Positions 1 through 64,000 of a DNA stretch of 64,000 bases are shown here, piece by piece. The position numbers and the translations under genes were made by a program. How positions within the stretch are numbered: the first letter of the stretch is position 1; the number at the start of each line of letters is the position of its first letter. This DNA is from an uncultured Alphaproteobacteria bacterium (lineage in GTDB: Bacteria; Pseudomonadota; Alphaproteobacteria; RF32; CAG-239), in NCBI GenBank assembly GCA_944393235.1, contig CALXZJ010000002.1:1739-65738 (forward strand), in the 5' to 3' direction. The notes below the pieces were generated by a model. That model did not search any database. It had not been told where the DNA came from and was given only the letters and a program-made list of their open reading frames with translations.

Positions 1-190
1 TTAAAGTAACAACGACTAAAACAAAGGCAAATCCAACCCAAAATTCAGCACTTTGATAAAAAATTTCCTCGCCGTGTTTGTCATGAATTTCTGATGATGT
101 TTCTGTTTGTGCAACAGTTTGCGTTTCATCAAGCGAGGCATTGCTCAAAATTACATTATTTTCAGAAATTTTATGTGGAAAGATTGCCAT
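1..190 (-). CDS. atpF: ATP synthase F0 subunit b, N-terminal part (gene continues past position 1)
   Basis: Own translation from the ATG at 190 on the - strand gives MAIFPHKISENN...EEIFYQSAEFWVGFAFVLVVVTL. It has a hydrophilic leader then a single TM helix, as in b subunits. It is the last gene of the atpI-B-E-F'-F order typical of alphaproteobacteria. Confidence 0.65.
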   Translation of the reverse strand, partial: MAIFPHKISENNVILSNASLDETQTVAQTETSSEIHDKHGEEIFYQSAEFWVGFAFVLVVVTL

Positions 191-205
191 TTGTTCTGCC
201 ATGGG

Positions 206-670
206 TTATTCCTTTTTTGCCGCTGCCTTATTTTCGTTTTTAATACCAAACTTGACCAAAATACTGTTAGCCAATTGTTCAGAAACATTTTCAACAGTAT
301 TTAAGGTTTCTTGCCGTTGTTTAGTGATTAAATACTCATTATCGGCAATTTTACGATTAAGAATATCTTCAATCTCGGCATGTTTACCGGAAATCAATTT
401 TGCCAAATCTTCTTTATTTTGCAAAATACGTTCGTTAGCTTGATCTTTTGCTTTTTTAAGAGCCTTTTCATATTTATCCAAGGATTGAAGCGCCTGCTTA
501 TTAATTTTTTCGGCTTTTTTGATGTAGCCGTCAATTTTTCGTCGACGTTGCTCCATAATATCTTCAATCCTCGGAATAATAAACCACGACAACATAAACC
601 ACAGGCTAAAAAAGCTCAACAGCAGCCAAAAAATCTGGGATAAGTATGTCGAGATATCAAGTTGAGGCAT
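206..670 (-). CDS. atpF2: ATP synthase F0 subunit b' (b-type stator subunit)
   Basis: 154 aa with one N-terminal TM helix (IFWLLLSFFSLWFMLSWFIIP). The rest is a long charged helical region (EQRRRKIDGYIKKAEK...). It lies directly downstream of atpE. Confidence 0.8.
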   Translation of the reverse strand: MPQLDISTYLSQIFWLLLSFFSLWFMLSWFIIPRIEDIMEQRRRKIDGYIKKAEKINKQALQSLDKYEKALKKAKDQANERILQNKEDLAKLISGKHAEIEDILNRKIADNEYLITKQRQETLNTVENVSEQLANSILVKFGIKNENKAAAKKE

Positions 671-671
671 A

Positions 672-893
672 TTAATTACCTGTTAAAATGACAAGAGCAA
701 TAACCAAGGCATACAAGGCAATAGCCTCAATAGCGGCAAATCCTGCCCAACCGTAAATATCAACATCTTTTTTTACTTGCGGATTACGTCCGACAGTTTC
801 AATAATTGTCATCCAGAGTTTTGCGACACCCCAAGCGGAGGCCATCATTGACAAGGCGCAAAGCCCGGCAGCAACATAAGCTAATGGTTCCAT
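672..893 (-). CDS. atpE: ATP synthase F0 subunit c
   Basis: 73-aa two-helix proteolipid. The loop is GRNPQ and the carboxylate-bearing helix is AAIEAIALYALVIALVIL. Confidence 0.95.
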   Translation of the reverse strand: MEPLAYVAAGLCALSMMASAWGVAKLWMTIIETVGRNPQVKKDVDIYGWAGFAAIEAIALYALVIALVILTGN

Positions 894-914
894 AAATTTT
901 TCCTTTCTTTAAAG

Positions 915-1637
915 TTAATGATAATGAATAGCATCACTCAAATAAATACAGCTGAGCACGGTAAAAATAAAAGCCTGCAAAACTGCAATAAAAATTTCAA
1001 AAACAATAATACAAGCATCAAATAATAATGGCACAACCCCGGTTAAGCCTAAAGCAACAACAAAGCCGGCCAAAATTTTCAACATAATATGCCCCACTGT
1101 CATATTTGCAACCAAACGAACAGTCAGGCTAAAAGGTTTTGATAAAAGCGATATAATTTCAATTGGAATCACGAGCGGCGCTAAAGGCCAGGGAATACCT
1201 TTGGGCAAAAACGTACGTAAGTAGCCCCATTTTTTAGTATAAACACCGATACAAACATTAAAAAGTAGCGCAAACACAGCCAAAGTACCGACAGCCGCCA
1301 GATGAGAAGTAAACGTAAAACTATAAGGAAACAATCCCAACAAATTACCAAAAGCAATAAATAAAAATATGCTGAAGATAAATGAAAAATATTTCAAACT
1401 ATCTTTTCCGGCGCAGTCTTGCAAAAGATTGCGGATAAAGCTATATGCTGTTTCCGGCACAAGCTGAACCAAACTGGGAACGATAGTTCTTTTGCGCAAA
1501 CAAAAACCCAAAATTAAAACCACTGCAGCAACGGCTAAAACCATAAACAAAGAAGAGTTAGTAAAAGAAACATCATATCCGTTAATTTCTAACGGGATAA
1601 TCGGTTTTACATTAAATTGTTCCAATGGGCTTGCCAT
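915..1637 (-). CDS. atpB: ATP synthase F0 subunit a
   Basis: 240-aa polytopic protein. The conserved RLVANMTVGH motif (essential Arg helix) is present, and it lies between atpI and atpE. Confidence 0.95.
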   Translation of the reverse strand: MASPLEQFNVKPIIPLEINGYDVSFTNSSLFMVLAVAAVVLILGFCLRKRTIVPSLVQLVPETAYSFIRNLLQDCAGKDSLKYFSFIFSIFLFIAFGNLLGLFPYSFTFTSHLAAVGTLAVFALLFNVCIGVYTKKWGYLRTFLPKGIPWPLAPLVIPIEIISLLSKPFSLTVRLVANMTVGHIMLKILAGFVVALGLTGVVPLLFDACIIVFEIFIAVLQAFIFTVLSCIYLSDAIHYH

Positions 1638-1641
1638 TCTC

Positions 1642-1950
1642 TTACTCCTTAGAGCTATTCTCTACCTTAAATGTTTTATAAATGTTTAATATTCCGGCTG
1701 CACCGCCTAAAATTGTGAATATTACAATCAGCCATGGCTGAGAAGAAAACAATTTATCAAGCACATAACCAATTCCGGCTCCGATAAGCACACCGGACAA
1801 AAGCTCAACACTAATTTGAAACCCCGCCGATGTCTGTGTATACGCATTTTCTTTAATCGACGGAGCCTTATTTAAAGAGGCATGTTTATCCTTAAATTCA
1901 TTAATACGCCGCGCAATATTCTTAATATCATCCGGCTCTCTCATTGCCAA
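1642..1950 (-). CDS. atpI: AtpI/AtpZ-like small membrane protein of the F0 operon
   Basis: 102 aa with two hydrophobic helices in the C-terminal half. It sits immediately upstream of atpB. Confidence 0.6.
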   Translation of the reverse strand: MAMREPDDIKNIARRINEFKDKHASLNKAPSIKENAYTQTSAGFQISVELLSGVLIGAGIGYVLDKLFSSQPWLIVIFTILGGAAGILNIYKTFKVENSSKE

Positions 1951-1960
1951 TCTCCGTTAT

Positions 1961-2692
1961 TTAAGACAACAGCTCATCTAAATAAAATTTTAACTTCTCA
2001 TAATCCGGAGCGCCATAAATAATCTCATATTGACCATTGTGGTTAATCAAAAATGCCGGCGTTCCTTGCATTTTAAGTTTATCAACGGCTTCCTGTCTGT
2101 CGTTTAGAATTTGTTGAGCCAATTGGTCGTTTTTTAAGCATTCAGCAGCTTCTGTTTTTTTTAATCCGTTTGCCAAAGCATAGCTTTTTAGCAAGTTTTC
2201 AGAATTAAAAGACAATCCCCATTCCCGTTGTTTTTCAAACACCATTTTCAAAAAATTTTGTCGGTATTGTAAAGGCACACACTCAGAAAGCATAGCGCCT
2301 TGCATAGATTTCCGATCTAAGGGAAAATTAATAAAAGCAACTTTCAACTTCCCGTTATCAATAAAATCTTTCTTAAGCTGAGGCAGAATATTTAGATGAA
2401 AATGAGCACAGTGTGTACACCCCAAAGAAGAAAGTTCATACATCATAATCGGCGCATCCTGTTTGCCGATAATTTCCGTCGGTTTAAAATTCAATGCCAG
2501 ATTTTCATCAAGTTTAACAGCAAACTCTTGAGAGTTATCGGTAGCCGGTGTTTGTGCTGCTGCGGGCTGAACCAATGTAAAAGTCCCGTTTTGAAAAACA
2601 AAACCTTTTAACGACAAATATCCGTACGCACAAACAACATAAATAATTATACTGGTAATAACAGCACTTAAACGGCGGATAATTTTTTCCAC
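1961..2692 (-). CDS. DsbA-family periplasmic thiol:disulfide oxidoreductase (Com1-like)
   Basis: N-terminal signal/anchor helix, a CxxC active site in SSLGCTHCAHFH, and GTPAF near the C-terminus (cis-Pro loop region of DsbA folds). Confidence 0.8.
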   Translation of the reverse strand: MEKIIRRLSAVITSIIIYVVCAYGYLSLKGFVFQNGTFTLVQPAAAQTPATDNSQEFAVKLDENLALNFKPTEIIGKQDAPIMMYELSSLGCTHCAHFHLNILPQLKKDFIDNGKLKVAFINFPLDRKSMQGAMLSECVPLQYRQNFLKMVFEKQREWGLSFNSENLLKSYALANGLKKTEAAECLKNDQLAQQILNDRQEAVDKLKMQGTPAFLINHNGQYEIIYGAPDYEKLKFYLDELLS

Positions 2693-2701
2693 GAAAGCCT
2701 C

Positions 2702-3223
2702 CTATTTATTGTTTTTAAATATACTTTCGCCCAAACTTTTCAATCGGGCTCTTAAATCCGGATTTTGCACATTTTCCGTCACGCTTTGAATATAATTTTC
2801 TTCTGCTTTTGTGACAAGCTTTTTCTCATGTTTATCATCAAATTCAGCCTGTGGCGAAGAATGTATAAAAGTATCATTTTGGATAATTTTAATTTTTGCC
2901 ACAGCCTGATACCCGAAAAACGTGTTGATTTTTTCCAAAAGGATAGAAGTTTTATGCTGAATTTCTAAAGCATAAGCACCGCTGGCAACCAAAAGATATA
3001 AAACGCCGTTATTTTTACAGCCTTGTTTAAATTCAATTTTTTGAGGAAGTGAATATTGGGCCATTTCTTCACCCGCAATATTTTTCCAATTGGCAATAAG
3101 ATCAATTTCCGCCATGCCTTTATTGCCAAGCAGCTTTTTGATAAACGGCGCCATGCCGTCGGCAAGAGTTTCTAACCCATGGCATAAATGTTCTTTACTG
3201 ACAATGTCTTTCGGCTTTTTCAT
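2702..3223 (-). CDS. DUF721/DciA-like protein
   Basis: 173 aa. The core NWKNIAGEEMAQYSLPQKIEFK...GVLYLLVASGAYALEIQHKTSILLEKIN matches the usual DUF721 pattern (W..ivG..la.hs.p..l..g.L.v.v.s..w..el). Family assignment is from memory. Confidence 0.55.
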   Translation of the reverse strand: MKKPKDIVSKEHLCHGLETLADGMAPFIKKLLGNKGMAEIDLIANWKNIAGEEMAQYSLPQKIEFKQGCKNNGVLYLLVASGAYALEIQHKTSILLEKINTFFGYQAVAKIKIIQNDTFIHSSPQAEFDDKHEKKLVTKAEENYIQSVTENVQNPDLRARLKSLGESIFKNNK

Positions 3224-3259
3224 AACTTAAATGTTAACTCAAAATATTCAAAGTTCAAA

Positions 3260-4192
3260 TCAAATTTTAAGATGTTGCAACGGATGTTTTTGTTTGACGG
3301 TTTCCATCAATTTTTGCGAGGTAATATGTGTATAAATTTCGGTTGTTGCAACATTTTCATGTCCGAGCATTTTTTGTACCGACCGCAAATCCGCCTGATG
3401 GTTAATAAGGTTGGTGGCAAAGGAATGCCGCAGAGTGTGCGGCGAAATCAAGCGGATATCAAAACCGCATTCCGCAGCAAGTTTCTTTAATTCCTTGAAA
3501 AAAGCGTCACGGGTAATATGCCCGTCAGCAGCGGTTTTGGATGGGAAAAGCCATGGCGATTTTTTCCCTTTGGCGATAAATTTATCGCGGGATTTGTTTG
3601 TGTACTCTAAAACGGCATCTTTTGCCGATTGCGAAATCGGAATAAGCCGCTCTTTACTGCCTTTCCCGCGAACATTTAATTGGAGTTTGTCATAATTAAT
3701 GGCGTTTTCCGGCAAAGAAACCAGTTCGGAAACACGCAAGCCGGTAGCAAACATCAACTGAATCATCACACCGATTCGTTTTACAGGAATGCTTTTATGG
3801 TTTTGAGCTTGTTTGATTAATTGGCAAATTTGTAGCGGTGTGAGAAATTTTGGCAGAGGTTTTTCCTGTTTGGGTGTAAGAATGTTAGCCGTTGGATTAT
3901 CTTTTAAAATTTTTTCAGAAAACAAAAAGCGGCAAAACTCACGTAACGCTGAAAGTTTTCGCGCTTGCGTCTTTGGAGCGAAGGCTTTTTCGCCCATTTT
4001 GCCAACATAAAAAGCCACATCCTCGGAAGAAATTTGTTCAACATCAACGCCGGTCATGGCAAAAAACTGATTAATATCACGCCGATAGGCGGCCAAAGTA
4101 TTGTCGGCAGCGCCTTTTTCAGCAGCCATCATATCCAAAAACCATGCCAGATATTTTTTGTGGTGGTTATTTTTTATATTCAATGGCGACAT
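3260..4192 (-). CDS. xerD: Tyrosine site-specific recombinase XerD/XerC (chromosome dimer resolution)
   Basis: The N-terminal core-binding motif is AAEKGAADNTLAAYRRDI. The catalytic region contains RVSELVSL, HTLRHSFATNLINHQADLRSVQKMLGHENVATTEIYTH. The supplied ORF starts at a TTG at 4267. I prefer the ATG at 4192 (MSPLNIK...), but the start is uncertain. Confidence 0.85.
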   Translation of the reverse strand: MSPLNIKNNHHKKYLAWFLDMMAAEKGAADNTLAAYRRDINQFFAMTGVDVEQISSEDVAFYVGKMGEKAFAPKTQARKLSALREFCRFLFSEKILKDNPTANILTPKQEKPLPKFLTPLQICQLIKQAQNHKSIPVKRIGVMIQLMFATGLRVSELVSLPENAINYDKLQLNVRGKGSKERLIPISQSAKDAVLEYTNKSRDKFIAKGKKSPWLFPSKTAADGHITRDAFFKELKKLAAECGFDIRLISPHTLRHSFATNLINHQADLRSVQKMLGHENVATTEIYTHITSQKLMETVKQKHPLQHLKI

Positions 4193-4307
4193 CCTGTTCC
4201 ACATGACGTGTAATTGGCGTAATGTCTTTGGCGGCAATATAAACCACCCCGCCCAACACCGCGACAATCAAAATGTAGTAAATCCATTTATAGTTTTTTT
4301 GCCTCAT
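4167..4307 (-). CDS. Possible 46-aa single-pass membrane peptide (too short for the ORF track)
   Basis: Own translation: MRQKNYKWIYYILIVAVLGGVVYIAAKDITPITRHVEQDVAIEYKK. An AAGG motif lies ~9 nt upstream of the ATG. The ORF overlaps the preferred xerD start. Confidence 0.25.
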   Translation of the reverse strand: MRQKNYKWIYYILIVAVLGGVVYIAAKDITPITRHVEQDVAIEYKK

Positions 4308-4394
4308 GGTAAAATACCTTATAAAAAATGTTGATAAATCCGGATAACATTTATATTATTTATCATAATAATTTTGAAAGAAGTGTTAAAAAGA

Positions 4395-4949
4395 ATGATA
4401 AAAAACATAAATAAAATAATTCTTTTAGTCGGCTTAATGGGAAGCGGTAAAACCAGTGTCGGCAAAAGATTGGCACAAAAGCTAAATCTGCCTTTTGTAG
4501 ACGGCGACCAAGAAATTGAAAAAGCCGCCGGTTTGTCTTTAATTGATGTTTTGAAATGTTTTGGTCCGGAAGAATACCGCGCCGGCGAAATGCGGGTGAT
4601 GAAACGTCTGTTACAAGGCGAGCCTTGTGTTTTGGCTTCCGGCGGTGGTTCGTTTGTCGCTGAACAAACCCGCGAAATGGCAAAGCTTCATGCCCTGACC
4701 ATTTGGCTTAAAGCTGACATTGACACGCTTTATAACCGCACCGCCGGCCGCAAACATCGTCCTTTTTTGATGGGTGCCGATTCGCGCTTGAAAGAAAAAC
4801 TTGAAAACTACATTAAGGAAGAATATCCGTATTATTCCACGGCGGATATTGTGGTGGAAACCAAAGATGAAAAAGTGGATAATACGGTAACAAGAGTCAT
4901 ACGCGCCATAGAAGATTTTTATCGTACGGAGAAAAAAAATGCGTCATAA
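4395..4949 (+). CDS. aroK: Shikimate kinase
   Basis: Walker A is GLMGSGKTSVGKRLA, with DGD and the LASGGG lid motif. I prefer the ATG at 4395 to the TTG at 4374. Confidence 0.9.
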   Translation: MIKNINKIILLVGLMGSGKTSVGKRLAQKLNLPFVDGDQEIEKAAGLSLIDVLKCFGPEEYRAGEMRVMKRLLQGEPCVLASGGGSFVAEQTREMAKLHALTIWLKADIDTLYNRTAGRKHRPFLMGADSRLKEKLENYIKEEYPYYSTADIVVETKDEKVDNTVTRVIRAIEDFYRTEKKNAS

Positions 4950-5649
4950 CAATCGTCCGACAGAAAGCTTGCGCAAAGTAGAAATCATTCCGGATATCAA
5001 CCCATATGCTGAAGGTTCGTGCCTAATAAAATGCGGCAACACACACGTTTTATGCACGGCATCGGTTGATGATAAATTGCCGGCATGGCTTAATGGTCAA
5101 AACAAAGGGTGGATAACGGCCGAATACGCTCTTTTGCCGCGTTCCACCAAAACCAGAGTTGCCCGCGAAACACGCGGTCCGTCGGGACGTACGCATGAAA
5201 TTCAACGTTTAATCGGTCGTTCTTTGCGTGCGGTAACGGATTTAAGCCAACTGCAAGGCTTTTTAATCCAAATAGATTGCGATGTTTTGCAAGCCGATGG
5301 CGGCACGCGCACGGCATCCATAACCGGTTCTTTTGTGGCTTTGTATCGGGCGCTGCAAAAACTTACGACGGAAGGAAAAATCCCCTGCAATCCGATTCGC
5401 GAATTTGTCGCGGCGGTGTCCTGCGGCTTGGAAGGCGAAGAATGTTTATTGGATTTGGACTATGAAGAAGATTCTTCAGCGCGCGCCGATACCAATTTTG
5501 TCTTGACCGAAAGCGGCAAAATTGTTGAAATCCAAGGAACGGCAGAAGGTGAACCTTTTTCTGAAGAACAATTCGGCAAGCTTTTTGGCTTAGCCAAAAC
5601 CGGCATTGCCGAACTAATAAAATTACAGAAGAAAGCACTAGGTTTATAA
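4939..5649 (+). CDS. rph: Ribonuclease PH
   Basis: 236 aa with R...RP...EGS, GWITAEYALLP, TRGPSGRTHEIQRLIGRSLR and CDVLQADGGTR motifs. Confidence 0.95.
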   Translation: MRHNNRPTESLRKVEIIPDINPYAEGSCLIKCGNTHVLCTASVDDKLPAWLNGQNKGWITAEYALLPRSTKTRVARETRGPSGRTHEIQRLIGRSLRAVTDLSQLQGFLIQIDCDVLQADGGTRTASITGSFVALYRALQKLTTEGKIPCNPIREFVAAVSCGLEGEECLLDLDYEEDSSARADTNFVLTESGKIVEIQGTAEGEPFSEEQFGKLFGLAKTGIAELIKLQKKALGL

Positions 5650-5659
5650 GGATTTGAAA

Positions 5660-6247
5660 ATGGAAGAATTGATATTTGCCAGTCATAACCGCGGCAAAAT
5701 TGCGGAAATCAAACAAATGTTGGCGCCTTTGAACATAAAAGTGCTATCAGCCGATGAAATTAACTTACCGGATGTTGAAGAAACCGGCACGACGTTTGAA
5801 GAAAACGCTGCGCTAAAGGCTTTAACCATCGCTAAATTAACCAAGAAACCCTGCTTGGCTGACGATTCCGGCTTATGTGTCAACGCTTTGGGTGGGCGTC
5901 CGGGGGTTTATTCTGCCCGTTATGCGCCGAACCGCGATTTTGATAAAGCCATGGATAAACTTTTAGCAGAGCTGGAAAAGAGTGGCAATGCAGACCGTTC
6001 GGCATATTTTGCCTGTGTTTTGGTCTTGGGTTACCCTGATGGTACATATCAAAGTTTTGAAGGGCGTGTGAATGGCAAAATCACCAAACAAAAACAAGGA
6101 AGCGGCGGTTTTGGTTTTGATCCGCTTTTTGCGCCGGACGGGTATGAAAAAACCTTTGCTGAATTAGGTGCCGAGGTTAAAAACAAAATTTCGCACCGTG
6201 GTCGGGCTTTGCAAAAATTTGTTTCCTATCTTCACAATTTAAAATAA
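5660..6247 (+). CDS. rdgB: Non-canonical purine NTP pyrophosphatase (RdgB/HAM1)
   Basis: Motifs ASHNRGKIAEI, ETGTTFEENAALKA, DDSGLCVNALGGRPGVYSARY, GFGFDPLF and ISHRGRAL. A TAAGGA RBS lies 7 nt before the ATG at 5660. Confidence 0.9.
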   Translation: MEELIFASHNRGKIAEIKQMLAPLNIKVLSADEINLPDVEETGTTFEENAALKALTIAKLTKKPCLADDSGLCVNALGGRPGVYSARYAPNRDFDKAMDKLLAELEKSGNADRSAYFACVLVLGYPDGTYQSFEGRVNGKITKQKQGSGGFGFDPLFAPDGYEKTFAELGAEVKNKISHRGRALQKFVSYLHNLK

Positions 6248-6259
6248 CGGGAAATCGTC

Positions 6260-9208
6260 ATGGCCGGAAAAATTTTTAACATTCCGCAGAGCTGTTCTTT
6301 TACAGATGTTCTGGCGGAAAAGTTTAGCCATTTGTATGAAAAAAATCCCGCCATGTTGGCTGATTTAATGTTTTTGCTGCCCAGCCGCCGAGCCTGCTTG
6401 TCATTGCGTGATGCATTTGTGCGTTGCAATGGTTTAAAACCGACTTTACTGCCGAAAATTTTGCCGATTGGCGAACTGGAAGAAGATGAAATCAGTTTGC
6501 GTACTGCCGATGCGCCGGCGTTGGTAAAGCAATTACCGGCTGTGGTTGATGATTTTGAGCGCCTCTTTATTTTTGCCCGTTTGATTGTTTCCAAACCGGC
6601 TGAATATGGTTTGCCGGAAATGACAATCAGTCAAGCGGTTTCTTTGGCGCGTGATTTAGCCAAATTGATTGACATATCTCATAACGAGCAAATTTCCTTT
6701 GCCAAATTGAAAGATTTGGTGCCGGAGCAATATGCCGCTCATTGGCAGGAAACGCTGCGCTTTTTGCAAATCATCACTAATTACTGGCCGCAAATTTTGG
6801 CTGAACGGCAAGCGGTGGATTCGGCACACAGAAAAAATATTTTATTGGCCGCTCAAGCAGAAATCTGGCAAAAATCACCGCCGTCCGGCAAAATTATTGC
6901 TGCCGGAATTACGGCAGGTTTTCCCGAATACCATCGGCTATTAAAAACGATTTTACAACTTGAAAACGGCGAAGTTTATCTTTATGGCGTGGATAAATAT
7001 TTGAATGCGGATGATTGGGCGCAAATTGATGAAAGCCATCCGTGTTATGAACAGAAAAAACTTTTGGAATTTTTACAAATTTCCCGTGAAGACGTAACTG
7101 ATGTTCAGCCGCCGCAAAATCCGTTGCGGGAACGTTTTGTGTCTGAAGTCATGTGTCCGGCGGCAGCAACCTCCAAATGGCGAAACCTGCAAACAGACAA
7201 AATTTCACCCAAAGCCATTACGGACTTAAAGACAATCAATTGTGAAGATATGCGAAAAGAAGCTGCAGTCATCGCTGTGATAATGCGTGAAACCTTAAAC
7301 ACGCCGGAAAAAACCGCCGCGTTGGTTACCACGGATAGAGAACTGGCGCGCCGCGTTGCTTCAGAATTGGAGCGCTGGAATATTAAAATAGACGATTCGG
7401 CGGGTCGGCCGCTGCATTTGACCCCAACCGGAATTTTTCTGCGGCTGATACCGTTTGTTATTGAAAACAATACATTGGATACCGCGTGGTTGTCATTGGC
7501 AAAAAATCCATTCACCCGATTAGGAGTGGATAAAAATGATTTACGCCGAAAAATCAGAGATTGGGAGTTTGCTAAGCGTCGCCCGCTTTATTCCGATGAA
7601 CATCGGGAAATTCCCGAACAATTACAAGATTATTTGTGCAAAATAAAACAAGCGGTAGAACCGTTGCAAACTTTGTATAATGAACAAGAAGTTGATTTTA
7701 CGCAGCTGTTGCAAACGCATTTAAGCGTAGCCGAAACATTGGCGGCAAGTTCGGATTCTATTCTGGCTTCAGACACAAAAAAAACAAGCGGACAAATGTT
7801 GTGGAGCGGTGATGACGGACGCGCGGCAGCGGCTTTCTTCAGCCGTCTTTTGCCGCAAGCTGAAACCTTGGGCAAAATTGAACCGGCGCAATACGCATCG
7901 TTGTTAACGATTTTATTATCAGGACAAACTGTTCGCACCGGCTACGGTACGCATCCGCGTTTGAAAATTTTGGGTCCGATTGAAGCGCGTTTTAATCATT
8001 ATGATCAGGTTATTATCGGCGAAGTCAATGAGGGAGCCTGGCCGGCGCTTTCAAGCGGTGACCCATGGCTTTCCCGCCCGATGAAAAAAGACATGGGCAT
8101 GTCTTTGCCGGAAACAGCAATCGGCATTATGGCGGCAGATTTTAGCCAACTTTTATGCGCGCCGGAAGTCTATTTAACCCGCGCTGCCCGTGTCAACGGT
8201 ACGCCAATGAATAAATCGCGTTGGTTGCTGCGCTTGGAGACTGTTTGGGTAGCATGCGGCTTTCCGCCTAACTTGTTGGAAAACAAAACATATCTATGTT
8301 TAGCGTCACAATTATACCAACCGGAAAAATATGTTGCCATAGAAGCACCGGCACCCTGTCCGCCGGTAAGCGCGCGCCCGCGGCGTTTGTCGGCAAGTAC
8401 GGTAGAAACCTTAATGCGCGATCCGTATGAAATATATGCTTCCAAAATTTTGCGCTTAAAACCGTTAAATGAATTGGATATGAAACTTTCGCCCAGCGAT
8501 TATGGCAACATTGTGCACCATATTTTGGAAATCTTCAACCGCCGATATCCACATCAACTGCCCCAAAATGTCGAGGAAGAACTGCTTTCTATCGGTGCCG
8601 CGGAATTCCAAAACAGCGATATTGCGCCGGAGGTCAAAGCGTTTTGGTGGCCGAAGTTTGAAAAAACGGTGGAATGGCTGCTGCAAACCGAAAGTGAATA
8701 TCGTCCGCATGTGGCTCAGGTGTTTAGTGAAGTACGTGGACAAATGGAATGGGAGGCACCCGCCGGAAAGTTTACGGTTGAGGCGCGTGCCGACAGAGTA
8801 GATGTTACTTCTGACGGCATGGTAAACATTATTGATTATAAAACCGGCGAACCGCGCAAACCAAAAGAAGTAAAAGCCGGTTATGCGCCACAGCTGCCGA
8901 TAGAAGGGCTGATTGCCCAAAACGGCGGATTTTACGACAAAGAAGGAAAAAATCTGCCGCCGGCAGAAGTTGCAAGGTTGTTATATTGGCAACTGGGCGT
9001 CAAAAGTGTTGAAGTTTCGCTTGAAAACGGAAAATTATTGACCGACGCCGAAGAAAAGTTAAAAAAACTCATCCATGCTTTTGATTTTGAGACCACGCCA
9101 TATTTAGCGCGTCCAAACCCGAAACACTTGCCGAAATATTCCGATTATGAACATTTGGCAAGAGTTAAGGAATGGTCTGTGCGTGAAGATGAAGACGGGG
9201 AGGCATAA
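6260..9208 (+). CDS. addB: Double-strand break repair protein AddB (alphaproteobacterial type)
   Basis: 982 aa, directly upstream of and overlapping the addA ORF. The C-terminal PD-(D/E)xK-like nuclease region is RADRVD...NIIDYKTG. Confidence 0.85.
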   Translation: MAGKIFNIPQSCSFTDVLAEKFSHLYEKNPAMLADLMFLLPSRRACLSLRDAFVRCNGLKPTLLPKILPIGELEEDEISLRTADAPALVKQLPAVVDDFERLFIFARLIVSKPAEYGLPEMTISQAVSLARDLAKLIDISHNEQISFAKLKDLVPEQYAAHWQETLRFLQIITNYWPQILAERQAVDSAHRKNILLAAQAEIWQKSPPSGKIIAAGITAGFPEYHRLLKTILQLENGEVYLYGVDKYLNADDWAQIDESHPCYEQKKLLEFLQISREDVTDVQPPQNPLRERFVSEVMCPAAATSKWRNLQTDKISPKAITDLKTINCEDMRKEAAVIAVIMRETLNTPEKTAALVTTDRELARRVASELERWNIKIDDSAGRPLHLTPTGIFLRLIPFVIENNTLDTAWLSLAKNPFTRLGVDKNDLRRKIRDWEFAKRRPLYSDEHREIPEQLQDYLCKIKQAVEPLQTLYNEQEVDFTQLLQTHLSVAETLAASSDSILASDTKKTSGQMLWSGDDGRAAAAFFSRLLPQAETLGKIEPAQYASLLTILLSGQTVRTGYGTHPRLKILGPIEARFNHYDQVIIGEVNEGAWPALSSGDPWLSRPMKKDMGMSLPETAIGIMAADFSQLLCAPEVYLTRAARVNGTPMNKSRWLLRLETVWVACGFPPNLLENKTYLCLASQLYQPEKYVAIEAPAPCPPVSARPRRLSASTVETLMRDPYEIYASKILRLKPLNELDMKLSPSDYGNIVHHILEIFNRRYPHQLPQNVEEELLSIGAAEFQNSDIAPEVKAFWWPKFEKTVEWLLQTESEYRPHVAQVFSEVRGQMEWEAPAGKFTVEARADRVDVTSDGMVNIIDYKTGEPRKPKEVKAGYAPQLPIEGLIAQNGGFYDKEGKNLPPAEVARLLYWQLGVKSVEVSLENGKLLTDAEEKLKKLIHAFDFETTPYLARPNPKHLPKYSDYEHLARVKEWSVREDEDGEA

Positions 9209-9215
9209 AAAAACC

Positions 9216-12200
9216 ATGTCAGAAAAACCGGAAATAATTCAAGAACAGGAAAAACTAAAACAAATTGCCCGTCGGCAACAGGGTGAGGCTGCAAATCCGG
9301 AATTTTCGGTATGGGTGGAAGCTTCTGCCGGAACTGGTAAGACCAAGGTTTTGTCTGATAGAGTGTTGCGCTTGTTGTTAAACGGCGTCAGTCCGGAAAG
9401 AATATTATGCCTAACCTATACTAAAGCCGCCGCCGTAGAGATGAACTCGCGCATTTCTGCCCGCTTGGCAAAATGGGCGGTCGTTTCTGATGATAAATTA
9501 AAAGAAGAACTGGAAAATTTGTTAGATAATTGTTCAGATTCTAAAAAATATGCGACATTTGCCGCGCGCGCCCGCACATTGTTTGCCGTTTTGCTGGATA
9601 TCCCCGGCGGCATGAAAATCCAGACCATACATAGTTTTTGCCAAGAAATTTTGAAACGTTTTCCGCTGGAGGCCGGTATATCACCATATTTTTCGGTAAT
9701 GGACGATCGTATGTCTGCCGAAACTTTGGATAACATTTGCAACAACTTGATTGCACAGGTAGAACAAGCGCCCGAAACAAAAATCGGACAGGCGATTGCC
9801 TATCTAACCCGCAATGTTCGCGAATTCAAATTTCCGGAATTGTTAAAAACTTTAGCGGATAATCGCAACAAATTGAGCGGTATTTTAGCGCATTATTCGG
9901 ATTTGCCGGCATTCCTAAAAGAATTACGCCGCCGCCTAAACCTCAAATCTGACGAAACGGAAAAAAAGGCGTGCGCTGAATTTTTTGATGGTTTGGATAC
10001 GTTGTTGATAAAAAAGATTGCTTCTGCGCTGGCACAAAGCAGTAAAACCGATAAAGAAAAAAGCGCAAAGCTGACCGAAGCTGTGCAAAATGCTGATTTT
10101 AATCAATATAAAAGCGTTTTTTATAAACAAGGCGGCGAAGCTTATGCTTCCATGGCTTGCAAAGATGCCGTCAAAGTCTATCCGGAAATTATAGCAGAAA
10201 TGCAGCGTTTGGCTCAAGATGTGGCGGCTTTTGACAATCATTTGCTCAAAATTCGTTTGTTTGCGTCTACGGCGGCGGTGATAACCGTGGCAGAAAAATT
10301 AGCGTTGGAATATAAAGCATATAAACAAAAATACGCGCGTCTTGATTATGAAGATTTAATTGTGATAACGCGCAGATTGTTGGAAACTGATGGCGTGGCG
10401 GAATGGGTGCTGTTCAAATTGGACGGCGGTATAAGCCATGTGTTGATTGACGAAGCACAGGATACCTCTCCCAACCAGTGGGCAATTGTCAAAGCAATTA
10501 CCGGCGAGTTTTTTGCCGGTCACGGACAAAAAGATGAAAAACGGACAGTTTTTGCCGTCGGTGACCGCAAACAGTCTATTTATAGTTTTCAAGGTGCCGA
10601 TCCGGAAGAATTTGACCGTATGCACCGATATTTTGCCGATACGGCGCCGGATTTTGCCAAGGTTCGTTTAGATGTTTCTTTTCGTTCCACTCGTGCGGTG
10701 CTGGAAACCGTCAATAATTTATTTGCTTATCCGGAGGCAAAATCCGGTGTGGTTGTCGGCGAAGAAAAAGTGGCGCATATCCCGTATCGTTTGGGCGCTG
10801 CCGGAAGAGTAGAAATATGGCCCTTAACCGAAGGTGAAGATGAAAGTAATGATTTATGGTATCCGCCGGTGGAACGCCGTACCAAAATTTCCGCCAGCGC
10901 CAAATTGGCCGCCCAAATTGCCCAAAAAATTTCCCGGATGGTAAAAGGTGGCGAAATGTTGGCCTCCAAAGGGCGGCCGCTGCAGTATAGCGATTTTATG
11001 GTTTTGGTGCAGCGCCGCAACGCATTTTTAGAAGAGTTTGTGCGTGAGTGTAAAAAAGCGGGTGTTGCTGTTACCGGTGTGGATAAGTTAAAACTTTTGC
11101 AGCAAATTGCGGTGGAAGATTTGCTCTCTCTCGGACGTTTTCTTTTGCTGCCGCAAGATGATTTAAGCTTGGCGGAGGTTTTGAAATCGCCGTTGTTTGG
11201 TTTAACTGACGATGATTTATTCAAATTATGTTATAATCGCGGAAGTTTTTCTTTATGGAGCCGGCTTAAAGCCGATGAAGCATATCAATCAGCGGCAGAT
11301 GTTCTTTCCGCGCTTTTGACCAAAGCCGATTATGCTCGTCCGTTTGAACTTTATAATGAGATTTTGACCACATTAAACGGTCGCAAAAAATTTATCGCCC
11401 GCCTTGGGGAAGAAGCTGAAGATGCTTTAGACGAATTTATTAATTTAACCTTGCAGTTTGAAAAAGAGCATATTCCGGATTTGCAAACTTTTATCTCATG
11501 GATAACTGCCGATGATATTGAAGTTAAACGCGAACTTGAACAATCGGAAGATGATGCAGTACGGGTTATGACGGTTCATGGTTCCAAGGGGTTACAAGCG
11601 CCGATTGTCTTCTTACCGGACACCACGCGTGTGGCAAATGTCAAACGCGGCGCCGGTCTGCTGCTTGATAAAAATGATATGGCTTATTATCCGTTGTCAG
11701 CCGGCGGTTATGATGACATATGCAATACTTTGTACGAACAGAACAAAACCAAAGCTTTTGATGAATATCGCCGCTTGCTTTATGTCGCTTTGACCCGAGC
11801 GGAAGATTGTCTGTATATCTGCGGTTATAAAGGGAAATATGATGCCGATTCTCGTTCGTGGTACAAATTATGCCATCAAACTTTAGAACAAATCGGTGTG
11901 ACGGCAGAAGAAGGAGTTCTATCCTATTCCAGTCGGCAAATAGGTGAGGCTGATAAAGAAGAAAAAGCGCAAAATCCAGATGAAGAAGTGTTGCCGCAAA
12001 CCGAATGGCTATGGCAGCCAGCAAAAGAGGAAACACCTTTATCTAAGCCGTATACACCATCGCATCCGGAAGATGAAGAGACCGATTTGCCGGCAGCTTC
12101 ACCGCTTGCCGACACCGGAAAATATTACCGCCGCGGTTTGTTGATGCACCGTTTGCTGCAGTTCCTGCCGCCGGAAGCCGATATGTCGACAAAAGAAAAT

Positions 12201-12590
12201 TTAATTGAGACGTTTTTACAAAAAAATGCCGCGGATATGCCGCCGGAATTTTGCCGCCGTATTAAAGAAGAAATCATGCGTTTGTTTGAAGAAGATAAAT
12301 TTAAATTTATTTTCGGCACCGGTTCTCAAGCAGAAGTTCCGGTGATGGGCGAAGTTGACGGACGGATAATTTCAGCGCAGATTGACCGCCTGATAGTCAC
12401 CGAAAATAAAATAACAATTGTAGATTTCAAAACAAATTGCCCGCCTGCGGAAGAAATCAAAGATGTGCCGTCGGTGTATAAAAAACAATTAGCCGTTTAT
12501 AAACAATTGATTGAAAAAATTTATCCCGGACTTCCGGTGGAAACATTCATCTTATGGACGAACTCGGCAAATTTAATGCAGATTTCTTAA
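9216..12590 (+). CDS. addA: Double-strand break repair helicase-nuclease AddA (UvrD/Rep family)
   Basis: Walker A is ASAGTGKTKVL. Helicase motifs are VLIDEAQDTSPNQW, VGDRKQSIYSFQGA, FRS and VMTVHGSKGLQAP. The C-terminal nuclease motif is IDRL...IVDFKT. I prefer the ATG at 9216, just after the addB stop. Confidence 0.9.
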   Translation: MSEKPEIIQEQEKLKQIARRQQGEAANPEFSVWVEASAGTGKTKVLSDRVLRLLLNGVSPERILCLTYTKAAAVEMNSRISARLAKWAVVSDDKLKEELENLLDNCSDSKKYATFAARARTLFAVLLDIPGGMKIQTIHSFCQEILKRFPLEAGISPYFSVMDDRMSAETLDNICNNLIAQVEQAPETKIGQAIAYLTRNVREFKFPELLKTLADNRNKLSGILAHYSDLPAFLKELRRRLNLKSDETEKKACAEFFDGLDTLLIKKIASALAQSSKTDKEKSAKLTEAVQNADFNQYKSVFYKQGGEAYASMACKDAVKVYPEIIAEMQRLAQDVAAFDNHLLKIRLFASTAAVITVAEKLALEYKAYKQKYARLDYEDLIVITRRLLETDGVAEWVLFKLDGGISHVLIDEAQDTSPNQWAIVKAITGEFFAGHGQKDEKRTVFAVGDRKQSIYSFQGADPEEFDRMHRYFADTAPDFAKVRLDVSFRSTRAVLETVNNLFAYPEAKSGVVVGEEKVAHIPYRLGAAGRVEIWPLTEGEDESNDLWYPPVERRTKISASAKLAAQIAQKISRMVKGGEMLASKGRPLQYSDFMVLVQRRNAFLEEFVRECKKAGVAVTGVDKLKLLQQIAVEDLLSLGRFLLLPQDDLSLAEVLKSPLFGLTDDDLFKLCYNRGSFSLWSRLKADEAYQSAADVLSALLTKADYARPFELYNEILTTLNGRKKFIARLGEEAEDALDEFINLTLQFEKEHIPDLQTFISWITADDIEVKRELEQSEDDAVRVMTVHGSKGLQAPIVFLPDTTRVANVKRGAGLLLDKNDMAYYPLSAGGYDDICNTLYEQNKTKAFDEYRRLLYVALTRAEDCLYICGYKGKYDADSRSWYKLCHQTLEQIGVTAEEGVLSYSSRQIGEADKEEKAQNPDEEVLPQTEWLWQPAKEETPLSKPYTPSHPEDEETDLPAASPLADTGKYYRRGLLMHRLLQFLPPEADMSTKENLIETFLQKNAADMPPEFCRRIKEEIMRLFEEDKFKFIFGTGSQAEVPVMGEVDGRIISAQIDRLIVTENKITIVDFKTNCPPAEEIKDVPSVYKKQLAVYKQLIEKIYPGLPVETFILWTNSANLMQIS

Positions 12591-12683
12591 AATTAAGGGT
12601 TGTTTTTAGAATATTTGTCTTTAATATAAAAAACAAACATACTATATATAAAACAAGATACAATTTTTAGAAAGGGAAAGAAT

Positions 12684-12998
12684 ATGCTCGCAATTAGTGA
12701 TAGCCAGTTTCAAAATGAGGTTTTAGATTCCAAAGGTTTGGTTTTGGTGGATTTTTGGGCGGAATGGTGCGGACCGTGCCGCCAACTTGGTCCGGTGTTG
12801 GAAGAAGTTTCCAAAGAAATGGGAAATGATGTAAAAATCTGTAAGATGAATGTGGATGAAGCGCCAAACACAGCCGCTCAATACGGAATTCGCAGCATTC
12901 CGACGATGTTTTTGTTCAAAGACGGCAAGCAGGTAGATGTCAAAGTCGGGTTTAATTCCCAAGCATCTATTGTTGCATGGCTTAATTCTTACAAATAA
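12684..12998 (+). CDS. trxA: Thioredoxin
   Basis: 104 aa with the WAEWCGPC active site and SIPT cis-Pro loop. Confidence 0.95.
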   Translation: MLAISDSQFQNEVLDSKGLVLVDFWAEWCGPCRQLGPVLEEVSKEMGNDVKICKMNVDEAPNTAAQYGIRSIPTMFLFKDGKQVDVKVGFNSQASIVAWLNSYK

Positions 12999-13028
12999 GG
13001 AATGATGAAACATTAGTATATATAAAAA

Positions 13029-13051
13029 ATCCGGAAAATCCCGGATTTTTT
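13029..13051 (+). terminator. Rho-independent terminator after trxA
   Basis: The stem is ATCCGG/CCGGAT with a 6-nt loop, followed by a T-run. Confidence 0.7.
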
Positions 13052-13136
13052 AATATTGTTATAATTTTATTTTGATTGCATATTTTTACATAATGTTTTA
13101 ATATTGCTCAAAATAAAAAACAAAGGGTGAAATTTA

Positions 13137-14096
13137 ATGGTTAAAATTAACGACATATTTTTCTCGGATATATACATCACACCGGAAAAAGTAGCATACA
13201 TTCCGGATGATTTAACCGAAAACGGATTACAGATATTTGTGGCTTCTGACTTTGAAGAGTTTTATAAACTTGTTGAAGATTCGTATGAAGGAAATTCCAG
13301 TTATTCTGTTTTATATGAAAATGTGTTTTTTCGTGTAGAGCGCAGCATGACTGTCACAGGCGTCCAATATTGTATTCGAAAAATGCCCAAAGTCGTTCCT
13401 GATTTTGACACATTAGGATACAGAAAAGAGCTTGCAACTTATTTAAATAATTTATGTCGGGCGTCAGGTCTTATCTTGTGGGCAGGTGCAACCGGTTCGG
13501 GCAAAACGACCTCTATTTCGGCATTGCTAAAAGAATTTCTTGTTCGTGAAGGCGGTTTTGCATACACCATTGAAGATCCTTCTGAAATGCCGCTTGACGG
13601 CGAATATACGGCTTTAAATGGTTCTTTTGGGCTTTGCAAGCAGACACAACCGATTAACAACAACTGGGGCGAATCTTTAAAATCAGCTTTACGCTCTAAG
13701 CCGCGTTATATTATGGTTGGTGAGATTCGCACACCAGATGCTGCCAGTGAAGTCCTTAGAGCGGCAACATCCGGACACTTAGTGCTTTCCACTATTCACG
13801 CCAATAACATTCCGGATGCCATCAACTCATTGGTAAAATATGCATCTTCGGCGGACATGAGTGAATCTTTGGCATATGATTTACTTTCCCGCGGCATTTT
13901 GGCAGTTATGCATCAGTCTTTGCGTGGCGTTGGTCATAAAAGCCCGATTTTAAGGTTTTTGTTTGCCAATCCGGATACGACCAAAGGCTGTCAGGTTAGA
14001 AGTATTATCAAAAGCGGCAAGCTAAATTTAGCAACGCCGATTGAAACCCAAATGACGCGAATGGCACAAGGCCGCCCATTGTTTGAAGATATGTAA
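13137..14096 (+). CDS. Compact PilT/VirB11/DotB-superfamily secretion ATPase (candidate retraction or accessory ATPase)
   Basis: 319 aa. Walker A is GATGSGKTT, the Asp box TIEDPSE, Walker B RYIMVGEIR and the His box GHLVLSTIHAN. It has no long N1 domain as GspE/PilB do. It is convergent with the pil operon. Confidence 0.75.
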   Translation: MVKINDIFFSDIYITPEKVAYIPDDLTENGLQIFVASDFEEFYKLVEDSYEGNSSYSVLYENVFFRVERSMTVTGVQYCIRKMPKVVPDFDTLGYRKELATYLNNLCRASGLILWAGATGSGKTTSISALLKEFLVREGGFAYTIEDPSEMPLDGEYTALNGSFGLCKQTQPINNNWGESLKSALRSKPRYIMVGEIRTPDAASEVLRAATSGHLVLSTIHANNIPDAINSLVKYASSADMSESLAYDLLSRGILAVMHQSLRGVGHKSPILRFLFANPDTTKGCQVRSIIKSGKLNLATPIETQMTRMAQGRPLFEDM

Positions 14097-14108
14097 AAAT
14101 AAAAAAAT

Positions 14109-14137
14109 AATCCGAATCTCGGATTATTTTTTTATTC
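14109..14137. terminator. Bidirectional terminator between the convergent ATPase gene and the pil operon
   Basis: The stem is AATCCGA/TCGGATT. An A-run lies on one side and a T-run on the other. Confidence 0.65.
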
Positions 14138-14725
14138 AAAAACCCAACTAAGACTATTTTTATTTTTACAAAATTGCTTAGCCGTTTTTTTACTTATTGG
14201 CAAAGGGTTTGTACCGCCCCATTCAAATTCTTGAGTATTTTCTTGTGTTGTAAGAGAAATTTTTAAAAGCCCCAAATGTGTTTCTTCATTAAAATATTGA
14301 GAAAGCATATTAACACAAGCTGTTTTGCTTAAATTAGGCAGAGTAAGCATAAAACTTCTTTGTCCGGGCATAACCATATTGCCGTCCGTATCTTGTCCAA
14401 GAACAATTTCTCGCCCGATTGTGCTAACAATTTTATCATTGCGCAGCATGTTTTCAGGGACTAAATTATTTTTTATGGCACTGGCCGTATCTAACCCCCA
14501 ATAGTCCGGTCGGATTTTATAATGATTACGAATATTTTCCACCAAAATAGACAACTCCTGATGAGCCGCCTGAAAATGCTTGCCTTGCCCCGGCAAAAGC
14601 AAAGCAAGCACACCAAGCAGTAATGCAACACATATTACCGCGATGCCTAAAAAATATTTATCGTGACAAACGTTTTTAAATTTTATCAAACAATTTTTCA
14701 TGACATCTGCGGGAAGATTTTGCAT
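14132..14725 (-). CDS. Type IVb pilin-like protein (TcpA/PilS-like architecture, atypical N-terminus)
   Basis: A GGGAGG RBS lies 5 nt before the ATG at 14725 (the ORF-track start at 14803 lies inside pilR). It has a ~25-aa charged leader ending in ...YFLG, then a hydrophobic helix IAVICVALLLGVLALLL. An amphipathic continuation follows (ELSILVENIRNHY...YWGLDTASAIKNNLVP). Two C-terminal Cys (SKTACVNM ... AKQFCKNK) are spaced like a pilin D-region disulfide. It is the last gene after pilR, as pilS is in R64. Confidence 0.5.
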   Translation of the reverse strand: MQNLPADVMKNCLIKFKNVCHDKYFLGIAVICVALLLGVLALLLPGQGKHFQAAHQELSILVENIRNHYKIRPDYWGLDTASAIKNNLVPENMLRNDKIVSTIGREIVLGQDTDGNMVMPGQRSFMLTLPNLSKTACVNMLSQYFNEETHLGLLKISLTTQENTQEFEWGGTNPLPISKKTAKQFCKNKNSLSWVFE

Positions 14726-14726
14726 T

Positions 14727-15845
14727 TTAACCTCCCATAGCGCTGGTAATTTGATCTTGCATTTCAAACACGCCGAACACGGCCCAGGCAATAACGCCGG
14801 CAACGGCCAACAAAGCAGCCATGTTTAACAACGAAGCTTTTTGCTCAATCATATAAACGGATTCTTCCAACCAGTTATCTGCCAAGTTTTCCAGAGCTTC
14901 TTCAAAGTTATCCAATTCTGAATAAATTTTCAAATCGGAAATAATTTCTTTATCCGGAAAATTTAAACCGGTTTTCATCAAAGCTTGACCCAAGTTATCA
15001 CCGTTTTTAATAAAAGCCAAGGTCTTATCAATACGTTCTTTAAGATAAGCGTTTGAATCGCGACGCAACGCTTGCAAAGCAGTTGAAACCGGAACACCGC
15101 CTTTAACCAGAGCCGATAAAGCCAAAAGCCAGGTAATACCAATAAACACCTTATATAATGACCATGGCGGAATATTGTCTATGGCTGCACGTATTGGTCC
15201 GGTCCAGACACCAATAGTAACATAAACCAAAATCATAACAGCAGGGAATGTAATAAACGCAGCCAGCCAGTTAACCCTAATCCAATCAGAAATATCAACC
15301 AAAGTACGAGCCGTGCCAACCCACCGCACGCCAGGAGCGGCATCAATCATTGGCGGCACCATATAAGCACCGATAGCCCAAATAATAACGATGGACATCA
15401 TAAACAAGAATGAAGGATAAGAAATAGCGCCGACAATCGGACGAATCATCTTAGTAGAACCTTCGGTAACTTTAATCAGGTTTAACAAAGCGCTTTCCAA
15501 GTCTGAAACGTCGCCGACGGACAGCATCAAACGTTCGCGGCTTGGCGCCCATCCTTTCAAAGCATCAGAAAAAGGCAAACCGTTTTGCAAAGCACGTCCC
15601 CAGCTGGCAAGTGCAATAGCCATCGGTTCACTCGGGTTTTTCCCACCGTTGGTAATACCGTCATGGAGCATGTCCAGGGCGTCCATCAAAGAAAATCGGT
15701 TGCGCATCAACGCTGCCAGTTTGCGATAAATTTTTAATCTGGTTTCATTAGAACAATTACAAATCATTTTTGCGTAATAAACTTCAATGGAGTTTAAGGA
15801 ACGCATTGCTTTGTTAAAAGATGTTGCTCGTTTTTTTTCTGCCAT
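14727..15845 (-). CDS. pilR: Type IV pilus inner-membrane platform protein (GspF/PilC family, PilR-like)
   Basis: 372 aa. It has two cytoplasmic helical repeats and three TM segments, as in GspF-family proteins. It lies immediately downstream of the GspE-type ATPase. Confidence 0.8.
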   Translation of the reverse strand: MAEKKRATSFNKAMRSLNSIEVYYAKMICNCSNETRLKIYRKLAALMRNRFSLMDALDMLHDGITNGGKNPSEPMAIALASWGRALQNGLPFSDALKGWAPSRERLMLSVGDVSDLESALLNLIKVTEGSTKMIRPIVGAISYPSFLFMMSIVIIWAIGAYMVPPMIDAAPGVRWVGTARTLVDISDWIRVNWLAAFITFPAVMILVYVTIGVWTGPIRAAIDNIPPWSLYKVFIGITWLLALSALVKGGVPVSTALQALRRDSNAYLKERIDKTLAFIKNGDNLGQALMKTGLNFPDKEIISDLKIYSELDNFEEALENLADNWLEESVYMIEQKASLLNMAALLAVAGVIAWAVFGVFEMQDQITSAMGG

Positions 15846-15858
15846 AATCTACACACTC

Positions 15859-17523
15859 CTAGTAAACCGGACGTTGGTCAAGCAATCCGCACCAACGTTC
15901 AACCTCATCTAAATCAATATATCCTTTTAGCATTCTTTCCAGAGCCGCATCGCGTAAAGGCCGACCGTCAAGTTCGCTGGTCCAGTAGTCAATGGCGCGT
16001 TTGGTGTCACCGCTGATCATGAGTTGCAGGAACATCGCATCCGGCAAAATAATTTCCGGTACTGACATACGACCGCTAAAGCCTTTGTACCCGCAATATT
16101 TACAACCATCACCGCGGACAAAGGTGTTTTCAATGCCAAAATCGCCTAATGCGGTTTTTAAACGTTCAAAAGAAGGATCATTCATGCGTTCTTTAATAGA
16201 CTTCCGGCAATAAGGGCAAAGTTTGCGGAACAGACGTTGTGAGATAAGCCCTTTAATTAATTCCGGATCGCCCAGCATATAAGACTGTATACCCATATCG
16301 CGCAAACGGGTAATAATGGCAGGTGCAGAGTTCGCGTGCAGGGTAGACCACACACCGTGACCAGACAAAGCACCTTTAAATGTTAATTCAGCTGCGGAAA
16401 GTGAACGAATTTCACCAACCATCATCACGTCAGGGTCGGAACGCAAAGCGGCATTCAAAGCTTTGGTAAATTCGGCTTCTTTTTCTTCTTCGGTGTTAGC
16501 ATTGGTCACCGGCATTTGCCGTGCGCCCGGAATAGGATATTCCGGAGGATCTTCCACCGTAATCAGGTTGATTTCATAGTTTTTTTCTTGCAAGAGCTTA
16601 ATCATGTTTCTTTGCAAGGTCGTTGATTTTCCGGAGCCCGTTGGTCCGGCAACAATATTTAAGCCGACCGGCACGGCGCGTAAACGGTAGAATAAATTTT
16701 CTTCTCGCTCGCCAAAGCCTAATGACCTTAAATCAGAACTACCGTCCGGATTATCATCGGCATACAACAAGCGCATAACCAGATATTGCGAACCGAATGC
16801 AATGGGGTTAAATTGCAAACGGATAGCCAACACATTGTGCGGCAGCATTAGTTTGCCGTTTGAGCCACGCAAAGGCGTTGCACCCAATTTTTGCGCGCCT
16901 TGAAATTCGTTTTGTGCGTAGTTTGAATCCGAAATATCGGCAGAGGCAAATGCAGCACGGACAAAAGCTTCGCCCCATTCTTTATTATATTCCATTTGTC
17001 GCTGCATCATACCGTTAACACGGAACATAATAACGGCTGAGTCTGCAACAATAACATGAATATCAGAAACCTTTTGCGCAGAAGCACGGGCAATAACATT
17101 AATAAAGTCAATTTGCATCTGCATTTGATCGTGGGTTTCGCTATCAACATTAGCAACCCCCGAACCACGTTCAGCATAAGCATATATGGCGGTAATTTCG
17201 TTTTGGCTGACGTATTCCGGCGCCTTAATAGGAATTTTTCTTCTTTTGATGGTTTTTTCAAAGTTGTAAACCGGGCCATCAAAACGATGGTCTTTTGAAA
17301 CCAAATAAGTGCCGTCAGAAAACAAAGCGACCAAACGTCTTGTTTCATCGCTGATAGAAATGTCGGAATCCGGCAAAGTAAGAAGCTTATTGTTGTTTGC
17401 AAACAATTCTTCCAGAATATTTCTTTTCTTACCCTGCTCGACTTCGCTTTCAGCTAAATAAGAACCGGATGACGAGGTCGTTCCGGTCTTATTTCCCGAG
17501 CCTTTTTCTACCTGAGTAGCCAT
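15859..17523 (-). CDS. pilQ: Type IV pilus assembly ATPase (GspE/PilB family, PilQ-like of IncI thin pilus)
   Basis: Walker A is GPTGSGKST, the Asp box TVEDPPEYPIPG, Walker B VMMVGEIRS and the His box GHGVWSTLHANS. The tetracysteine motif is CPYC...CKYCGYKG. Confidence 0.9.
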   Translation of the reverse strand: MATQVEKGSGNKTGTTSSSGSYLAESEVEQGKKRNILEELFANNNKLLTLPDSDISISDETRRLVALFSDGTYLVSKDHRFDGPVYNFEKTIKRRKIPIKAPEYVSQNEITAIYAYAERGSGVANVDSETHDQMQMQIDFINVIARASAQKVSDIHVIVADSAVIMFRVNGMMQRQMEYNKEWGEAFVRAAFASADISDSNYAQNEFQGAQKLGATPLRGSNGKLMLPHNVLAIRLQFNPIAFGSQYLVMRLLYADDNPDGSSDLRSLGFGEREENLFYRLRAVPVGLNIVAGPTGSGKSTTLQRNMIKLLQEKNYEINLITVEDPPEYPIPGARQMPVTNANTEEEKEAEFTKALNAALRSDPDVMMVGEIRSLSAAELTFKGALSGHGVWSTLHANSAPAIITRLRDMGIQSYMLGDPELIKGLISQRLFRKLCPYCRKSIKERMNDPSFERLKTALGDFGIENTFVRGDGCKYCGYKGFSGRMSVPEIILPDAMFLQLMISGDTKRAIDYWTSELDGRPLRDAALERMLKGYIDLDEVERWCGLLDQRPVY

Positions 17524-17541
17524 TGCCTGACAAACCTCACT

Positions 17542-19068
17542 TTATTTAACAAACATTCCCGCTCCCAAAGAAGGAATACCTGTTTCACGCGCAAGCCCGC
17601 CTGAAGGTTTTTTAACCGGTGCGGCAACAGGCTTTTTCGGAGCTTTAGAATTTGTTGTTGCCGTTCCTTCCATATTTTCCGGTTCCATGGTCATAGCGCT
17701 GCCGCTTGTATATAGATAATCCTTCAAACCATTGCGGTCAAACTGGATATAATTTGGCGTAATAAGTTCAATAGCGTGTCCGGTTTGCAATATCGTGCCT
17801 TTTCTGGCTAAGAAAGCTTCACCGTCTTTGTTTATGAGCTTAGCGACCAAATCTTCACCTTTTCCGGTAATATCCATAATGGCATATTCTTTGGAAATGT
17901 TAATCGGAATGATTTTTGCATCAACAGAAGTAGCCACAGCCGAATTTTTATTTTCCTGACCGTTAGCATCAAAAGGATTCTGTTGCCGGTTTTTAGCAGC
18001 CAATTCTTCAGCTTCAATTCGTTTTTTCAACTGAATATTTTGTGCCGTCAAACTTGCAATGGTACGATCATGGTTGCTTTTGGCATTATTAGCGCTTTGA
18101 ACGGTTTTGTTGGACAGAGCATATAAGGCATCAAGTTTCTTCTTAAAATTATCAACCAAAGACTTTCTGTCTTCTTCAACTTGGCGCATCTGCTTATAAA
18201 TTTCGGCGTTTTCCGCAATCCATTTTTGATTTTCTTCCAACATACGGTTCATATAAGCATTCAAAACTTTTTTCTGCCGCAGTTTTTCCAGTTCTATTTC
18301 TTTTTCTTTCAAAAGCTGTTGTTCTCTTAAAACTTTAGCTTCTTGCTCTTTCTTCCATTCAAATTCTTTGCGTTTCTTTTCTTCTTCGGCAGCGGCTTTT
18401 TCTTCCAAAGCTTTAGTTCTTTGAGCTTTGATTGCTTCAATTTCATTGCGAAGTTTTTCACGCCGCAATTCCAAAGTCAGCAATGTTGTTTGTTTTTCGA
18501 TATCAGACATTTGATTAAACAAATCATTGTCGATCTTTGCCAAAACATCGCTTCCGTATTCCTCAGTGCTTTGTGGCTTAGGAGCTTCTTTTTTTGTCTC
18601 TGTCGCCATAAGAGGATTTGCAGGTTCTGCCGCCGGAACATTCGCATTGCTTGCCGGCAAGACAGGAGCATCGTTTTCAACACCTAAAGAAAAATTCATA
18701 TCCTGATTAAAAGCATCAGGCGTTGGTGCTGTTTCTGCTTTGTTTAAAGCCTCTGAAGATGCATCTGAAGTCCGATTCGACGCGGCATTGCTGGCATCAG
18801 CTTTAGGAGCCGGGGAAATTAAGGCGTTATTATCAAGCGGAATAACTTCCTCATTTGGCAACGTATTCGGCAATTCAGTATCCATCTCCATAGATGGTTC
18901 TGCCGGTGTAACAACAGCCTCCGTGGCATTATTTTCCGGCGCAACCGCTTCGTCGTCTTCAACAAGAGAAACGACGCCTTGAGCCTCACAGGGTTTAGTC
19001 GTGTTTAAAATAATAAACGAAACTAAAGCAGCTGTAAGTAAATTTTTATATAAAAGCTTATAATACAT
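17542..19068 (-). CDS. PilP-like pilus biogenesis protein with a long disordered/coiled-coil N-terminal expansion
   Basis: It has a signal peptide, ~170 aa rich in A/P/S/N/E, then a K/E-rich coiled coil (~aa 180-360). The C-terminal beta-rich module is YAIMDITGKGEDLVAKLINKDGEAFLARKGTILQTGHAIELITPNYIQF. It sits between the pilO-like and pilQ genes. Confidence 0.5.
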   Translation of the reverse strand: MYYKLLYKNLLTAALVSFIILNTTKPCEAQGVVSLVEDDEAVAPENNATEAVVTPAEPSMEMDTELPNTLPNEEVIPLDNNALISPAPKADASNAASNRTSDASSEALNKAETAPTPDAFNQDMNFSLGVENDAPVLPASNANVPAAEPANPLMATETKKEAPKPQSTEEYGSDVLAKIDNDLFNQMSDIEKQTTLLTLELRREKLRNEIEAIKAQRTKALEEKAAAEEEKKRKEFEWKKEQEAKVLREQQLLKEKEIELEKLRQKKVLNAYMNRMLEENQKWIAENAEIYKQMRQVEEDRKSLVDNFKKKLDALYALSNKTVQSANNAKSNHDRTIASLTAQNIQLKKRIEAEELAAKNRQQNPFDANGQENKNSAVATSVDAKIIPINISKEYAIMDITGKGEDLVAKLINKDGEAFLARKGTILQTGHAIELITPNYIQFDRNGLKDYLYTSGSAMTMEPENMEGTATTNSKAPKKPVAAPVKKPSGGLARETGIPSLGAGMFVK

Positions 19069-20347
19069 ATATCGCTCCTTCGTAATACCAGTTATGGCTG
19101 TTTATATCATATTTAATAGTATTAATCTTAAGTCCTGAAAAATTCATTAACAAATCTTTCCATTGCATTGGATCATGATTAGAAGTGAAATTAAATTTAA
19201 CAGAACGATAAACATTTTTTTGCGGAGATGTCCAAGTTTCCGTACCCGTATTGATAGGCATTTGCAGCGCCTGGAACAAATCGTTAATCATATTAATCAA
19301 ATCCACGCTGTTTTTTTCCGGCGGTGAATTTAAATTTTTAACATCTGTTATCGGTACAGAAACAACCACGCTGTTGCCGTTTGCTGCAATTGAACGGCTT
19401 GAAAAAGTAACCCCTGAATTATCAAGAGCGTGATCCATCCATGAAAGTCGACCGACTTCACGCTTCCAAGAAGTAACAAGACTGGTTGGCGTACAGGTAA
19501 TACCTTCAATTTTCCATCCGGGAACAACAATACCGACAACATCTTGTGTTGCTTTAAAACATTTATCTAAAATAGCCTGAGGATCCGGAATGCTTTCCCA
19601 CGGCTTAGGTTCAGGCGGAGGCGGGGCTTTTTCAATTGTTTTGACCGGAACTGGTGCAATAATCGGTTTCTTAGGTGGCGCTAAAAAGACAGAATTTATC
19701 AATGTTGAAACCAACCAAATGGCAGCCACGCCGATAGCAGCGACCACGGCAAACAGTTTCGGACCGCGTAATGCGCGAATTTTTTGTAAATATGCCGTTG
19801 CGCCTTTGTCCAGCATCCCTTCAAGAGACATTTCTTCTGTCTCTTCAATGCCCCATTCGGCAGGGGCAATTTTACGTCCCCAATCCGGCACGGCAAGCAT
19901 AGACATAAACTGTTCTTTGGCGTCTTCTTCATTTAAGAAAAGCATATCGCCGTCAGAAAGGATAATATCGTTTCTGGCGCAAACATACCACCAGCCGTTA
20001 TTTACCTTAAAAACAGCCAAAAATGAAGATCGATCAGATAATGCCGTAGCAACTGTAACGGCTGCCGCCGGCATTTTCTTTTTATAACCTTGGTAAGAAA
20101 CACAAAGACCGAATTGCGGGGATTTACCAGGCTTTAAGCAAAATAAATCCGCACCTTCCAAAACATTTTCAGAAGCCTCTATAATTTCCGTAAAAGGATC
20201 ATCCCGATTCTGCAGCGGTTGCCAGAAGAGGCTGGCGGCATATGGCACGCCGCCAATCTCAAAGTTGGTTCCCCAAGCTTTGGCTTCATCTCTTTCCGGA
20301 GCTGCTTCACCGGAATAGTTTTCATCTAAATTAGCATCTTCCAGCAC
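19058..20347 (-). CDS. PilO-like (IncI/PilO2-type) pilus biogenesis protein
   Basis: 429 aa, GTG start with an AAGGA RBS, and a single central TM helix (LFAVVAAIGVAAIWLVSTLINSVFL). Its size and its position between the secretin and pilP match R64 pilO. No diagnostic motif is known to me. Confidence 0.45.
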   Translation of the reverse strand: MLEDANLDENYSGEAAPERDEAKAWGTNFEIGGVPYAASLFWQPLQNRDDPFTEIIEASENVLEGADLFCLKPGKSPQFGLCVSYQGYKKKMPAAAVTVATALSDRSSFLAVFKVNNGWWYVCARNDIILSDGDMLFLNEEDAKEQFMSMLAVPDWGRKIAPAEWGIEETEEMSLEGMLDKGATAYLQKIRALRGPKLFAVVAAIGVAAIWLVSTLINSVFLAPPKKPIIAPVPVKTIEKAPPPPEPKPWESIPDPQAILDKCFKATQDVVGIVVPGWKIEGITCTPTSLVTSWKREVGRLSWMDHALDNSGVTFSSRSIAANGNSVVVSVPITDVKNLNSPPEKNSVDLINMINDLFQALQMPINTGTETWTSPQKNVYRSVKFNFTSNHDPMQWKDLLMNFSGLKINTIKYDINSHNWYYEGAIYVL

Positions 20348-20362
20348 GGTTTTTCCTTTCCG

Positions 20363-22009
20363 TTAATAATTCATTCTCGATTCAGGAGATAAAGGTGTAT
20401 TCAGCACCACCGGCGTCAGCATAATCACCAAAATACTTCTGGTTTTTTCAGCTGTGGCCGTACCACCCAAAAGCGAATTTTCCGCAGAGCCGACACCGGT
20501 TTTGTTTGCCGTGTTTTCAACTCTCTCATAGCCGCTCAAAATCAGCGTTTCGCCAGATTTCAAAGCAACTTCCTGCGTAAAGCCGCGAGTTTCAATAATC
20601 GGGTTTTGAATATACTGACCGCTGGTTTCTTCCGAACCTTCGCCGCTGCCGCCCAAGTCAACTCTTTCCAACTCAATCAAGTCAGACAATGTCAAGTTAA
20701 ACATCAGCATCAAACGGCCGTGTTCCAAAATCCGCGGCAACACATCAAGTGTGAAACCTGTTTCAATTTCTTCGGTTTCCGTTGACAAGTCATAGTAGCT
20801 GCCATCGCTGCCTGAATTTGTCTTCGTGATTTCGGAAATATAATTCTGCGTCCGAACCACTTGAATAGGCGCAGGCTTGTTGTTCAGGGTCGTTACCGTA
20901 CCGCTGGTAACCAACGTTGTCGTACCTTGTTCAGACAAAGCTTGAATAGCGCCTTCCAGCGTCCAGCTACCGGAAACAATCGCCATTGACAAGTTTTCGG
21001 TAATTTCAGCACCCAAACCGCTACCTGGGCTGGCAAATCCCAAGTCAGTAATGTGGCTACCGCTGATACCGCCGTCGGCTCTGGTGCCGTTAAACACGGC
21101 GCCCAAGTTCAAGCCGTATTGATCGCTGTCTGAAATCGTAACTTGCAACACTTTAACGCTGATAGCTACTTGCCGTGACAATCTAACGTTCTGCTCATTA
21201 ACAAATTTTGCCACCTTACGAATATCTGTCGGCGTACCGGTCAGTGTAATTGTTCCGTTTGATTGATCCATCGTCAACTGTGAGCCTTGGCTTATCATAG
21301 ATTTGATGGATGCCTCAATATTGGCCCACAAATCAATGTTAGCCGTATTGGTAAGCGAAACGGATGAAGAACCCGCGCTACCCTCGGTGGACGAACCGCC
21401 AACGTTGACCGACAAGGTCGGTTTTGTCGGAAGCGTGTAAAGCACAAATGTTTTGGTAATATATTTATAAAAATAAATTTGTTTATTTTCATATTTCCAC
21501 CAGATGCCGAAACGGTTAGAAACCTCGTCCAGCAATCCGCTCAACGGCCCTTTGTAAGAAAGAAGCATTTTTGTGCTATCTGTCCATTGTGCACCGATGG
21601 TTTCCAAACTTGGCGTATTGCTGTCAGCCAAACTTTTGGAGTTTTCTTCCAATTCTTGGTCATAACGGACAGACAATGACGTAATTTTGTTAATCATATC
21701 GCCGATTTCATATAAAGTAATGGGGCGGTTGCTGATTAAGGTAATGCCGTCCGCCGTTTCTAAATAACTTGGCACGGGGTCGCCTTCATATTCAACCTCG
21801 CTGGTATCGCCAAGCCAGATATCGTCTTTAACGCGTATAACATCAATCGGCGCCGGCGTTGTCGGCATTTTTGCTTCTTCTTTAAGAACGACGGTATTTT
21901 CAATTTCGCGTTCCAAAGTTGCGTCCAAATCGGTTGAAACGGAGCAGGCTGCCACCAGCCCGGCTACGGTCGTTCCAATAGCCAAATTGATAATTTTATT
22001 CATATGCAT
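20363..22009 (-). CDS. pilN: Secretin lipoprotein, PilN-type (type IVb pilus outer-membrane channel)
   Basis: The lipoprotein signal is MNKIINLAIGTTVAGLVAAC. The C-terminal secretin core is LNNKPAPIQVVRTQNYI...GFTLDVLPRI...GETLILSGYE...ILVIMLTPVV. A GGAGG RBS favours the ATG at 22009. Confidence 0.85.
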   Translation of the reverse strand: MHMNKIINLAIGTTVAGLVAACSVSTDLDATLEREIENTVVLKEEAKMPTTPAPIDVIRVKDDIWLGDTSEVEYEGDPVPSYLETADGITLISNRPITLYEIGDMINKITSLSVRYDQELEENSKSLADSNTPSLETIGAQWTDSTKMLLSYKGPLSGLLDEVSNRFGIWWKYENKQIYFYKYITKTFVLYTLPTKPTLSVNVGGSSTEGSAGSSSVSLTNTANIDLWANIEASIKSMISQGSQLTMDQSNGTITLTGTPTDIRKVAKFVNEQNVRLSRQVAISVKVLQVTISDSDQYGLNLGAVFNGTRADGGISGSHITDLGFASPGSGLGAEITENLSMAIVSGSWTLEGAIQALSEQGTTTLVTSGTVTTLNNKPAPIQVVRTQNYISEITKTNSGSDGSYYDLSTETEEIETGFTLDVLPRILEHGRLMLMFNLTLSDLIELERVDLGGSGEGSEETSGQYIQNPIIETRGFTQEVALKSGETLILSGYERVENTANKTGVGSAENSLLGGTATAEKTRSILVIMLTPVVLNTPLSPESRMNY

Positions 22010-22745
22010 TCTCATCCTCCATTGTTTCAACCACTAAAACGCGGTTTCCTTTATAAAAAGTAGCAATCGGTGCTGGGCGCGCTCTGGCAAATGCGCGGAT
22101 TAAAGCCGAACTGACATCGGCAAAGCGTCCTCTAAACATCGCGCCGGCACTTAAAACATAATTCCGGTTAGTGTTCCAAACCAGCCGCCAGCCGGATTTT
22201 TCGCTCCAATCGGTTAACAAAGCTTTCAAATTCTGCCCTTCTTCAGCCAACCAGTCTTGAACCGGATCTTCAACATCTTCCATGCCTTCTTCATCTTCGA
22301 TATCACCGCTTGTTTCATCATCTGTTTCGGCGATTTCTTCTTCAACGACTTCTTCTGTTACAGAAGCAAGATCTGAACCGGGGTTAATTTGTTCTTCATA
22401 TTCTATAACTTCATCTTCAATTGACGGGGGAATTGCCGCCGACAAGTTGTTGCCTGCCGCAGCTTGGGAGATCATCCGGTCGCGTGGGTTGCGTTCGCCG
22501 TATTCTCTAAAATCAGCGGCAGTGCTTGTATAATTGACAAACGGATCAGTCGGGCACAATGCCGGATCATCGGTCGTTTGGCAAATATAATCATCTGCCG
22601 GCAAGGCAACTTCTTCCACGACAACCTCTTGAACCGGGCAATTTTGTCCGTTGCATTGAGCCGTATAGGCGGAATTGTTGTGTACACAGCCGCCTACGCC
22701 CCAAAGGCACATCAGGCAGACGGGTAAAAATAGTCTTTTATTCAT
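21996..22745 (-). CDS. Lipoprotein with TcpQ/PilL-like C-terminal domain (secretin-associated)
   Basis: The lipobox signal is MNKRLFLPVCLMCLWGVGGC, followed by an acidic linker. The C-terminus is NLKALLTDWSEKSGWRLVWNTNRNYVLSAGAMFRGRFADVSSALIRAF...ATFYKGNRVLVV. That is the pattern I associate with the TcpQ/PilL domain. It lies directly upstream of the secretin. Confidence 0.6.
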   Translation of the reverse strand: MNKRLFLPVCLMCLWGVGGCVHNNSAYTAQCNGQNCPVQEVVVEEVALPADDYICQTTDDPALCPTDPFVNYTSTAADFREYGERNPRDRMISQAAAGNNLSAAIPPSIEDEVIEYEEQINPGSDLASVTEEVVEEEIAETDDETSGDIEDEEGMEDVEDPVQDWLAEEGQNLKALLTDWSEKSGWRLVWNTNRNYVLSAGAMFRGRFADVSSALIRAFARARPAPIATFYKGNRVLVVETMEDENAYE

Positions 22746-22830
22746 GTTTAATTCCCCTTTGTCATACTTCATAATATTTTCCATATCATACAGGCTGTAA
22801 TTTAAATAATCAAGCATCACAAAACACTTA

Positions 22831-24651
22831 TTACCATGGCTGATAGTAAGAATTATTGTTGTTTTTATTTATCACAACCTCTTCGTTATTGTTAAACCGG
22901 ATATTCCTAATAATAAATGAATTTGGCTCTCGCGACGTGAAAACGATATTGATTTTTCTGAAATCAACGCCGCGGTTGGCTAAAATTGTGCTGAGCAAAT
23001 TGAGGCGTTTTTTTTGCAAAGCAAAAGAACTCGTGCCATCAATCCTGATTTCGATATACATATTGTTGTTATCACGCGCATTGTCTGCAAAAGCATGTAT
23101 CCACCGCAGAGTTTGTCCTGAAATTTCTGCTCGGTTCGGTTGGAAAGAAAGCCGCAATTCTGCCGGCAGAATTTGTGTTGCGGTTTTATTATCATCTCTT
23201 CCTGAAACAATGCCAAAAAAGTCTATACCGTTCTTTTTCTTAGAATTTTGTTTAACGGCAGACTGCTGGGTACTGTTTTGTTTTCCGCTTTCATCATCTG
23301 AAAACCAAGATGCAATACTTTTAAATAAGCCGCTTTGTTTTTCGCTTTCGTTTAACTTGCTCTCATCGGCAGTTGTTTTTTTAGCGGCGTCTTGCTCGGC
23401 TTTTTTCTCCGTATCATCAGTTTTTTCTTTCGGAGAGGCGGTTAATTGCGGCGTTAAATCAGTATCATTCATAATATCTTCCGGGATAGGAATAAGCAAA
23501 TTCTGCATCATCTGATAAGCCACTTTTGTTTCTTTGTCTTGTTCGGCGTTTGTTTCAGGTTTGAGCGCCGCGGCAATTTCCTCTCCGGCTTCGTTGATAG
23601 CATCAGCTGCTTTTTGTTTAACGTTTTCTTCTTGAGATATTTTTGTTATCTCTTGCGCCTCAACTTTGGCAAATTGCTCAACAACGGCCTGATTTTTTGC
23701 AAACTTATTGCCTTTGGCAACCACCCACGGACTGTCGTTTTCCGATGTTTCAGACATTTGCGTCCATTCATTTTGTTTTAAGTCGGCTTCTGCCAAAGTC
23801 TTTTCTTCTTCAAAACCTTCTTCTTCAATTGTACTGACCAGATTATTAGGTTCTAACATGGCAATTTGTGAAGCATTGGCATTTTGCACAACATCAATAT
23901 GTGAATGAAGCACGCCATCGCCTTCGGTTAGCGGAATGCCGTTTTCTTCAATAATGTTGTTTTCATTTGCTGTTGCCGGCAGATTATTGTCAGCAACCAG
24001 AATTTTTTCTTCAGTTGTATCGGCAGTTTCATCTTCCGGCATATAAATAATTTCGGCAGCTTTTGCCGGCTCGGTTGTTTCAGCCTCAAAAGTATCGCTG
24101 ATATCGGCATAAACAATGCCGCTTTTCTCATAATCAACAGAAGGATTAAGTTTAGTAATAACGTTTTCTTTTTCCAAAACAATTTCCTGAGCATCAGCCA
24201 AATCGGTACTGATAATATTTTTTTGTTCTGAAACATGGTTGTCATTTTTTGCCGCCTGACTGATTTTGCTTTGCTCTTTGCCTGCAGTTTTAGAGATTGA
24301 TACTAAAGCTGCTTCGCCTTCCACCACGGCAACATTTTTCATAGTTTCTGCCGGTGGCGGCGGCAGACTGCCGATAGAAACGGCTGCGGTTTGGTTGCTT
24401 TCAGGAGCAGAACTTAAAACAGGCGCTGTCAATTTTTCAATTTCGCTGACATCAATTTGAAAATCGCTTGATTTCGGCTTCAAAGTTTCAACCGAGGTTG
24501 AAAATAAAGAAATATTTTGAATTTTGGCTGAATTTTCAGGCATTCTATTGTCTGTTTTTGGCGTATGCATAAACACTTTATTAACGCCGAGCACCGCTAA
24601 TAAAGAAAATAAAAAGCTGCAAACAAAATTTTTCAAGCTTTGTTTATACAT
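22831..24651 (-). CDS. Membrane-anchored acidic protein, first gene of the pil operon, with a possible degenerate OmpA/MotB-like C-terminal domain
   Basis: It has an N-terminal TM helix and ~450 aa of E/K/A/T-rich low-complexity sequence. The C-terminus is LRLSFQPNRAEISGQTLRWIHAFADNARDNNNMYIEIRIDGTSSFALQKKRLNLLSTILANRGVDFRKINIVF. This follows the OmpA-like spacing but lacks the canonical TD..G..N..LS..RA residues. Confidence 0.35.
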   Translation of the reverse strand: MYKQSLKNFVCSFLFSLLAVLGVNKVFMHTPKTDNRMPENSAKIQNISLFSTSVETLKPKSSDFQIDVSEIEKLTAPVLSSAPESNQTAAVSIGSLPPPPAETMKNVAVVEGEAALVSISKTAGKEQSKISQAAKNDNHVSEQKNIISTDLADAQEIVLEKENVITKLNPSVDYEKSGIVYADISDTFEAETTEPAKAAEIIYMPEDETADTTEEKILVADNNLPATANENNIIEENGIPLTEGDGVLHSHIDVVQNANASQIAMLEPNNLVSTIEEEGFEEEKTLAEADLKQNEWTQMSETSENDSPWVVAKGNKFAKNQAVVEQFAKVEAQEITKISQEENVKQKAADAINEAGEEIAAALKPETNAEQDKETKVAYQMMQNLLIPIPEDIMNDTDLTPQLTASPKEKTDDTEKKAEQDAAKKTTADESKLNESEKQSGLFKSIASWFSDDESGKQNSTQQSAVKQNSKKKNGIDFFGIVSGRDDNKTATQILPAELRLSFQPNRAEISGQTLRWIHAFADNARDNNNMYIEIRIDGTSSFALQKKRLNLLSTILANRGVDFRKINIVFTSREPNSFIIRNIRFNNNEEVVINKNNNNSYYQPW

Positions 24652-25366
24652 ATTTCATAAGCACCTCATGAGCAAAAAAGCGCGCAAAAACAATCGATTG
24701 ACAATATTTACACACTTTTTAATAGTCCTATTGCCTAAAAGATACAACTAATAATATTAAAATAGAGTTAATGCTAATTCTTTTGCCATGTTCCGAGGTG
24801 CTGCCTTTTTTCTATCGTCATGCCACGGCCGAGCGGTGCCCTTTTTCTATTGTCATGCCACTGCCGAGCACCGCTCGGCAGTTTAGGCATCTCTTCCTTT
24901 TTTCTCTGTCATGCCTCCGAGGTGTTGGAACAACACCGAGGATAAGGCATCTCATCCCATATGTGCGACAGACGCCTAACCTCGAGTGTTAACGCTCCTT
25001 CAGAGCGTGACGATGTGGTACGTCACCCCACGAGGATACGCCAGTATCCGAGTTTAGGGGTCTCCCAAAGGACGCCTCAACCACTGCACAATCGCACGCA
25101 CGGGTACATAACAAGAAAAAGGGGCAGCCCTTTCTCTCTAAGATACGCAAATATTAGAAGTTTATTTACCTTTTCACGTTATAAAATAACCGATTGAATG
25201 CCGAATTTGAATGTGAATTTTTTGTTACACAGTGCAATTATTATTAAAAAACAATAAGATAATACATTTTTGGATATCCAAAAAAAACTGGCAAAATGTT
25301 TTCAAATCTGGTATTCTAAAGATGTATAAGAAGTTTTGTTATAATTTAAATTTTAGGAGAAAAGCA
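24652..25366. promoter_or_regulatory. Divergent intergenic control region between the pil operon (-) and the virB2-led T4SS operon (+)
   Basis: 715 bp without a credible ORF. It separates the two first genes, which point away from each other. It contains the hairpin-repeat array and, near 25338, a TATAAT hexamer ~25 nt upstream of the virB2 AGGAG RBS. Confidence 0.45.
24785..25140. repeat. Array of ~42-46-bp nested-hairpin units (REP/BIME-like modular repeat), copy A
   Basis: Units share the ends GTCAYSCC...AGGSRTCTC, and these ends pair with each other (ATGCC/GGCAT or ACCCC/GGGGT). The inner palindromes differ: CTGCCGAGC-acc-GCTCGGCAG, GGTGTTG-gaa-CAACACC, GGATAC-gcca-GTATCC. 24890-24990 is near-identical to 56260-56360. 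25022-25090 is near-identical to 25833-25900. Confidence 0.85.
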
Positions 25367-25717
25367 ATGAAGTTTCTTAAAAATAATGCCTTTACCCTGC
25401 TTGCCTTTGCTCTGGTATTTGCGATGACGATGATCGGCGATGCTAATGCAGAATCTGTTATGGAAACGGCTAAGACTAAAGCAGTAAGCGTTTTTCAAGC
25501 TGTTAAAACAATCATTTTCATTGTTGGTGGTTTTGGTTTGATCGCGTTAGCGTTCCAGGCAATTTTCGGTAAAGTGAAGTGGCCGTGGTTTGCCGGTCTG
25601 GCTTTCGGTCTGGCAGTTTTAGCGGCAGCCGGTGCAATTGTTAACTACGCAACAGGGGATTCCAATGTAAATGACAGTACTCTGGGTGATACTTTCAGTA
25701 GTTCTACATCGGATTAA
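25367..25717 (+). CDS. virB2: T4SS pilin, VirB2/TrbC family (paralog 1)
   Basis: 116 aa with an AGGAG RBS and signal peptide (...MIGDANA/E). Two TM helices are separated by a short basic loop (FGKVKWPWF). It is first in a B2-B3-B4 gene order. Confidence 0.75.
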   Translation: MKFLKNNAFTLLAFALVFAMTMIGDANAESVMETAKTKAVSVFQAVKTIIFIVGGFGLIALAFQAIFGKVKWPWFAGLAFGLAVLAAAGAIVNYATGDSNVNDSTLGDTFSSSTSD

Positions 25718-25729
25718 TCAAAAAATATG

Positions 25730-25754
25730 GGGAAAAGCTTTAATGGCTTTTCCC
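25730..25754 (+). terminator. Stem-loop directly after virB2 paralog 1 (possible attenuating terminator)
   Basis: The stem is GGGAAAAGC/GCTTTTCCC (9 bp) with a 7-nt loop. There is no clean T-run. Confidence 0.4.
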
Positions 25755-25788
25755 TGTTATAAAATACAGTAAAGAAGATTTTATTATC

Positions 25789-25940
25789 GGTCTCACACCC
25801 GTCACCCCACGAGGATACGCCGTCCAAATCCTGTCACCCCACGAGGATACGCTAGTATCCGAGTTTAGGGGTCTCCCAAAGGACGCCTCAACCGCCGCAC
25901 GGTCGCGCGTCGGTGGCGTGACAAAAAAAGGTAACGTGAC
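25789..25940. repeat. Hairpin-unit repeat, copy B (between virB2 paralogs 1 and 2)
   Basis: It contains a truncated unit and a full GTCACCCCACGAGGATACGCTAGTATCCGAGTTTAGGGGTCTC unit, plus the CCAAAGGACGCCTCAACC tail shared with copy A. Confidence 0.85.
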
Positions 25941-26014
25941 AATATTGTAGCCATCCATAAAACGTTAATAAAATCTTCTTTATGATAAAACCAAAAAACG
26001 AAAGGTGAAAAACA

Positions 26015-26368
26015 ATGTTGCGCATAAATTTTAAGAAATATATTTTAGCGGGGCTGCTGGCATTCGCGCTTTCTTCAATTTTATGCGCAACCGATTCATA
26101 TGCCGTGTTTGAAAACCTCACCAGCACCGGTTGGGAAATTTTCGGCGGCATGCGTAAAATTATTTTTGGCGCGGCTGGCTTTGGTATCATTGCTGTTGCT
26201 ATTGGCAGCCTTTTTGGTTCCTTAAACTGGAAATGGCTCAGCGCAATCGTTATCGGCTTGATTGTGATTGCCCTAACCGTTGGTTTGGTACAATATCTGG
26301 TGGCAGGAACCGGTGCTGATATCTCGGTTTCCGGCATTACTGACACTTTAGTCAACGCCGGCGGCTAA
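26015..26368 (+). CDS. VirB2/TrbC-like pilin (paralog 2, divergent)
   Basis: 117 aa with a signal peptide and two TM helices flanking the loop GSLNWKWL. The topology and length match paralog 1. Confidence 0.65.
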   Translation: MLRINFKKYILAGLLAFALSSILCATDSYAVFENLTSTGWEIFGGMRKIIFGAAGFGIIAVAIGSLFGSLNWKWLSAIVIGLIVIALTVGLVQYLVAGTGADISVSGITDTLVNAGG

Positions 26369-26406
26369 AAAGTTTTTTATTGACTAACTTTTTTAAGGAG
26401 GCGGTC

Positions 26407-27447
26407 ATGATGAACAAAACAAACAAAATATTAGCGCTTTTGTTGCCGGCACTGTTCGTTTGTTTGCCGGTTGAGGCGTTTGCAGCGGGAGATATCTTTA
26501 CCATCATCTCCAACAAAATGGTTTCCACCGTTTTAGATGTCCGCAAAATTGTTTATGTCGTTGCCGGCTTTGGCTTGGTCATGTTTTCTGTTTTGGCTAT
26601 CTTTAACAAAATCAGCTTCAAACATTTATCATATATCATGATCGGCTTGTTTCTGCTTTCAGTCATGATGCCGTTTATCAACTATTTCAGCGGCGCCAAT
26701 TTGCGGGATTCCTCTTACACTTATGATGATTTTATTTCCGGTCAGGATTCCAGCATCACCGGCAGCAATGTGGAACAAACAGAAGACTGCACTACTGGAG
26801 CCAAATGCCCTGGCGGTACGGAAAATGGCGATGGCTCCGGCAGCAGCAACGCCGGCAGCGCCTTGGATAATGAGCTGGGTGAAAGTTATGGTGTTTCTGA
26901 TAACCAGGGCGGTACTACCGGCGGCTCGACAAACAGCACATCTAATGCCAACGCCTCAACCGGTGGTGAAAACTCCGGCGAGAAAAAGAGCTTCAAAGAA
27001 AAACTTAAAGACCTTGCCGATACTGCCGAAGATATCATCAGTGCCGGGAAAAGTGCGGTTAACTCTGTTGAATATGGCATGAATGTGGTCGACGAAACCA
27101 AGGAAGGTATTAGCGATGTTAGCGACATTATCTCCGGCGATGGCAATATTATTGATAAAATCGGCGACTTGGCAGGTTCTGTTAAGGGTTCAGTTGACAG
27201 TATAACTTCAAATGCAGATCAGTCTTTAGGCAGTGTGGCAAATACGGTAGATTCAGCGGGAGATGTTTTTGGCGTTTCGGATGCTTCTGAAAATTCCGGT
27301 GTCCAAGATGCTGTAGATACCGGTAAAGAAGCCAATAAAGATATTAGAAACGAAACAAATGATCACGCTAATCCGGTAAAAAATATCACAGGCGCAATTC
27401 GTACCGGACAAGATTTGATTAACCGAATGGGAAATTGGTTCGACTAA
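26407..27447 (+). CDS. VirB2-like pilin module fused to a ~240-aa G/S/D/N-rich C-terminal extension (paralog 3)
   Basis: An AGGAGG RBS precedes the ATG at 26407. The N-terminal ~105 aa has a signal peptide (VEAFA/AG) and two TM helices around NKISFKHL. The rest is low-complexity (GGTTGGSTNSTSNANASTGGENSG) followed by repetitive acidic helical sequence. Confidence 0.6.
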   Translation: MMNKTNKILALLLPALFVCLPVEAFAAGDIFTIISNKMVSTVLDVRKIVYVVAGFGLVMFSVLAIFNKISFKHLSYIMIGLFLLSVMMPFINYFSGANLRDSSYTYDDFISGQDSSITGSNVEQTEDCTTGAKCPGGTENGDGSGSSNAGSALDNELGESYGVSDNQGGTTGGSTNSTSNANASTGGENSGEKKSFKEKLKDLADTAEDIISAGKSAVNSVEYGMNVVDETKEGISDVSDIISGDGNIIDKIGDLAGSVKGSVDSITSNADQSLGSVANTVDSAGDVFGVSDASENSGVQDAVDTGKEANKDIRNETNDHANPVKNITGAIRTGQDLINRMGNWFD

Positions 27448-27556
27448 TCATCAAAGGAGCTCAAGCCGGTGGTCAAAAGTGGATTATTTAACAAAAACGA
27501 TTGACGAACGCCGGCTTAAGCGCCACTATAAAAACAATTATTAAGAGGGGTTTTGT

Positions 27557-27847
27557 ATGCGAGATATGATTTTAAAAGCCGTTGCTCAGCCGCCAAAGCT
27601 TTTTTGGGGGCCGGTTTTACCCGTCGCTTTAAATGCCGGCTTGCAGTTCCCTTTAATGTTTATGATGATTGGTGTCGGCGATGTCAACCCTCTGGTGTTT
27701 ATCTTTACCATTATCATAGCTCATGGCTTTATCATCTTGGCAGGCACGCGCGAACCGCACTTGTCAGCCATGATTCAGGCTTTTGGCCAAACCAACAAAG
27801 TTTCAACCAATTTATACCCGGAAAGAGGAAACAAATTTGAACCCTGA
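27557..27847 (+). CDS. virB3: VirB3/TrbD-family T4SS inner-membrane protein
   Basis: 96 aa, MRDMILKAVAQPPKLFWGPVLPVALNAG... followed by a hydrophobic hairpin. It lies immediately upstream of and overlaps virB4. Confidence 0.8.
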   Translation: MRDMILKAVAQPPKLFWGPVLPVALNAGLQFPLMFMMIGVGDVNPLVFIFTIIIAHGFIILAGTREPHLSAMIQAFGQTNKVSTNLYPERGNKFEP

Positions 27848-30269
27848 TTTTGATTTTTTTACCATATTTGTAGACGGTTTAAGCAACGTTGAGGTTGCCA
27901 TAACCGTTATTGGTTTTGTTTCAGCAGCGGCTTTTGCTGTTTTGCTTTCAACCCGCTTTGGCGCTTGGGTTTTGCCGCAGCCGCGTGAATCCCGCGTGTC
28001 AGACTTTTTGCCCTTTGCCAAACTGATGGAAGACGGCATGACCATCCGCTGCACCAATGGCTCATATGCCCGCGTCTTTCGCATTACCGGTATGGATTTG
28101 GCTTCAGCCACGCCGGAAAAGGTGTATTCCATGATGGAGGCGCGCAAATCATGGATTGATAACCTCTCAGAGCTTCAAATTGTCTGTCGGGTAATTACAC
28201 TGCGTGAACGCGCTGAAATGGAAGAAGATAAAGGCGATTTTCAAAACGAACTGCTGGAAAAAGTATCTAAAGTCTGGTCTGACAACATGAGCCGGATTTA
28301 TACCAACCACCACTATATCATTTTGTCAGTCATTGACCGCAAAGATGCCTTAAAAGACCTGAATTATGCCAGCCAATCCCTGGTTGCGACATTAGGCGAA
28401 TATGGTGTCTCGCAAATGTATGAATCTCCGGACAGCCCGGCGGTAGACAGTCCGCTTTATGTCTTTAGCCGCCTTTGCAGCCCGGTCTCCAAGCCTGAAC
28501 CAAAAATCCGCCATGCCGAAGGGCCGGAGTTAAACGAAATGCTTACCTCTGACCATATTCACTTTACGCGTGAACAGGGGATTATCCGTTTCTTTTCCGG
28601 CGAAAAAGAACTGTATGAAATTGTGATGGGCATCCGCACCACCGGCGATTATATGGACGAAAGCATGATTGTCTCTCTGCTCTCGATTGATTGTGAGCTG
28701 GTTCTTTTGCACAATATCCGCCCGATTTTTAAACCTCAGGCACGTATGATGCTTATCCAACAGCAGCGCATGGCGGCATTAACCAGTTTTTCGCCGGAGG
28801 TGGTTGCTCAATATGGCGAAGCCTTAGCCACAATAGAAGACAGCGATGCCGATTATCAAGCTTTAACCGAATATTCAATGTCGGTTATCCTTAAAGGTGC
28901 AAGTCAGGAAGAGCTGGATTTTGGTGAATCTGAAGTACAAAGAATTTGCCGTAGTTTTGGCGTTACGCCTGTGCGTGAAGGCTGGGTGGCTCAAGCAACG
29001 TTCTTTAGCCAATTCCCGACATACGATACATATCCGCGGACATATAGATATTTATCTCGGGTTGTTTCTTTGGCAATTTCATTTGACAAACCGGCGGAAG
29101 GTTTCGGCAAGAGCGACTGGGGACCGGGCGCTATTACGGTTTTCCGCACCATGTCCGGTTCGGCTTATCGTTTCCAATTCCACGTTTCTTCTGAAGAATC
29201 TGCTGTGGCGCACTGCTGTATTATTGGTCCGACCGGACAAGGTAAAACAACCTTGCTGACTTTTTTGGCAGGACAAGCCATGCGGCATGGCGATTTAAAA
29301 GTGTTCTTCTTTGACCGTCACCGCGGTGCTGAAATTTTCACGCGCTCCATAGGCGGCGCATACATCGGCTTTGACGGCGACAATAAAAATGTGTCCTTAA
29401 ATCCGTTTGATGCTGAAAACACGCCTAACAACCGTGCCTTTTTACGCCGCTGGATGAAGTCCATCACCATGGCAGATGATGCCCTATCCGAGCGTGAAAT
29501 TGCTCGCGCGGTAACCACGGCGTTTGACTATCTGCGTCCGGAAGAACGTATTATGAAAAATCTGTACAAAAGCTGTTTTTCGCCAACCGGAACCATGCGC
29601 CGCGAACTGTATCGCTGGATTAATCCGGACCAATACGGTAATATTTTTAATGCTGATACCGATAGTCTGGACTTAAAAGCCAAACGCTTTATGGCATTTG
29701 ACTTTACGCATATTTTTGAAGACGAAACCTTGGCTCCGGCTGTCATTAGCTACATCATGCACCGTATCCAATCCGAAACCGGCGAAACCGGCGTGCCGTC
29801 GTTAATTATGATCGATGAAACGGCGCCAATGTTAAAGCACCCGATGTTTAGAGATTATTTCATGATTGGTTTGCAAGAAGGCCGTAAAAAACGTCAAGCT
29901 TATTTGTGCGCCTTCCAACAGCCGAATATTATAGACAAGTTAGGCGTCGGCGAGGTTATCCGCGGTCAATGCCAAACGGTTATCTTTTTCAGAAACCCGC
30001 AAGCAATGGTAGAAGACTATGTCAGTTGGAACTTAACCCAGAGCGAGCTTGACTTTGTTTTCGGCAAAACCTATCGCGATTTTCCGTATGCAATATTGTT
30101 GTCGCGTCCGGCAACCGGTGAATCTGTCATCTTAGATGTTGATTTAAGCGCTTTGGGTCCGTATTTGAAACTTTATAATTCCGGCCGTAAAAACGTGCTG
30201 CTGGTTGAAGAGCTGATAAAAGAATATGGCGAGAACAATTTTGTTACAAAATATTTAAATATGGCGTAA
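27837..30269 (+). CDS. virB4: VirB4/TrbE-family T4SS ATPase
   Basis: ~810 aa. Walker A is IIGPTGQGKTTLL and Walker B SLIMIDETAP. The start is uncertain: I prefer the TTG at 27837 (GAGGA RBS, overlaps the virB3 stop) to the ORF-track TTG at 27783. Confidence 0.9.
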   Translation: MNPDFDFFTIFVDGLSNVEVAITVIGFVSAAAFAVLLSTRFGAWVLPQPRESRVSDFLPFAKLMEDGMTIRCTNGSYARVFRITGMDLASATPEKVYSMMEARKSWIDNLSELQIVCRVITLRERAEMEEDKGDFQNELLEKVSKVWSDNMSRIYTNHHYIILSVIDRKDALKDLNYASQSLVATLGEYGVSQMYESPDSPAVDSPLYVFSRLCSPVSKPEPKIRHAEGPELNEMLTSDHIHFTREQGIIRFFSGEKELYEIVMGIRTTGDYMDESMIVSLLSIDCELVLLHNIRPIFKPQARMMLIQQQRMAALTSFSPEVVAQYGEALATIEDSDADYQALTEYSMSVILKGASQEELDFGESEVQRICRSFGVTPVREGWVAQATFFSQFPTYDTYPRTYRYLSRVVSLAISFDKPAEGFGKSDWGPGAITVFRTMSGSAYRFQFHVSSEESAVAHCCIIGPTGQGKTTLLTFLAGQAMRHGDLKVFFFDRHRGAEIFTRSIGGAYIGFDGDNKNVSLNPFDAENTPNNRAFLRRWMKSITMADDALSEREIARAVTTAFDYLRPEERIMKNLYKSCFSPTGTMRRELYRWINPDQYGNIFNADTDSLDLKAKRFMAFDFTHIFEDETLAPAVISYIMHRIQSETGETGVPSLIMIDETAPMLKHPMFRDYFMIGLQEGRKKRQAYLCAFQQPNIIDKLGVGEVIRGQCQTVIFFRNPQAMVEDYVSWNLTQSELDFVFGKTYRDFPYAILLSRPATGESVILDVDLSALGPYLKLYNSGRKNVLLVEELIKEYGENNFVTKYLNMA

Positions 30270-30351
30270 TTGATAAAATATTATTTTTATATTTTGAAAT
30301 AGTATGGTAAAATAAATTTATATGGTGTCTTTATATATCAAGGAGGTCAGT

Positions 30352-32178
30352 ATGAACAAAAAACAAACATCTAAAATTTTTTGTTTAACATGCATAAGCA
30401 CAGTCATGCTGGCTTCAACGGCTTATGGCCTGTGGCCGACGACGGATGTGGCTCAAATAACAAACATGATTAACAGTGTTTCAACCCAGATAGAATCAAC
30501 ATCTTCTACCGTTCAGTCTACCTTATCAATTGGTAAAATACAACAGGCTATCGGCGATAACGTCGGCAGTCTGTCAAAGTTTACCAACGCTGCTGAAGAT
30601 GCCAAAAAAGCCGCAGAAGAACTTGAAAAACAAAAAAAGCGGGCTGAGCGCTTGCAGGAATTAAAAGAAAAATATGAAGAACAAAAAGAAAAAATAGAAG
30701 ATACAATTGATGAAGGCAAAGAAACCGCCGAGCAATTATCCGATACGGCGAAAGATAAATATGAAGACGGTATGTCTTTATATGAAAGCGGAAAAACGAC
30801 TTTAGGGCAAAGCAGCGGTTCTGATGACAGCGTTGTTGATAATACCGATGAAGATACGCTTACAACGCAAGAACAAGAAGATGTTTTCACTTCAGGCGAA
30901 AACCATACAACAACTGAAAACAAAACGCCTGACAATAATAACACAAATGACGATACGGCAGACCTGATGGACGATGAGGCTCTGGATGATGAGGCAATTG
31001 CTGATTTGATTTCAGATGAAGAATTTTCCGAAGGCGGTTGGGATGATTTGCCGACTTTAGATCAAACTGAAACGCTAAATGGAACACGCTTGCCGGGAAG
31101 TGGTGGAGCGTTACCGGAAACCGGAATTCTGCCGCCCAATACAATAGGTCGCCGACCATTTACGCCAAACGTTACGGTAGAACCTGTTGCGGTTGGCAGT
31201 GAAACGATAGAAACCGGAGGAAACCCGACCGCAGAAACCAATGAAGCTACGGCAGCTTTTGAAGAAACAACAGCCGAAGAAGAAGTTTTATTACCACAAA
31301 CCGAAGGGAACGCTGGACAGCCGACAGAGCCTGAACTTTCTTCATCATCGGCGCCGTTATCAACCCCGGCATCTGTGACATCATCAGCCTCAACATCTGC
31401 AGCGCCTTCCGTAACGCGCCGAGCTTTCAGAATACAAAAAGGGACGGTTGAAAACACAGCGCCGACACTATCTGCGCCGGTTGATAATGCGCCAACCGCA
31501 GCGCCTATGATTATGGTACCGGCAGCTGACGCGGCAAAGCCGGTTGAGGCGGATGTCTCTGTCAATCCTGCAATTGCGCCGATGTCAATCAAACAAAGGC
31601 CTGCCCGCCGCGCATTTACAACCTCGTCGGCAGATTTCTTTTATCAAAGTACTCGACCTTTTGCTTTTGCTCAAACAACTGAAACCTCATCATCATATAA
31701 AACCGGAACGACGGATAACGGGAAGTTCATATATTCAGACATCATCGCCAACAAATGCGGTATCAATTTCGATGATGAATTTGATGAAGAAACTTGGGAT
31801 GAATGTGTCAAAGAATGGGTTATGGCTATGAATGATCCGAATGCGGAAACAGCCGCCGAATGGAGAAAAGCATACAATGAAGCGGAAAGAGAGCATGTTT
31901 CTGCCGATTTAGGCATGGCTTTAGTGCAAAAAAGCTATGCGGCTGCATTTGATACCGAGGTGGCAAAAGATTTAAAAAGCAAATCTCAGGCGCTGACCAA
32001 TGAGCGTGAAGAGATTGCTTTTGCCGGGAAAGCTGCCCTAACCAACCAAGAAATTATCATTCGTTTGATGGAGGCTATGACGGGGCAGGTTGTAACAGGA
32101 GCTTGGTCGAGCGTAAAGCTGATTGAAAAAGGTTATTACGATGAGGAAGAAGCCGATGAAGACGCAACTAATGAATAA
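30352..32178 (+). CDS. Secreted protein with a VirB5/TrbJ-like N-terminus, a coiled coil, a long T/E/P/A-rich disordered middle and a helical C-terminal domain
   Basis: AGGAGG RBS and a signal peptide. The mature N-terminus WPTTDVAQITNMINSVSTQIES resembles the (I/V)PV(I/T)D...(I/L).Q start of TrbJ/VirB5. It lies just after virB4, where trbJ/virB5 normally sits. Confidence 0.4.
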   Translation: MNKKQTSKIFCLTCISTVMLASTAYGLWPTTDVAQITNMINSVSTQIESTSSTVQSTLSIGKIQQAIGDNVGSLSKFTNAAEDAKKAAEELEKQKKRAERLQELKEKYEEQKEKIEDTIDEGKETAEQLSDTAKDKYEDGMSLYESGKTTLGQSSGSDDSVVDNTDEDTLTTQEQEDVFTSGENHTTTENKTPDNNNTNDDTADLMDDEALDDEAIADLISDEEFSEGGWDDLPTLDQTETLNGTRLPGSGGALPETGILPPNTIGRRPFTPNVTVEPVAVGSETIETGGNPTAETNEATAAFEETTAEEEVLLPQTEGNAGQPTEPELSSSSAPLSTPASVTSSASTSAAPSVTRRAFRIQKGTVENTAPTLSAPVDNAPTAAPMIMVPAADAAKPVEADVSVNPAIAPMSIKQRPARRAFTTSSADFFYQSTRPFAFAQTTETSSSYKTGTTDNGKFIYSDIIANKCGINFDDEFDEETWDECVKEWVMAMNDPNAETAAEWRKAYNEAEREHVSADLGMALVQKSYAAAFDTEVAKDLKSKSQALTNEREEIAFAGKAALTNQEIIIRLMEAMTGQVVTGAWSSVKLIEKGYYDEEEADEDATNE

Positions 32179-32833
32179 AGCTTTTATAGTCATGGCTGTC
32201 TTAGGCTTTGGCATGAGCTTTTCTCTGTCTGCACGAGCTGACATTGAAGCGGTAAGTGCTACAGCGAAAGGAATTATTATCCGGGCTGAAGATCTCAAAA
32301 AAGAAGCAGAAAAAAGGCTTTCAGAAGCAAAAAATCTAATAGCCTCACAAATTCAGGATTTTAACAATCTTAAAAGCTCAGTTGAAGGGCTCAAAGATAA
32401 TTTAACCAATCCGCTTGATTCTCCCAAAACATTTGTTTTGGGTGGTGTGCAAAAATCAACTGATGGCTCCAAAACTGATGGTGAATTGGCTAAAGATGTT
32501 GAGAAAACTTATGTTCGATACGAAGGGGATGATACCATAGTCAGAGCTCGAAAACTGCAAAATGACTTAAACAAAGTTATGGGTGAAAACGCCGCTCTTC
32601 TTTATGCCCGCACGCTGATACTGCGCCAAGAGCTGCTCAATGAAAAGAACCCGGAACATTCGCTTGAAACAATTGAAGATGCCTTGCAAGCCAGCAATGA
32701 CATGGTTCTTCTCTCTATGCAGCGCTGGAACAAAATTTTAGCCATGCAGGCTTATATCAACGAATACAACAATACCGTTGCTATCCATAATTTCAAACGG
32801 GAAGCTGAGGAGGAAGAAGATAATGAAGAATAA
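32156..32833 (+). CDS. Secreted all-helical protein (~226 aa), T4SS-linked, function unknown
   Basis: GAGGA RBS and signal peptide ending SLSARA/D. It has a helical/coiled-coil composition and an acidic tail (EAEEEEDNEE). It is translationally coupled to its neighbours. Confidence 0.6.
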   Translation: MKTQLMNKAFIVMAVLGFGMSFSLSARADIEAVSATAKGIIIRAEDLKKEAEKRLSEAKNLIASQIQDFNNLKSSVEGLKDNLTNPLDSPKTFVLGGVQKSTDGSKTDGELAKDVEKTYVRYEGDDTIVRARKLQNDLNKVMGENAALLYARTLILRQELLNEKNPEHSLETIEDALQASNDMVLLSMQRWNKILAMQAYINEYNNTVAIHNFKREAEEEEDNEE

Positions 32834-34079
32834 ACAAATTAACATATTCCTCCTAACTTGTTGCTGTTTCTTTGCTGTTGCTGCGGCAGAAACAGCCAGA
32901 GCGCAGACCAAACTTGATGCCGGGACATTGTCAAACACCATTTTAAAAACCATCGGAAACACCGAAGAAAGTGTTGGAGAAGCGACTAAAACTGCCGGTG
33001 AAAAAGCACAAGAATTATTAATCGGGCCGGTAGAAAATGCAAAGTTTGAAAAAATAAAGGCCCTAAAAGAAGATATTACCAAAGCACAGAGCACCATACA
33101 GGATAAATATGAAGAAGTTTCTGAAGATGTTGAAAATGCGGCTTCCGATATCAACGAAACAGCCGCCGATATCAACAAGACTGCCGACCAGATTGAAAAC
33201 AGCAGCCTTAAAAGCACGGCTGATTTAGGCAAACAACTCAACGACGTCAATCAGCAAATAGAAAATTACCAAACGGCAGCCTCTGAAGAACTAACAGCAA
33301 AAGCCAAAGCCGCCAATGACAATTATGCCGCTTTGCAGGCAATGTATGATGCCGCAGAAAACGAAGATGATAAAGCGGCAATTTCTGCCCAAATGTCTGC
33401 TTTGACGGAAGAAATCGACGGATACAACACCACGCTTGAGCAATTTGAAAATGGCGAAGTTGAAGATTATTTTAAAGATGATGAAGAATATCAGTCTTTG
33501 CTTGCCCAGCGTAATGACATTAACGCGCAGCTAAAAGACATTGGCGCAGCGGCTGCCGGTCTTGCCCTGACTTCAATTTCTAATCTTTTAAGCAAAACTG
33601 ATGAAGAAAAACAAGAAGAATATACTGGCGTGATTCTTAAAAATTTTCTGCAAAAGGATGAGCCTAACACGCCTGAAAATGTCAGCAGGGTGATGAATTA
33701 TCGGCGGGAAGTTTTCAAACAGGATGTTGCACATGCCTTATATACGGCTATTTCGCTAAAACTTAAGCTGGATGAAGAACTAAAGAGCATAAAGACCAAA
33801 CAAAAAAACATGGCAGCAGCCGATTATAAAATGACTGCCGGCAATTTGTTGGTTGAACAACGGATTGATGATATCAAAATTTTATATAATTATACCAATC
33901 TGCTGATTGCCGAAATGCGCTTGAAAACCTCGCAAAACATGCTTAATCAAGACCAGCGTTTAAAAAATTATGATAAAGATCCGGCAGTGCTTAACTTAGA
34001 TAATTATGTCTTTACCGAAGACGATATTCCGTCAGATGAAGGCAAAAGAAGCTTTTTGGATGATGTAACGGCAAATTAA
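32823..34079 (+). CDS. Secreted coiled-coil protein (~418 aa), T4SS-linked, function unknown
   Basis: GGAGGA RBS. The start overlaps the upstream stop. The signal peptide ends ETARA/Q. It is E/K/A/D-rich helical sequence throughout. Confidence 0.6.
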   Translation: MKNKQINIFLLTCCCFFAVAAAETARAQTKLDAGTLSNTILKTIGNTEESVGEATKTAGEKAQELLIGPVENAKFEKIKALKEDITKAQSTIQDKYEEVSEDVENAASDINETAADINKTADQIENSSLKSTADLGKQLNDVNQQIENYQTAASEELTAKAKAANDNYAALQAMYDAAENEDDKAAISAQMSALTEEIDGYNTTLEQFENGEVEDYFKDDEEYQSLLAQRNDINAQLKDIGAAAAGLALTSISNLLSKTDEEKQEEYTGVILKNFLQKDEPNTPENVSRVMNYRREVFKQDVAHALYTAISLKLKLDEELKSIKTKQKNMAAADYKMTAGNLLVEQRIDDIKILYNYTNLLIAEMRLKTSQNMLNQDQRLKNYDKDPAVLNLDNYVFTEDDIPSDEGKRSFLDDVTAN

Positions 34080-34089
34080 GGAGGAAACG

Positions 34090-37000
34090 ATGAAAAAATA
34101 TCAGTTGTTCAAATGGGCGATTATCCTTGCCGCTACACTCAGTGCAAATTCAGCAGTTGCTTTGCTTCCGCCGTGCTTTTTCTGTGCTTCGTTTGACAGT
34201 GCAACGGACGGCGGTTATGCAGGAGAAAGCACTACTGCAACAACAACCTCCATCAAAACCGAACTGGAACGGTTGCAAACTGAAGCCAACCAAACCTTAA
34301 AAGGAACGCTTGAGAAATTAAAACAACTTGATTTAACCCAAACTCTTTTTAACAAAGAAGAAGGTCAGCCCAACTTGGCAAGTGCTCGTACCATTGAACA
34401 AAGTGAAATTGCCGACATTACGAATGAAGATTCAATTGTTGAAGCCTTTCGTAAACTATTTTTAGTTTATCCGGAAGATATTCTTGCAAAATATCCGGAA
34501 AATCAACGGGCGGTTAAACGGGCATATGAAGATAAAGCAATTGAGTTTGGCAATGATGCCATGATTGAAATGTACATTACGGTCAGAGATCTGGAAGCCA
34601 GAATGGAAGCCCTCAAAATGGAGTATGACGCCTTAAGCATTTGTTATGTTCAAGGCGGAACCGCTGATACCAGCAGTTGTTCCGGCGCCTCATCCAGTGA
34701 AGACGAACTTGGTGTTTGGAGCAATTATTATAAACTAAACGTTATTTATGATTCTATGCTCAAAGTTACGGAAGAACTTATGGCTTTACGAGCACAATAC
34801 GAAGTAGCTCAGGCTGTTTTATCCGGCATTGAACCTGTGGAAGAAGATAAAAAAGAAGATACGGAAAATTCAGAACAAGAAACGGCAAATCAAGAAGAAG
34901 AGCAAGTCAGCAGCAATGAAGTTTTCCATTATCTTCATAGCCGCCAAATAGCTCATGCACAAATGTTTTCGACAAAATCAACTTCTGAGCGGCAAGCTAA
35001 GCTGACAACAAAAGAAACATCAACAGCAAAAGCAACGAATACTTCTGTAACAAATAAAACAGATACTGCAGATGCAGATACGGATGAAGATGAAGGGGGT
35101 GTTGTGCAGGCTGAACCATACAAAATCAGTTCGCCGTTTGCCGGAACGGCTGAACAGTTTCAAGCCTCTATAACAGCCAACAATGTTTATCAAACATTGC
35201 AAAAAGCCTTACAAGCGCATAATTTGAAGCAGCAGCTGCCGGAATATCGCAGAGTTTTTGTTGAATATAATAAGATGAAAGAGCAACACGAAAAAGCCCT
35301 TACACAGCTGATGAAATCTGAAAACTGCGCCATAAACTATCTTGGCAAATATTATATAGATCCGGTTAAGGTATGGTATGGCGATGGCTGCCGGTCGGTA
35401 GCGCAAAAAATTGTATGCGATTCCAACCGTACTTTAACGGCGGAAACATTAAAAAATTTATTGCCGGGCGATGTATTATGTGAAAATGATAAAACCAAAA
35501 TCTGCAGCAGTTATAACCTTAATGACTATTCCAGCCGCGAAGGTTTTTCTGGCTGGCTGATTTCGGCATATAAAGCTGCCAAAAGCGCAAAGGCGCTTAG
35601 CCTTAATGAAGAAGACCTTGCTTCCCCAATGACCAATACAAGCATAGAGCCAAATGTGGCAAACATAGAATCTTTAAGCGCACAATATAGTGCGGAAAGC
35701 GCAGCCGGCACGATGGACAGCTCATTGCTTAATCCAAGCCAAGAAGAAACAATAGAAAAAAATTTACGCGAACAAAATCTGATTTCTTGGCAGTTAGGTG
35801 CCGAGGCGGCTCGAAAAATCAGCAGCGATATGACTTCAGGGTCATCTGAATGGGGCGTGCTAAAAGCTTCTTATCCGATATGGGCCGACGAGAAACTTGT
35901 TTATCAGCAGTATTTAAAAGAAAAATACAAAAACATGAGGCTTTATATACAAAACCTGGATTTACGCCCCCAAACCGGTGAGTTGGTGCAAGCCATTAAT
36001 AATATTTTGCCGGCATCCGGGACTGTGGATGGCATCAATTTATTAGAAATTAAAAATTACAACAATTCTGTTTTAGAAAAATTGCTGCCATTAGTCTATC
36101 AAGACAAAAGCAATACAAAGGTCAAATTTAGAGCGGCGAAATTACAAGAAGATCTGGAAGACGAATTAAACGACCTTAAAACATCATTTTATGCTGAAAT
36201 GACAAGCTTAATTAACAGAAAAGACACGTTTTATGAAGATTATGATTCTGAAAATAAAAAATTAAACGAGTATAAAGCAAAATATAATGAGCAAATAGGA
36301 AACAAACAACAAGAAGAAAGTGATATTGAAGGTCAAAAAATAGTAATTGAAATTTCCCAAGACCGAAAAGCAAAATCTAAAGACGTTATGGGAAATTTTG
36401 AAGACAATGCCGAAAGCGCAATCAATGTGTCTAATGAAAAAGCCGCAGAAGCAGAGCAAGAATCCAAAACCTTTTTGCCGGGAATTGAGGAGCAACGCGG
36501 CAACATTGATAGTTTAAAATTAGAGCTAGAAAGTCTTGAAGAAAGCATTGCCCGTGCCAAAAGCAATTATGCTGCGCGGGCTTCTGAGGCAGAAGCTAAA
36601 GGCTTTGCGGAAATTAAGGCGGCATTGTCTGATAATGGGAACGATGCAGCTGCAGAAACGCTCGGCAGCAGCGATCATTTGGCTGATATCTTAAAGTCTG
36701 GCGGAAACATGGCTTCTCGCGCATTGTTATCAGCCATTATTAACGTTGCAGATGCGGCTACAAAAGAAGTTAGGCAGCAAATAATTAGTAAAATTAACGA
36801 AGCCTCAAGCAAAATAGCGGCTTTGGATGAAGACCGTTTTACCCAAAAAGGCTATGATAATATTGTGGCAATCCATCGCAAAATGCTCAATGATATAAAA
36901 GATGTGGATATTAATATTTCCATAAGCAGTACAAGTTTGGCAACATTTTTAACGGCGAATGCGGTAAAAGAGTTGGCAAAAGAAATCATTGTTAGCAATA

Positions 37001-38214
37001 TATTTGCAGAAATTTGTGGAAACAATGTTTGTTATGAGGAGGATAGCGAATATTTTGTCGGCGCCAATCCTCAACCGCATGATTTTATGGCGCCGAAAGA
37101 TCTTGTAACAACACCGACGCCGCCGCTGCGCGAAATAGTTCACTTTGACCGGAACGACTTTGCAGAAGTGCTAAAATCAGACACATGGATGACCATGAGA
37201 GATGGTGTCTTGGCTGGTTTCATGGCAACGGGGCAAAAATTACCGGAAATTTGGGAACGGATTTTAGGCGGCAGAGGCTTTGTAGAACGGGATATTGATA
37301 TGGAAGATATATTATCTTACAATCAATCGACCTATGATGTTTTACGACAAGGGGCTGGTTATCCGTGCACGACCGGAAAATACGATGTTTATATTCGTAA
37401 TGGCGAATATTATGTCGCAAATGCAACCGGCGAAATAAAACAGTTTTGCAAGGATATTCAAACAATAAGCTTGCCGTTGAGCCAAGCTGTAAAGATTTAT
37501 TTTATAGATGGTCGAGTTTCAAACGGCGCTACCAAAACACCTCCCGAAAAAGAACTTTCGAGCGAGCTGGCAACAATTTTAGCGTATGATGACGGTTTAA
37601 CATTTAATAGCTATATTAAAGAAATTATGGAGTTCTACGAAAATTACGCAAACGGAGAAAATGTTGATGAAAGCGTTCAAGAACGAGACAAGCTTTATAG
37701 AAAAGAATTGTTAATGCAAAATCAGTTTGGCGATTTCTTGAATTTTGTTGAAAATGAGATGATTTATCAAGACAATATTGATAAATTAGATGTCGAAATA
37801 GGACAAACGCGAGAAAAAATCAAAGAACAGTTGTCAGACATTGGATATGAACCACAAGAAGACTTTGATCTTGCCGATGATGTAACATATAATGAAATTA
37901 TGAATGCTTTAGATTCAACTAAAAACAAATATATGGAAGAGAGTGTCAGCCAAATTGACTCAATACAGCCATTAAATGATGTTATTGAAGAGAAGCTGAC
38001 AAAAATCAACAACATTGTCGGCGCGCTGCAAATGGATAATGAAGAGCGTGTTCTGTTAAGTGATAATATGTCAGGTAACAGCGAATTATCAGAAAAAAGT
38101 AAAAGCAAGCAGGTTGACGCTCAAGTTCGGGAAAAATACGAACAAGAGGCGCAAAAAGCGCATGAGGATAATTTAGCAAATTCTGAAGAACCCTATTGTG
38201 CAAATTATGAATAA
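34090..38214 (+). CDS. Very large secreted coiled-coil protein (1374 aa), T4SS-linked, function unknown
   Basis: AAGGAGG RBS and a signal peptide (...ANSAVA/LL). It has long heptad-like charged segments, several Cys pairs and no internal TM helices. Its stop overlaps the virB8 start (TAATG). Confidence 0.65.
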   Translation: MKKYQLFKWAIILAATLSANSAVALLPPCFFCASFDSATDGGYAGESTTATTTSIKTELERLQTEANQTLKGTLEKLKQLDLTQTLFNKEEGQPNLASARTIEQSEIADITNEDSIVEAFRKLFLVYPEDILAKYPENQRAVKRAYEDKAIEFGNDAMIEMYITVRDLEARMEALKMEYDALSICYVQGGTADTSSCSGASSSEDELGVWSNYYKLNVIYDSMLKVTEELMALRAQYEVAQAVLSGIEPVEEDKKEDTENSEQETANQEEEQVSSNEVFHYLHSRQIAHAQMFSTKSTSERQAKLTTKETSTAKATNTSVTNKTDTADADTDEDEGGVVQAEPYKISSPFAGTAEQFQASITANNVYQTLQKALQAHNLKQQLPEYRRVFVEYNKMKEQHEKALTQLMKSENCAINYLGKYYIDPVKVWYGDGCRSVAQKIVCDSNRTLTAETLKNLLPGDVLCENDKTKICSSYNLNDYSSREGFSGWLISAYKAAKSAKALSLNEEDLASPMTNTSIEPNVANIESLSAQYSAESAAGTMDSSLLNPSQEETIEKNLREQNLISWQLGAEAARKISSDMTSGSSEWGVLKASYPIWADEKLVYQQYLKEKYKNMRLYIQNLDLRPQTGELVQAINNILPASGTVDGINLLEIKNYNNSVLEKLLPLVYQDKSNTKVKFRAAKLQEDLEDELNDLKTSFYAEMTSLINRKDTFYEDYDSENKKLNEYKAKYNEQIGNKQQEESDIEGQKIVIEISQDRKAKSKDVMGNFEDNAESAINVSNEKAAEAEQESKTFLPGIEEQRGNIDSLKLELESLEESIARAKSNYAARASEAEAKGFAEIKAALSDNGNDAAAETLGSSDHLADILKSGGNMASRALLSAIINVADAATKEVRQQIISKINEASSKIAALDEDRFTQKGYDNIVAIHRKMLNDIKDVDINISISSTSLATFLTANAVKELAKEIIVSNIFAEICGNNVCYEEDSEYFVGANPQPHDFMAPKDLVTTPTPPLREIVHFDRNDFAEVLKSDTWMTMRDGVLAGFMATGQKLPEIWERILGGRGFVERDIDMEDILSYNQSTYDVLRQGAGYPCTTGKYDVYIRNGEYYVANATGEIKQFCKDIQTISLPLSQAVKIYFIDGRVSNGATKTPPEKELSSELATILAYDDGLTFNSYIKEIMEFYENYANGENVDESVQERDKLYRKELLMQNQFGDFLNFVENEMIYQDNIDKLDVEIGQTREKIKEQLSDIGYEPQEDFDLADDVTYNEIMNALDSTKNKYMEESVSQIDSIQPLNDVIEEKLTKINNIVGALQMDNEERVLLSDNMSGNSELSEKSKSKQVDAQVREKYEQEAQKAHEDNLANSEEPYCANYE

Positions 38215-38984
38215 TGGAACAAAAAATGAATAATCAACTGGGAAATGGCAACAATGTTTTAGCAATCACTGATGCAAATGCGCCCAAGCAGCAGTTTGCC
38301 TACATTACAGATGAAAGTCCGGAATTAAAAGGAGCTAAAGAAAGCTATTATTGCTGGTTATCCCGTTTGGTGATTTTGTTTGCCATATTATCGCTTGTTT
38401 TTTTCACCAGTGCTTCGTTGGTTTTGTTTCGTTTAGCGCCTGAAGTTACGGTAGAGCCGTTTTTAATCATTAGGCAAGACAGTTCCGATTCAATGGTTCG
38501 CTATGAGCCAATAGCCACCGATATGGCATCATCAAGACAGATGATGGAAAATTTCATTCGCCAATATGTTATTTTGCGCAACACGGTTTTAAACGACCAA
38601 CGCGAAATGCAAACGCGCTGGTTTGGTGGCGGCATGGTGGCTTATATGTCATCGCCTCAAGTTTTTGCTGAATTTAACCGGGATAGACAGAAAGAATTAA
38701 ACCAACTCATTCGGAACAGAGTTGTACGGGATGTTGAAATCATTTCCATTGGCAAGCTTGGCGGAGAAAAAAGCCCGGTATGGAAAGTAGACTTCCGCAC
38801 CTATGATTTATCGCCGGAAATTCGTAATGAAGCAAGTGGTAGCATGGTATTAGTCACCAAATATTGGACAGCATCCGTAACGGCATTTTTTATCCCCGAG
38901 CGTTTGTTTATGGCAAAGCGCCTGATGAATCCTTTGGGTTTCACGGTAACAAGATATTCTCAAACAGAAGTTGAAATTCTTTAA
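38214..38984 (+). CDS. virB8: VirB8-family T4SS protein (paralog 1)
   Basis: Bitopic: a cytoplasmic N-terminus, TM helix LVILFAILSLVFFTSASLVLF, then an NTF2-like periplasmic domain. The domain ends in the VirB8 hallmark NPLGFTVTRYSQ. Confidence 0.8.
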   Translation: MEQKMNNQLGNGNNVLAITDANAPKQQFAYITDESPELKGAKESYYCWLSRLVILFAILSLVFFTSASLVLFRLAPEVTVEPFLIIRQDSSDSMVRYEPIATDMASSRQMMENFIRQYVILRNTVLNDQREMQTRWFGGGMVAYMSSPQVFAEFNRDRQKELNQLIRNRVVRDVEIISIGKLGGEKSPVWKVDFRTYDLSPEIRNEASGSMVLVTKYWTASVTAFFIPERLFMAKRLMNPLGFTVTRYSQTEVEIL

Positions 38985-39130
38985 TTTATATTAATCTTTT
39001 TTATTTATGATAACATAAAACAGTCTTCTAACTTGTTGATAAGTTGGGGATGTATAAGCTTCATGTTAGACTTTTAAAAAGAAAGAGTTTAATGTGATAA
39101 TGTCTAGACATATATAAAAGGAACATTGCA

Positions 39131-39319
39131 ATGTATAAAAAAATTGTTTTACTGATTGCTATTCTGATTTTAACGGCATGCGGAATGTTCGGTTCATATT
39201 ATGAGCCGGAACCGGTTGGTATTGGTAAAGATGTAAATGAATTAAAGCTTTCCCCTTGTGCCTGCATTGAAATAGAATTGCCCAAAACATTGCCGGATTG
39301 GTTTGTGGCAACAATATAA
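39131..39319 (+). CDS. Small lipoprotein, VirB7-like by size and position
   Basis: 62 aa with the lipobox LILTAC. It lies between two virB8 genes and just upstream of virB9. Confidence 0.55.
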   Translation: MYKKIVLLIAILILTACGMFGSYYEPEPVGIGKDVNELKLSPCACIEIELPKTLPDWFVATI

Positions 39320-39344
39320 AAATTAAAGATATGGATGTGATAAT

Positions 39345-40094
39345 ATGGCAGACCGTTTAGGCATAAGCAATACAGAGCAGCGATTAATTGGAAACCGAAC
39401 CAATATGCCGCGTCAGGTTGTCCGCAAACCGCAGCCCCGCAATCGTCGGGAAGATGATGAAATTGTCGTCAATGCCAGTGAAAAAAGGTATTTGTGGACA
39501 GCGCGGGCTTTTGCTGTAATTGTTGCAATTAGTTTGTGCTGCAATCTGGTTTTAATTTTGGCAATTACGCAATTGCTGCCTTTATATCGCATTGAGCCTT
39601 TTCTTTTAACTTTTGAGAGCAAAGAAGAACAGGTTTATGATATTGTGCCGTTAACCAATATGGAAAATCAAAAAGCCATAACGGAAGTCTTTGTAAGAGA
39701 ATATGTTTTGTTAAGAAGTGCTTTTACAAACGATGTTCAAGAGATGGAATCTCGCTGGATGCCCGGAGGACCGTTGCAAGAAATGTCGTCATCAACGGTA
39801 TATCAAGCGTTTATTGACCGTACGGCAACTCAGGCTTTAGACATTATTAGAACACGTGGGCTCAACCGAATGGTGCGGATTATGACGGTCAATGAATTAA
39901 GCAAAGGTTTGTGGCAAGTTGAGTATGAAACCAGGGATATGTATCCGGATTCTGCTGCGCCTGAAATCAATTATTGGACGGCATCATTAAGAGTTGCCTA
40001 TCGTAAAAAAGTTGTAAAATATGGAGAACGTTTAAACAATCCGGTCGGCTTTACCGTAACCAGATATTCACTTTCGCATAACAAGGCGGAATAA
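39345..40094 (+). CDS. virB8: VirB8-family T4SS protein (paralog 2)
   Basis: Same architecture as paralog 1. Shared motifs are LLPLYRIEPFLLTF, FVREYVLLRS, YWTASLRVAY and NPVGFTVTRYS. Confidence 0.8.
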   Translation: MADRLGISNTEQRLIGNRTNMPRQVVRKPQPRNRREDDEIVVNASEKRYLWTARAFAVIVAISLCCNLVLILAITQLLPLYRIEPFLLTFESKEEQVYDIVPLTNMENQKAITEVFVREYVLLRSAFTNDVQEMESRWMPGGPLQEMSSSTVYQAFIDRTATQALDIIRTRGLNRMVRIMTVNELSKGLWQVEYETRDMYPDSAAPEINYWTASLRVAYRKKVVKYGERLNNPVGFTVTRYSLSHNKAE

Positions 40095-40114
40095 ACAAAA
40101 AGGTGTGATAAGAC

Positions 40115-41737
40115 ATGAAATGTTACCTAACAAAAATATTTTCTATTTTAGCTTTAGCAACAATACCGTTGTCCGCCAGAGGGCAGGCAACCATTGACAG
40201 CTTAAATCAAAATGCTGATCAGAGCCAAGGCATGTACCAACCAATGAACATTGGTTATACAGGCATTAGCTCATTAGGCATGATGCAAAGCGCTTGGTTG
40301 GATCCTCTGCAAAATTTGGGCGAAGGACAAAGCAAGCCGGCGTATTCCAAATATTACTGGTCGCCGGATTTAGTGCTTCCTGTTCGGTTACGCGAAGGAA
40401 TGATGACGTTGATTAATTTTCCGGAATGGGAATTGGTTGAAGACGTCTATATTGGCGATAGCAAAACCTTTGATGGCCGAATTTCAGGGCCAAGCACATT
40501 GCTTCTTTACCCAAAACAAGGCGCAATGGTCGGGGTTGATACCAACATTATCGTTTTCGGCCGGTCTGGAAACAAATATGTGTTTTATGCCCGTAGTGAA
40601 GGGGTAAATACAGAACGCTTAACCAACTCAATTATTGATGTTGAAGTGGTAGATTCCGGAAAAAATGGTAGTACCGTCGGAAGCCTTGGCAGCGGTTCCG
40701 GCGGCGGTCATGTCAATGCCAGTTCTTATCGTGGAGGAAATGAAAAATCGGTGGATTCAACGTTTACAAAGCGGTATCAAAAAGAAGATTGGATTCAAAG
40801 TATTCCGTTAGATCCTTCACAATTTCGCTTTGATATAGAAATTTATGTGCCAAATCCGGATGATGTGGTTATTGCGCCGGAACGTGTTTGGCATGATGAC
40901 ATCTTTACCTATATTGATTTGGGTGAAAAAGCTCTTAATATGATACAACGTCCGATTGTAACGCTGATTGTCGAAAGAATGGAAACGCCTGTCGGCTTTA
41001 GAACAAAAGGTCCAAACAACCGCCTGATTATTGTTGAAGGGGTTGGCGATATGGTTTTGCGCAACGGCAAACGTGTTGTCTGCTTAAAGATGCGTCGGGA
41101 TGATGCCGAAGGCTTGGACGATGTGACATATGCCGAAAGCAATGATTGGGATGTGCCGCCGGCTATTCCTGCAGGGAAAAAATCATCAGGGACGAGTGCT
41201 GGCGCTGCCGGTTACGGAGCGGGCGGCGTTCAGGGTTTTGGCAATGGATACCGCGCTTCAGGTGCATATAATGCTGATGGCGAAGTTGTCGGTGAAAACG
41301 TAGTCAAAGTTGGCTCAAAAGGTGAGTTATTACAGCCTGAATATGCTAAAGGAAACGGCAAAGACATTGATTATAGTAAAATGCACCGCCTGCCGCATCA
41401 AGGCAAAATGAGCGCAGAAGAGGAGGAAAAGCTCTTTGGAAACTACAAATATGGCAGTGGTTTTGAAGGAGATGACACGGCAAGCATTTCGGTTGAGTTG
41501 GGAACTGATGCAGACGTAAATAATTTGGAAAATCTTTGGAGCGAGCTGTCAAAGAAATATTCTGCGCTTTTAAGCCAATATCAGCCGTTTTACTCGGTTG
41601 ATGCACCGGCAGATGGGCAGGGTAAAGAATTGTTCCATTTAAGAATAGGGCCGGTTCAATCTATTGATGCCGGAGACAGTATTTGCAGCCAGCTTGGTCG
41701 TAATGGCGTTTTTTGCAGCGTTGTCAGAGTCCAATAA
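40115..41737 (+). CDS. virB9: VirB9/TrbG-family outer-membrane core protein with a Gly-rich linker and a C-terminal SPOR-like domain
   Basis: It has a signal peptide, then the VirB9 N-domain (YYWSPDLVLPVRLREGMMTLINFP...IVFGRSGNKYVFYARS) and C-domain (RFDIEIYVP...ERVWHDDIFTYIDLG...VVCL). The last ~85 aa are SVELGTDADVNNLENLWSELSKKYSALLSQYQPFYSVDAPADGQGKELFHLRIGPVQSIDAGDSICSQLGRNGVFCSVV. This fits the alphaproteobacterial SPOR pattern. Confidence 0.85.
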   Translation: MKCYLTKIFSILALATIPLSARGQATIDSLNQNADQSQGMYQPMNIGYTGISSLGMMQSAWLDPLQNLGEGQSKPAYSKYYWSPDLVLPVRLREGMMTLINFPEWELVEDVYIGDSKTFDGRISGPSTLLLYPKQGAMVGVDTNIIVFGRSGNKYVFYARSEGVNTERLTNSIIDVEVVDSGKNGSTVGSLGSGSGGGHVNASSYRGGNEKSVDSTFTKRYQKEDWIQSIPLDPSQFRFDIEIYVPNPDDVVIAPERVWHDDIFTYIDLGEKALNMIQRPIVTLIVERMETPVGFRTKGPNNRLIIVEGVGDMVLRNGKRVVCLKMRRDDAEGLDDVTYAESNDWDVPPAIPAGKKSSGTSAGAAGYGAGGVQGFGNGYRASGAYNADGEVVGENVVKVGSKGELLQPEYAKGNGKDIDYSKMHRLPHQGKMSAEEEEKLFGNYKYGSGFEGDDTASISVELGTDADVNNLENLWSELSKKYSALLSQYQPFYSVDAPADGQGKELFHLRIGPVQSIDAGDSICSQLGRNGVFCSVVRVQ

Positions 41738-41752
41738 TTAGGCAGGAGGATA

Positions 41753-44700
41753 ATGAGTAAAGAAGTCTTAACACATTCGGAAAGATATGTTCGTAAAACC
41801 AATCGCATTATTTTAATCATTGGTATAACGTCTTTTATTGTGTTTTTATTCGGACTTTTACTATTATTATCCAGCGGCACGCAAACAACGGAGTATGAAG
41901 AACCCGTTTTTACCGAAGACGACGATGCATTAAATTTAGGCAACAATGTTAACCCTTTAATGGACAACATAGAATTTGAAGATGTTGATGAGAGCGAACT
42001 TCCAATAACCACAACGCCTAATCCGGTTAATATGGGGCAGGTCGTTTTAGGAACTGAAGCTAAAAACGTGTTAACAATTGGAACCAACGGCAAGGCGGCT
42101 ATTCGCATTGTTTCTGTTAAATTGGCAGAACCGCCGTTTGAAGGGTTTACATTCAGCGATGGTTGTACAAGTGCTGAGCTTCGCGGTAACCAAACTTGCA
42201 ACATTACCATGAATTGGGCGCCGGTGGTGGCAGGCAATGTACAAAACAACTTTATTGTTTCGTGGCACGAAACTAATGTCAGCGCTCAAAATGCCAAAGC
42301 ACAAAAAATCCCGGTTGACGGCAATGCCGTTAGCAAGGAAGACTGTAATTTTTGCGCAACAGCTCCTGGCGCCGATTTGGGTGAAGGCATGGTCGTTCGT
42401 GATGAAGATGGCAATACAATCGGTTATATAACCCCGGATGGAAAAGCCGTAGATTTAAATGGCAATGAATTAGGGATAATCAACGCCGATAATCAAGTTG
42501 TTGACAAAGATGGCAGTATTATAGGTCGCGTAACTGCGGATGAAACCAAAACAAGAGTTGCTTATGGTCCAAATGGCGAAATTATAGGTTACATAGACGA
42601 AGATGGTTATGTCCGCGATGAAAACGGCAATATTATTGGTCGCGTTAATGAGAATGGATTGGTTGTTGATGAAAACGGCAATGTTATCGGCATTGCCGGA
42701 AACAAAAAGCTTATCTACGATGAAAACGGCAATGTCATCGGCTATGTTACGGCCGACGGGCAAGCTGTTGATTTTAACGGCAACCCTATCGGGCATCTGA
42801 ATGCTGATGGCAGCATCGTCGATGCAAATGGCAATATCATTGGCAAGGCTGTTGAAGCCGGCTATGTCTACGATGAAAATGGCAATATCATCGGCCGTGT
42901 GTTAGAAGATGGTACGGTTGTAGATATGGAAGGTAACGTTATTGGTCGCATGAACGAAAACGGTGAAGTCGTTGACATGAATGGCAACGTCATAGGTTAT
43001 GTCAGCCGTTCAGGACAAACAGCAATTGATGAAGAAGGTAATCCGATAGGTGTTGTTATGCCGGATAACTCCATCGTTGATGAAGAGGGCAATATTGTTG
43101 GTTATGTTGATGAAAATGGTGATGCCTATAAATTGACCAATGAAAAAATTGGCCAAAGCGGCGCATCACGACGGTTGTATTATGATGAAAACGGTAATGC
43201 AATAGGTTATATTGATGAAAACGGCAACATTATAGACTTTAACGGTAACAAAATAGGTCAAGTATTGTCTGATGGAACAGTTCTTGATGCCAATGGCAAC
43301 GTCATCGGAAAGATGTTGGAAGATGGCACCATTGTTGATGAAAACGGCAATGTCATCGGTCGTGCCGGAGAATATGTCAATTTAGCCCTTGATGAAAATG
43401 GTAATGTTATTGGCTATATCAATAGCAAAGGCGAGGTTATCGGCAAAAATGGCGAGGTGATTGGGTATGTTGACAAAGACGGCAATGTTATTAGCAATCA
43501 AGCCGTAAAAATCGGCGCAGTCGTTCAGACAGAATTAATACCGATAACGCCTGCCGGAACAATATTAGGAATGGTGTCGCCGACAGGAGAAATTATCAAT
43601 GAAAAAGGACAGAGTTTTGGTCGAATATTGCCCAACAGCCTCGTACGCGATGCCAACGGCTCAAAAATAATTGCAAGAGGTTTACAAGGCGGCACAATAG
43701 TAGGATGGGGCTGCAGCAATGTTGGTCAGCTTCATCAAGATGGAACAATAACCAAAAATGGTCAGGAAATGCCTTATAGCATTTATCCTGATGGCGGTGT
43801 TTATAACAATAACGGACAGTTTCTCGGCAATGTCGTTCCGACCGGACGCGTTTTTGACAACCAGTGCAATTATTTAGGAATGGCTAATGAACAAGGTATT
43901 GTACAGTCAGACGACAAACGTTATGTTGGCTGTGTCAATCCTGACGGCTCAGTTTTAAATGATAATGGAGATATTATCGGCAAAGTGGCACAATATAAAA
44001 TAGCCGTTAATGCTAAAGGGCAAATTATTGGCAGAATGTCCCCCGGTGGCACCATTATTTCCGGAGCTATGCTGCCCATAGGATGCAGCAATGTTGATGG
44101 TGAAGTCTTTGATGAAGAAGGTGCATACCAAGGGAAACTGGTCGAAAAGTTCTATGCGTTTGATTTAAATGGAACATATTTAAATACGTTTCAAAATGAC
44201 GGTTCGTTAAATTTAAAACAATATCCGGACGCCCGATTGTTTTTACATAAATACATTGTGAACAGCAACAATAAAATCATCGGTATGGCCTTTCCGGCAA
44301 GAAGCGTTGTTGTAAATGCCAATGGCGACATCTTGGGTCGATTGTTTGCCGACGGCAATATTTATAACGGGGACGGTGTCGTTGTTGATAAAATATATGG
44401 CGATGGCCTAAGCTTTTATACCGGAAATGTCGGAAAGATTTTGCCGTTAGGTGCAGTGGTTAACAACACGGGACAAAAGGTGGGCTTTGTAAACCCTGAT
44501 GGCAAAGTTTTAACCCGCTTTGGAGAATTTCTTGGTCGGGCTGATGCCAAAGGGCGTTGGCTAGATGCCAAAGGAGCATACGCCGGTGGTGTCGTACGCC
44601 AAGGTGCGGCGATTGGTTATGATGGATCCTATTTAGGATATGTTAAAGCTGACGGTAGCGTAGTGAATATGTCAGGAGATATTACCGGTTATGAAAGTGG

Positions 44701-45379
44701 CGATGGCTTGATTCTAGATAAAGAAGGAAAAGTGTTAGGCGAGGTTGTGCCAATGTCGCTCATGATAGATTTGTTTGGAAATTATAGCGGCTATACCAAT
44801 GAAATAGGGGATGTCTCGGATCTTTCAGATAAAATCATAACAGCAGTTTTGCCCGGTGGTTCAACAGACAAAGGAATAAGCGTTTTAAGAAGAGGCGTTG
44901 TTATAGATTTTGCCGGAAATATCATTGGAGCAGTTATGCCGGATGGCGTGGTTATTAACACACAAAATGTAAATATCGGCAAAGTTTATTCTGACGGAAA
45001 GGTGGTTAATACGGAAGGTCAGTTAATAGGCGAAATTGTTGCGGGAGATATTGTCATAAACAATCAAGATCAAGTTGCCGGATATGTTGGTTTTGACGGC
45101 AGTGTCAGAAATGGCGGCAATGTTGTGATTGGTAAGGTTTTATCTGGTGGCTTGGCAGTAGATAATCAAAATAATATTTTAGGAACGATTTATAAAATTG
45201 GCACGGCAATACTTTCAGATGATGGGCACTATGTTGGAAGATTGTCTGCTGATGGAAAAGTAATAAGCGCATCCGGCGAAAATATCGGTTATTTAAAAAA
45301 TAACGGCTCATTTGTAAATTTAGATAAAAAAGTGGCCGGCTATGCGTTACAAGATGTTGCGCAAAATCGGAGGAACTAA
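41753..45379 (+). CDS. Bitopic 1208-aa protein: TM anchor, Ig-like (ASH/DUF1573-like) module, then dozens of ~16-17-aa DxNGNxIG repeats
   Basis: GGAGGA RBS. The TM helix is IILIIGITSFIVFLFGLLLLL. The module VNMGQVVLGTEAKNVLTIGTNG...IRIVSVKL...CTSAELRGNQTCNITMNWAPV follows. After that come near-continuous repeats such as EDGTVVDMEGNVIGRMNENGEVVDMNGNVIGYV. It lies between virB9 and virB10. Confidence 0.75.
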   Translation: MSKEVLTHSERYVRKTNRIILIIGITSFIVFLFGLLLLLSSGTQTTEYEEPVFTEDDDALNLGNNVNPLMDNIEFEDVDESELPITTTPNPVNMGQVVLGTEAKNVLTIGTNGKAAIRIVSVKLAEPPFEGFTFSDGCTSAELRGNQTCNITMNWAPVVAGNVQNNFIVSWHETNVSAQNAKAQKIPVDGNAVSKEDCNFCATAPGADLGEGMVVRDEDGNTIGYITPDGKAVDLNGNELGIINADNQVVDKDGSIIGRVTADETKTRVAYGPNGEIIGYIDEDGYVRDENGNIIGRVNENGLVVDENGNVIGIAGNKKLIYDENGNVIGYVTADGQAVDFNGNPIGHLNADGSIVDANGNIIGKAVEAGYVYDENGNIIGRVLEDGTVVDMEGNVIGRMNENGEVVDMNGNVIGYVSRSGQTAIDEEGNPIGVVMPDNSIVDEEGNIVGYVDENGDAYKLTNEKIGQSGASRRLYYDENGNAIGYIDENGNIIDFNGNKIGQVLSDGTVLDANGNVIGKMLEDGTIVDENGNVIGRAGEYVNLALDENGNVIGYINSKGEVIGKNGEVIGYVDKDGNVISNQAVKIGAVVQTELIPITPAGTILGMVSPTGEIINEKGQSFGRILPNSLVRDANGSKIIARGLQGGTIVGWGCSNVGQLHQDGTITKNGQEMPYSIYPDGGVYNNNGQFLGNVVPTGRVFDNQCNYLGMANEQGIVQSDDKRYVGCVNPDGSVLNDNGDIIGKVAQYKIAVNAKGQIIGRMSPGGTIISGAMLPIGCSNVDGEVFDEEGAYQGKLVEKFYAFDLNGTYLNTFQNDGSLNLKQYPDARLFLHKYIVNSNNKIIGMAFPARSVVVNANGDILGRLFADGNIYNGDGVVVDKIYGDGLSFYTGNVGKILPLGAVVNNTGQKVGFVNPDGKVLTRFGEFLGRADAKGRWLDAKGAYAGGVVRQGAAIGYDGSYLGYVKADGSVVNMSGDITGYESGDGLILDKEGKVLGEVVPMSLMIDLFGNYSGYTNEIGDVSDLSDKIITAVLPGGSTDKGISVLRRGVVIDFAGNIIGAVMPDGVVINTQNVNIGKVYSDGKVVNTEGQLIGEIVAGDIVINNQDQVAGYVGFDGSVRNGGNVVIGKVLSGGLAVDNQNNILGTIYKIGTAILSDDGHYVGRLSADGKVISASGENIGYLKNNGSFVNLDKKVAGYALQDVAQNRRN

Positions 45380-45380
45380 A

Positions 45381-48300
45381 GTGTTTGAAAAAATAAAAAA
45401 AACAATATTATGGTTTAACATAAGCTTTGCTGCAATTTTGTTGGCAATTAAACCGGTTTACGCGCAAGAAATTACGGCAATAGATTTTAACGGTGATTTA
45501 ATCGGCAAAGTAATACCGGATGGCACGGTTATAAGTTTTGATAATGCCATAATTGGCAATGTTACGGCAGATAGCTTTATTGTTAATGCAAAAGGCGAGC
45601 TTATCGGCGGTGTGATTCCGCAAGGTATTGCGGTTGGCAACGACAACAAGTTGTTAGGCCGCGTTAACAATGATGGCTCTGTACGTCTTCCTTCCGGAAA
45701 AATTGTCGGCAAGGTTTTACCCAATGCCTTAGTCGTTGATGATTCCTATAATATACTTGGCTCGGTGCTATATCCTGGATTGGTTTATGATGATGCCGGC
45801 AAAACAATCGGTCGTTTAACCGGCGATGGCGCTTATATCAGTTTAGAGGGGCAAAACATCGGCTTTATTTCGCCGCTTGGATATGCCTATCGCAATACCG
45901 GAAATGGCTTTGTCCTGGACGGTAAATTAATTTCTTCCAAAATGGTCGTTTCGCCTGACGGAAACTTTATTGGCAGCTTAACACCTGGCGGCAAGGTCAC
46001 GGATTTTAATTCTAAAGATATAGGTTTTATTCACGCCAATGGATATGTTTATAATGACAATAATCAAATTGTCGGCAAAACAGTTTCCAATGGCTACGCT
46101 TTTGACAATTTAGGCAAATATTTAGGTTTGATTGCCTATAACGGTGAAGTCATTAATAACGGACAGACAGTTGCAAAATTTCGAGCCGACAACAAAATCA
46201 TTGATGAAAAAGGCAATGTTATTGGTTTTGCAGTAGATATTGCCGCAACAGCGACGGATTTACAAGGAAAATATCTTGGACGTCTTATGCCGGGCGGAAA
46301 AATTGCCCAAGCCCGTGAAGTCGTAGGTACAGTCGGAGCCAGAGGCTATATATGGAATAACGATGGTGAAATTATCGGACAAATCGTTAAAGCGGGGCCG
46401 GTTTTTGATTATCATGGAAATTTGGCAGCCCAGGCACTGCGTAATGGCACCATTATTTCCACCGGTGGTACCGTATTGGGATATGCTAAAAGCAATCAAG
46501 CCTATGATAATATAGGTAGGCTTTTAGGCGCCAGCATGGATAGCCGGTTGGTTTTTGATAACAGTAATAATTTTTTAGGGTTGAGCGGCATAGGTTCAGA
46601 TTTTATCAACAATGGCGCAAAACTTAAAATATCCCCCTTTGGTTATGTATATTCGGCAGACAATGTATTGGTCGGTCACACGATTGGTCTAGAAGCACTA
46701 TATGCAGAAAGTGGAAAAACCGAAGGATATGCTGGGATTAATGGCAATTTGGAAGGCATTCCGCAAGAACATAATTATAAATTAACACAATTTGGCACAA
46801 TCGTTGATAGCCAAAATGCTATGGTTGCTGCAAGTATTAATCCTTTGTTTGTTGTTGGTGAAAATGAAGAAGAATTAGGATATTTAGCAGAAAATAACTT
46901 GCTGATAAATAAAAAGCAAGAAGTTGTCGCTAAAATTTTACCGGAATACAAAGTTGTGTCAAGTTCTGCAAAGGTCAATGAGCAAACCATGCCGATTATC
47001 GGCTCAGTCGGGACATCCCCGCTTGCCATTGGCGTTAATGGCACCATGCTTGGTTATGTTGATTTGAAAGGTATTGTTCAAGATTATTCCGGCAACAAAA
47101 TCGGTGTCATGCTGGATGGTAATACAGTTGCTGATAATAATAATTCTATCATCGGACAAACAATAGATTTCAAAGCCATTGTCAATGATAAATGTGAATT
47201 TTTAGGAGTGGTCGGTTCCAAAGGCGATGTGCGCAACAATCGGGATATTATTTTAGGAAAAATATTAACCAACGACCAAGTGATTTCTGAAGTAGGTAAT
47301 GTAATAGGCTTTGGTGTTAAGTCGGGAAATATGATAGACTTTGAAGGAAAGCCGTTAGGCACGGTTAACACGCTTGGTCAAATTTTGAATTACGCACAAG
47401 AAAAATTAGGATGCATACGTAGTGACGGCAGATTTTACAATGCTGATGAACATTTTATCGGAAGCTTGGCACAGCCGGCTCCTGTAATGAATTTTGAAAA
47501 TATAATCATCGGCCGAAGTGATTTAAATAATCAATTAATCAACGATAAAAGTAAAACAATCGGATACATTCGTCCGGATAATACGGCAGTTTCTTTAGAA
47601 GGGGAAATTTTAGGAACATCGTTTAAGTATAAAGTTGCTTTTGATGATGAAAATAGTTTCTTGGGCAGAGTTGCAGAAAACGGCAATGTCGTCAGTGATA
47701 AAAATGATATATTAGGGCAGGTGCAATATGACGGCACGGTCGTTGCCGATAACAAACCGATAGGTTTTGCTTTATATGATTTTTATATCTATGATGAAAA
47801 CAACAAAACAATAGGCTATATAACCAGAGATGGTTTGGTCGTTAGTTTTTCCGGTGCGCGTTTAGGCAAAGCTGACAAAGGCTTTTTGGTTGATAAAAAT
47901 TATGTTTTAATCGGTCGCGGCAGCAGAGATTATTTTGTTCGTGATGAAAATAACAATGTGATTGGTGAGTTGTCATTAAACGGAGAAGTCATCAACACGG
48001 AAGGTAAAGTCATAGGCAATGTTTCTGCCAATGGTGAAGTCAGAGATTCTGAAGAAAAAGTCTTAGGCAGAGCTTGGGACTTACAGTACTATAATGTCAA
48101 CAAACCGGAACCGGTCAAACCGGCAGATTGGGCAACGCCTCCGACAAATCAGGGACAAATAAAAGTAGATGCCGTTCCGACACCACAGCCTGAAAGCCCT
48201 GGGGAGTATGGGCTCAAAGCCATAGGCATTGCTTTAACGCCGGACGGAAATTATTTAGGCGACATTTTAGCCAACAATGATGTTATAGATAAGGGGGGAA

Positions 48301-64000: not shown

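Follow-up and report, generated by a model that had tools for sequence, protein, structure and literature searches.

The 64,000-nt window analysed here (the whole stretch of DNA under study, from an uncultured alphaproteobacterium) carries on its plus strand three tandem genes, at 25367..25717, 26015..26368 and 26407..27447, whose products are pilins of the VirB2/TrbC type, designated A, B and C; virB3 and virB4 lie immediately to their 3' side. Candidate ribosome-binding sequences precede each ATG, namely AGGAG ahead of the one at 25367, AAGGTG ahead of 26015 and AAGGAGG ahead of 26407. The virB3-like gene (27557..27847, plus strand) encodes a 96-aa protein with two hydrophobic segments, which has no Pfam match and was aligned by BLASTP with the annotated VirB3 of Microvirga at E 8e-7; a 96-aa orthologue occupies the same position in all of the loci examined. 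The virB4 ATPase gene (27837..30269, plus strand; PF03135, E 3.7e-17) likely starts at the TTG at 27837, to give a protein of 810 aa, the same length as its orthologues, which also overlap virB3 by 11 nt; the longest open reading frame begins at 27783. The order B2(x3)-B3-B4 is kept here and in all related loci. The locus is chromosomal, and neither a relaxase nor VirD4 was found within the window. In metatranscriptome data, a few short contigs lay over the locus, one of them, of 268 nt, crossing the B-C junction, a coverage too sparse for comparing the expression of A, B and C.

Hydropathy analysis of the three proteins agreed with the layout that had been proposed for them, a signal peptide and two transmembrane helices round a short loop. 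All three begin with a hydrophobic signal segment that closes with Ala-x-Ala and go on to two more hydrophobic helices, separated by GKVKWPW in A, GSLNWKW in B and NKISFKH in C. The Pfam model for TrbC/VirB2 (PF04956) recognised all three N-terminal modules, with A (35.6 bits) exceeding the gathering cut-off of 27.9 and B (25.8 bits, E 1.2e-5) and C (residues 3-84; 20.9 bits, E 4e-4) falling under it; several C-type homologues carry a precomputed match to the same model. No NCBIfam model matched A, B, C or virB3, and when the cores of A, B and C were combined for a profile search of the PDB, no solved pilin came back, only chance matches (E above 0.1). By BLASTP against the annotated TrbC/VirB2 of the Microvirga sp. 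VF16 plasmid pMVF16-3, which sits in a syntenic B2-B3-B4 plasmid T4SS locus, we obtained values of 1.5e-17 for A, 5e-11 for B and 2e-6 for C. TrbC/VirB2 proteins are characterised by a signal peptide whose cleavage site has a conserved Ala, and by two transmembrane segments, the first with two conserved Gly residues (PMC2653234). We observed these residues (A28, G55 and G57 in the numbering of A) to be invariant in a set of 25 sequences of A, B and C type, the three classes also having G-F-G in common within their first helix. VirB2 pilins are small when mature (about 60-80 residues) and polymerise into a helical fibre that contains lipid; in size A and B fit and C, at ~320 residues if unprocessed, does not. 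The Pfam matches, the Microvirga alignments, the Ala and Gly residues, the position upstream of virB3-virB4 and the conserved fused architecture described below all support the VirB2/TrbC reading. A, B and C are VirB2-family pilins, the third fused to an extension of ~240 aa, as the initial annotation had supposed from the sequence of this locus and as synteny and homologues now bear out.

Pilin A (116 aa) is the candidate major VirB2 pilin of the system. Its predicted signal peptide ends at ANA/ES, its hairpin reads GGFGLIALAFQAIFGKVKWPWFAGLAFGLAVLAAAG, and this is followed by the tail motif GDTF and a variable end; the protein is 36% identical to the Microvirga TrbC/VirB2. A suspected fourth copy at 55648..55989, 30 kb from A, proved to be an A-type paralogue (pilin D; 113-aa open reading frame, 72% identical to A), although its location had to be corrected to the minus strand. 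At the DNA level A and D form an inverted repeat (25349-25656 versus 55700-56007, 74%). Additional A-type copies are found here and in the loci L020 and L045, and it is the A-type genes that are duplicated, as expected of a major subunit.

Two kinds of noncoding element accompany these genes. Just 3' of the stop codon of A, a consensus scan located a G+C-rich hairpin (25730..25754, scored on the minus strand only), which may be an attenuating or terminating stem-loop dividing A from B and C. Also, a structured intergenic repeat lies 5' of A (24790..25150, plus strand; repeat families D5, D7 and D10), with related copies in the A-B spacer (25795-25925) and upstream of D (56150-56385). The motif GTCACCCCACGAGGATACG occurs six times, in these three spacers only, where chance would lead one to expect none, and the repeats differ between strains by insertions and deletions. 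A search of the whole window with Rfam, at gathering thresholds, and ARAGORN gave no match and no tRNA, and we therefore dropped the idea that the repeats correspond to a known RNA.

Pilin B (117 aa) represents the second VirB2 paralogue class and is distinguished by its loop and by a conserved tail, GITDTL. An orthologue was found in every locus examined.

Pilin C (346 aa) can be divided into five segments, all on the plus strand. The signal peptide (aa 1-26, 26407..26484) is hydrophobic from residue 8 to residue 26 and ends in PVEAFA/AGD, the Ala at -1 of the cleavage site being invariant over the A, B and C classes. It is followed by the VirB2 hairpin core (aa 27-103, 26485..26715), to which the PF04956 match belongs and for which an AlphaFold2 model gave helices at ~30-66 and 71-95 joined by the loop N67-K-I-S-F-K-H73, with pLDDT of 74-84; 22 columns of the core are invariant among 96 homologues. 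In the post-core segment (aa 104-136, 26716..26814) the first landmark is Y-x-D-D-F-I, a tail motif whose aligned counterpart in A, B and the Microvirga VirB2 is the D-[TS]-[FL] tail; G119 and C128-x5-C134-P135 follow. At least 90% of the homologues keep G119 and P135, and about 70% keep C128 and C134. Next is a low-complexity acidic linker (aa 137-190, 26815..26976; pLDDT below 50), the least conserved and most indel-prone part of the protein between species; residues 104-190 as a whole consist of 20% G, 17% S, 13% T and 10% N, with a net charge of -12. The remainder is an acidic amphipathic helical region (aa 191-346 and the stop codon, 26977..27447) of 156 residues with a net charge of -14, in which hydrophobic residues recur with a periodicity of 3.55 residues (power 216, compared to a maximum of 115 in 300 shuffles). 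Composition and periodicity are consistent with the G/S/T/N stretch and the acidic helices noticed earlier after the C core. The best-conserved motifs of the helical region are GDIISGDGNxxDKxGxLA and a C-terminal G-[ND]-W-F. The sequence GDIISGDGN was considered by eye as a possible EF-hand or RTX-like element, a reading that we dropped since the spacing fits neither consensus.

Searches with the extension returned little beyond its own family. It contains no Pfam or NCBIfam domain, and similarity to VirB5/TraC was seen neither with Pfam nor in the PDB profile search, where full-length C matched, in its extension, only generic coiled coils (chemoreceptor signalling domains, designed bundles and the vinculin tail). 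When the extension was modelled alone with its own alignment, AlphaFold2 produced six helices at a pLDDT of 37, with no nameable fold; comparison of the full-length model with the PDB by Foldseek gave 0 matches, the pLDDT of the extension (below 50) being too low for fold comparison. Used as the sole query in a database search, the extension matched nothing, its own orthologues included, probably because of composition filtering. A local, unfiltered search among the compared loci showed it to be homologous only to other C-type extensions, and in these loci it was never seen as a stand-alone gene. A tblastn search with C against 72,556 plasmids gave no match. The C-type proteins are annotated only as "hypothetical protein". 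Given an extension with no confident fold, no known domain and generic coiled-coil matches in the PDB, an adhesive function for it would be a guess.

Database searches with the whole of C matched 151 proteins; among the matches listed (120), lengths ranged from 217 to 584 aa and the core was followed by an extension. The C-type loop motif was present in 188 of 246 retrieved proteins (median 395 aa, maximum 2138 aa), of which 173 have a C-terminal extension of over 150 aa and 36 also have extra sequence, up to 825 aa long, inserted N-terminally of the core, after the signal peptide. Across relatives the extension varies in length from about 0 to over 1200 residues. Some carry Ala/Lys/Glu-rich coiled-coil arms of 800-1200 residues, which flank the C core on either side, and in two distant loci the C-type protein is short, at 123 and 144 aa. 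That residues are added at both termini is in keeping with a hairpin having its two ends on one side. Natural single-chain fusions were also encountered, one joining an A-type to a C-type module (P0163) and one joining three VirB2 modules (P0165), which shows that VirB2 modules work side by side in one orientation. Wherever the contig allows, the A-B-C triplet appears in fixed order; the loci concerned number about 45 and belong to uncultured Alphaproteobacteria of gut and rumen (hosts of the clade being chicken, human, mouse, rabbit and ruminants). Conservation within each class is strong and extends over dozens of species. A, B and C are three paralogue classes of long standing, each conserved in itself, and do not form a variable array. 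The initial likening of the locus to the multiple VirB2 copies of Anaplasmataceae is therefore apt only in part, the classes here being fixed and conserved.

We compared four conspecific strains. Among them, virB3, virB4, the DNA of B and the core of C are 98-100% identical (the C core, 99-100%), and the sole hypervariable coding stretches are the mature N-terminus of A, the C-terminal tail of A and the helical region of C. Within pilin A the hairpin is invariant, variation being confined to the mature N-terminal helix and the tail. In the helical region of C, dS is 0.54, as against 0.06-0.07 in the rest of the gene (Fisher p 2e-9), and this elevation indicates that divergent alleles of the region were brought in by recombination. 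The dN/dS ratios, 0.07 for the C core and 0.26 for the extension, point to strong purifying selection on the core and to purifying selection on the extension likewise.

We propose that A, B and C are three functionally specialised VirB2 pilins serving one chromosomal T4SS. A would be the major, surface-exposed subunit of the fibre, B a conserved second subunit, and C a minor pilin or anchor that shows a variable surface domain; for the roles of A and C we consider the chances to be evenly balanced. As we envisage it, the signal peptide of C would be cleaved at AFA/AG and its near-invariant hairpin would enter the inner membrane with the basic loop NKISFKH in the cytoplasm. A machine driven by VirB4/VirB11 would then pull the hairpin out and pack it in the manner of VirB2, which would place both termini on the outer face of a fibre or stub. 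The C-terminal extension would then point outward as a disulfide loop, a flexible acidic linker and the 156-residue amphipathic helical region. Cyclic pilins have a covalent bond between their N- and C-termini, which are hence adjacent, and the loop between their helices faces the lumen (PMC11722321). Exposure of the variable parts at the surface is suggested by the confinement of hypervariability to the two ends of A and to the helical region in C, with B, virB3, virB4 and the C core near-identical, and the helical tail of C is probably displayed outside the cell. A part for the extension in decorating the pilus, or as an adhesin or tip, as first suggested from the sequence, is a candidate function, supported indirectly by its hypervariability between strains and by the coiled-coil arms of 800-1200 residues that relatives bear on the same core. 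From the family membership, architecture, conservation and strain variation documented here we infer the topology of C, its incorporation into a pilus, and the service of its exposed domain as an adhesin or a shield.

A more far-reaching form of this proposal is that the T4SS fibres are heteropolymers of the three VirB2 paralogues, with C as a display pilin whose exchangeable surface domain is recombined between strains; we advance it tentatively, as a possibility that falls short of an expectation. The C hairpin would plug into the fibre, perhaps forming a nucleating or tip layer that replaces VirB5, and the surface domain would be ~240 residues here and a fibrillar coiled coil of over 2000 residues in relatives.

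Unlike the hypervariable mature N-terminal helix of A, that of C does not vary, so that the pilin module of C may be buried and not exposed as an ordinary subunit would be. Near-invariance of the whole C hairpin, N-terminal helix included (22 columns), is also what one would expect were it to dock to conserved machinery. It therefore favours an alternative that we regard as rather unlikely overall, in which the hairpin stays in the inner membrane or a periplasmic stalk and the extension works within the envelope, with no fibre outside. The extension might then be a scaffold, a gate or a substitute for a VirB6/VirB5 platform. In keeping with such a role, no polytopic VirB6-like protein is encoded anywhere in the window, and among the secreted helical proteins 3' of virB4 we found nothing convincing as a VirB5 in Pfam or PDB profile searches, those with the Y236 alignment included. 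Furthermore, VirB2-like proteins are required for substrate transfer in pilus-less systems as well (PMC12857230). However, the import of hypervariable alleles between strains would be unusual for an internal structural part, and an extension that ranges from about 0 to over 1200 residues argues against a precise role in a machine. The coiled-coil arms found in relatives on each side of the core would be hard to house in the periplasm, the width of which 800-1200 residues would far exceed.

The tail motif of C raises the further question of processing. It lies ~15 residues past the second helix, as D-[TS]-[FL] in A, B and the Microvirga protein and as Y-x-[DN]-F-[IL] in C, and what follows it is a variable tail or, in C, the whole extension. 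Since the motif stands right before the extension, it could be a processing site; cleavage there would leave a short pilin and free an acidic polypeptide, to be degraded or to act as a secreted factor. C-terminal trimming is known for VirB2-type pilins: RP4 TrbC loses 27 C-terminal residues and R27 TrhA loses 5, and a signal-peptidase homologue, TraF/TrhF, is needed (PMC11722321). Those precursors resemble the proteins described here in having residues past the second helix and a conserved motif before a variable C-terminal tail, and, as the 123- and 144-aa C-type proteins show, the core can work without an extension. We nevertheless consider removal of the extension improbable. Known pro-regions measure 5-27 residues, against 240 to over 1200 for the extensions, so that the one found here is 10 to 50 times longer than those of TrbC and TrhA; it also retains conserved motifs and, with its dN/dS of 0.26, is under selection as a protein in itself. 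The inserts on the N-terminal side of the core in some relatives would be untouched by C-terminal trimming, and a peptidase S26 domain (TraF/TrhF-like) was absent among the window open reading frames scanned with Pfam; such a peptidase could be encoded elsewhere in the genome. Lastly, the possibility that 26407..27447 joins a pilin to a downstream gene through a frameshift, as raised at the outset, or through an assembly error, or that C is a decaying paralogue, retains practically no probability and is refuted by the comparative data, since the same continuous frame recurs in many independent assemblies and species, the dN/dS values of core (0.07) and extension (0.26) indicate purifying selection, the extension is never a separate gene among the compared loci, and we found no point in favour of an artefact.

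Our preferred reading, with C as a minor pilin or anchor bearing a surface domain, points to a host- or neighbour-contact organelle in widespread uncultured gut Alphaproteobacteria. If the C tail is displayed, it would constitute a natural, modular "display pilin", which has not been described for a VirB2-type pilus. Were the fibres indeed heteropolymers with C as a display pilin, conjugative-type pili would gain their first described modular minor pilin and their first described case of heteropolymeric architecture. Confirmation would lead to revised thinking on T4SS fibre assembly, tip formation and target recognition, and would offer a model from nature for presenting large domains on pili of this type.

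To our knowledge, every VirB2-type fibre with a solved structure is a homopolymer built from a single small pilin, in most cases lipid-bound, and adhesion in T4SSs is assigned to separate proteins such as VirB5, CagL and TraN. The canonical VirB2/TrbC proteins (A. tumefaciens VirB2, R388 TrwL and pKM101 TraM, with that of Microvirga the nearest found) resemble A, B and C in the Ala-cleaved signal peptide, the two hydrophobic helices with Gly in the first, the short basic loop and the position of the gene upstream of virB3-virB4. The Microvirga protein is 26-36% identical to the three proteins and has a tail motif of its own, DFGDTL. Canonical systems, however, have one pilin gene encoding about 110-120 aa, where there are here three fixed classes, the third with 240 extra residues; also, the plasmid relatives carry a MobA/MobL relaxase, whereas the window round the chromosomal locus contains no relaxase.

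VirB5-type tip proteins (TraC of pKM101, TrwJ and CagL) are secreted, mostly helical, pilus-associated proteins of about 150-220 residues that function in adhesion. They lack the VirB2 hairpin that C possesses, and as no VirB5 is recognisable at the locus, the extension of C could in principle take the VirB5 role. Two-domain or enlarged minor subunits are found in other fibres, as in FimH and PapG (pilin plus lectin domain), GspK and the PilY1-associated type IV minor pilins. The likeness of C to these is functional only, in that a conserved polymerisation module is combined with a variable domain, at low copy beside a major subunit; their folds and assembly machines are unrelated to those of VirB2 systems. 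In the literature searched, nothing comparable, that is, an enlarged subunit of the display type, is described for VirB2-type fibres.

Multi-copy virB2 arrays are known from the Trw system of Bartonella (trwL1-L8), from Anaplasmataceae and from Patescibacteria with six pilins, and surface variation is among the themes proposed for them (PMC12857230; PMC3556328). The arrays and the present locus are alike in having several tandem virB2-like genes per T4SS, and pilin A is strain-variable as well and has extra copies. Yet the array copies are short and variable and are read as antigenic or host-range variants, whereas A, B and C are ancient classes in fixed order, one of them modular, with variation concentrated at the ends of A and in the C extension, B staying constant. 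The clade stands apart in having three distinct pilins per machine, one of which bears, at either end of its hairpin, hundreds to thousands of residues of cargo that appears to be swapped between strains.

The three tandem pilin-like open reading frames proposed in the initial annotation, A (25367..25717), B (26015..26368) and C (26407..27447), were found on the plus strand, each with a ribosome-binding site, and their products have the layout described there: a signal peptide that looks cleavable, and a pair of hydrophobic helices flanking a short basic/aromatic loop. The fourth copy suggested at 55648..55989 (D) also exists, but it lies on the minus strand, and it belongs to the A-type paralogues, sharing 72% identity with A. 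Against the Pfam TrbC/VirB2 model (cut-off 27.9 bits), A exceeded the cut-off with 35.6 bits, B scored 25.8 bits (E 1.2e-5), and the first 84 residues of C scored 20.9 bits (E 4e-4). All three matched the TrbC/VirB2 pilin of the Microvirga sp. VF16 plasmid pMVF16-3 (E 1.5e-17 for A, 5e-11 for B and 2e-6 for C). VirB2 proteins are recognized by an alanine where the signal peptide is cleaved, a pair of transmembrane segments, and two glycines conserved in the first of these (PMC2653234). We observed all of these features, and in our alignment the cleavage-site alanine and the first-segment glycines are among the very few columns that are invariant over the A, B and C classes. The Microvirga pilin terminates in ...DFGDTLTAR, and the D-[TS]-[FL] motif seen there also ends the conserved portion of both A and B; the sequence Y-x-D-D-F-I of C aligns with this motif exactly where the C extension starts. 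AlphaFold2 modeled the C hairpin with pLDDT values of 74-84. Neither sequence profiles nor Foldseek reached a solved pilin, which is unsurprising for proteins so short and divergent. By sequence, topology and context, C belongs to the VirB2 family, and it departs from that family in size and modularity.

The 346-residue C protein consists of a signal peptide (residues 1-26), the pilin hairpin (27-103), a tail motif with G119 and C128-x5-C134-P135 (104-136), an acidic G/S/T/N linker (137-190), which is the most indel-prone part, and an acidic helical region (191-346). In the hairpin, 22 columns are invariant among 96 homologues, including the entire loop N-K-I-S-x-K-H. The helical region shows a single coherent hydrophobic periodicity of 3.55 residues (power 216, whereas 300 shuffles reached at most 115) and contains the conserved motifs GDIISGDGNxxDKxGxLA and, at the C-terminus, G-[ND]-W-F. 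For this region AlphaFold2 predicted helices and no confident fold (pLDDT below 50), both in the full protein and in isolation; its PDB matches were generic coiled coils only, and its homology is confined to the extensions that other C-type proteins carry.

Databases contain 151 homologues of C, and the 120 listed, of 217-584 aa, have a common layout; most are nameless, and where the source supplies a name it is "hypothetical protein." In a scan of GTDB species representatives, C occurred in 38 genomes, all from uncultured gut or rumen Alphaproteobacteria of human, mouse, rabbit, deer, yak or cattle; the window sequence itself matches chicken-gut metagenomes. At E up to 1e-3, a full HMMER scan with the C core returned 378 representatives, 148 of them at E up to 1e-10. 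The C-type loop motif is present in 188 of 246 retrieved proteins, a set skewed towards C by the choice of C as query. These 188 range from 115 to 2138 aa (median 395); 173 carry a C-terminal extension of >150 aa, and 36 have, additionally, an insert of >50 aa (up to 825) between signal peptide and core. No Pfam domain was found in the giant forms, and in P0229, P0186 and the C-type proteins of loci L033 and L043, whose full sequences were inspected, alanine/lysine/glutamate-rich coiled coils flank the core on both sides. We classed the pilin-like reading frames of about 45 loci, each by best match, and observed the order A-type, B-type, C-type, virB3, virB4 in every locus where the contig allows, with synteny kept down to 28% C identity. 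Each class is strongly conserved internally, which, together with the fixed order, indicates that A, B and C are three old, non-redundant paralogues. Two distant loci encode short C-type pilins of 144 aa (L044:3905-4804) and 123 aa (L045:4696-5520), and both have an additional secreted reading frame of about 147 aa, not matched by the extension profile, between this pilin and virB3. These arrangements suggest that the ancestor was a triplet of short pilins.

Comparison of the window with the conspecific contigs L001, L046 and L047 showed 98-100% DNA identity for virB3, virB4, gene B and the C core, and only two coding stretches are hypervariable. One, in A, comprises the N-terminal helix of the mature protein together with the C-tail (51-77% DNA identity between strains, the hairpin being invariant) and the other is the C helical region (67-94%). 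For the window against L001, dS in gene C is 0.06 for codons 1-103, 0.07 for codons 104-190, and 0.54 for codons 191-346, with dN/dS of 0.07, 0.14 and 0.26, respectively. The synonymous excess in codons 191-346 (Fisher p 2e-9) points to recombination that would have imported divergent alleles of a still-constrained domain, a pattern typical of exposed surface structures.

The T4SS locus is chromosomal and is flanked on one side by a type IVb pilus cluster of divergent transcription and on the other by yihA/yidC/rnpA. Downstream of C are a virB3-like gene (96 aa) and virB4 (810 aa, as in its orthologues; probable start TTG 27837). The longest virB4 reading frame (828 aa, from TTG 27783) is probably over-extended, since its orthologues have 810 aa and an 11-nt overlap with virB3, matching TTG 27837. 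The four consecutive genes after virB4 (30322-38214; 618, about 230, about 418 and 1374 aa) have mostly helical, secreted products that fall into no Pfam or NCBIfam family, each with one hydrophobic segment at the N-terminus. They fill the position of VirB5, VirB6 and VirB7 in related plasmid systems, and 4 of 5 relatives checked have size-matched genes at the same positions; in the fifth, L006, the first gene of the set is much shorter. Two tandem VirB8 paralogues follow (256 and 249 aa; 38214-38984 and 39345-40094). Elaborated outer machine parts are encoded at 40115-49598: a VirB9 ending in a SPOR (peptidoglycan-binding) domain, a 1208-aa protein made of beta-flower (PF21785/PF21784) and DUF3659 repeats, and a 1418-aa VirB10 whose first ~1100 residues consist of the same repeats. 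The latter two recall CagY, a VirB10 of the repeat-rich type. VirB11, downstream of VirB10, is the last of these T4SS genes. Relaxase, VirD4 and polytopic VirB6 were not found within the 64-kb window.

The type IVb cluster (13137-24651, mostly minus strand, divergent from the pilin genes) encodes a PilS/bundlin-like pilin, T2SSF, T2SSE, PilO, a secretin, a TcpQ-like protein and a 606-aa acidic protein, with a second VirB11/PilT-like ATPase at 13137..14096; it adjoins the pilin genes in most relatives, locus L005 being an exception. A structured repeat occupies the spacers upstream of A, B and D (24790-25150, 25795-25925 and 56150-56385) and is confined to them within the window, where its 19-nt core, GTCACCCCACGAGGATACG, occurs 6 times against none expected by chance. 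Every copy lies on the plus strand whereas D is on the minus strand, so that the repeat has no constant orientation with respect to the gene; the number of units varies between strains. The repeat has no Rfam match, and since metatranscriptome contigs join pieces of it to unrelated sequence it may be a dispersed element. Also, A and D form an inverted repeat (25349-25656 and 55700-56007, 74% identity) that encloses the whole T4SS plus yihA, yidC and rnpA, about 30 kb. Tandem 345-aa paralogues without a Pfam family lie at 59940-60977 and 61122-62159 (minus strand; about 71% DNA identity across 300 nt).

Two database proteins are natural single-chain fusions, P0163 (216 aa) of an A-type and a C-type module and P0165 (308 aa) of three VirB2 modules, and their internal modules are without signal peptides. 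Such fusions are possible only if both module ends share one side of the membrane, and they suggest that VirB2 modules act side by side. In the F-pilus and T-pilus structures the pilin termini are on the outer face. In VirB2-type fibres of solved structure, the loop between the helices is turned to the lumen and the termini are adjacent, even covalently joinable (PMC11722321). With termini so placed, an extension at either one would project outwards from the fibre. We prefer, with intermediate confidence, a joint reading in which A would be the major exposed subunit, with variable termini and extra gene copies, B a conserved subunit, and C a low-copy pilin or anchor displaying its variable helical domain as an adhesin or shield. 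C may sit along the fibre or at its tip, and a tip or nucleator role is kept alive by its invariant N-terminal helix and by the lack of a recognizable VirB5 at the locus. That C instead resides in the envelope is favoured by its invariant core and by the missing VirB5 and VirB6, and we consider it less likely. That the extension is cut off at the conserved tail motif, in the manner of TrbC and TrhA, appears less probable still, given that no TraF-like peptidase is encoded within the 64-kb window, that inserts exist on the N-side, and that selection acts on the extension itself. That the long C reading frame is an artefact we regard as practically out of the question. C bears on how VirB2 fibres are built and recognize targets.

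The literature searched for extended or fused VirB2 pilins yielded only short arrays of multiple copies and short pro-regions. The nearest annotated T4SSs, with VirB4 proteins 31-39% identical, are on plasmids of Microvirga, Sphingosinicella, Erythrobacter and Paracaedimonas, and the two inspected (Microvirga and Erythrobacter) have a single annotated TrbC/VirB2 of 111-117 aa before VirB3-VirB4. The arrays of Bartonella Trw and the Anaplasmataceae are variable in sequence (PMC12857230), whereas A, B and C are conserved classes.

What the first reader, a model, noticed from the sequence alone, without database searches (positions are those of the whole stretch)
30352..38214. Block of four translationally coupled secreted helical proteins (608, 226, 418, 1374 aa) at the VirB5/VirB6 position
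Seen: all four have cleavable signal peptides, strong RBSs, overlapping or abutting stops and starts, coiled-coil-like E/K/A/Q composition and no TM helices. The first mature N-terminus (WPTTDVAQITNMINSV) resembles the conserved start of TrbJ/VirB5. The others begin with looser versions (LDAGTLSNTILKTIG in 32823..34079). All share a helical motif of the type NAALLYARTLIL / NDAMIEMYITVRDL / DVAHALYTAISLKL. Inference: this may be an expanded family of VirB5-like periplasmic or pilus-tip proteins. Alternatively they may be structural additions to the core complex, analogous to Cag3/CagM/CagT-type accessory proteins.
Basis: partly seen in the sequence, partly recalled or inferred. Interest (0 to 1): 0.7.

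Follow-up and report, generated by a model that had tools for sequence, protein, structure and literature searches.

The report
Divergent VirB5-like block, no VirB6
Four exported helical proteins between VirB4 and VirB8 of a chromosomal type IV secretion system look like very old, fast-evolving copies of the pilus-tip/stalk protein VirB5 (one fused to a 1,000-residue orphan module), in a lineage whose loci encode no recognisable VirB6.

Summary
Four tightly coupled genes lie between VirB4 and VirB8. Each product has a Sec-type signal peptide, is acidic and E/K/A/Q-rich, and has no further TM helix. One correction: P2 starts at ATG 32156, giving 225 aa.

The block is strictly syntenic in about 12 loci from uncultured Alphaproteobacteria. 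It diverges much faster (44-62% identity) than VirB4/VirB8 (86-93%).

Pfam, NCBIfam, PDB sequence searches, all-vs-all BLAST, AlphaFold2 (pLDDT 42 and 52) and Foldseek give nothing specific.

Family profiles enriched with distant relatives do align to VirB5. The matches fall at the mature N-terminus (PxxD start) and on the same C-terminal helix, in one register for all four. Every score exceeds reversed and block-shuffled controls (z 4.6-13; positive control 15). HHalign's own probabilities stay at or below 62%.

P4 is a fusion. Its first ~260 residues are VirB5-like. The remaining ~1,030 residues are an orphan module that is a separate gene, with its own signal peptide, in three more distant lineages.

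No polytopic VirB6 is encoded in any locus of this lineage or in its sister plasmid lineage.

This is a new variant of a known kind.

The parts
27557..27847 (+). VirB3-like gene (96 aa, 2 TM); context
   Evidence: ORF. A 96-aa gene sits at the same place, overlapping VirB4, in relatives.
27783..30269 (+). VirB4 ATPase, the upstream neighbour. The true start is probably near 27837, giving 810 aa as in relatives.
   Evidence: Pfam CagE_TrbE_VirB E 3.7e-17. 82-92% identity to relatives. Relatives' genes are 810-811 aa.
30352..32178 (+). P1, 608 aa: VirB5-like protein split by a long disordered linker. Signal peptide res 1-26; VirB5-type N-terminal helix/coiled coil res 27-150 (30430-30801); variable acidic S/T/P-rich linker res 151-430 (30802-31641) with three RR[AP]F motifs and 'AFAQ'; conserved two-Cys helical C-domain res 431-608 (31642-32175).
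   Evidence: N-domain vs VirB5 P 1.9e-4, z 6.3. C-domain vs VirB5 res 150-213 P 0.0095, 0/200 shuffles. Compact 276-aa orthologue in L035 and a two-gene version in L034. The C-domain family has 136 representative clusters.
32156..32833 (+). P2, 225 aa: exported helical protein of VirB5 size; weakest VirB5-like signal.
   Evidence: Start corrected. 11 homologue clusters. Aligns to VirB5 res 151-244 over 87 columns, P 0.014, z 4.6, 0/200 shuffles. Orthologues L034_257 and L035_233.
32823..34079 (+). P3, 418 aa: exported, almost entirely helical. VirB5-like N-terminal start; VirB5-like core at res ~271-382 (33633-33968); conserved C-terminal tail.
   Evidence: 58 homologue clusters. Vs VirB5 P 2.1e-4, z 13. 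N-terminus vs P1 N-terminus P 7.8e-5. AF2 DSSP helices 37-375.
34090..34875 (+). P4 N-terminal module (res 1-262): signal peptide plus a VirB5-sized helical domain starting LLPPCFFCASFD.
   Evidence: A separate 228-264 aa gene with its own signal peptide in L004, L034 and L035. Vs long VirB5 paralogue P 5e-4, z 8.8. N-terminus vs VirB5 P 3.6e-3, z 5.8.
34876..35109 (+). P4 acidic/S-T-rich linker (res 263-340) with an 'F.Y....A[FH]AQ' motif shared with P1.
   Evidence: Alignments; motif positions.
35110..38214 (+). P4 C-terminal module (res ~341-1374): orphan periplasmic protein with 10 of P4's 14 mature Cys (the other four lie in the N-terminal module), conserved globular blocks and a central coiled coil.
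   Evidence: A separate 1123-1264 aa gene with its own signal peptide in L004, L034 and L035. Only coiled-coil noise in PDB and Pfam. No match to VirB5 or VirB6 profiles. Conservation map.
38214..38984 (+). VirB8 paralogue a, the downstream neighbour; its start overlaps the P4 stop.
   Evidence: Pfam VirB8 E 1.9e-16; junction.
39131..39319 (+). VirB7-like 62-aa lipoprotein (LTAC lipobox, SPCAC motif); context
   Evidence: BLAST E 1e-8 to the lipoproteins of the Microvirga and Erythrobacter plasmid T4SSs.
39345..40094 (+). VirB8 paralogue b; context
   Evidence: Pfam VirB8 E 9.1e-21.

Best explanation
The block encodes a set of ancient, strongly diverged paralogues of VirB5 (TrbJ/TraC family): P1, P2, P3 and the first ~260 residues of P4. 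A large orphan periplasmic module has been fused to the last paralogue.

Shown:
- All four are exported by Sec.
- They are made in step with VirB4 and VirB8 through overlapping or abutting genes.
- They keep the two VirB5 landmarks: the mature N-terminal 'P-x-x-D + helix' start and the C-terminal helical core.

Inferred:
- In the periplasm they assemble, probably as a hetero-oligomer, into the central stalk and/or the pilus-tip complex. In canonical systems that structure is built from a VirB5 pentamer sitting on a VirB6 pentamer.
- They nucleate polymerisation of the three VirB2-like pilins encoded upstream.
- Their rapid divergence and the variable disordered linkers mean that parts of them are surface-exposed and contact a target cell.
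- Because no polytopic VirB6 is encoded in these loci, some of the VirB6 platform role may be taken over by these soluble proteins or by the P4 C-terminal module.
For: - Position and coupling: directly after VirB3/VirB4 and before VirB8, with overlapping starts and stops.
- Conservation: the block is conserved as a unit in all relatives.
- Nearest plasmid systems: the closest plasmid T4SSs (VirB4 35-39% identical) carry at the same place a bona fide VirB5 (Ea_251, PF07996 30.3 bits against a cut-off of 24.7). They also carry a second, longer VirB5 paralogue (hhalign 95-97%). VirB5 duplication at this slot therefore predates the window's lineage.
- Profile-profile matches to VirB5: P1 N-domain P 1.9e-4; P1 C-domain 0.0095; P2 0.014; P3 2.1e-4; P4N 5e-4 and 3.6e-3; P1N vs P3N 7.8e-5.
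- All matches are colinear with VirB5.
- Every score exceeds the reversed profile and all 40-200 block-shuffled profiles, z 4.6-13, against 15 for the positive control.
- Distant orthologues carry textbook VirB5 starts: 'FGIPAIDIQAL' and 'VPVFDPGSLATQI'.
- Fast evolution: 44-62% identity, against 86-93% for VirB4/VirB8, in the same genomes.
- No ORF of 180 aa or more with at least 4 TM segments occurs in the operon or in 11 related loci. Canonical TrbJ loci have a 6-7 TM VirB6 next to VirB5.
- Established knowledge: VirB5 and VirB6 pentamers form the R388 stalk, and VirB5 is at the pilus tip (PMC9259494, PMC12857230).
Against: - No protein of the block or its relatives reaches the Pfam VirB5 threshold. 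NCBIfam and PDB sequence searches are empty.
- HHalign probabilities are low (3-62%) and the family profiles are shallow.
- There is no pairwise similarity among the four. Direct family-vs-family core comparisons are mostly insignificant.
- The AF2 models were too poor to test the fold, and Foldseek returned only generic helical bundles.
- P2 support is marginal.
- The assembly, stoichiometry, localisation and VirB6-replacement steps are inference only.
- A VirB6 gene could lie elsewhere in the genome.
Confidence: 0.55

Rival explanations
1. The proteins are lineage-specific structural additions to the core complex or periplasmic ring, comparable to Cag3/CagM/CagT. They are unrelated to VirB5, and the weak VirB5 matches reflect shared helical composition.
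For: - The system is otherwise expanded: VirB9 carries a SPOR domain, VirB10 carries ~1,000 residues of beta-flower repeats, and an extra 1,208-aa beta-flower protein lies between them.
- The P4 C-terminal module has no VirB5 or VirB6 signal.
- Pfam, PDB and Foldseek give no VirB5 hit.
Against: - Reversed and block-shuffled profiles, which keep the composition, never reach the observed scores.
- The matches fall at homologous, colinear positions and in one register.
- Distant orthologues have canonical VirB5 N-termini.
- The sister plasmids have proven VirB5 paralogues in this slot.
Confidence: 0.2
2. The four are unrelated coiled-coil or helical periplasmic proteins with separate, unknown roles such as chaperones, spacers or peptidoglycan-spanning struts. 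The common motifs are chance.
For: - All-vs-all BLAST is negative.
- Core-segment hhalign among the four is insignificant.
- The AF2 models are low-confidence.
Against: - The same control results apply.
- Four independent alignments agree on register.
- The N-terminal motif is shared across P1, P3 and P4N families.
Confidence: 0.12
3. They are secreted substrates, adhesins or effectors carried by the operon rather than parts of the machine.
For: - Fast evolution.
- Long disordered acidic linkers.
Against: - Sec signal peptides send them to the periplasm, unlike typical VirD4-dependent T4SS effectors.
- They are invariant in order and number, embedded between VirB4 and VirB8, and translationally coupled in every locus.
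- Effector genes are normally variable and peripheral (general knowledge).
Confidence: 0.05

Closest known systems
VirB5 / TrbJ / TraC family (Pfam PF07996; pKM101 TraC, R388 TrwJ)
   Same: - Sec-exported, helical, and encoded right after VirB4.
- Mature N-terminus of the P-x-x-D type followed by a long helix.
- C-terminal helical core that aligns in register.
   Different: - No member reaches the Pfam threshold.
- Four (elsewhere five or six) mutually unrecognisable paralogues instead of one gene.
- Sizes of 225-1374 aa rather than about 220-250 aa.
- P1 carries a 280-residue disordered insert and a two-Cys C-domain.
- P4 carries a 1,000-residue fusion.
- There is no VirB6 partner gene.
Short plus long VirB5 paralogue pair of MOBQ plasmids of Microvirga, Erythrobacter and Sphingosinicella (loci L012, L013, L015, L016)
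   Same: - Nearest VirB4 (35-39% identity).
- Homologous VirB7-like SPCAC lipoprotein.
- Two exported VirB5-like proteins between VirB4 and VirB7/VirB8.
- No polytopic VirB6.
- The long paralogue starts with a Cys/Pro-rich segment before the I-x-D, like P4.
   Different: - These are conjugative plasmid systems with relaxase and VirD4.
- They have only two paralogues and no P4 C-terminal module.
- They have a single VirB8 and no beta-flower expansions.
- Similarity to P1-P4 is detectable only at profile level.
Bartonella Trw: tandem trwJ (virB5)-trwI-trwH and trwL (virB2) duplications (PMC2610397)
   Same: - Multiple variant copies of the VirB5 and VirB2 pilus components in a chromosomal alphaproteobacterial T4SS.
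- No coupling protein nearby.
- In Trw the copies are thought to be surface-exposed and diversifying.
   Different: - The Trw copies are recent tandem duplicates that remain clearly similar.
- They are duplicated together with VirB6 and VirB7.
- Here the paralogues are ancient, of different sizes and architectures, and VirB6 is missing.
Helicobacter Cag CagH-CagI-CagL module (PMC3164655, PMC10194873)
   Same: - Adjacent genes in one operon encode species-specific pilus-biogenesis proteins.
- One of them (CagL) is regarded as the VirB5 counterpart.
- They are linked by a short shared motif.
- The system has a VirB10 with a large repeat insertion.
   Different: - No sequence relationship was found.
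- The Cag system has a VirB6 (CagW).
- CagH has a TM segment.
- The Cag motif is a C-terminal hexapeptide, which is not seen here.
Rickettsiales vir homologue (rvh) (PMC2653234)
   Same: - Chromosomal alphaproteobacterial T4SS.
- Duplicated VirB8.
- Multiple large genes in the slot after VirB4.
   Different: - In rvh the genes in this slot are polytopic VirB6 paralogues and VirB5 is absent.
- Here the situation is the reverse.

Membership tests
VirB5/TrbJ/TraC (PF07996) | Score above the Pfam gathering threshold for PF07996 | tested here: not met
   No PF07996 hit for P1-P4 at E<=1, for 93 distant P1-family members at E<=0.01, or for the L034/L035 orthologues. The control Ea_251 passes with 30.3 bits.
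VirB5/TrbJ/TraC (PF07996) | Cleavable Sec signal peptide and no membrane anchor | tested here: met
   Read by eye from the sequence and a Kyte-Doolittle hydropathy scan; no dedicated signal-peptide predictor was run.
VirB5/TrbJ/TraC (PF07996) | Gene immediately downstream of virB4 in the structural operon | tested here: met
   P1 follows VirB4 and the whole block lies between VirB4 and VirB8. The same holds in all relatives.
VirB5/TrbJ/TraC (PF07996) | Conserved mature N-terminus (I/V-P-V-x-D followed by the alpha-1 helix) | tested here: met
   - P1 'WPTTD', in register with VirB5 (P 1.9e-4, z 6.3).
- P4N 'ASFD', with orthologue 'VPVFDPGSLATQI'.
- P3 'KLDAGTLSN'.
- P2 only 'ADIEAVSAT', which is loose.

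VirB5/TrbJ/TraC (PF07996) | Profile-level homology of the C-terminal helical core | tested here: inconclusive
   The alignments are colinear and in register, and they exceed all controls (z 4.6-13). HHalign probabilities are only 3-46%.
VirB5/TrbJ/TraC (PF07996) | Three-helix bundle with a globular appendage (TraC fold) | tested here: inconclusive
   AF2 models of P1 and P3 have mean pLDDT 42.5 and 52.2. Foldseek gave no hit at E<=0.001. P2 and P4 were not modelled.
VirB5/TrbJ/TraC (PF07996) | Pentamer on the VirB6 platform; location at the pilus tip | not testable with these tools
   Needs multimer modelling, cryo-EM/ET or immunolabelling.
VirB6/TrbL (PF04610) | Polytopic protein with 4-7 hydrophobic helices | tested here: not met
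   No TM segment beyond the signal peptides. No ORF with at least 4 TM segments in any related locus.
VirB6/TrbL (PF04610) | Profile similarity to VirB6 | tested here: not met
   hhalign of all families against a VirB6 profile gives P 0.5-0.96. No significant TrbL hit in Pfam for P1-P4; the only TrbL match among the orthologues is non-significant (L034_385, E 0.21, 11.8 bits against a cut-off of 25.9).
Cag3/CagM/CagT-type core-complex additions | Sequence or fold similarity to the Cag outer-membrane core-complex proteins | tested here: not met
   No Pfam, PDB-sequence or Foldseek match to Cag components. CagL appears only at Foldseek E 8.8, which is meaningless.
Cag3/CagM/CagT-type core-complex additions | Location in the outer-membrane core complex | not testable with these tools
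   Needs structural or biochemical work.

The most novel reading that the evidence does not exclude
This lineage and its sister plasmid lineage may run a type IVA secretion system with no VirB6 at all. The central stalk and pilus-nucleation platform would then be a hetero-oligomer of Sec-exported, soluble VirB5-derived paralogues, together with the P4 C-terminal module. This would be a different solution to a step thought to depend universally on a polytopic VirB6 pentamer.
Probability: 0.25. Interest if true: 0.8.

Novelty: new variant of a known kind. Interest (0 to 1): 0.6.

Why it matters
A recent review states that VirB6 is highly conserved among all T4SSs (PMC12857230). The R388 structure makes the VirB6/VirB5 pentamers the platform for pilus growth (PMC9259494).

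A well-conserved lineage that has multiplied and remodelled VirB5 into four to six unrecognisable paralogues, with no VirB6 gene in the locus, would give a natural test of which stalk functions really need VirB6. It would also show how far VirB5 can diverge.

The sister plasmids occur in cultured strains (Erythrobacter aureus YH-07, Sphingosinicella sp. BN140058, Microvirga sp. VF16), so the question can be tested experimentally.

The work also defines several unannotated protein families. One is a two-Cys C-domain family with 136 representative clusters. All of them currently escape T4SS annotation.

Tried and rejected
- Pfam and NCBIfam scans of P1-P4 gave only sub-threshold coiled-coil noise.
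- phmmer and hmmsearch of P1, the P1 family and the P4 C-module against PDB sequences gave only designed helical bundles and viral heptad repeats.
- All-vs-all BLASTP of the four gave nothing below E 0.5.
- First hhalign rounds with shallow profiles gave probabilities of 38% or less. A wider TrbJ profile did not help.
- The next printed the raw hhalign lines, but its shuffle statistics are void because the wrong column was parsed.
- AlphaFold2 of P1 (pLDDT 42.5, pTM 0.20) and P3 (52.2, 0.37) was too poor. Foldseek against PDB gave generic helical hits only, none at E<=0.001.
- The search for related loci with the P1 alignment was swamped by a low-complexity pattern.
- A Pfam scan of 93 distant P1 C-domain relatives gave no VirB5, only coiled-coil families and a few DUF4141 hits.
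- VirB6 ancestry for any of the proteins, for the P4 C-module or for Microvirga's 228-aa TM protein is rejected: hhalign P>0.5.
- Tape-measure or SMC-type identity is rejected: those hits are far below threshold and confined to coiled-coil stretches.

Full report
**Observation**

The window carries a chromosomal type IV secretion operon on the + strand. Its genes, in order, are:
- three VirB2-like pilin genes (25232-27447)
- VirB3-like (27557-27847)
- VirB4 (to 30269)
- the four genes of the finding
- VirB8a
- a 62-aa VirB7-like lipoprotein
- VirB8b
- VirB9 with a SPOR domain
- a 1,208-aa beta-flower protein
- VirB10 with about 1,000 residues of beta-flower repeats
- VirB11

The flanks are housekeeping genes: ATP synthase a, DsbA-like, DciA, XerC/D-type recombinase, shikimate kinase, RNase PH, AddAB and thioredoxin on one side, and an EngB-type GTPase, YidC, RnpA and RuvAB on the other. 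The system is therefore chromosomal.

The four ORFs exist as described, with one correction. Position 32153 is CCG. The RBS-preceded ATG is at 32156, so P2 is 225 aa.

The junctions show a Shine-Dalgarno sequence before each start. There are overlaps of 23, 11 and 1 nt, and one 10-nt gap.

Each product has a charged n-region, a hydrophobic h-region and an AxA-type cleavage site. None has any other hydrophobic 19-mer, even at a relaxed threshold.

The mature proteins are acidic (pI 4.2-4.8). They contain 32-37% E+K+A+Q, against 20-23% in the core subunits.

**Reality and distribution**

The block is conserved in order and approximate size in every related locus obtained. All come from metagenome-assembled, uncultured Alphaproteobacteria.

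Gene sizes across these loci are 475-790 aa, about 225 aa, 400-440 aa and 1,320-1,570 aa.

In the same genomes VirB4 is 91-92% identical and the VirB8 paralogues are 86-93% identical, but the four proteins are only 44-62% identical. In the more distant UBA3773 MAG the figures are 82% for VirB4 against 23-37% for the four. The block therefore evolves several times faster than the machine around it.

None of the homologues found in 5.8 billion clusters has a name or a relevant Pfam domain.

**Direct tests that failed**

- Pfam, NCBIfam and PDB sequence searches give only coiled-coil noise.
- BLASTP finds no similarity among the four.
- AlphaFold2 with the available alignments gave poor models: P1 mean pLDDT 42.5 and P3 52.2.
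- Foldseek against PDB returned only generic helical bundles, none at E<=0.001.

**Comparative route**

The nearest VirB4 proteins in annotated plasmids (35-39% identity) are on MOBQ plasmids of Microvirga, Erythrobacter and Sphingosinicella. These plasmids also share the SPCAC lipoprotein.

Between VirB4 and VirB7/VirB8 they carry a 251-273-aa protein. In Erythrobacter this protein passes the Pfam VirB5 threshold with 30.3 bits.

They also carry a 420-520-aa exported helical protein. This is clearly a second VirB5 paralogue (hhalign 95-97%, E down to about 1e-10). Its true N-terminus is a signal peptide followed by a Cys/Pro-rich segment and I-x-D. It is annotated too short in two records.

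Duplication of VirB5 at this slot therefore predates the window's lineage.

A full HMMER search with the P1 C-terminal domain found 136 representative clusters. Through them I reached two more distant loci of the same T4SS lineage:
- L035 has five genes in the slot: 276, 233, 378, 239 and 1,123 aa.
- L034 has six: 290, 337, 257, 385, 228 and 1,200 aa.

These loci show three things:
- P4 is a fusion. Its first ~260 residues correspond to a separate 228-264-aa gene, and the rest to a separate 1,123-1,264-aa gene. Each has its own signal peptide in L034, L035 and UBA3773.
- P1 exists as a compact 276-aa protein without the linker in L035, and as two genes in L034.
- The distant orthologues carry textbook VirB5 starts: 'FGIPAIDIQAL' for P1 and 'VPVFDPGSLATQI' for P4N. 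Compare TrbJ 'IPVIDPANLAQSI'.

**Profile evidence**

I enriched the family profiles with these sequences and compared them with VirB5 profiles using hhalign.

| Comparison | P |
|---|---|
| P1 N-domain vs VirB5 N-terminus | 1.9e-4 |
| P1 C-domain vs VirB5 res 150-213 | 0.0095 |
| P2 vs VirB5 res 151-244 | 0.014 |
| P3 vs VirB5 res 139-200 | 2.1e-4 |
| P4N vs core of the long VirB5 paralogue | 5e-4 |
| P4N N-terminus vs VirB5 N-terminus | 3.6e-3 |
| P1 N-terminus vs P3 N-terminus | 7.8e-5 |

That helix is Ea_251 'RETAITGFGAAASFK'. The register agrees within one residue.

HHalign's own probabilities are low (3-62%). I therefore ran controls that keep composition and local structure: reversed profiles and 7-column block shuffles.

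No control reached any observed score. The tallies were 0/40 for the seven family comparisons and 0/200 for P2 and for the P1 C-domain.

| Comparison | z |
|---|---|
| P3 | 13 |
| P4N | 8.8 and 5.8 |
| P1 N-domain | 6.3 |
| P1 C-domain | 5.9 |
| P2 | 4.6 |
| Positive control (short vs long VirB5 paralogue) | 15 |

My reading is that VirB5 ancestry is well supported for P3, P4N and P1, and plausible but marginal for P2.

The P4 C-terminal module matches neither VirB5 nor VirB6. It matches nothing in Pfam or PDB beyond a central coiled coil.

**VirB6**

No ORF of 180 aa or more with at least 4 TM segments lies in the operon. The only such ORFs in the 64-kb window are unrelated genes (ATP synthase a, the PilC-type T2SSF and YidC) or antisense ORFs. 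None occurs in the flanks held for the eight related MAG loci scanned, nor in the three sister plasmid loci.

In contrast, canonical TrbJ loci fetched as controls carry a 340-400-aa protein with 4-7 predicted TM segments (6-7 in most) immediately after VirB5. The Paracaedimonas plasmids carry a 5-TM VirB6.

None of the four families shows any profile similarity to VirB6.

A VirB6 gene elsewhere in the genomes cannot be excluded.

**Mechanism**

Shown:
- Sec export
- co-expression with VirB4 and VirB8
- the VirB5-type landmarks
- fast divergence

From established knowledge: in R388 a VirB5 pentamer sits on a VirB6 pentamer to form the stalk and nucleate the pilus. VirB5 ends up at the pilus tip (PMC9259494, PMC12857230).

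Inferred:
- The paralogues form a hetero-oligomeric stalk or tip complex for the pilus built from the three VirB2-like pilins.
- The variable linkers and the P4 C-module are exposed and interact with a target.
- Some of the VirB6 platform role is taken over by these proteins.

**Comparison and novelty**

Multiplied VirB5 is already known in Bartonella Trw, where there are recent tandem trwJ copies duplicated together with virB6 and virB7 (PMC2610397). A motif-linked trio including a VirB5 counterpart is known in Cag (CagH/I/L; PMC3164655).

Three features are new here:
- a fixed set of four to six ancient paralogues that are mutually unrecognisable
- their remodelled architectures, namely a 280-residue disordered insert and a 1,000-residue fusion
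- the apparent absence of VirB6

I file this as a new variant of a known kind. Interest is 0.6.

Noticed in passing
window 25232-50586; loci L001-L015, L032-L035: No polytopic VirB6 gene (at least 4 TM segments) occurs anywhere in the T4SS operon, in the eight related MAG loci scanned, or in the three nearest plasmid T4SS loci. L032-L035 show only signal-peptide segments in the block proteins. Control TrbJ loci have a 4-7 TM VirB6 next to VirB5.
   Followed up: partly
window 41753-45379 and 45342-49598: A 1,208-aa protein made of 5-fold/4-fold beta-flower repeats lies between VirB9 and VirB10. VirB10 itself carries about 1,000 residues of the same repeats before its TrbI domain. This layout recalls the repeat-expanded CagY.
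   Followed up: no
window 40115-41737: VirB9 (CagX domain) has a long Gly/Ser-rich spacer and a C-terminal SPOR (peptidoglycan-binding) domain.
   Followed up: no
window 25232-25717, 26015-26368, 26380-27447: There are three VirB2-like pilin genes. The third (355 aa) has a pilin-like N-terminus followed by a ~250-residue S/G/N/D-rich tail. Relatives have tails that bring the protein to 619 aa.
   Followed up: partly
window 14132-24651 (- strand) and 13137-14096 (+): A type IVb pilus cluster (TcpQ, secretin, PilO-like, T2SSE ATPase, T2SSF platform, PilS/bundlin-type pilin) is divergently adjacent to the T4SS. The same pairing is seen in L008, L010 and L034. An extra 319-aa T2SSE-type ATPase lies just beyond it.
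   Followed up: no
window 31150-31665 (P1 res 267-438) and 34960-35025 (P4 res ~291-312): P1 carries three RR[AP]F motifs (res 267, 356, 419). It also carries an 'F.Y....AFAQ' motif just before its C-domain, and the same motif ('VFHYLHSRQIAHAQ') follows the P4 N-module. 'RRPF' followed by S/T or a basic residue recurs in distant relatives. Where the genes are split, a signal peptide ending in an A-x-A-Q-type site (e.g. 'LALNAQ', 'TAKTAQ') occupies this place, so the motif may be a relic of a signal-peptidase site.
   Followed up: partly
L013 17206-18691; L015 12260-13647: The long VirB5 paralogues of the Erythrobacter and Sphingosinicella plasmids are annotated with starts too far downstream. 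The full ORFs begin with a signal peptide and 'QLGPCPSPIMPPPCI(V/I)AD'. The records call them hypothetical proteins.
   Followed up: partly
window 39131-39319: A 62-aa lipoprotein with a conserved 'SPCAC(I)' motif lies between the two VirB8 paralogues. It is homologous to the lipoproteins preceding VirB8 in the sister plasmids and is a probable VirB7.
   Followed up: partly
window 27783-27847: The longest VirB4 ORF (828 aa, TTG 27783) overlaps VirB3 by 65 nt. Relatives have 810-811 aa, so the real start is probably the TTG near 27837.
   Followed up: partly
L032 15165-20114: In one distant relative the operon stops after the first VirB8. It is followed by a nitroreductase and ABC transporter genes, so the T4SS genes are split between sites in that genome.
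   Followed up: no
L012 17216-17902: The Microvirga plasmid has a 228-aa protein with 3-4 TM segments between its short and long VirB5 paralogues. It shows no profile similarity to VirB6.
   Followed up: partly
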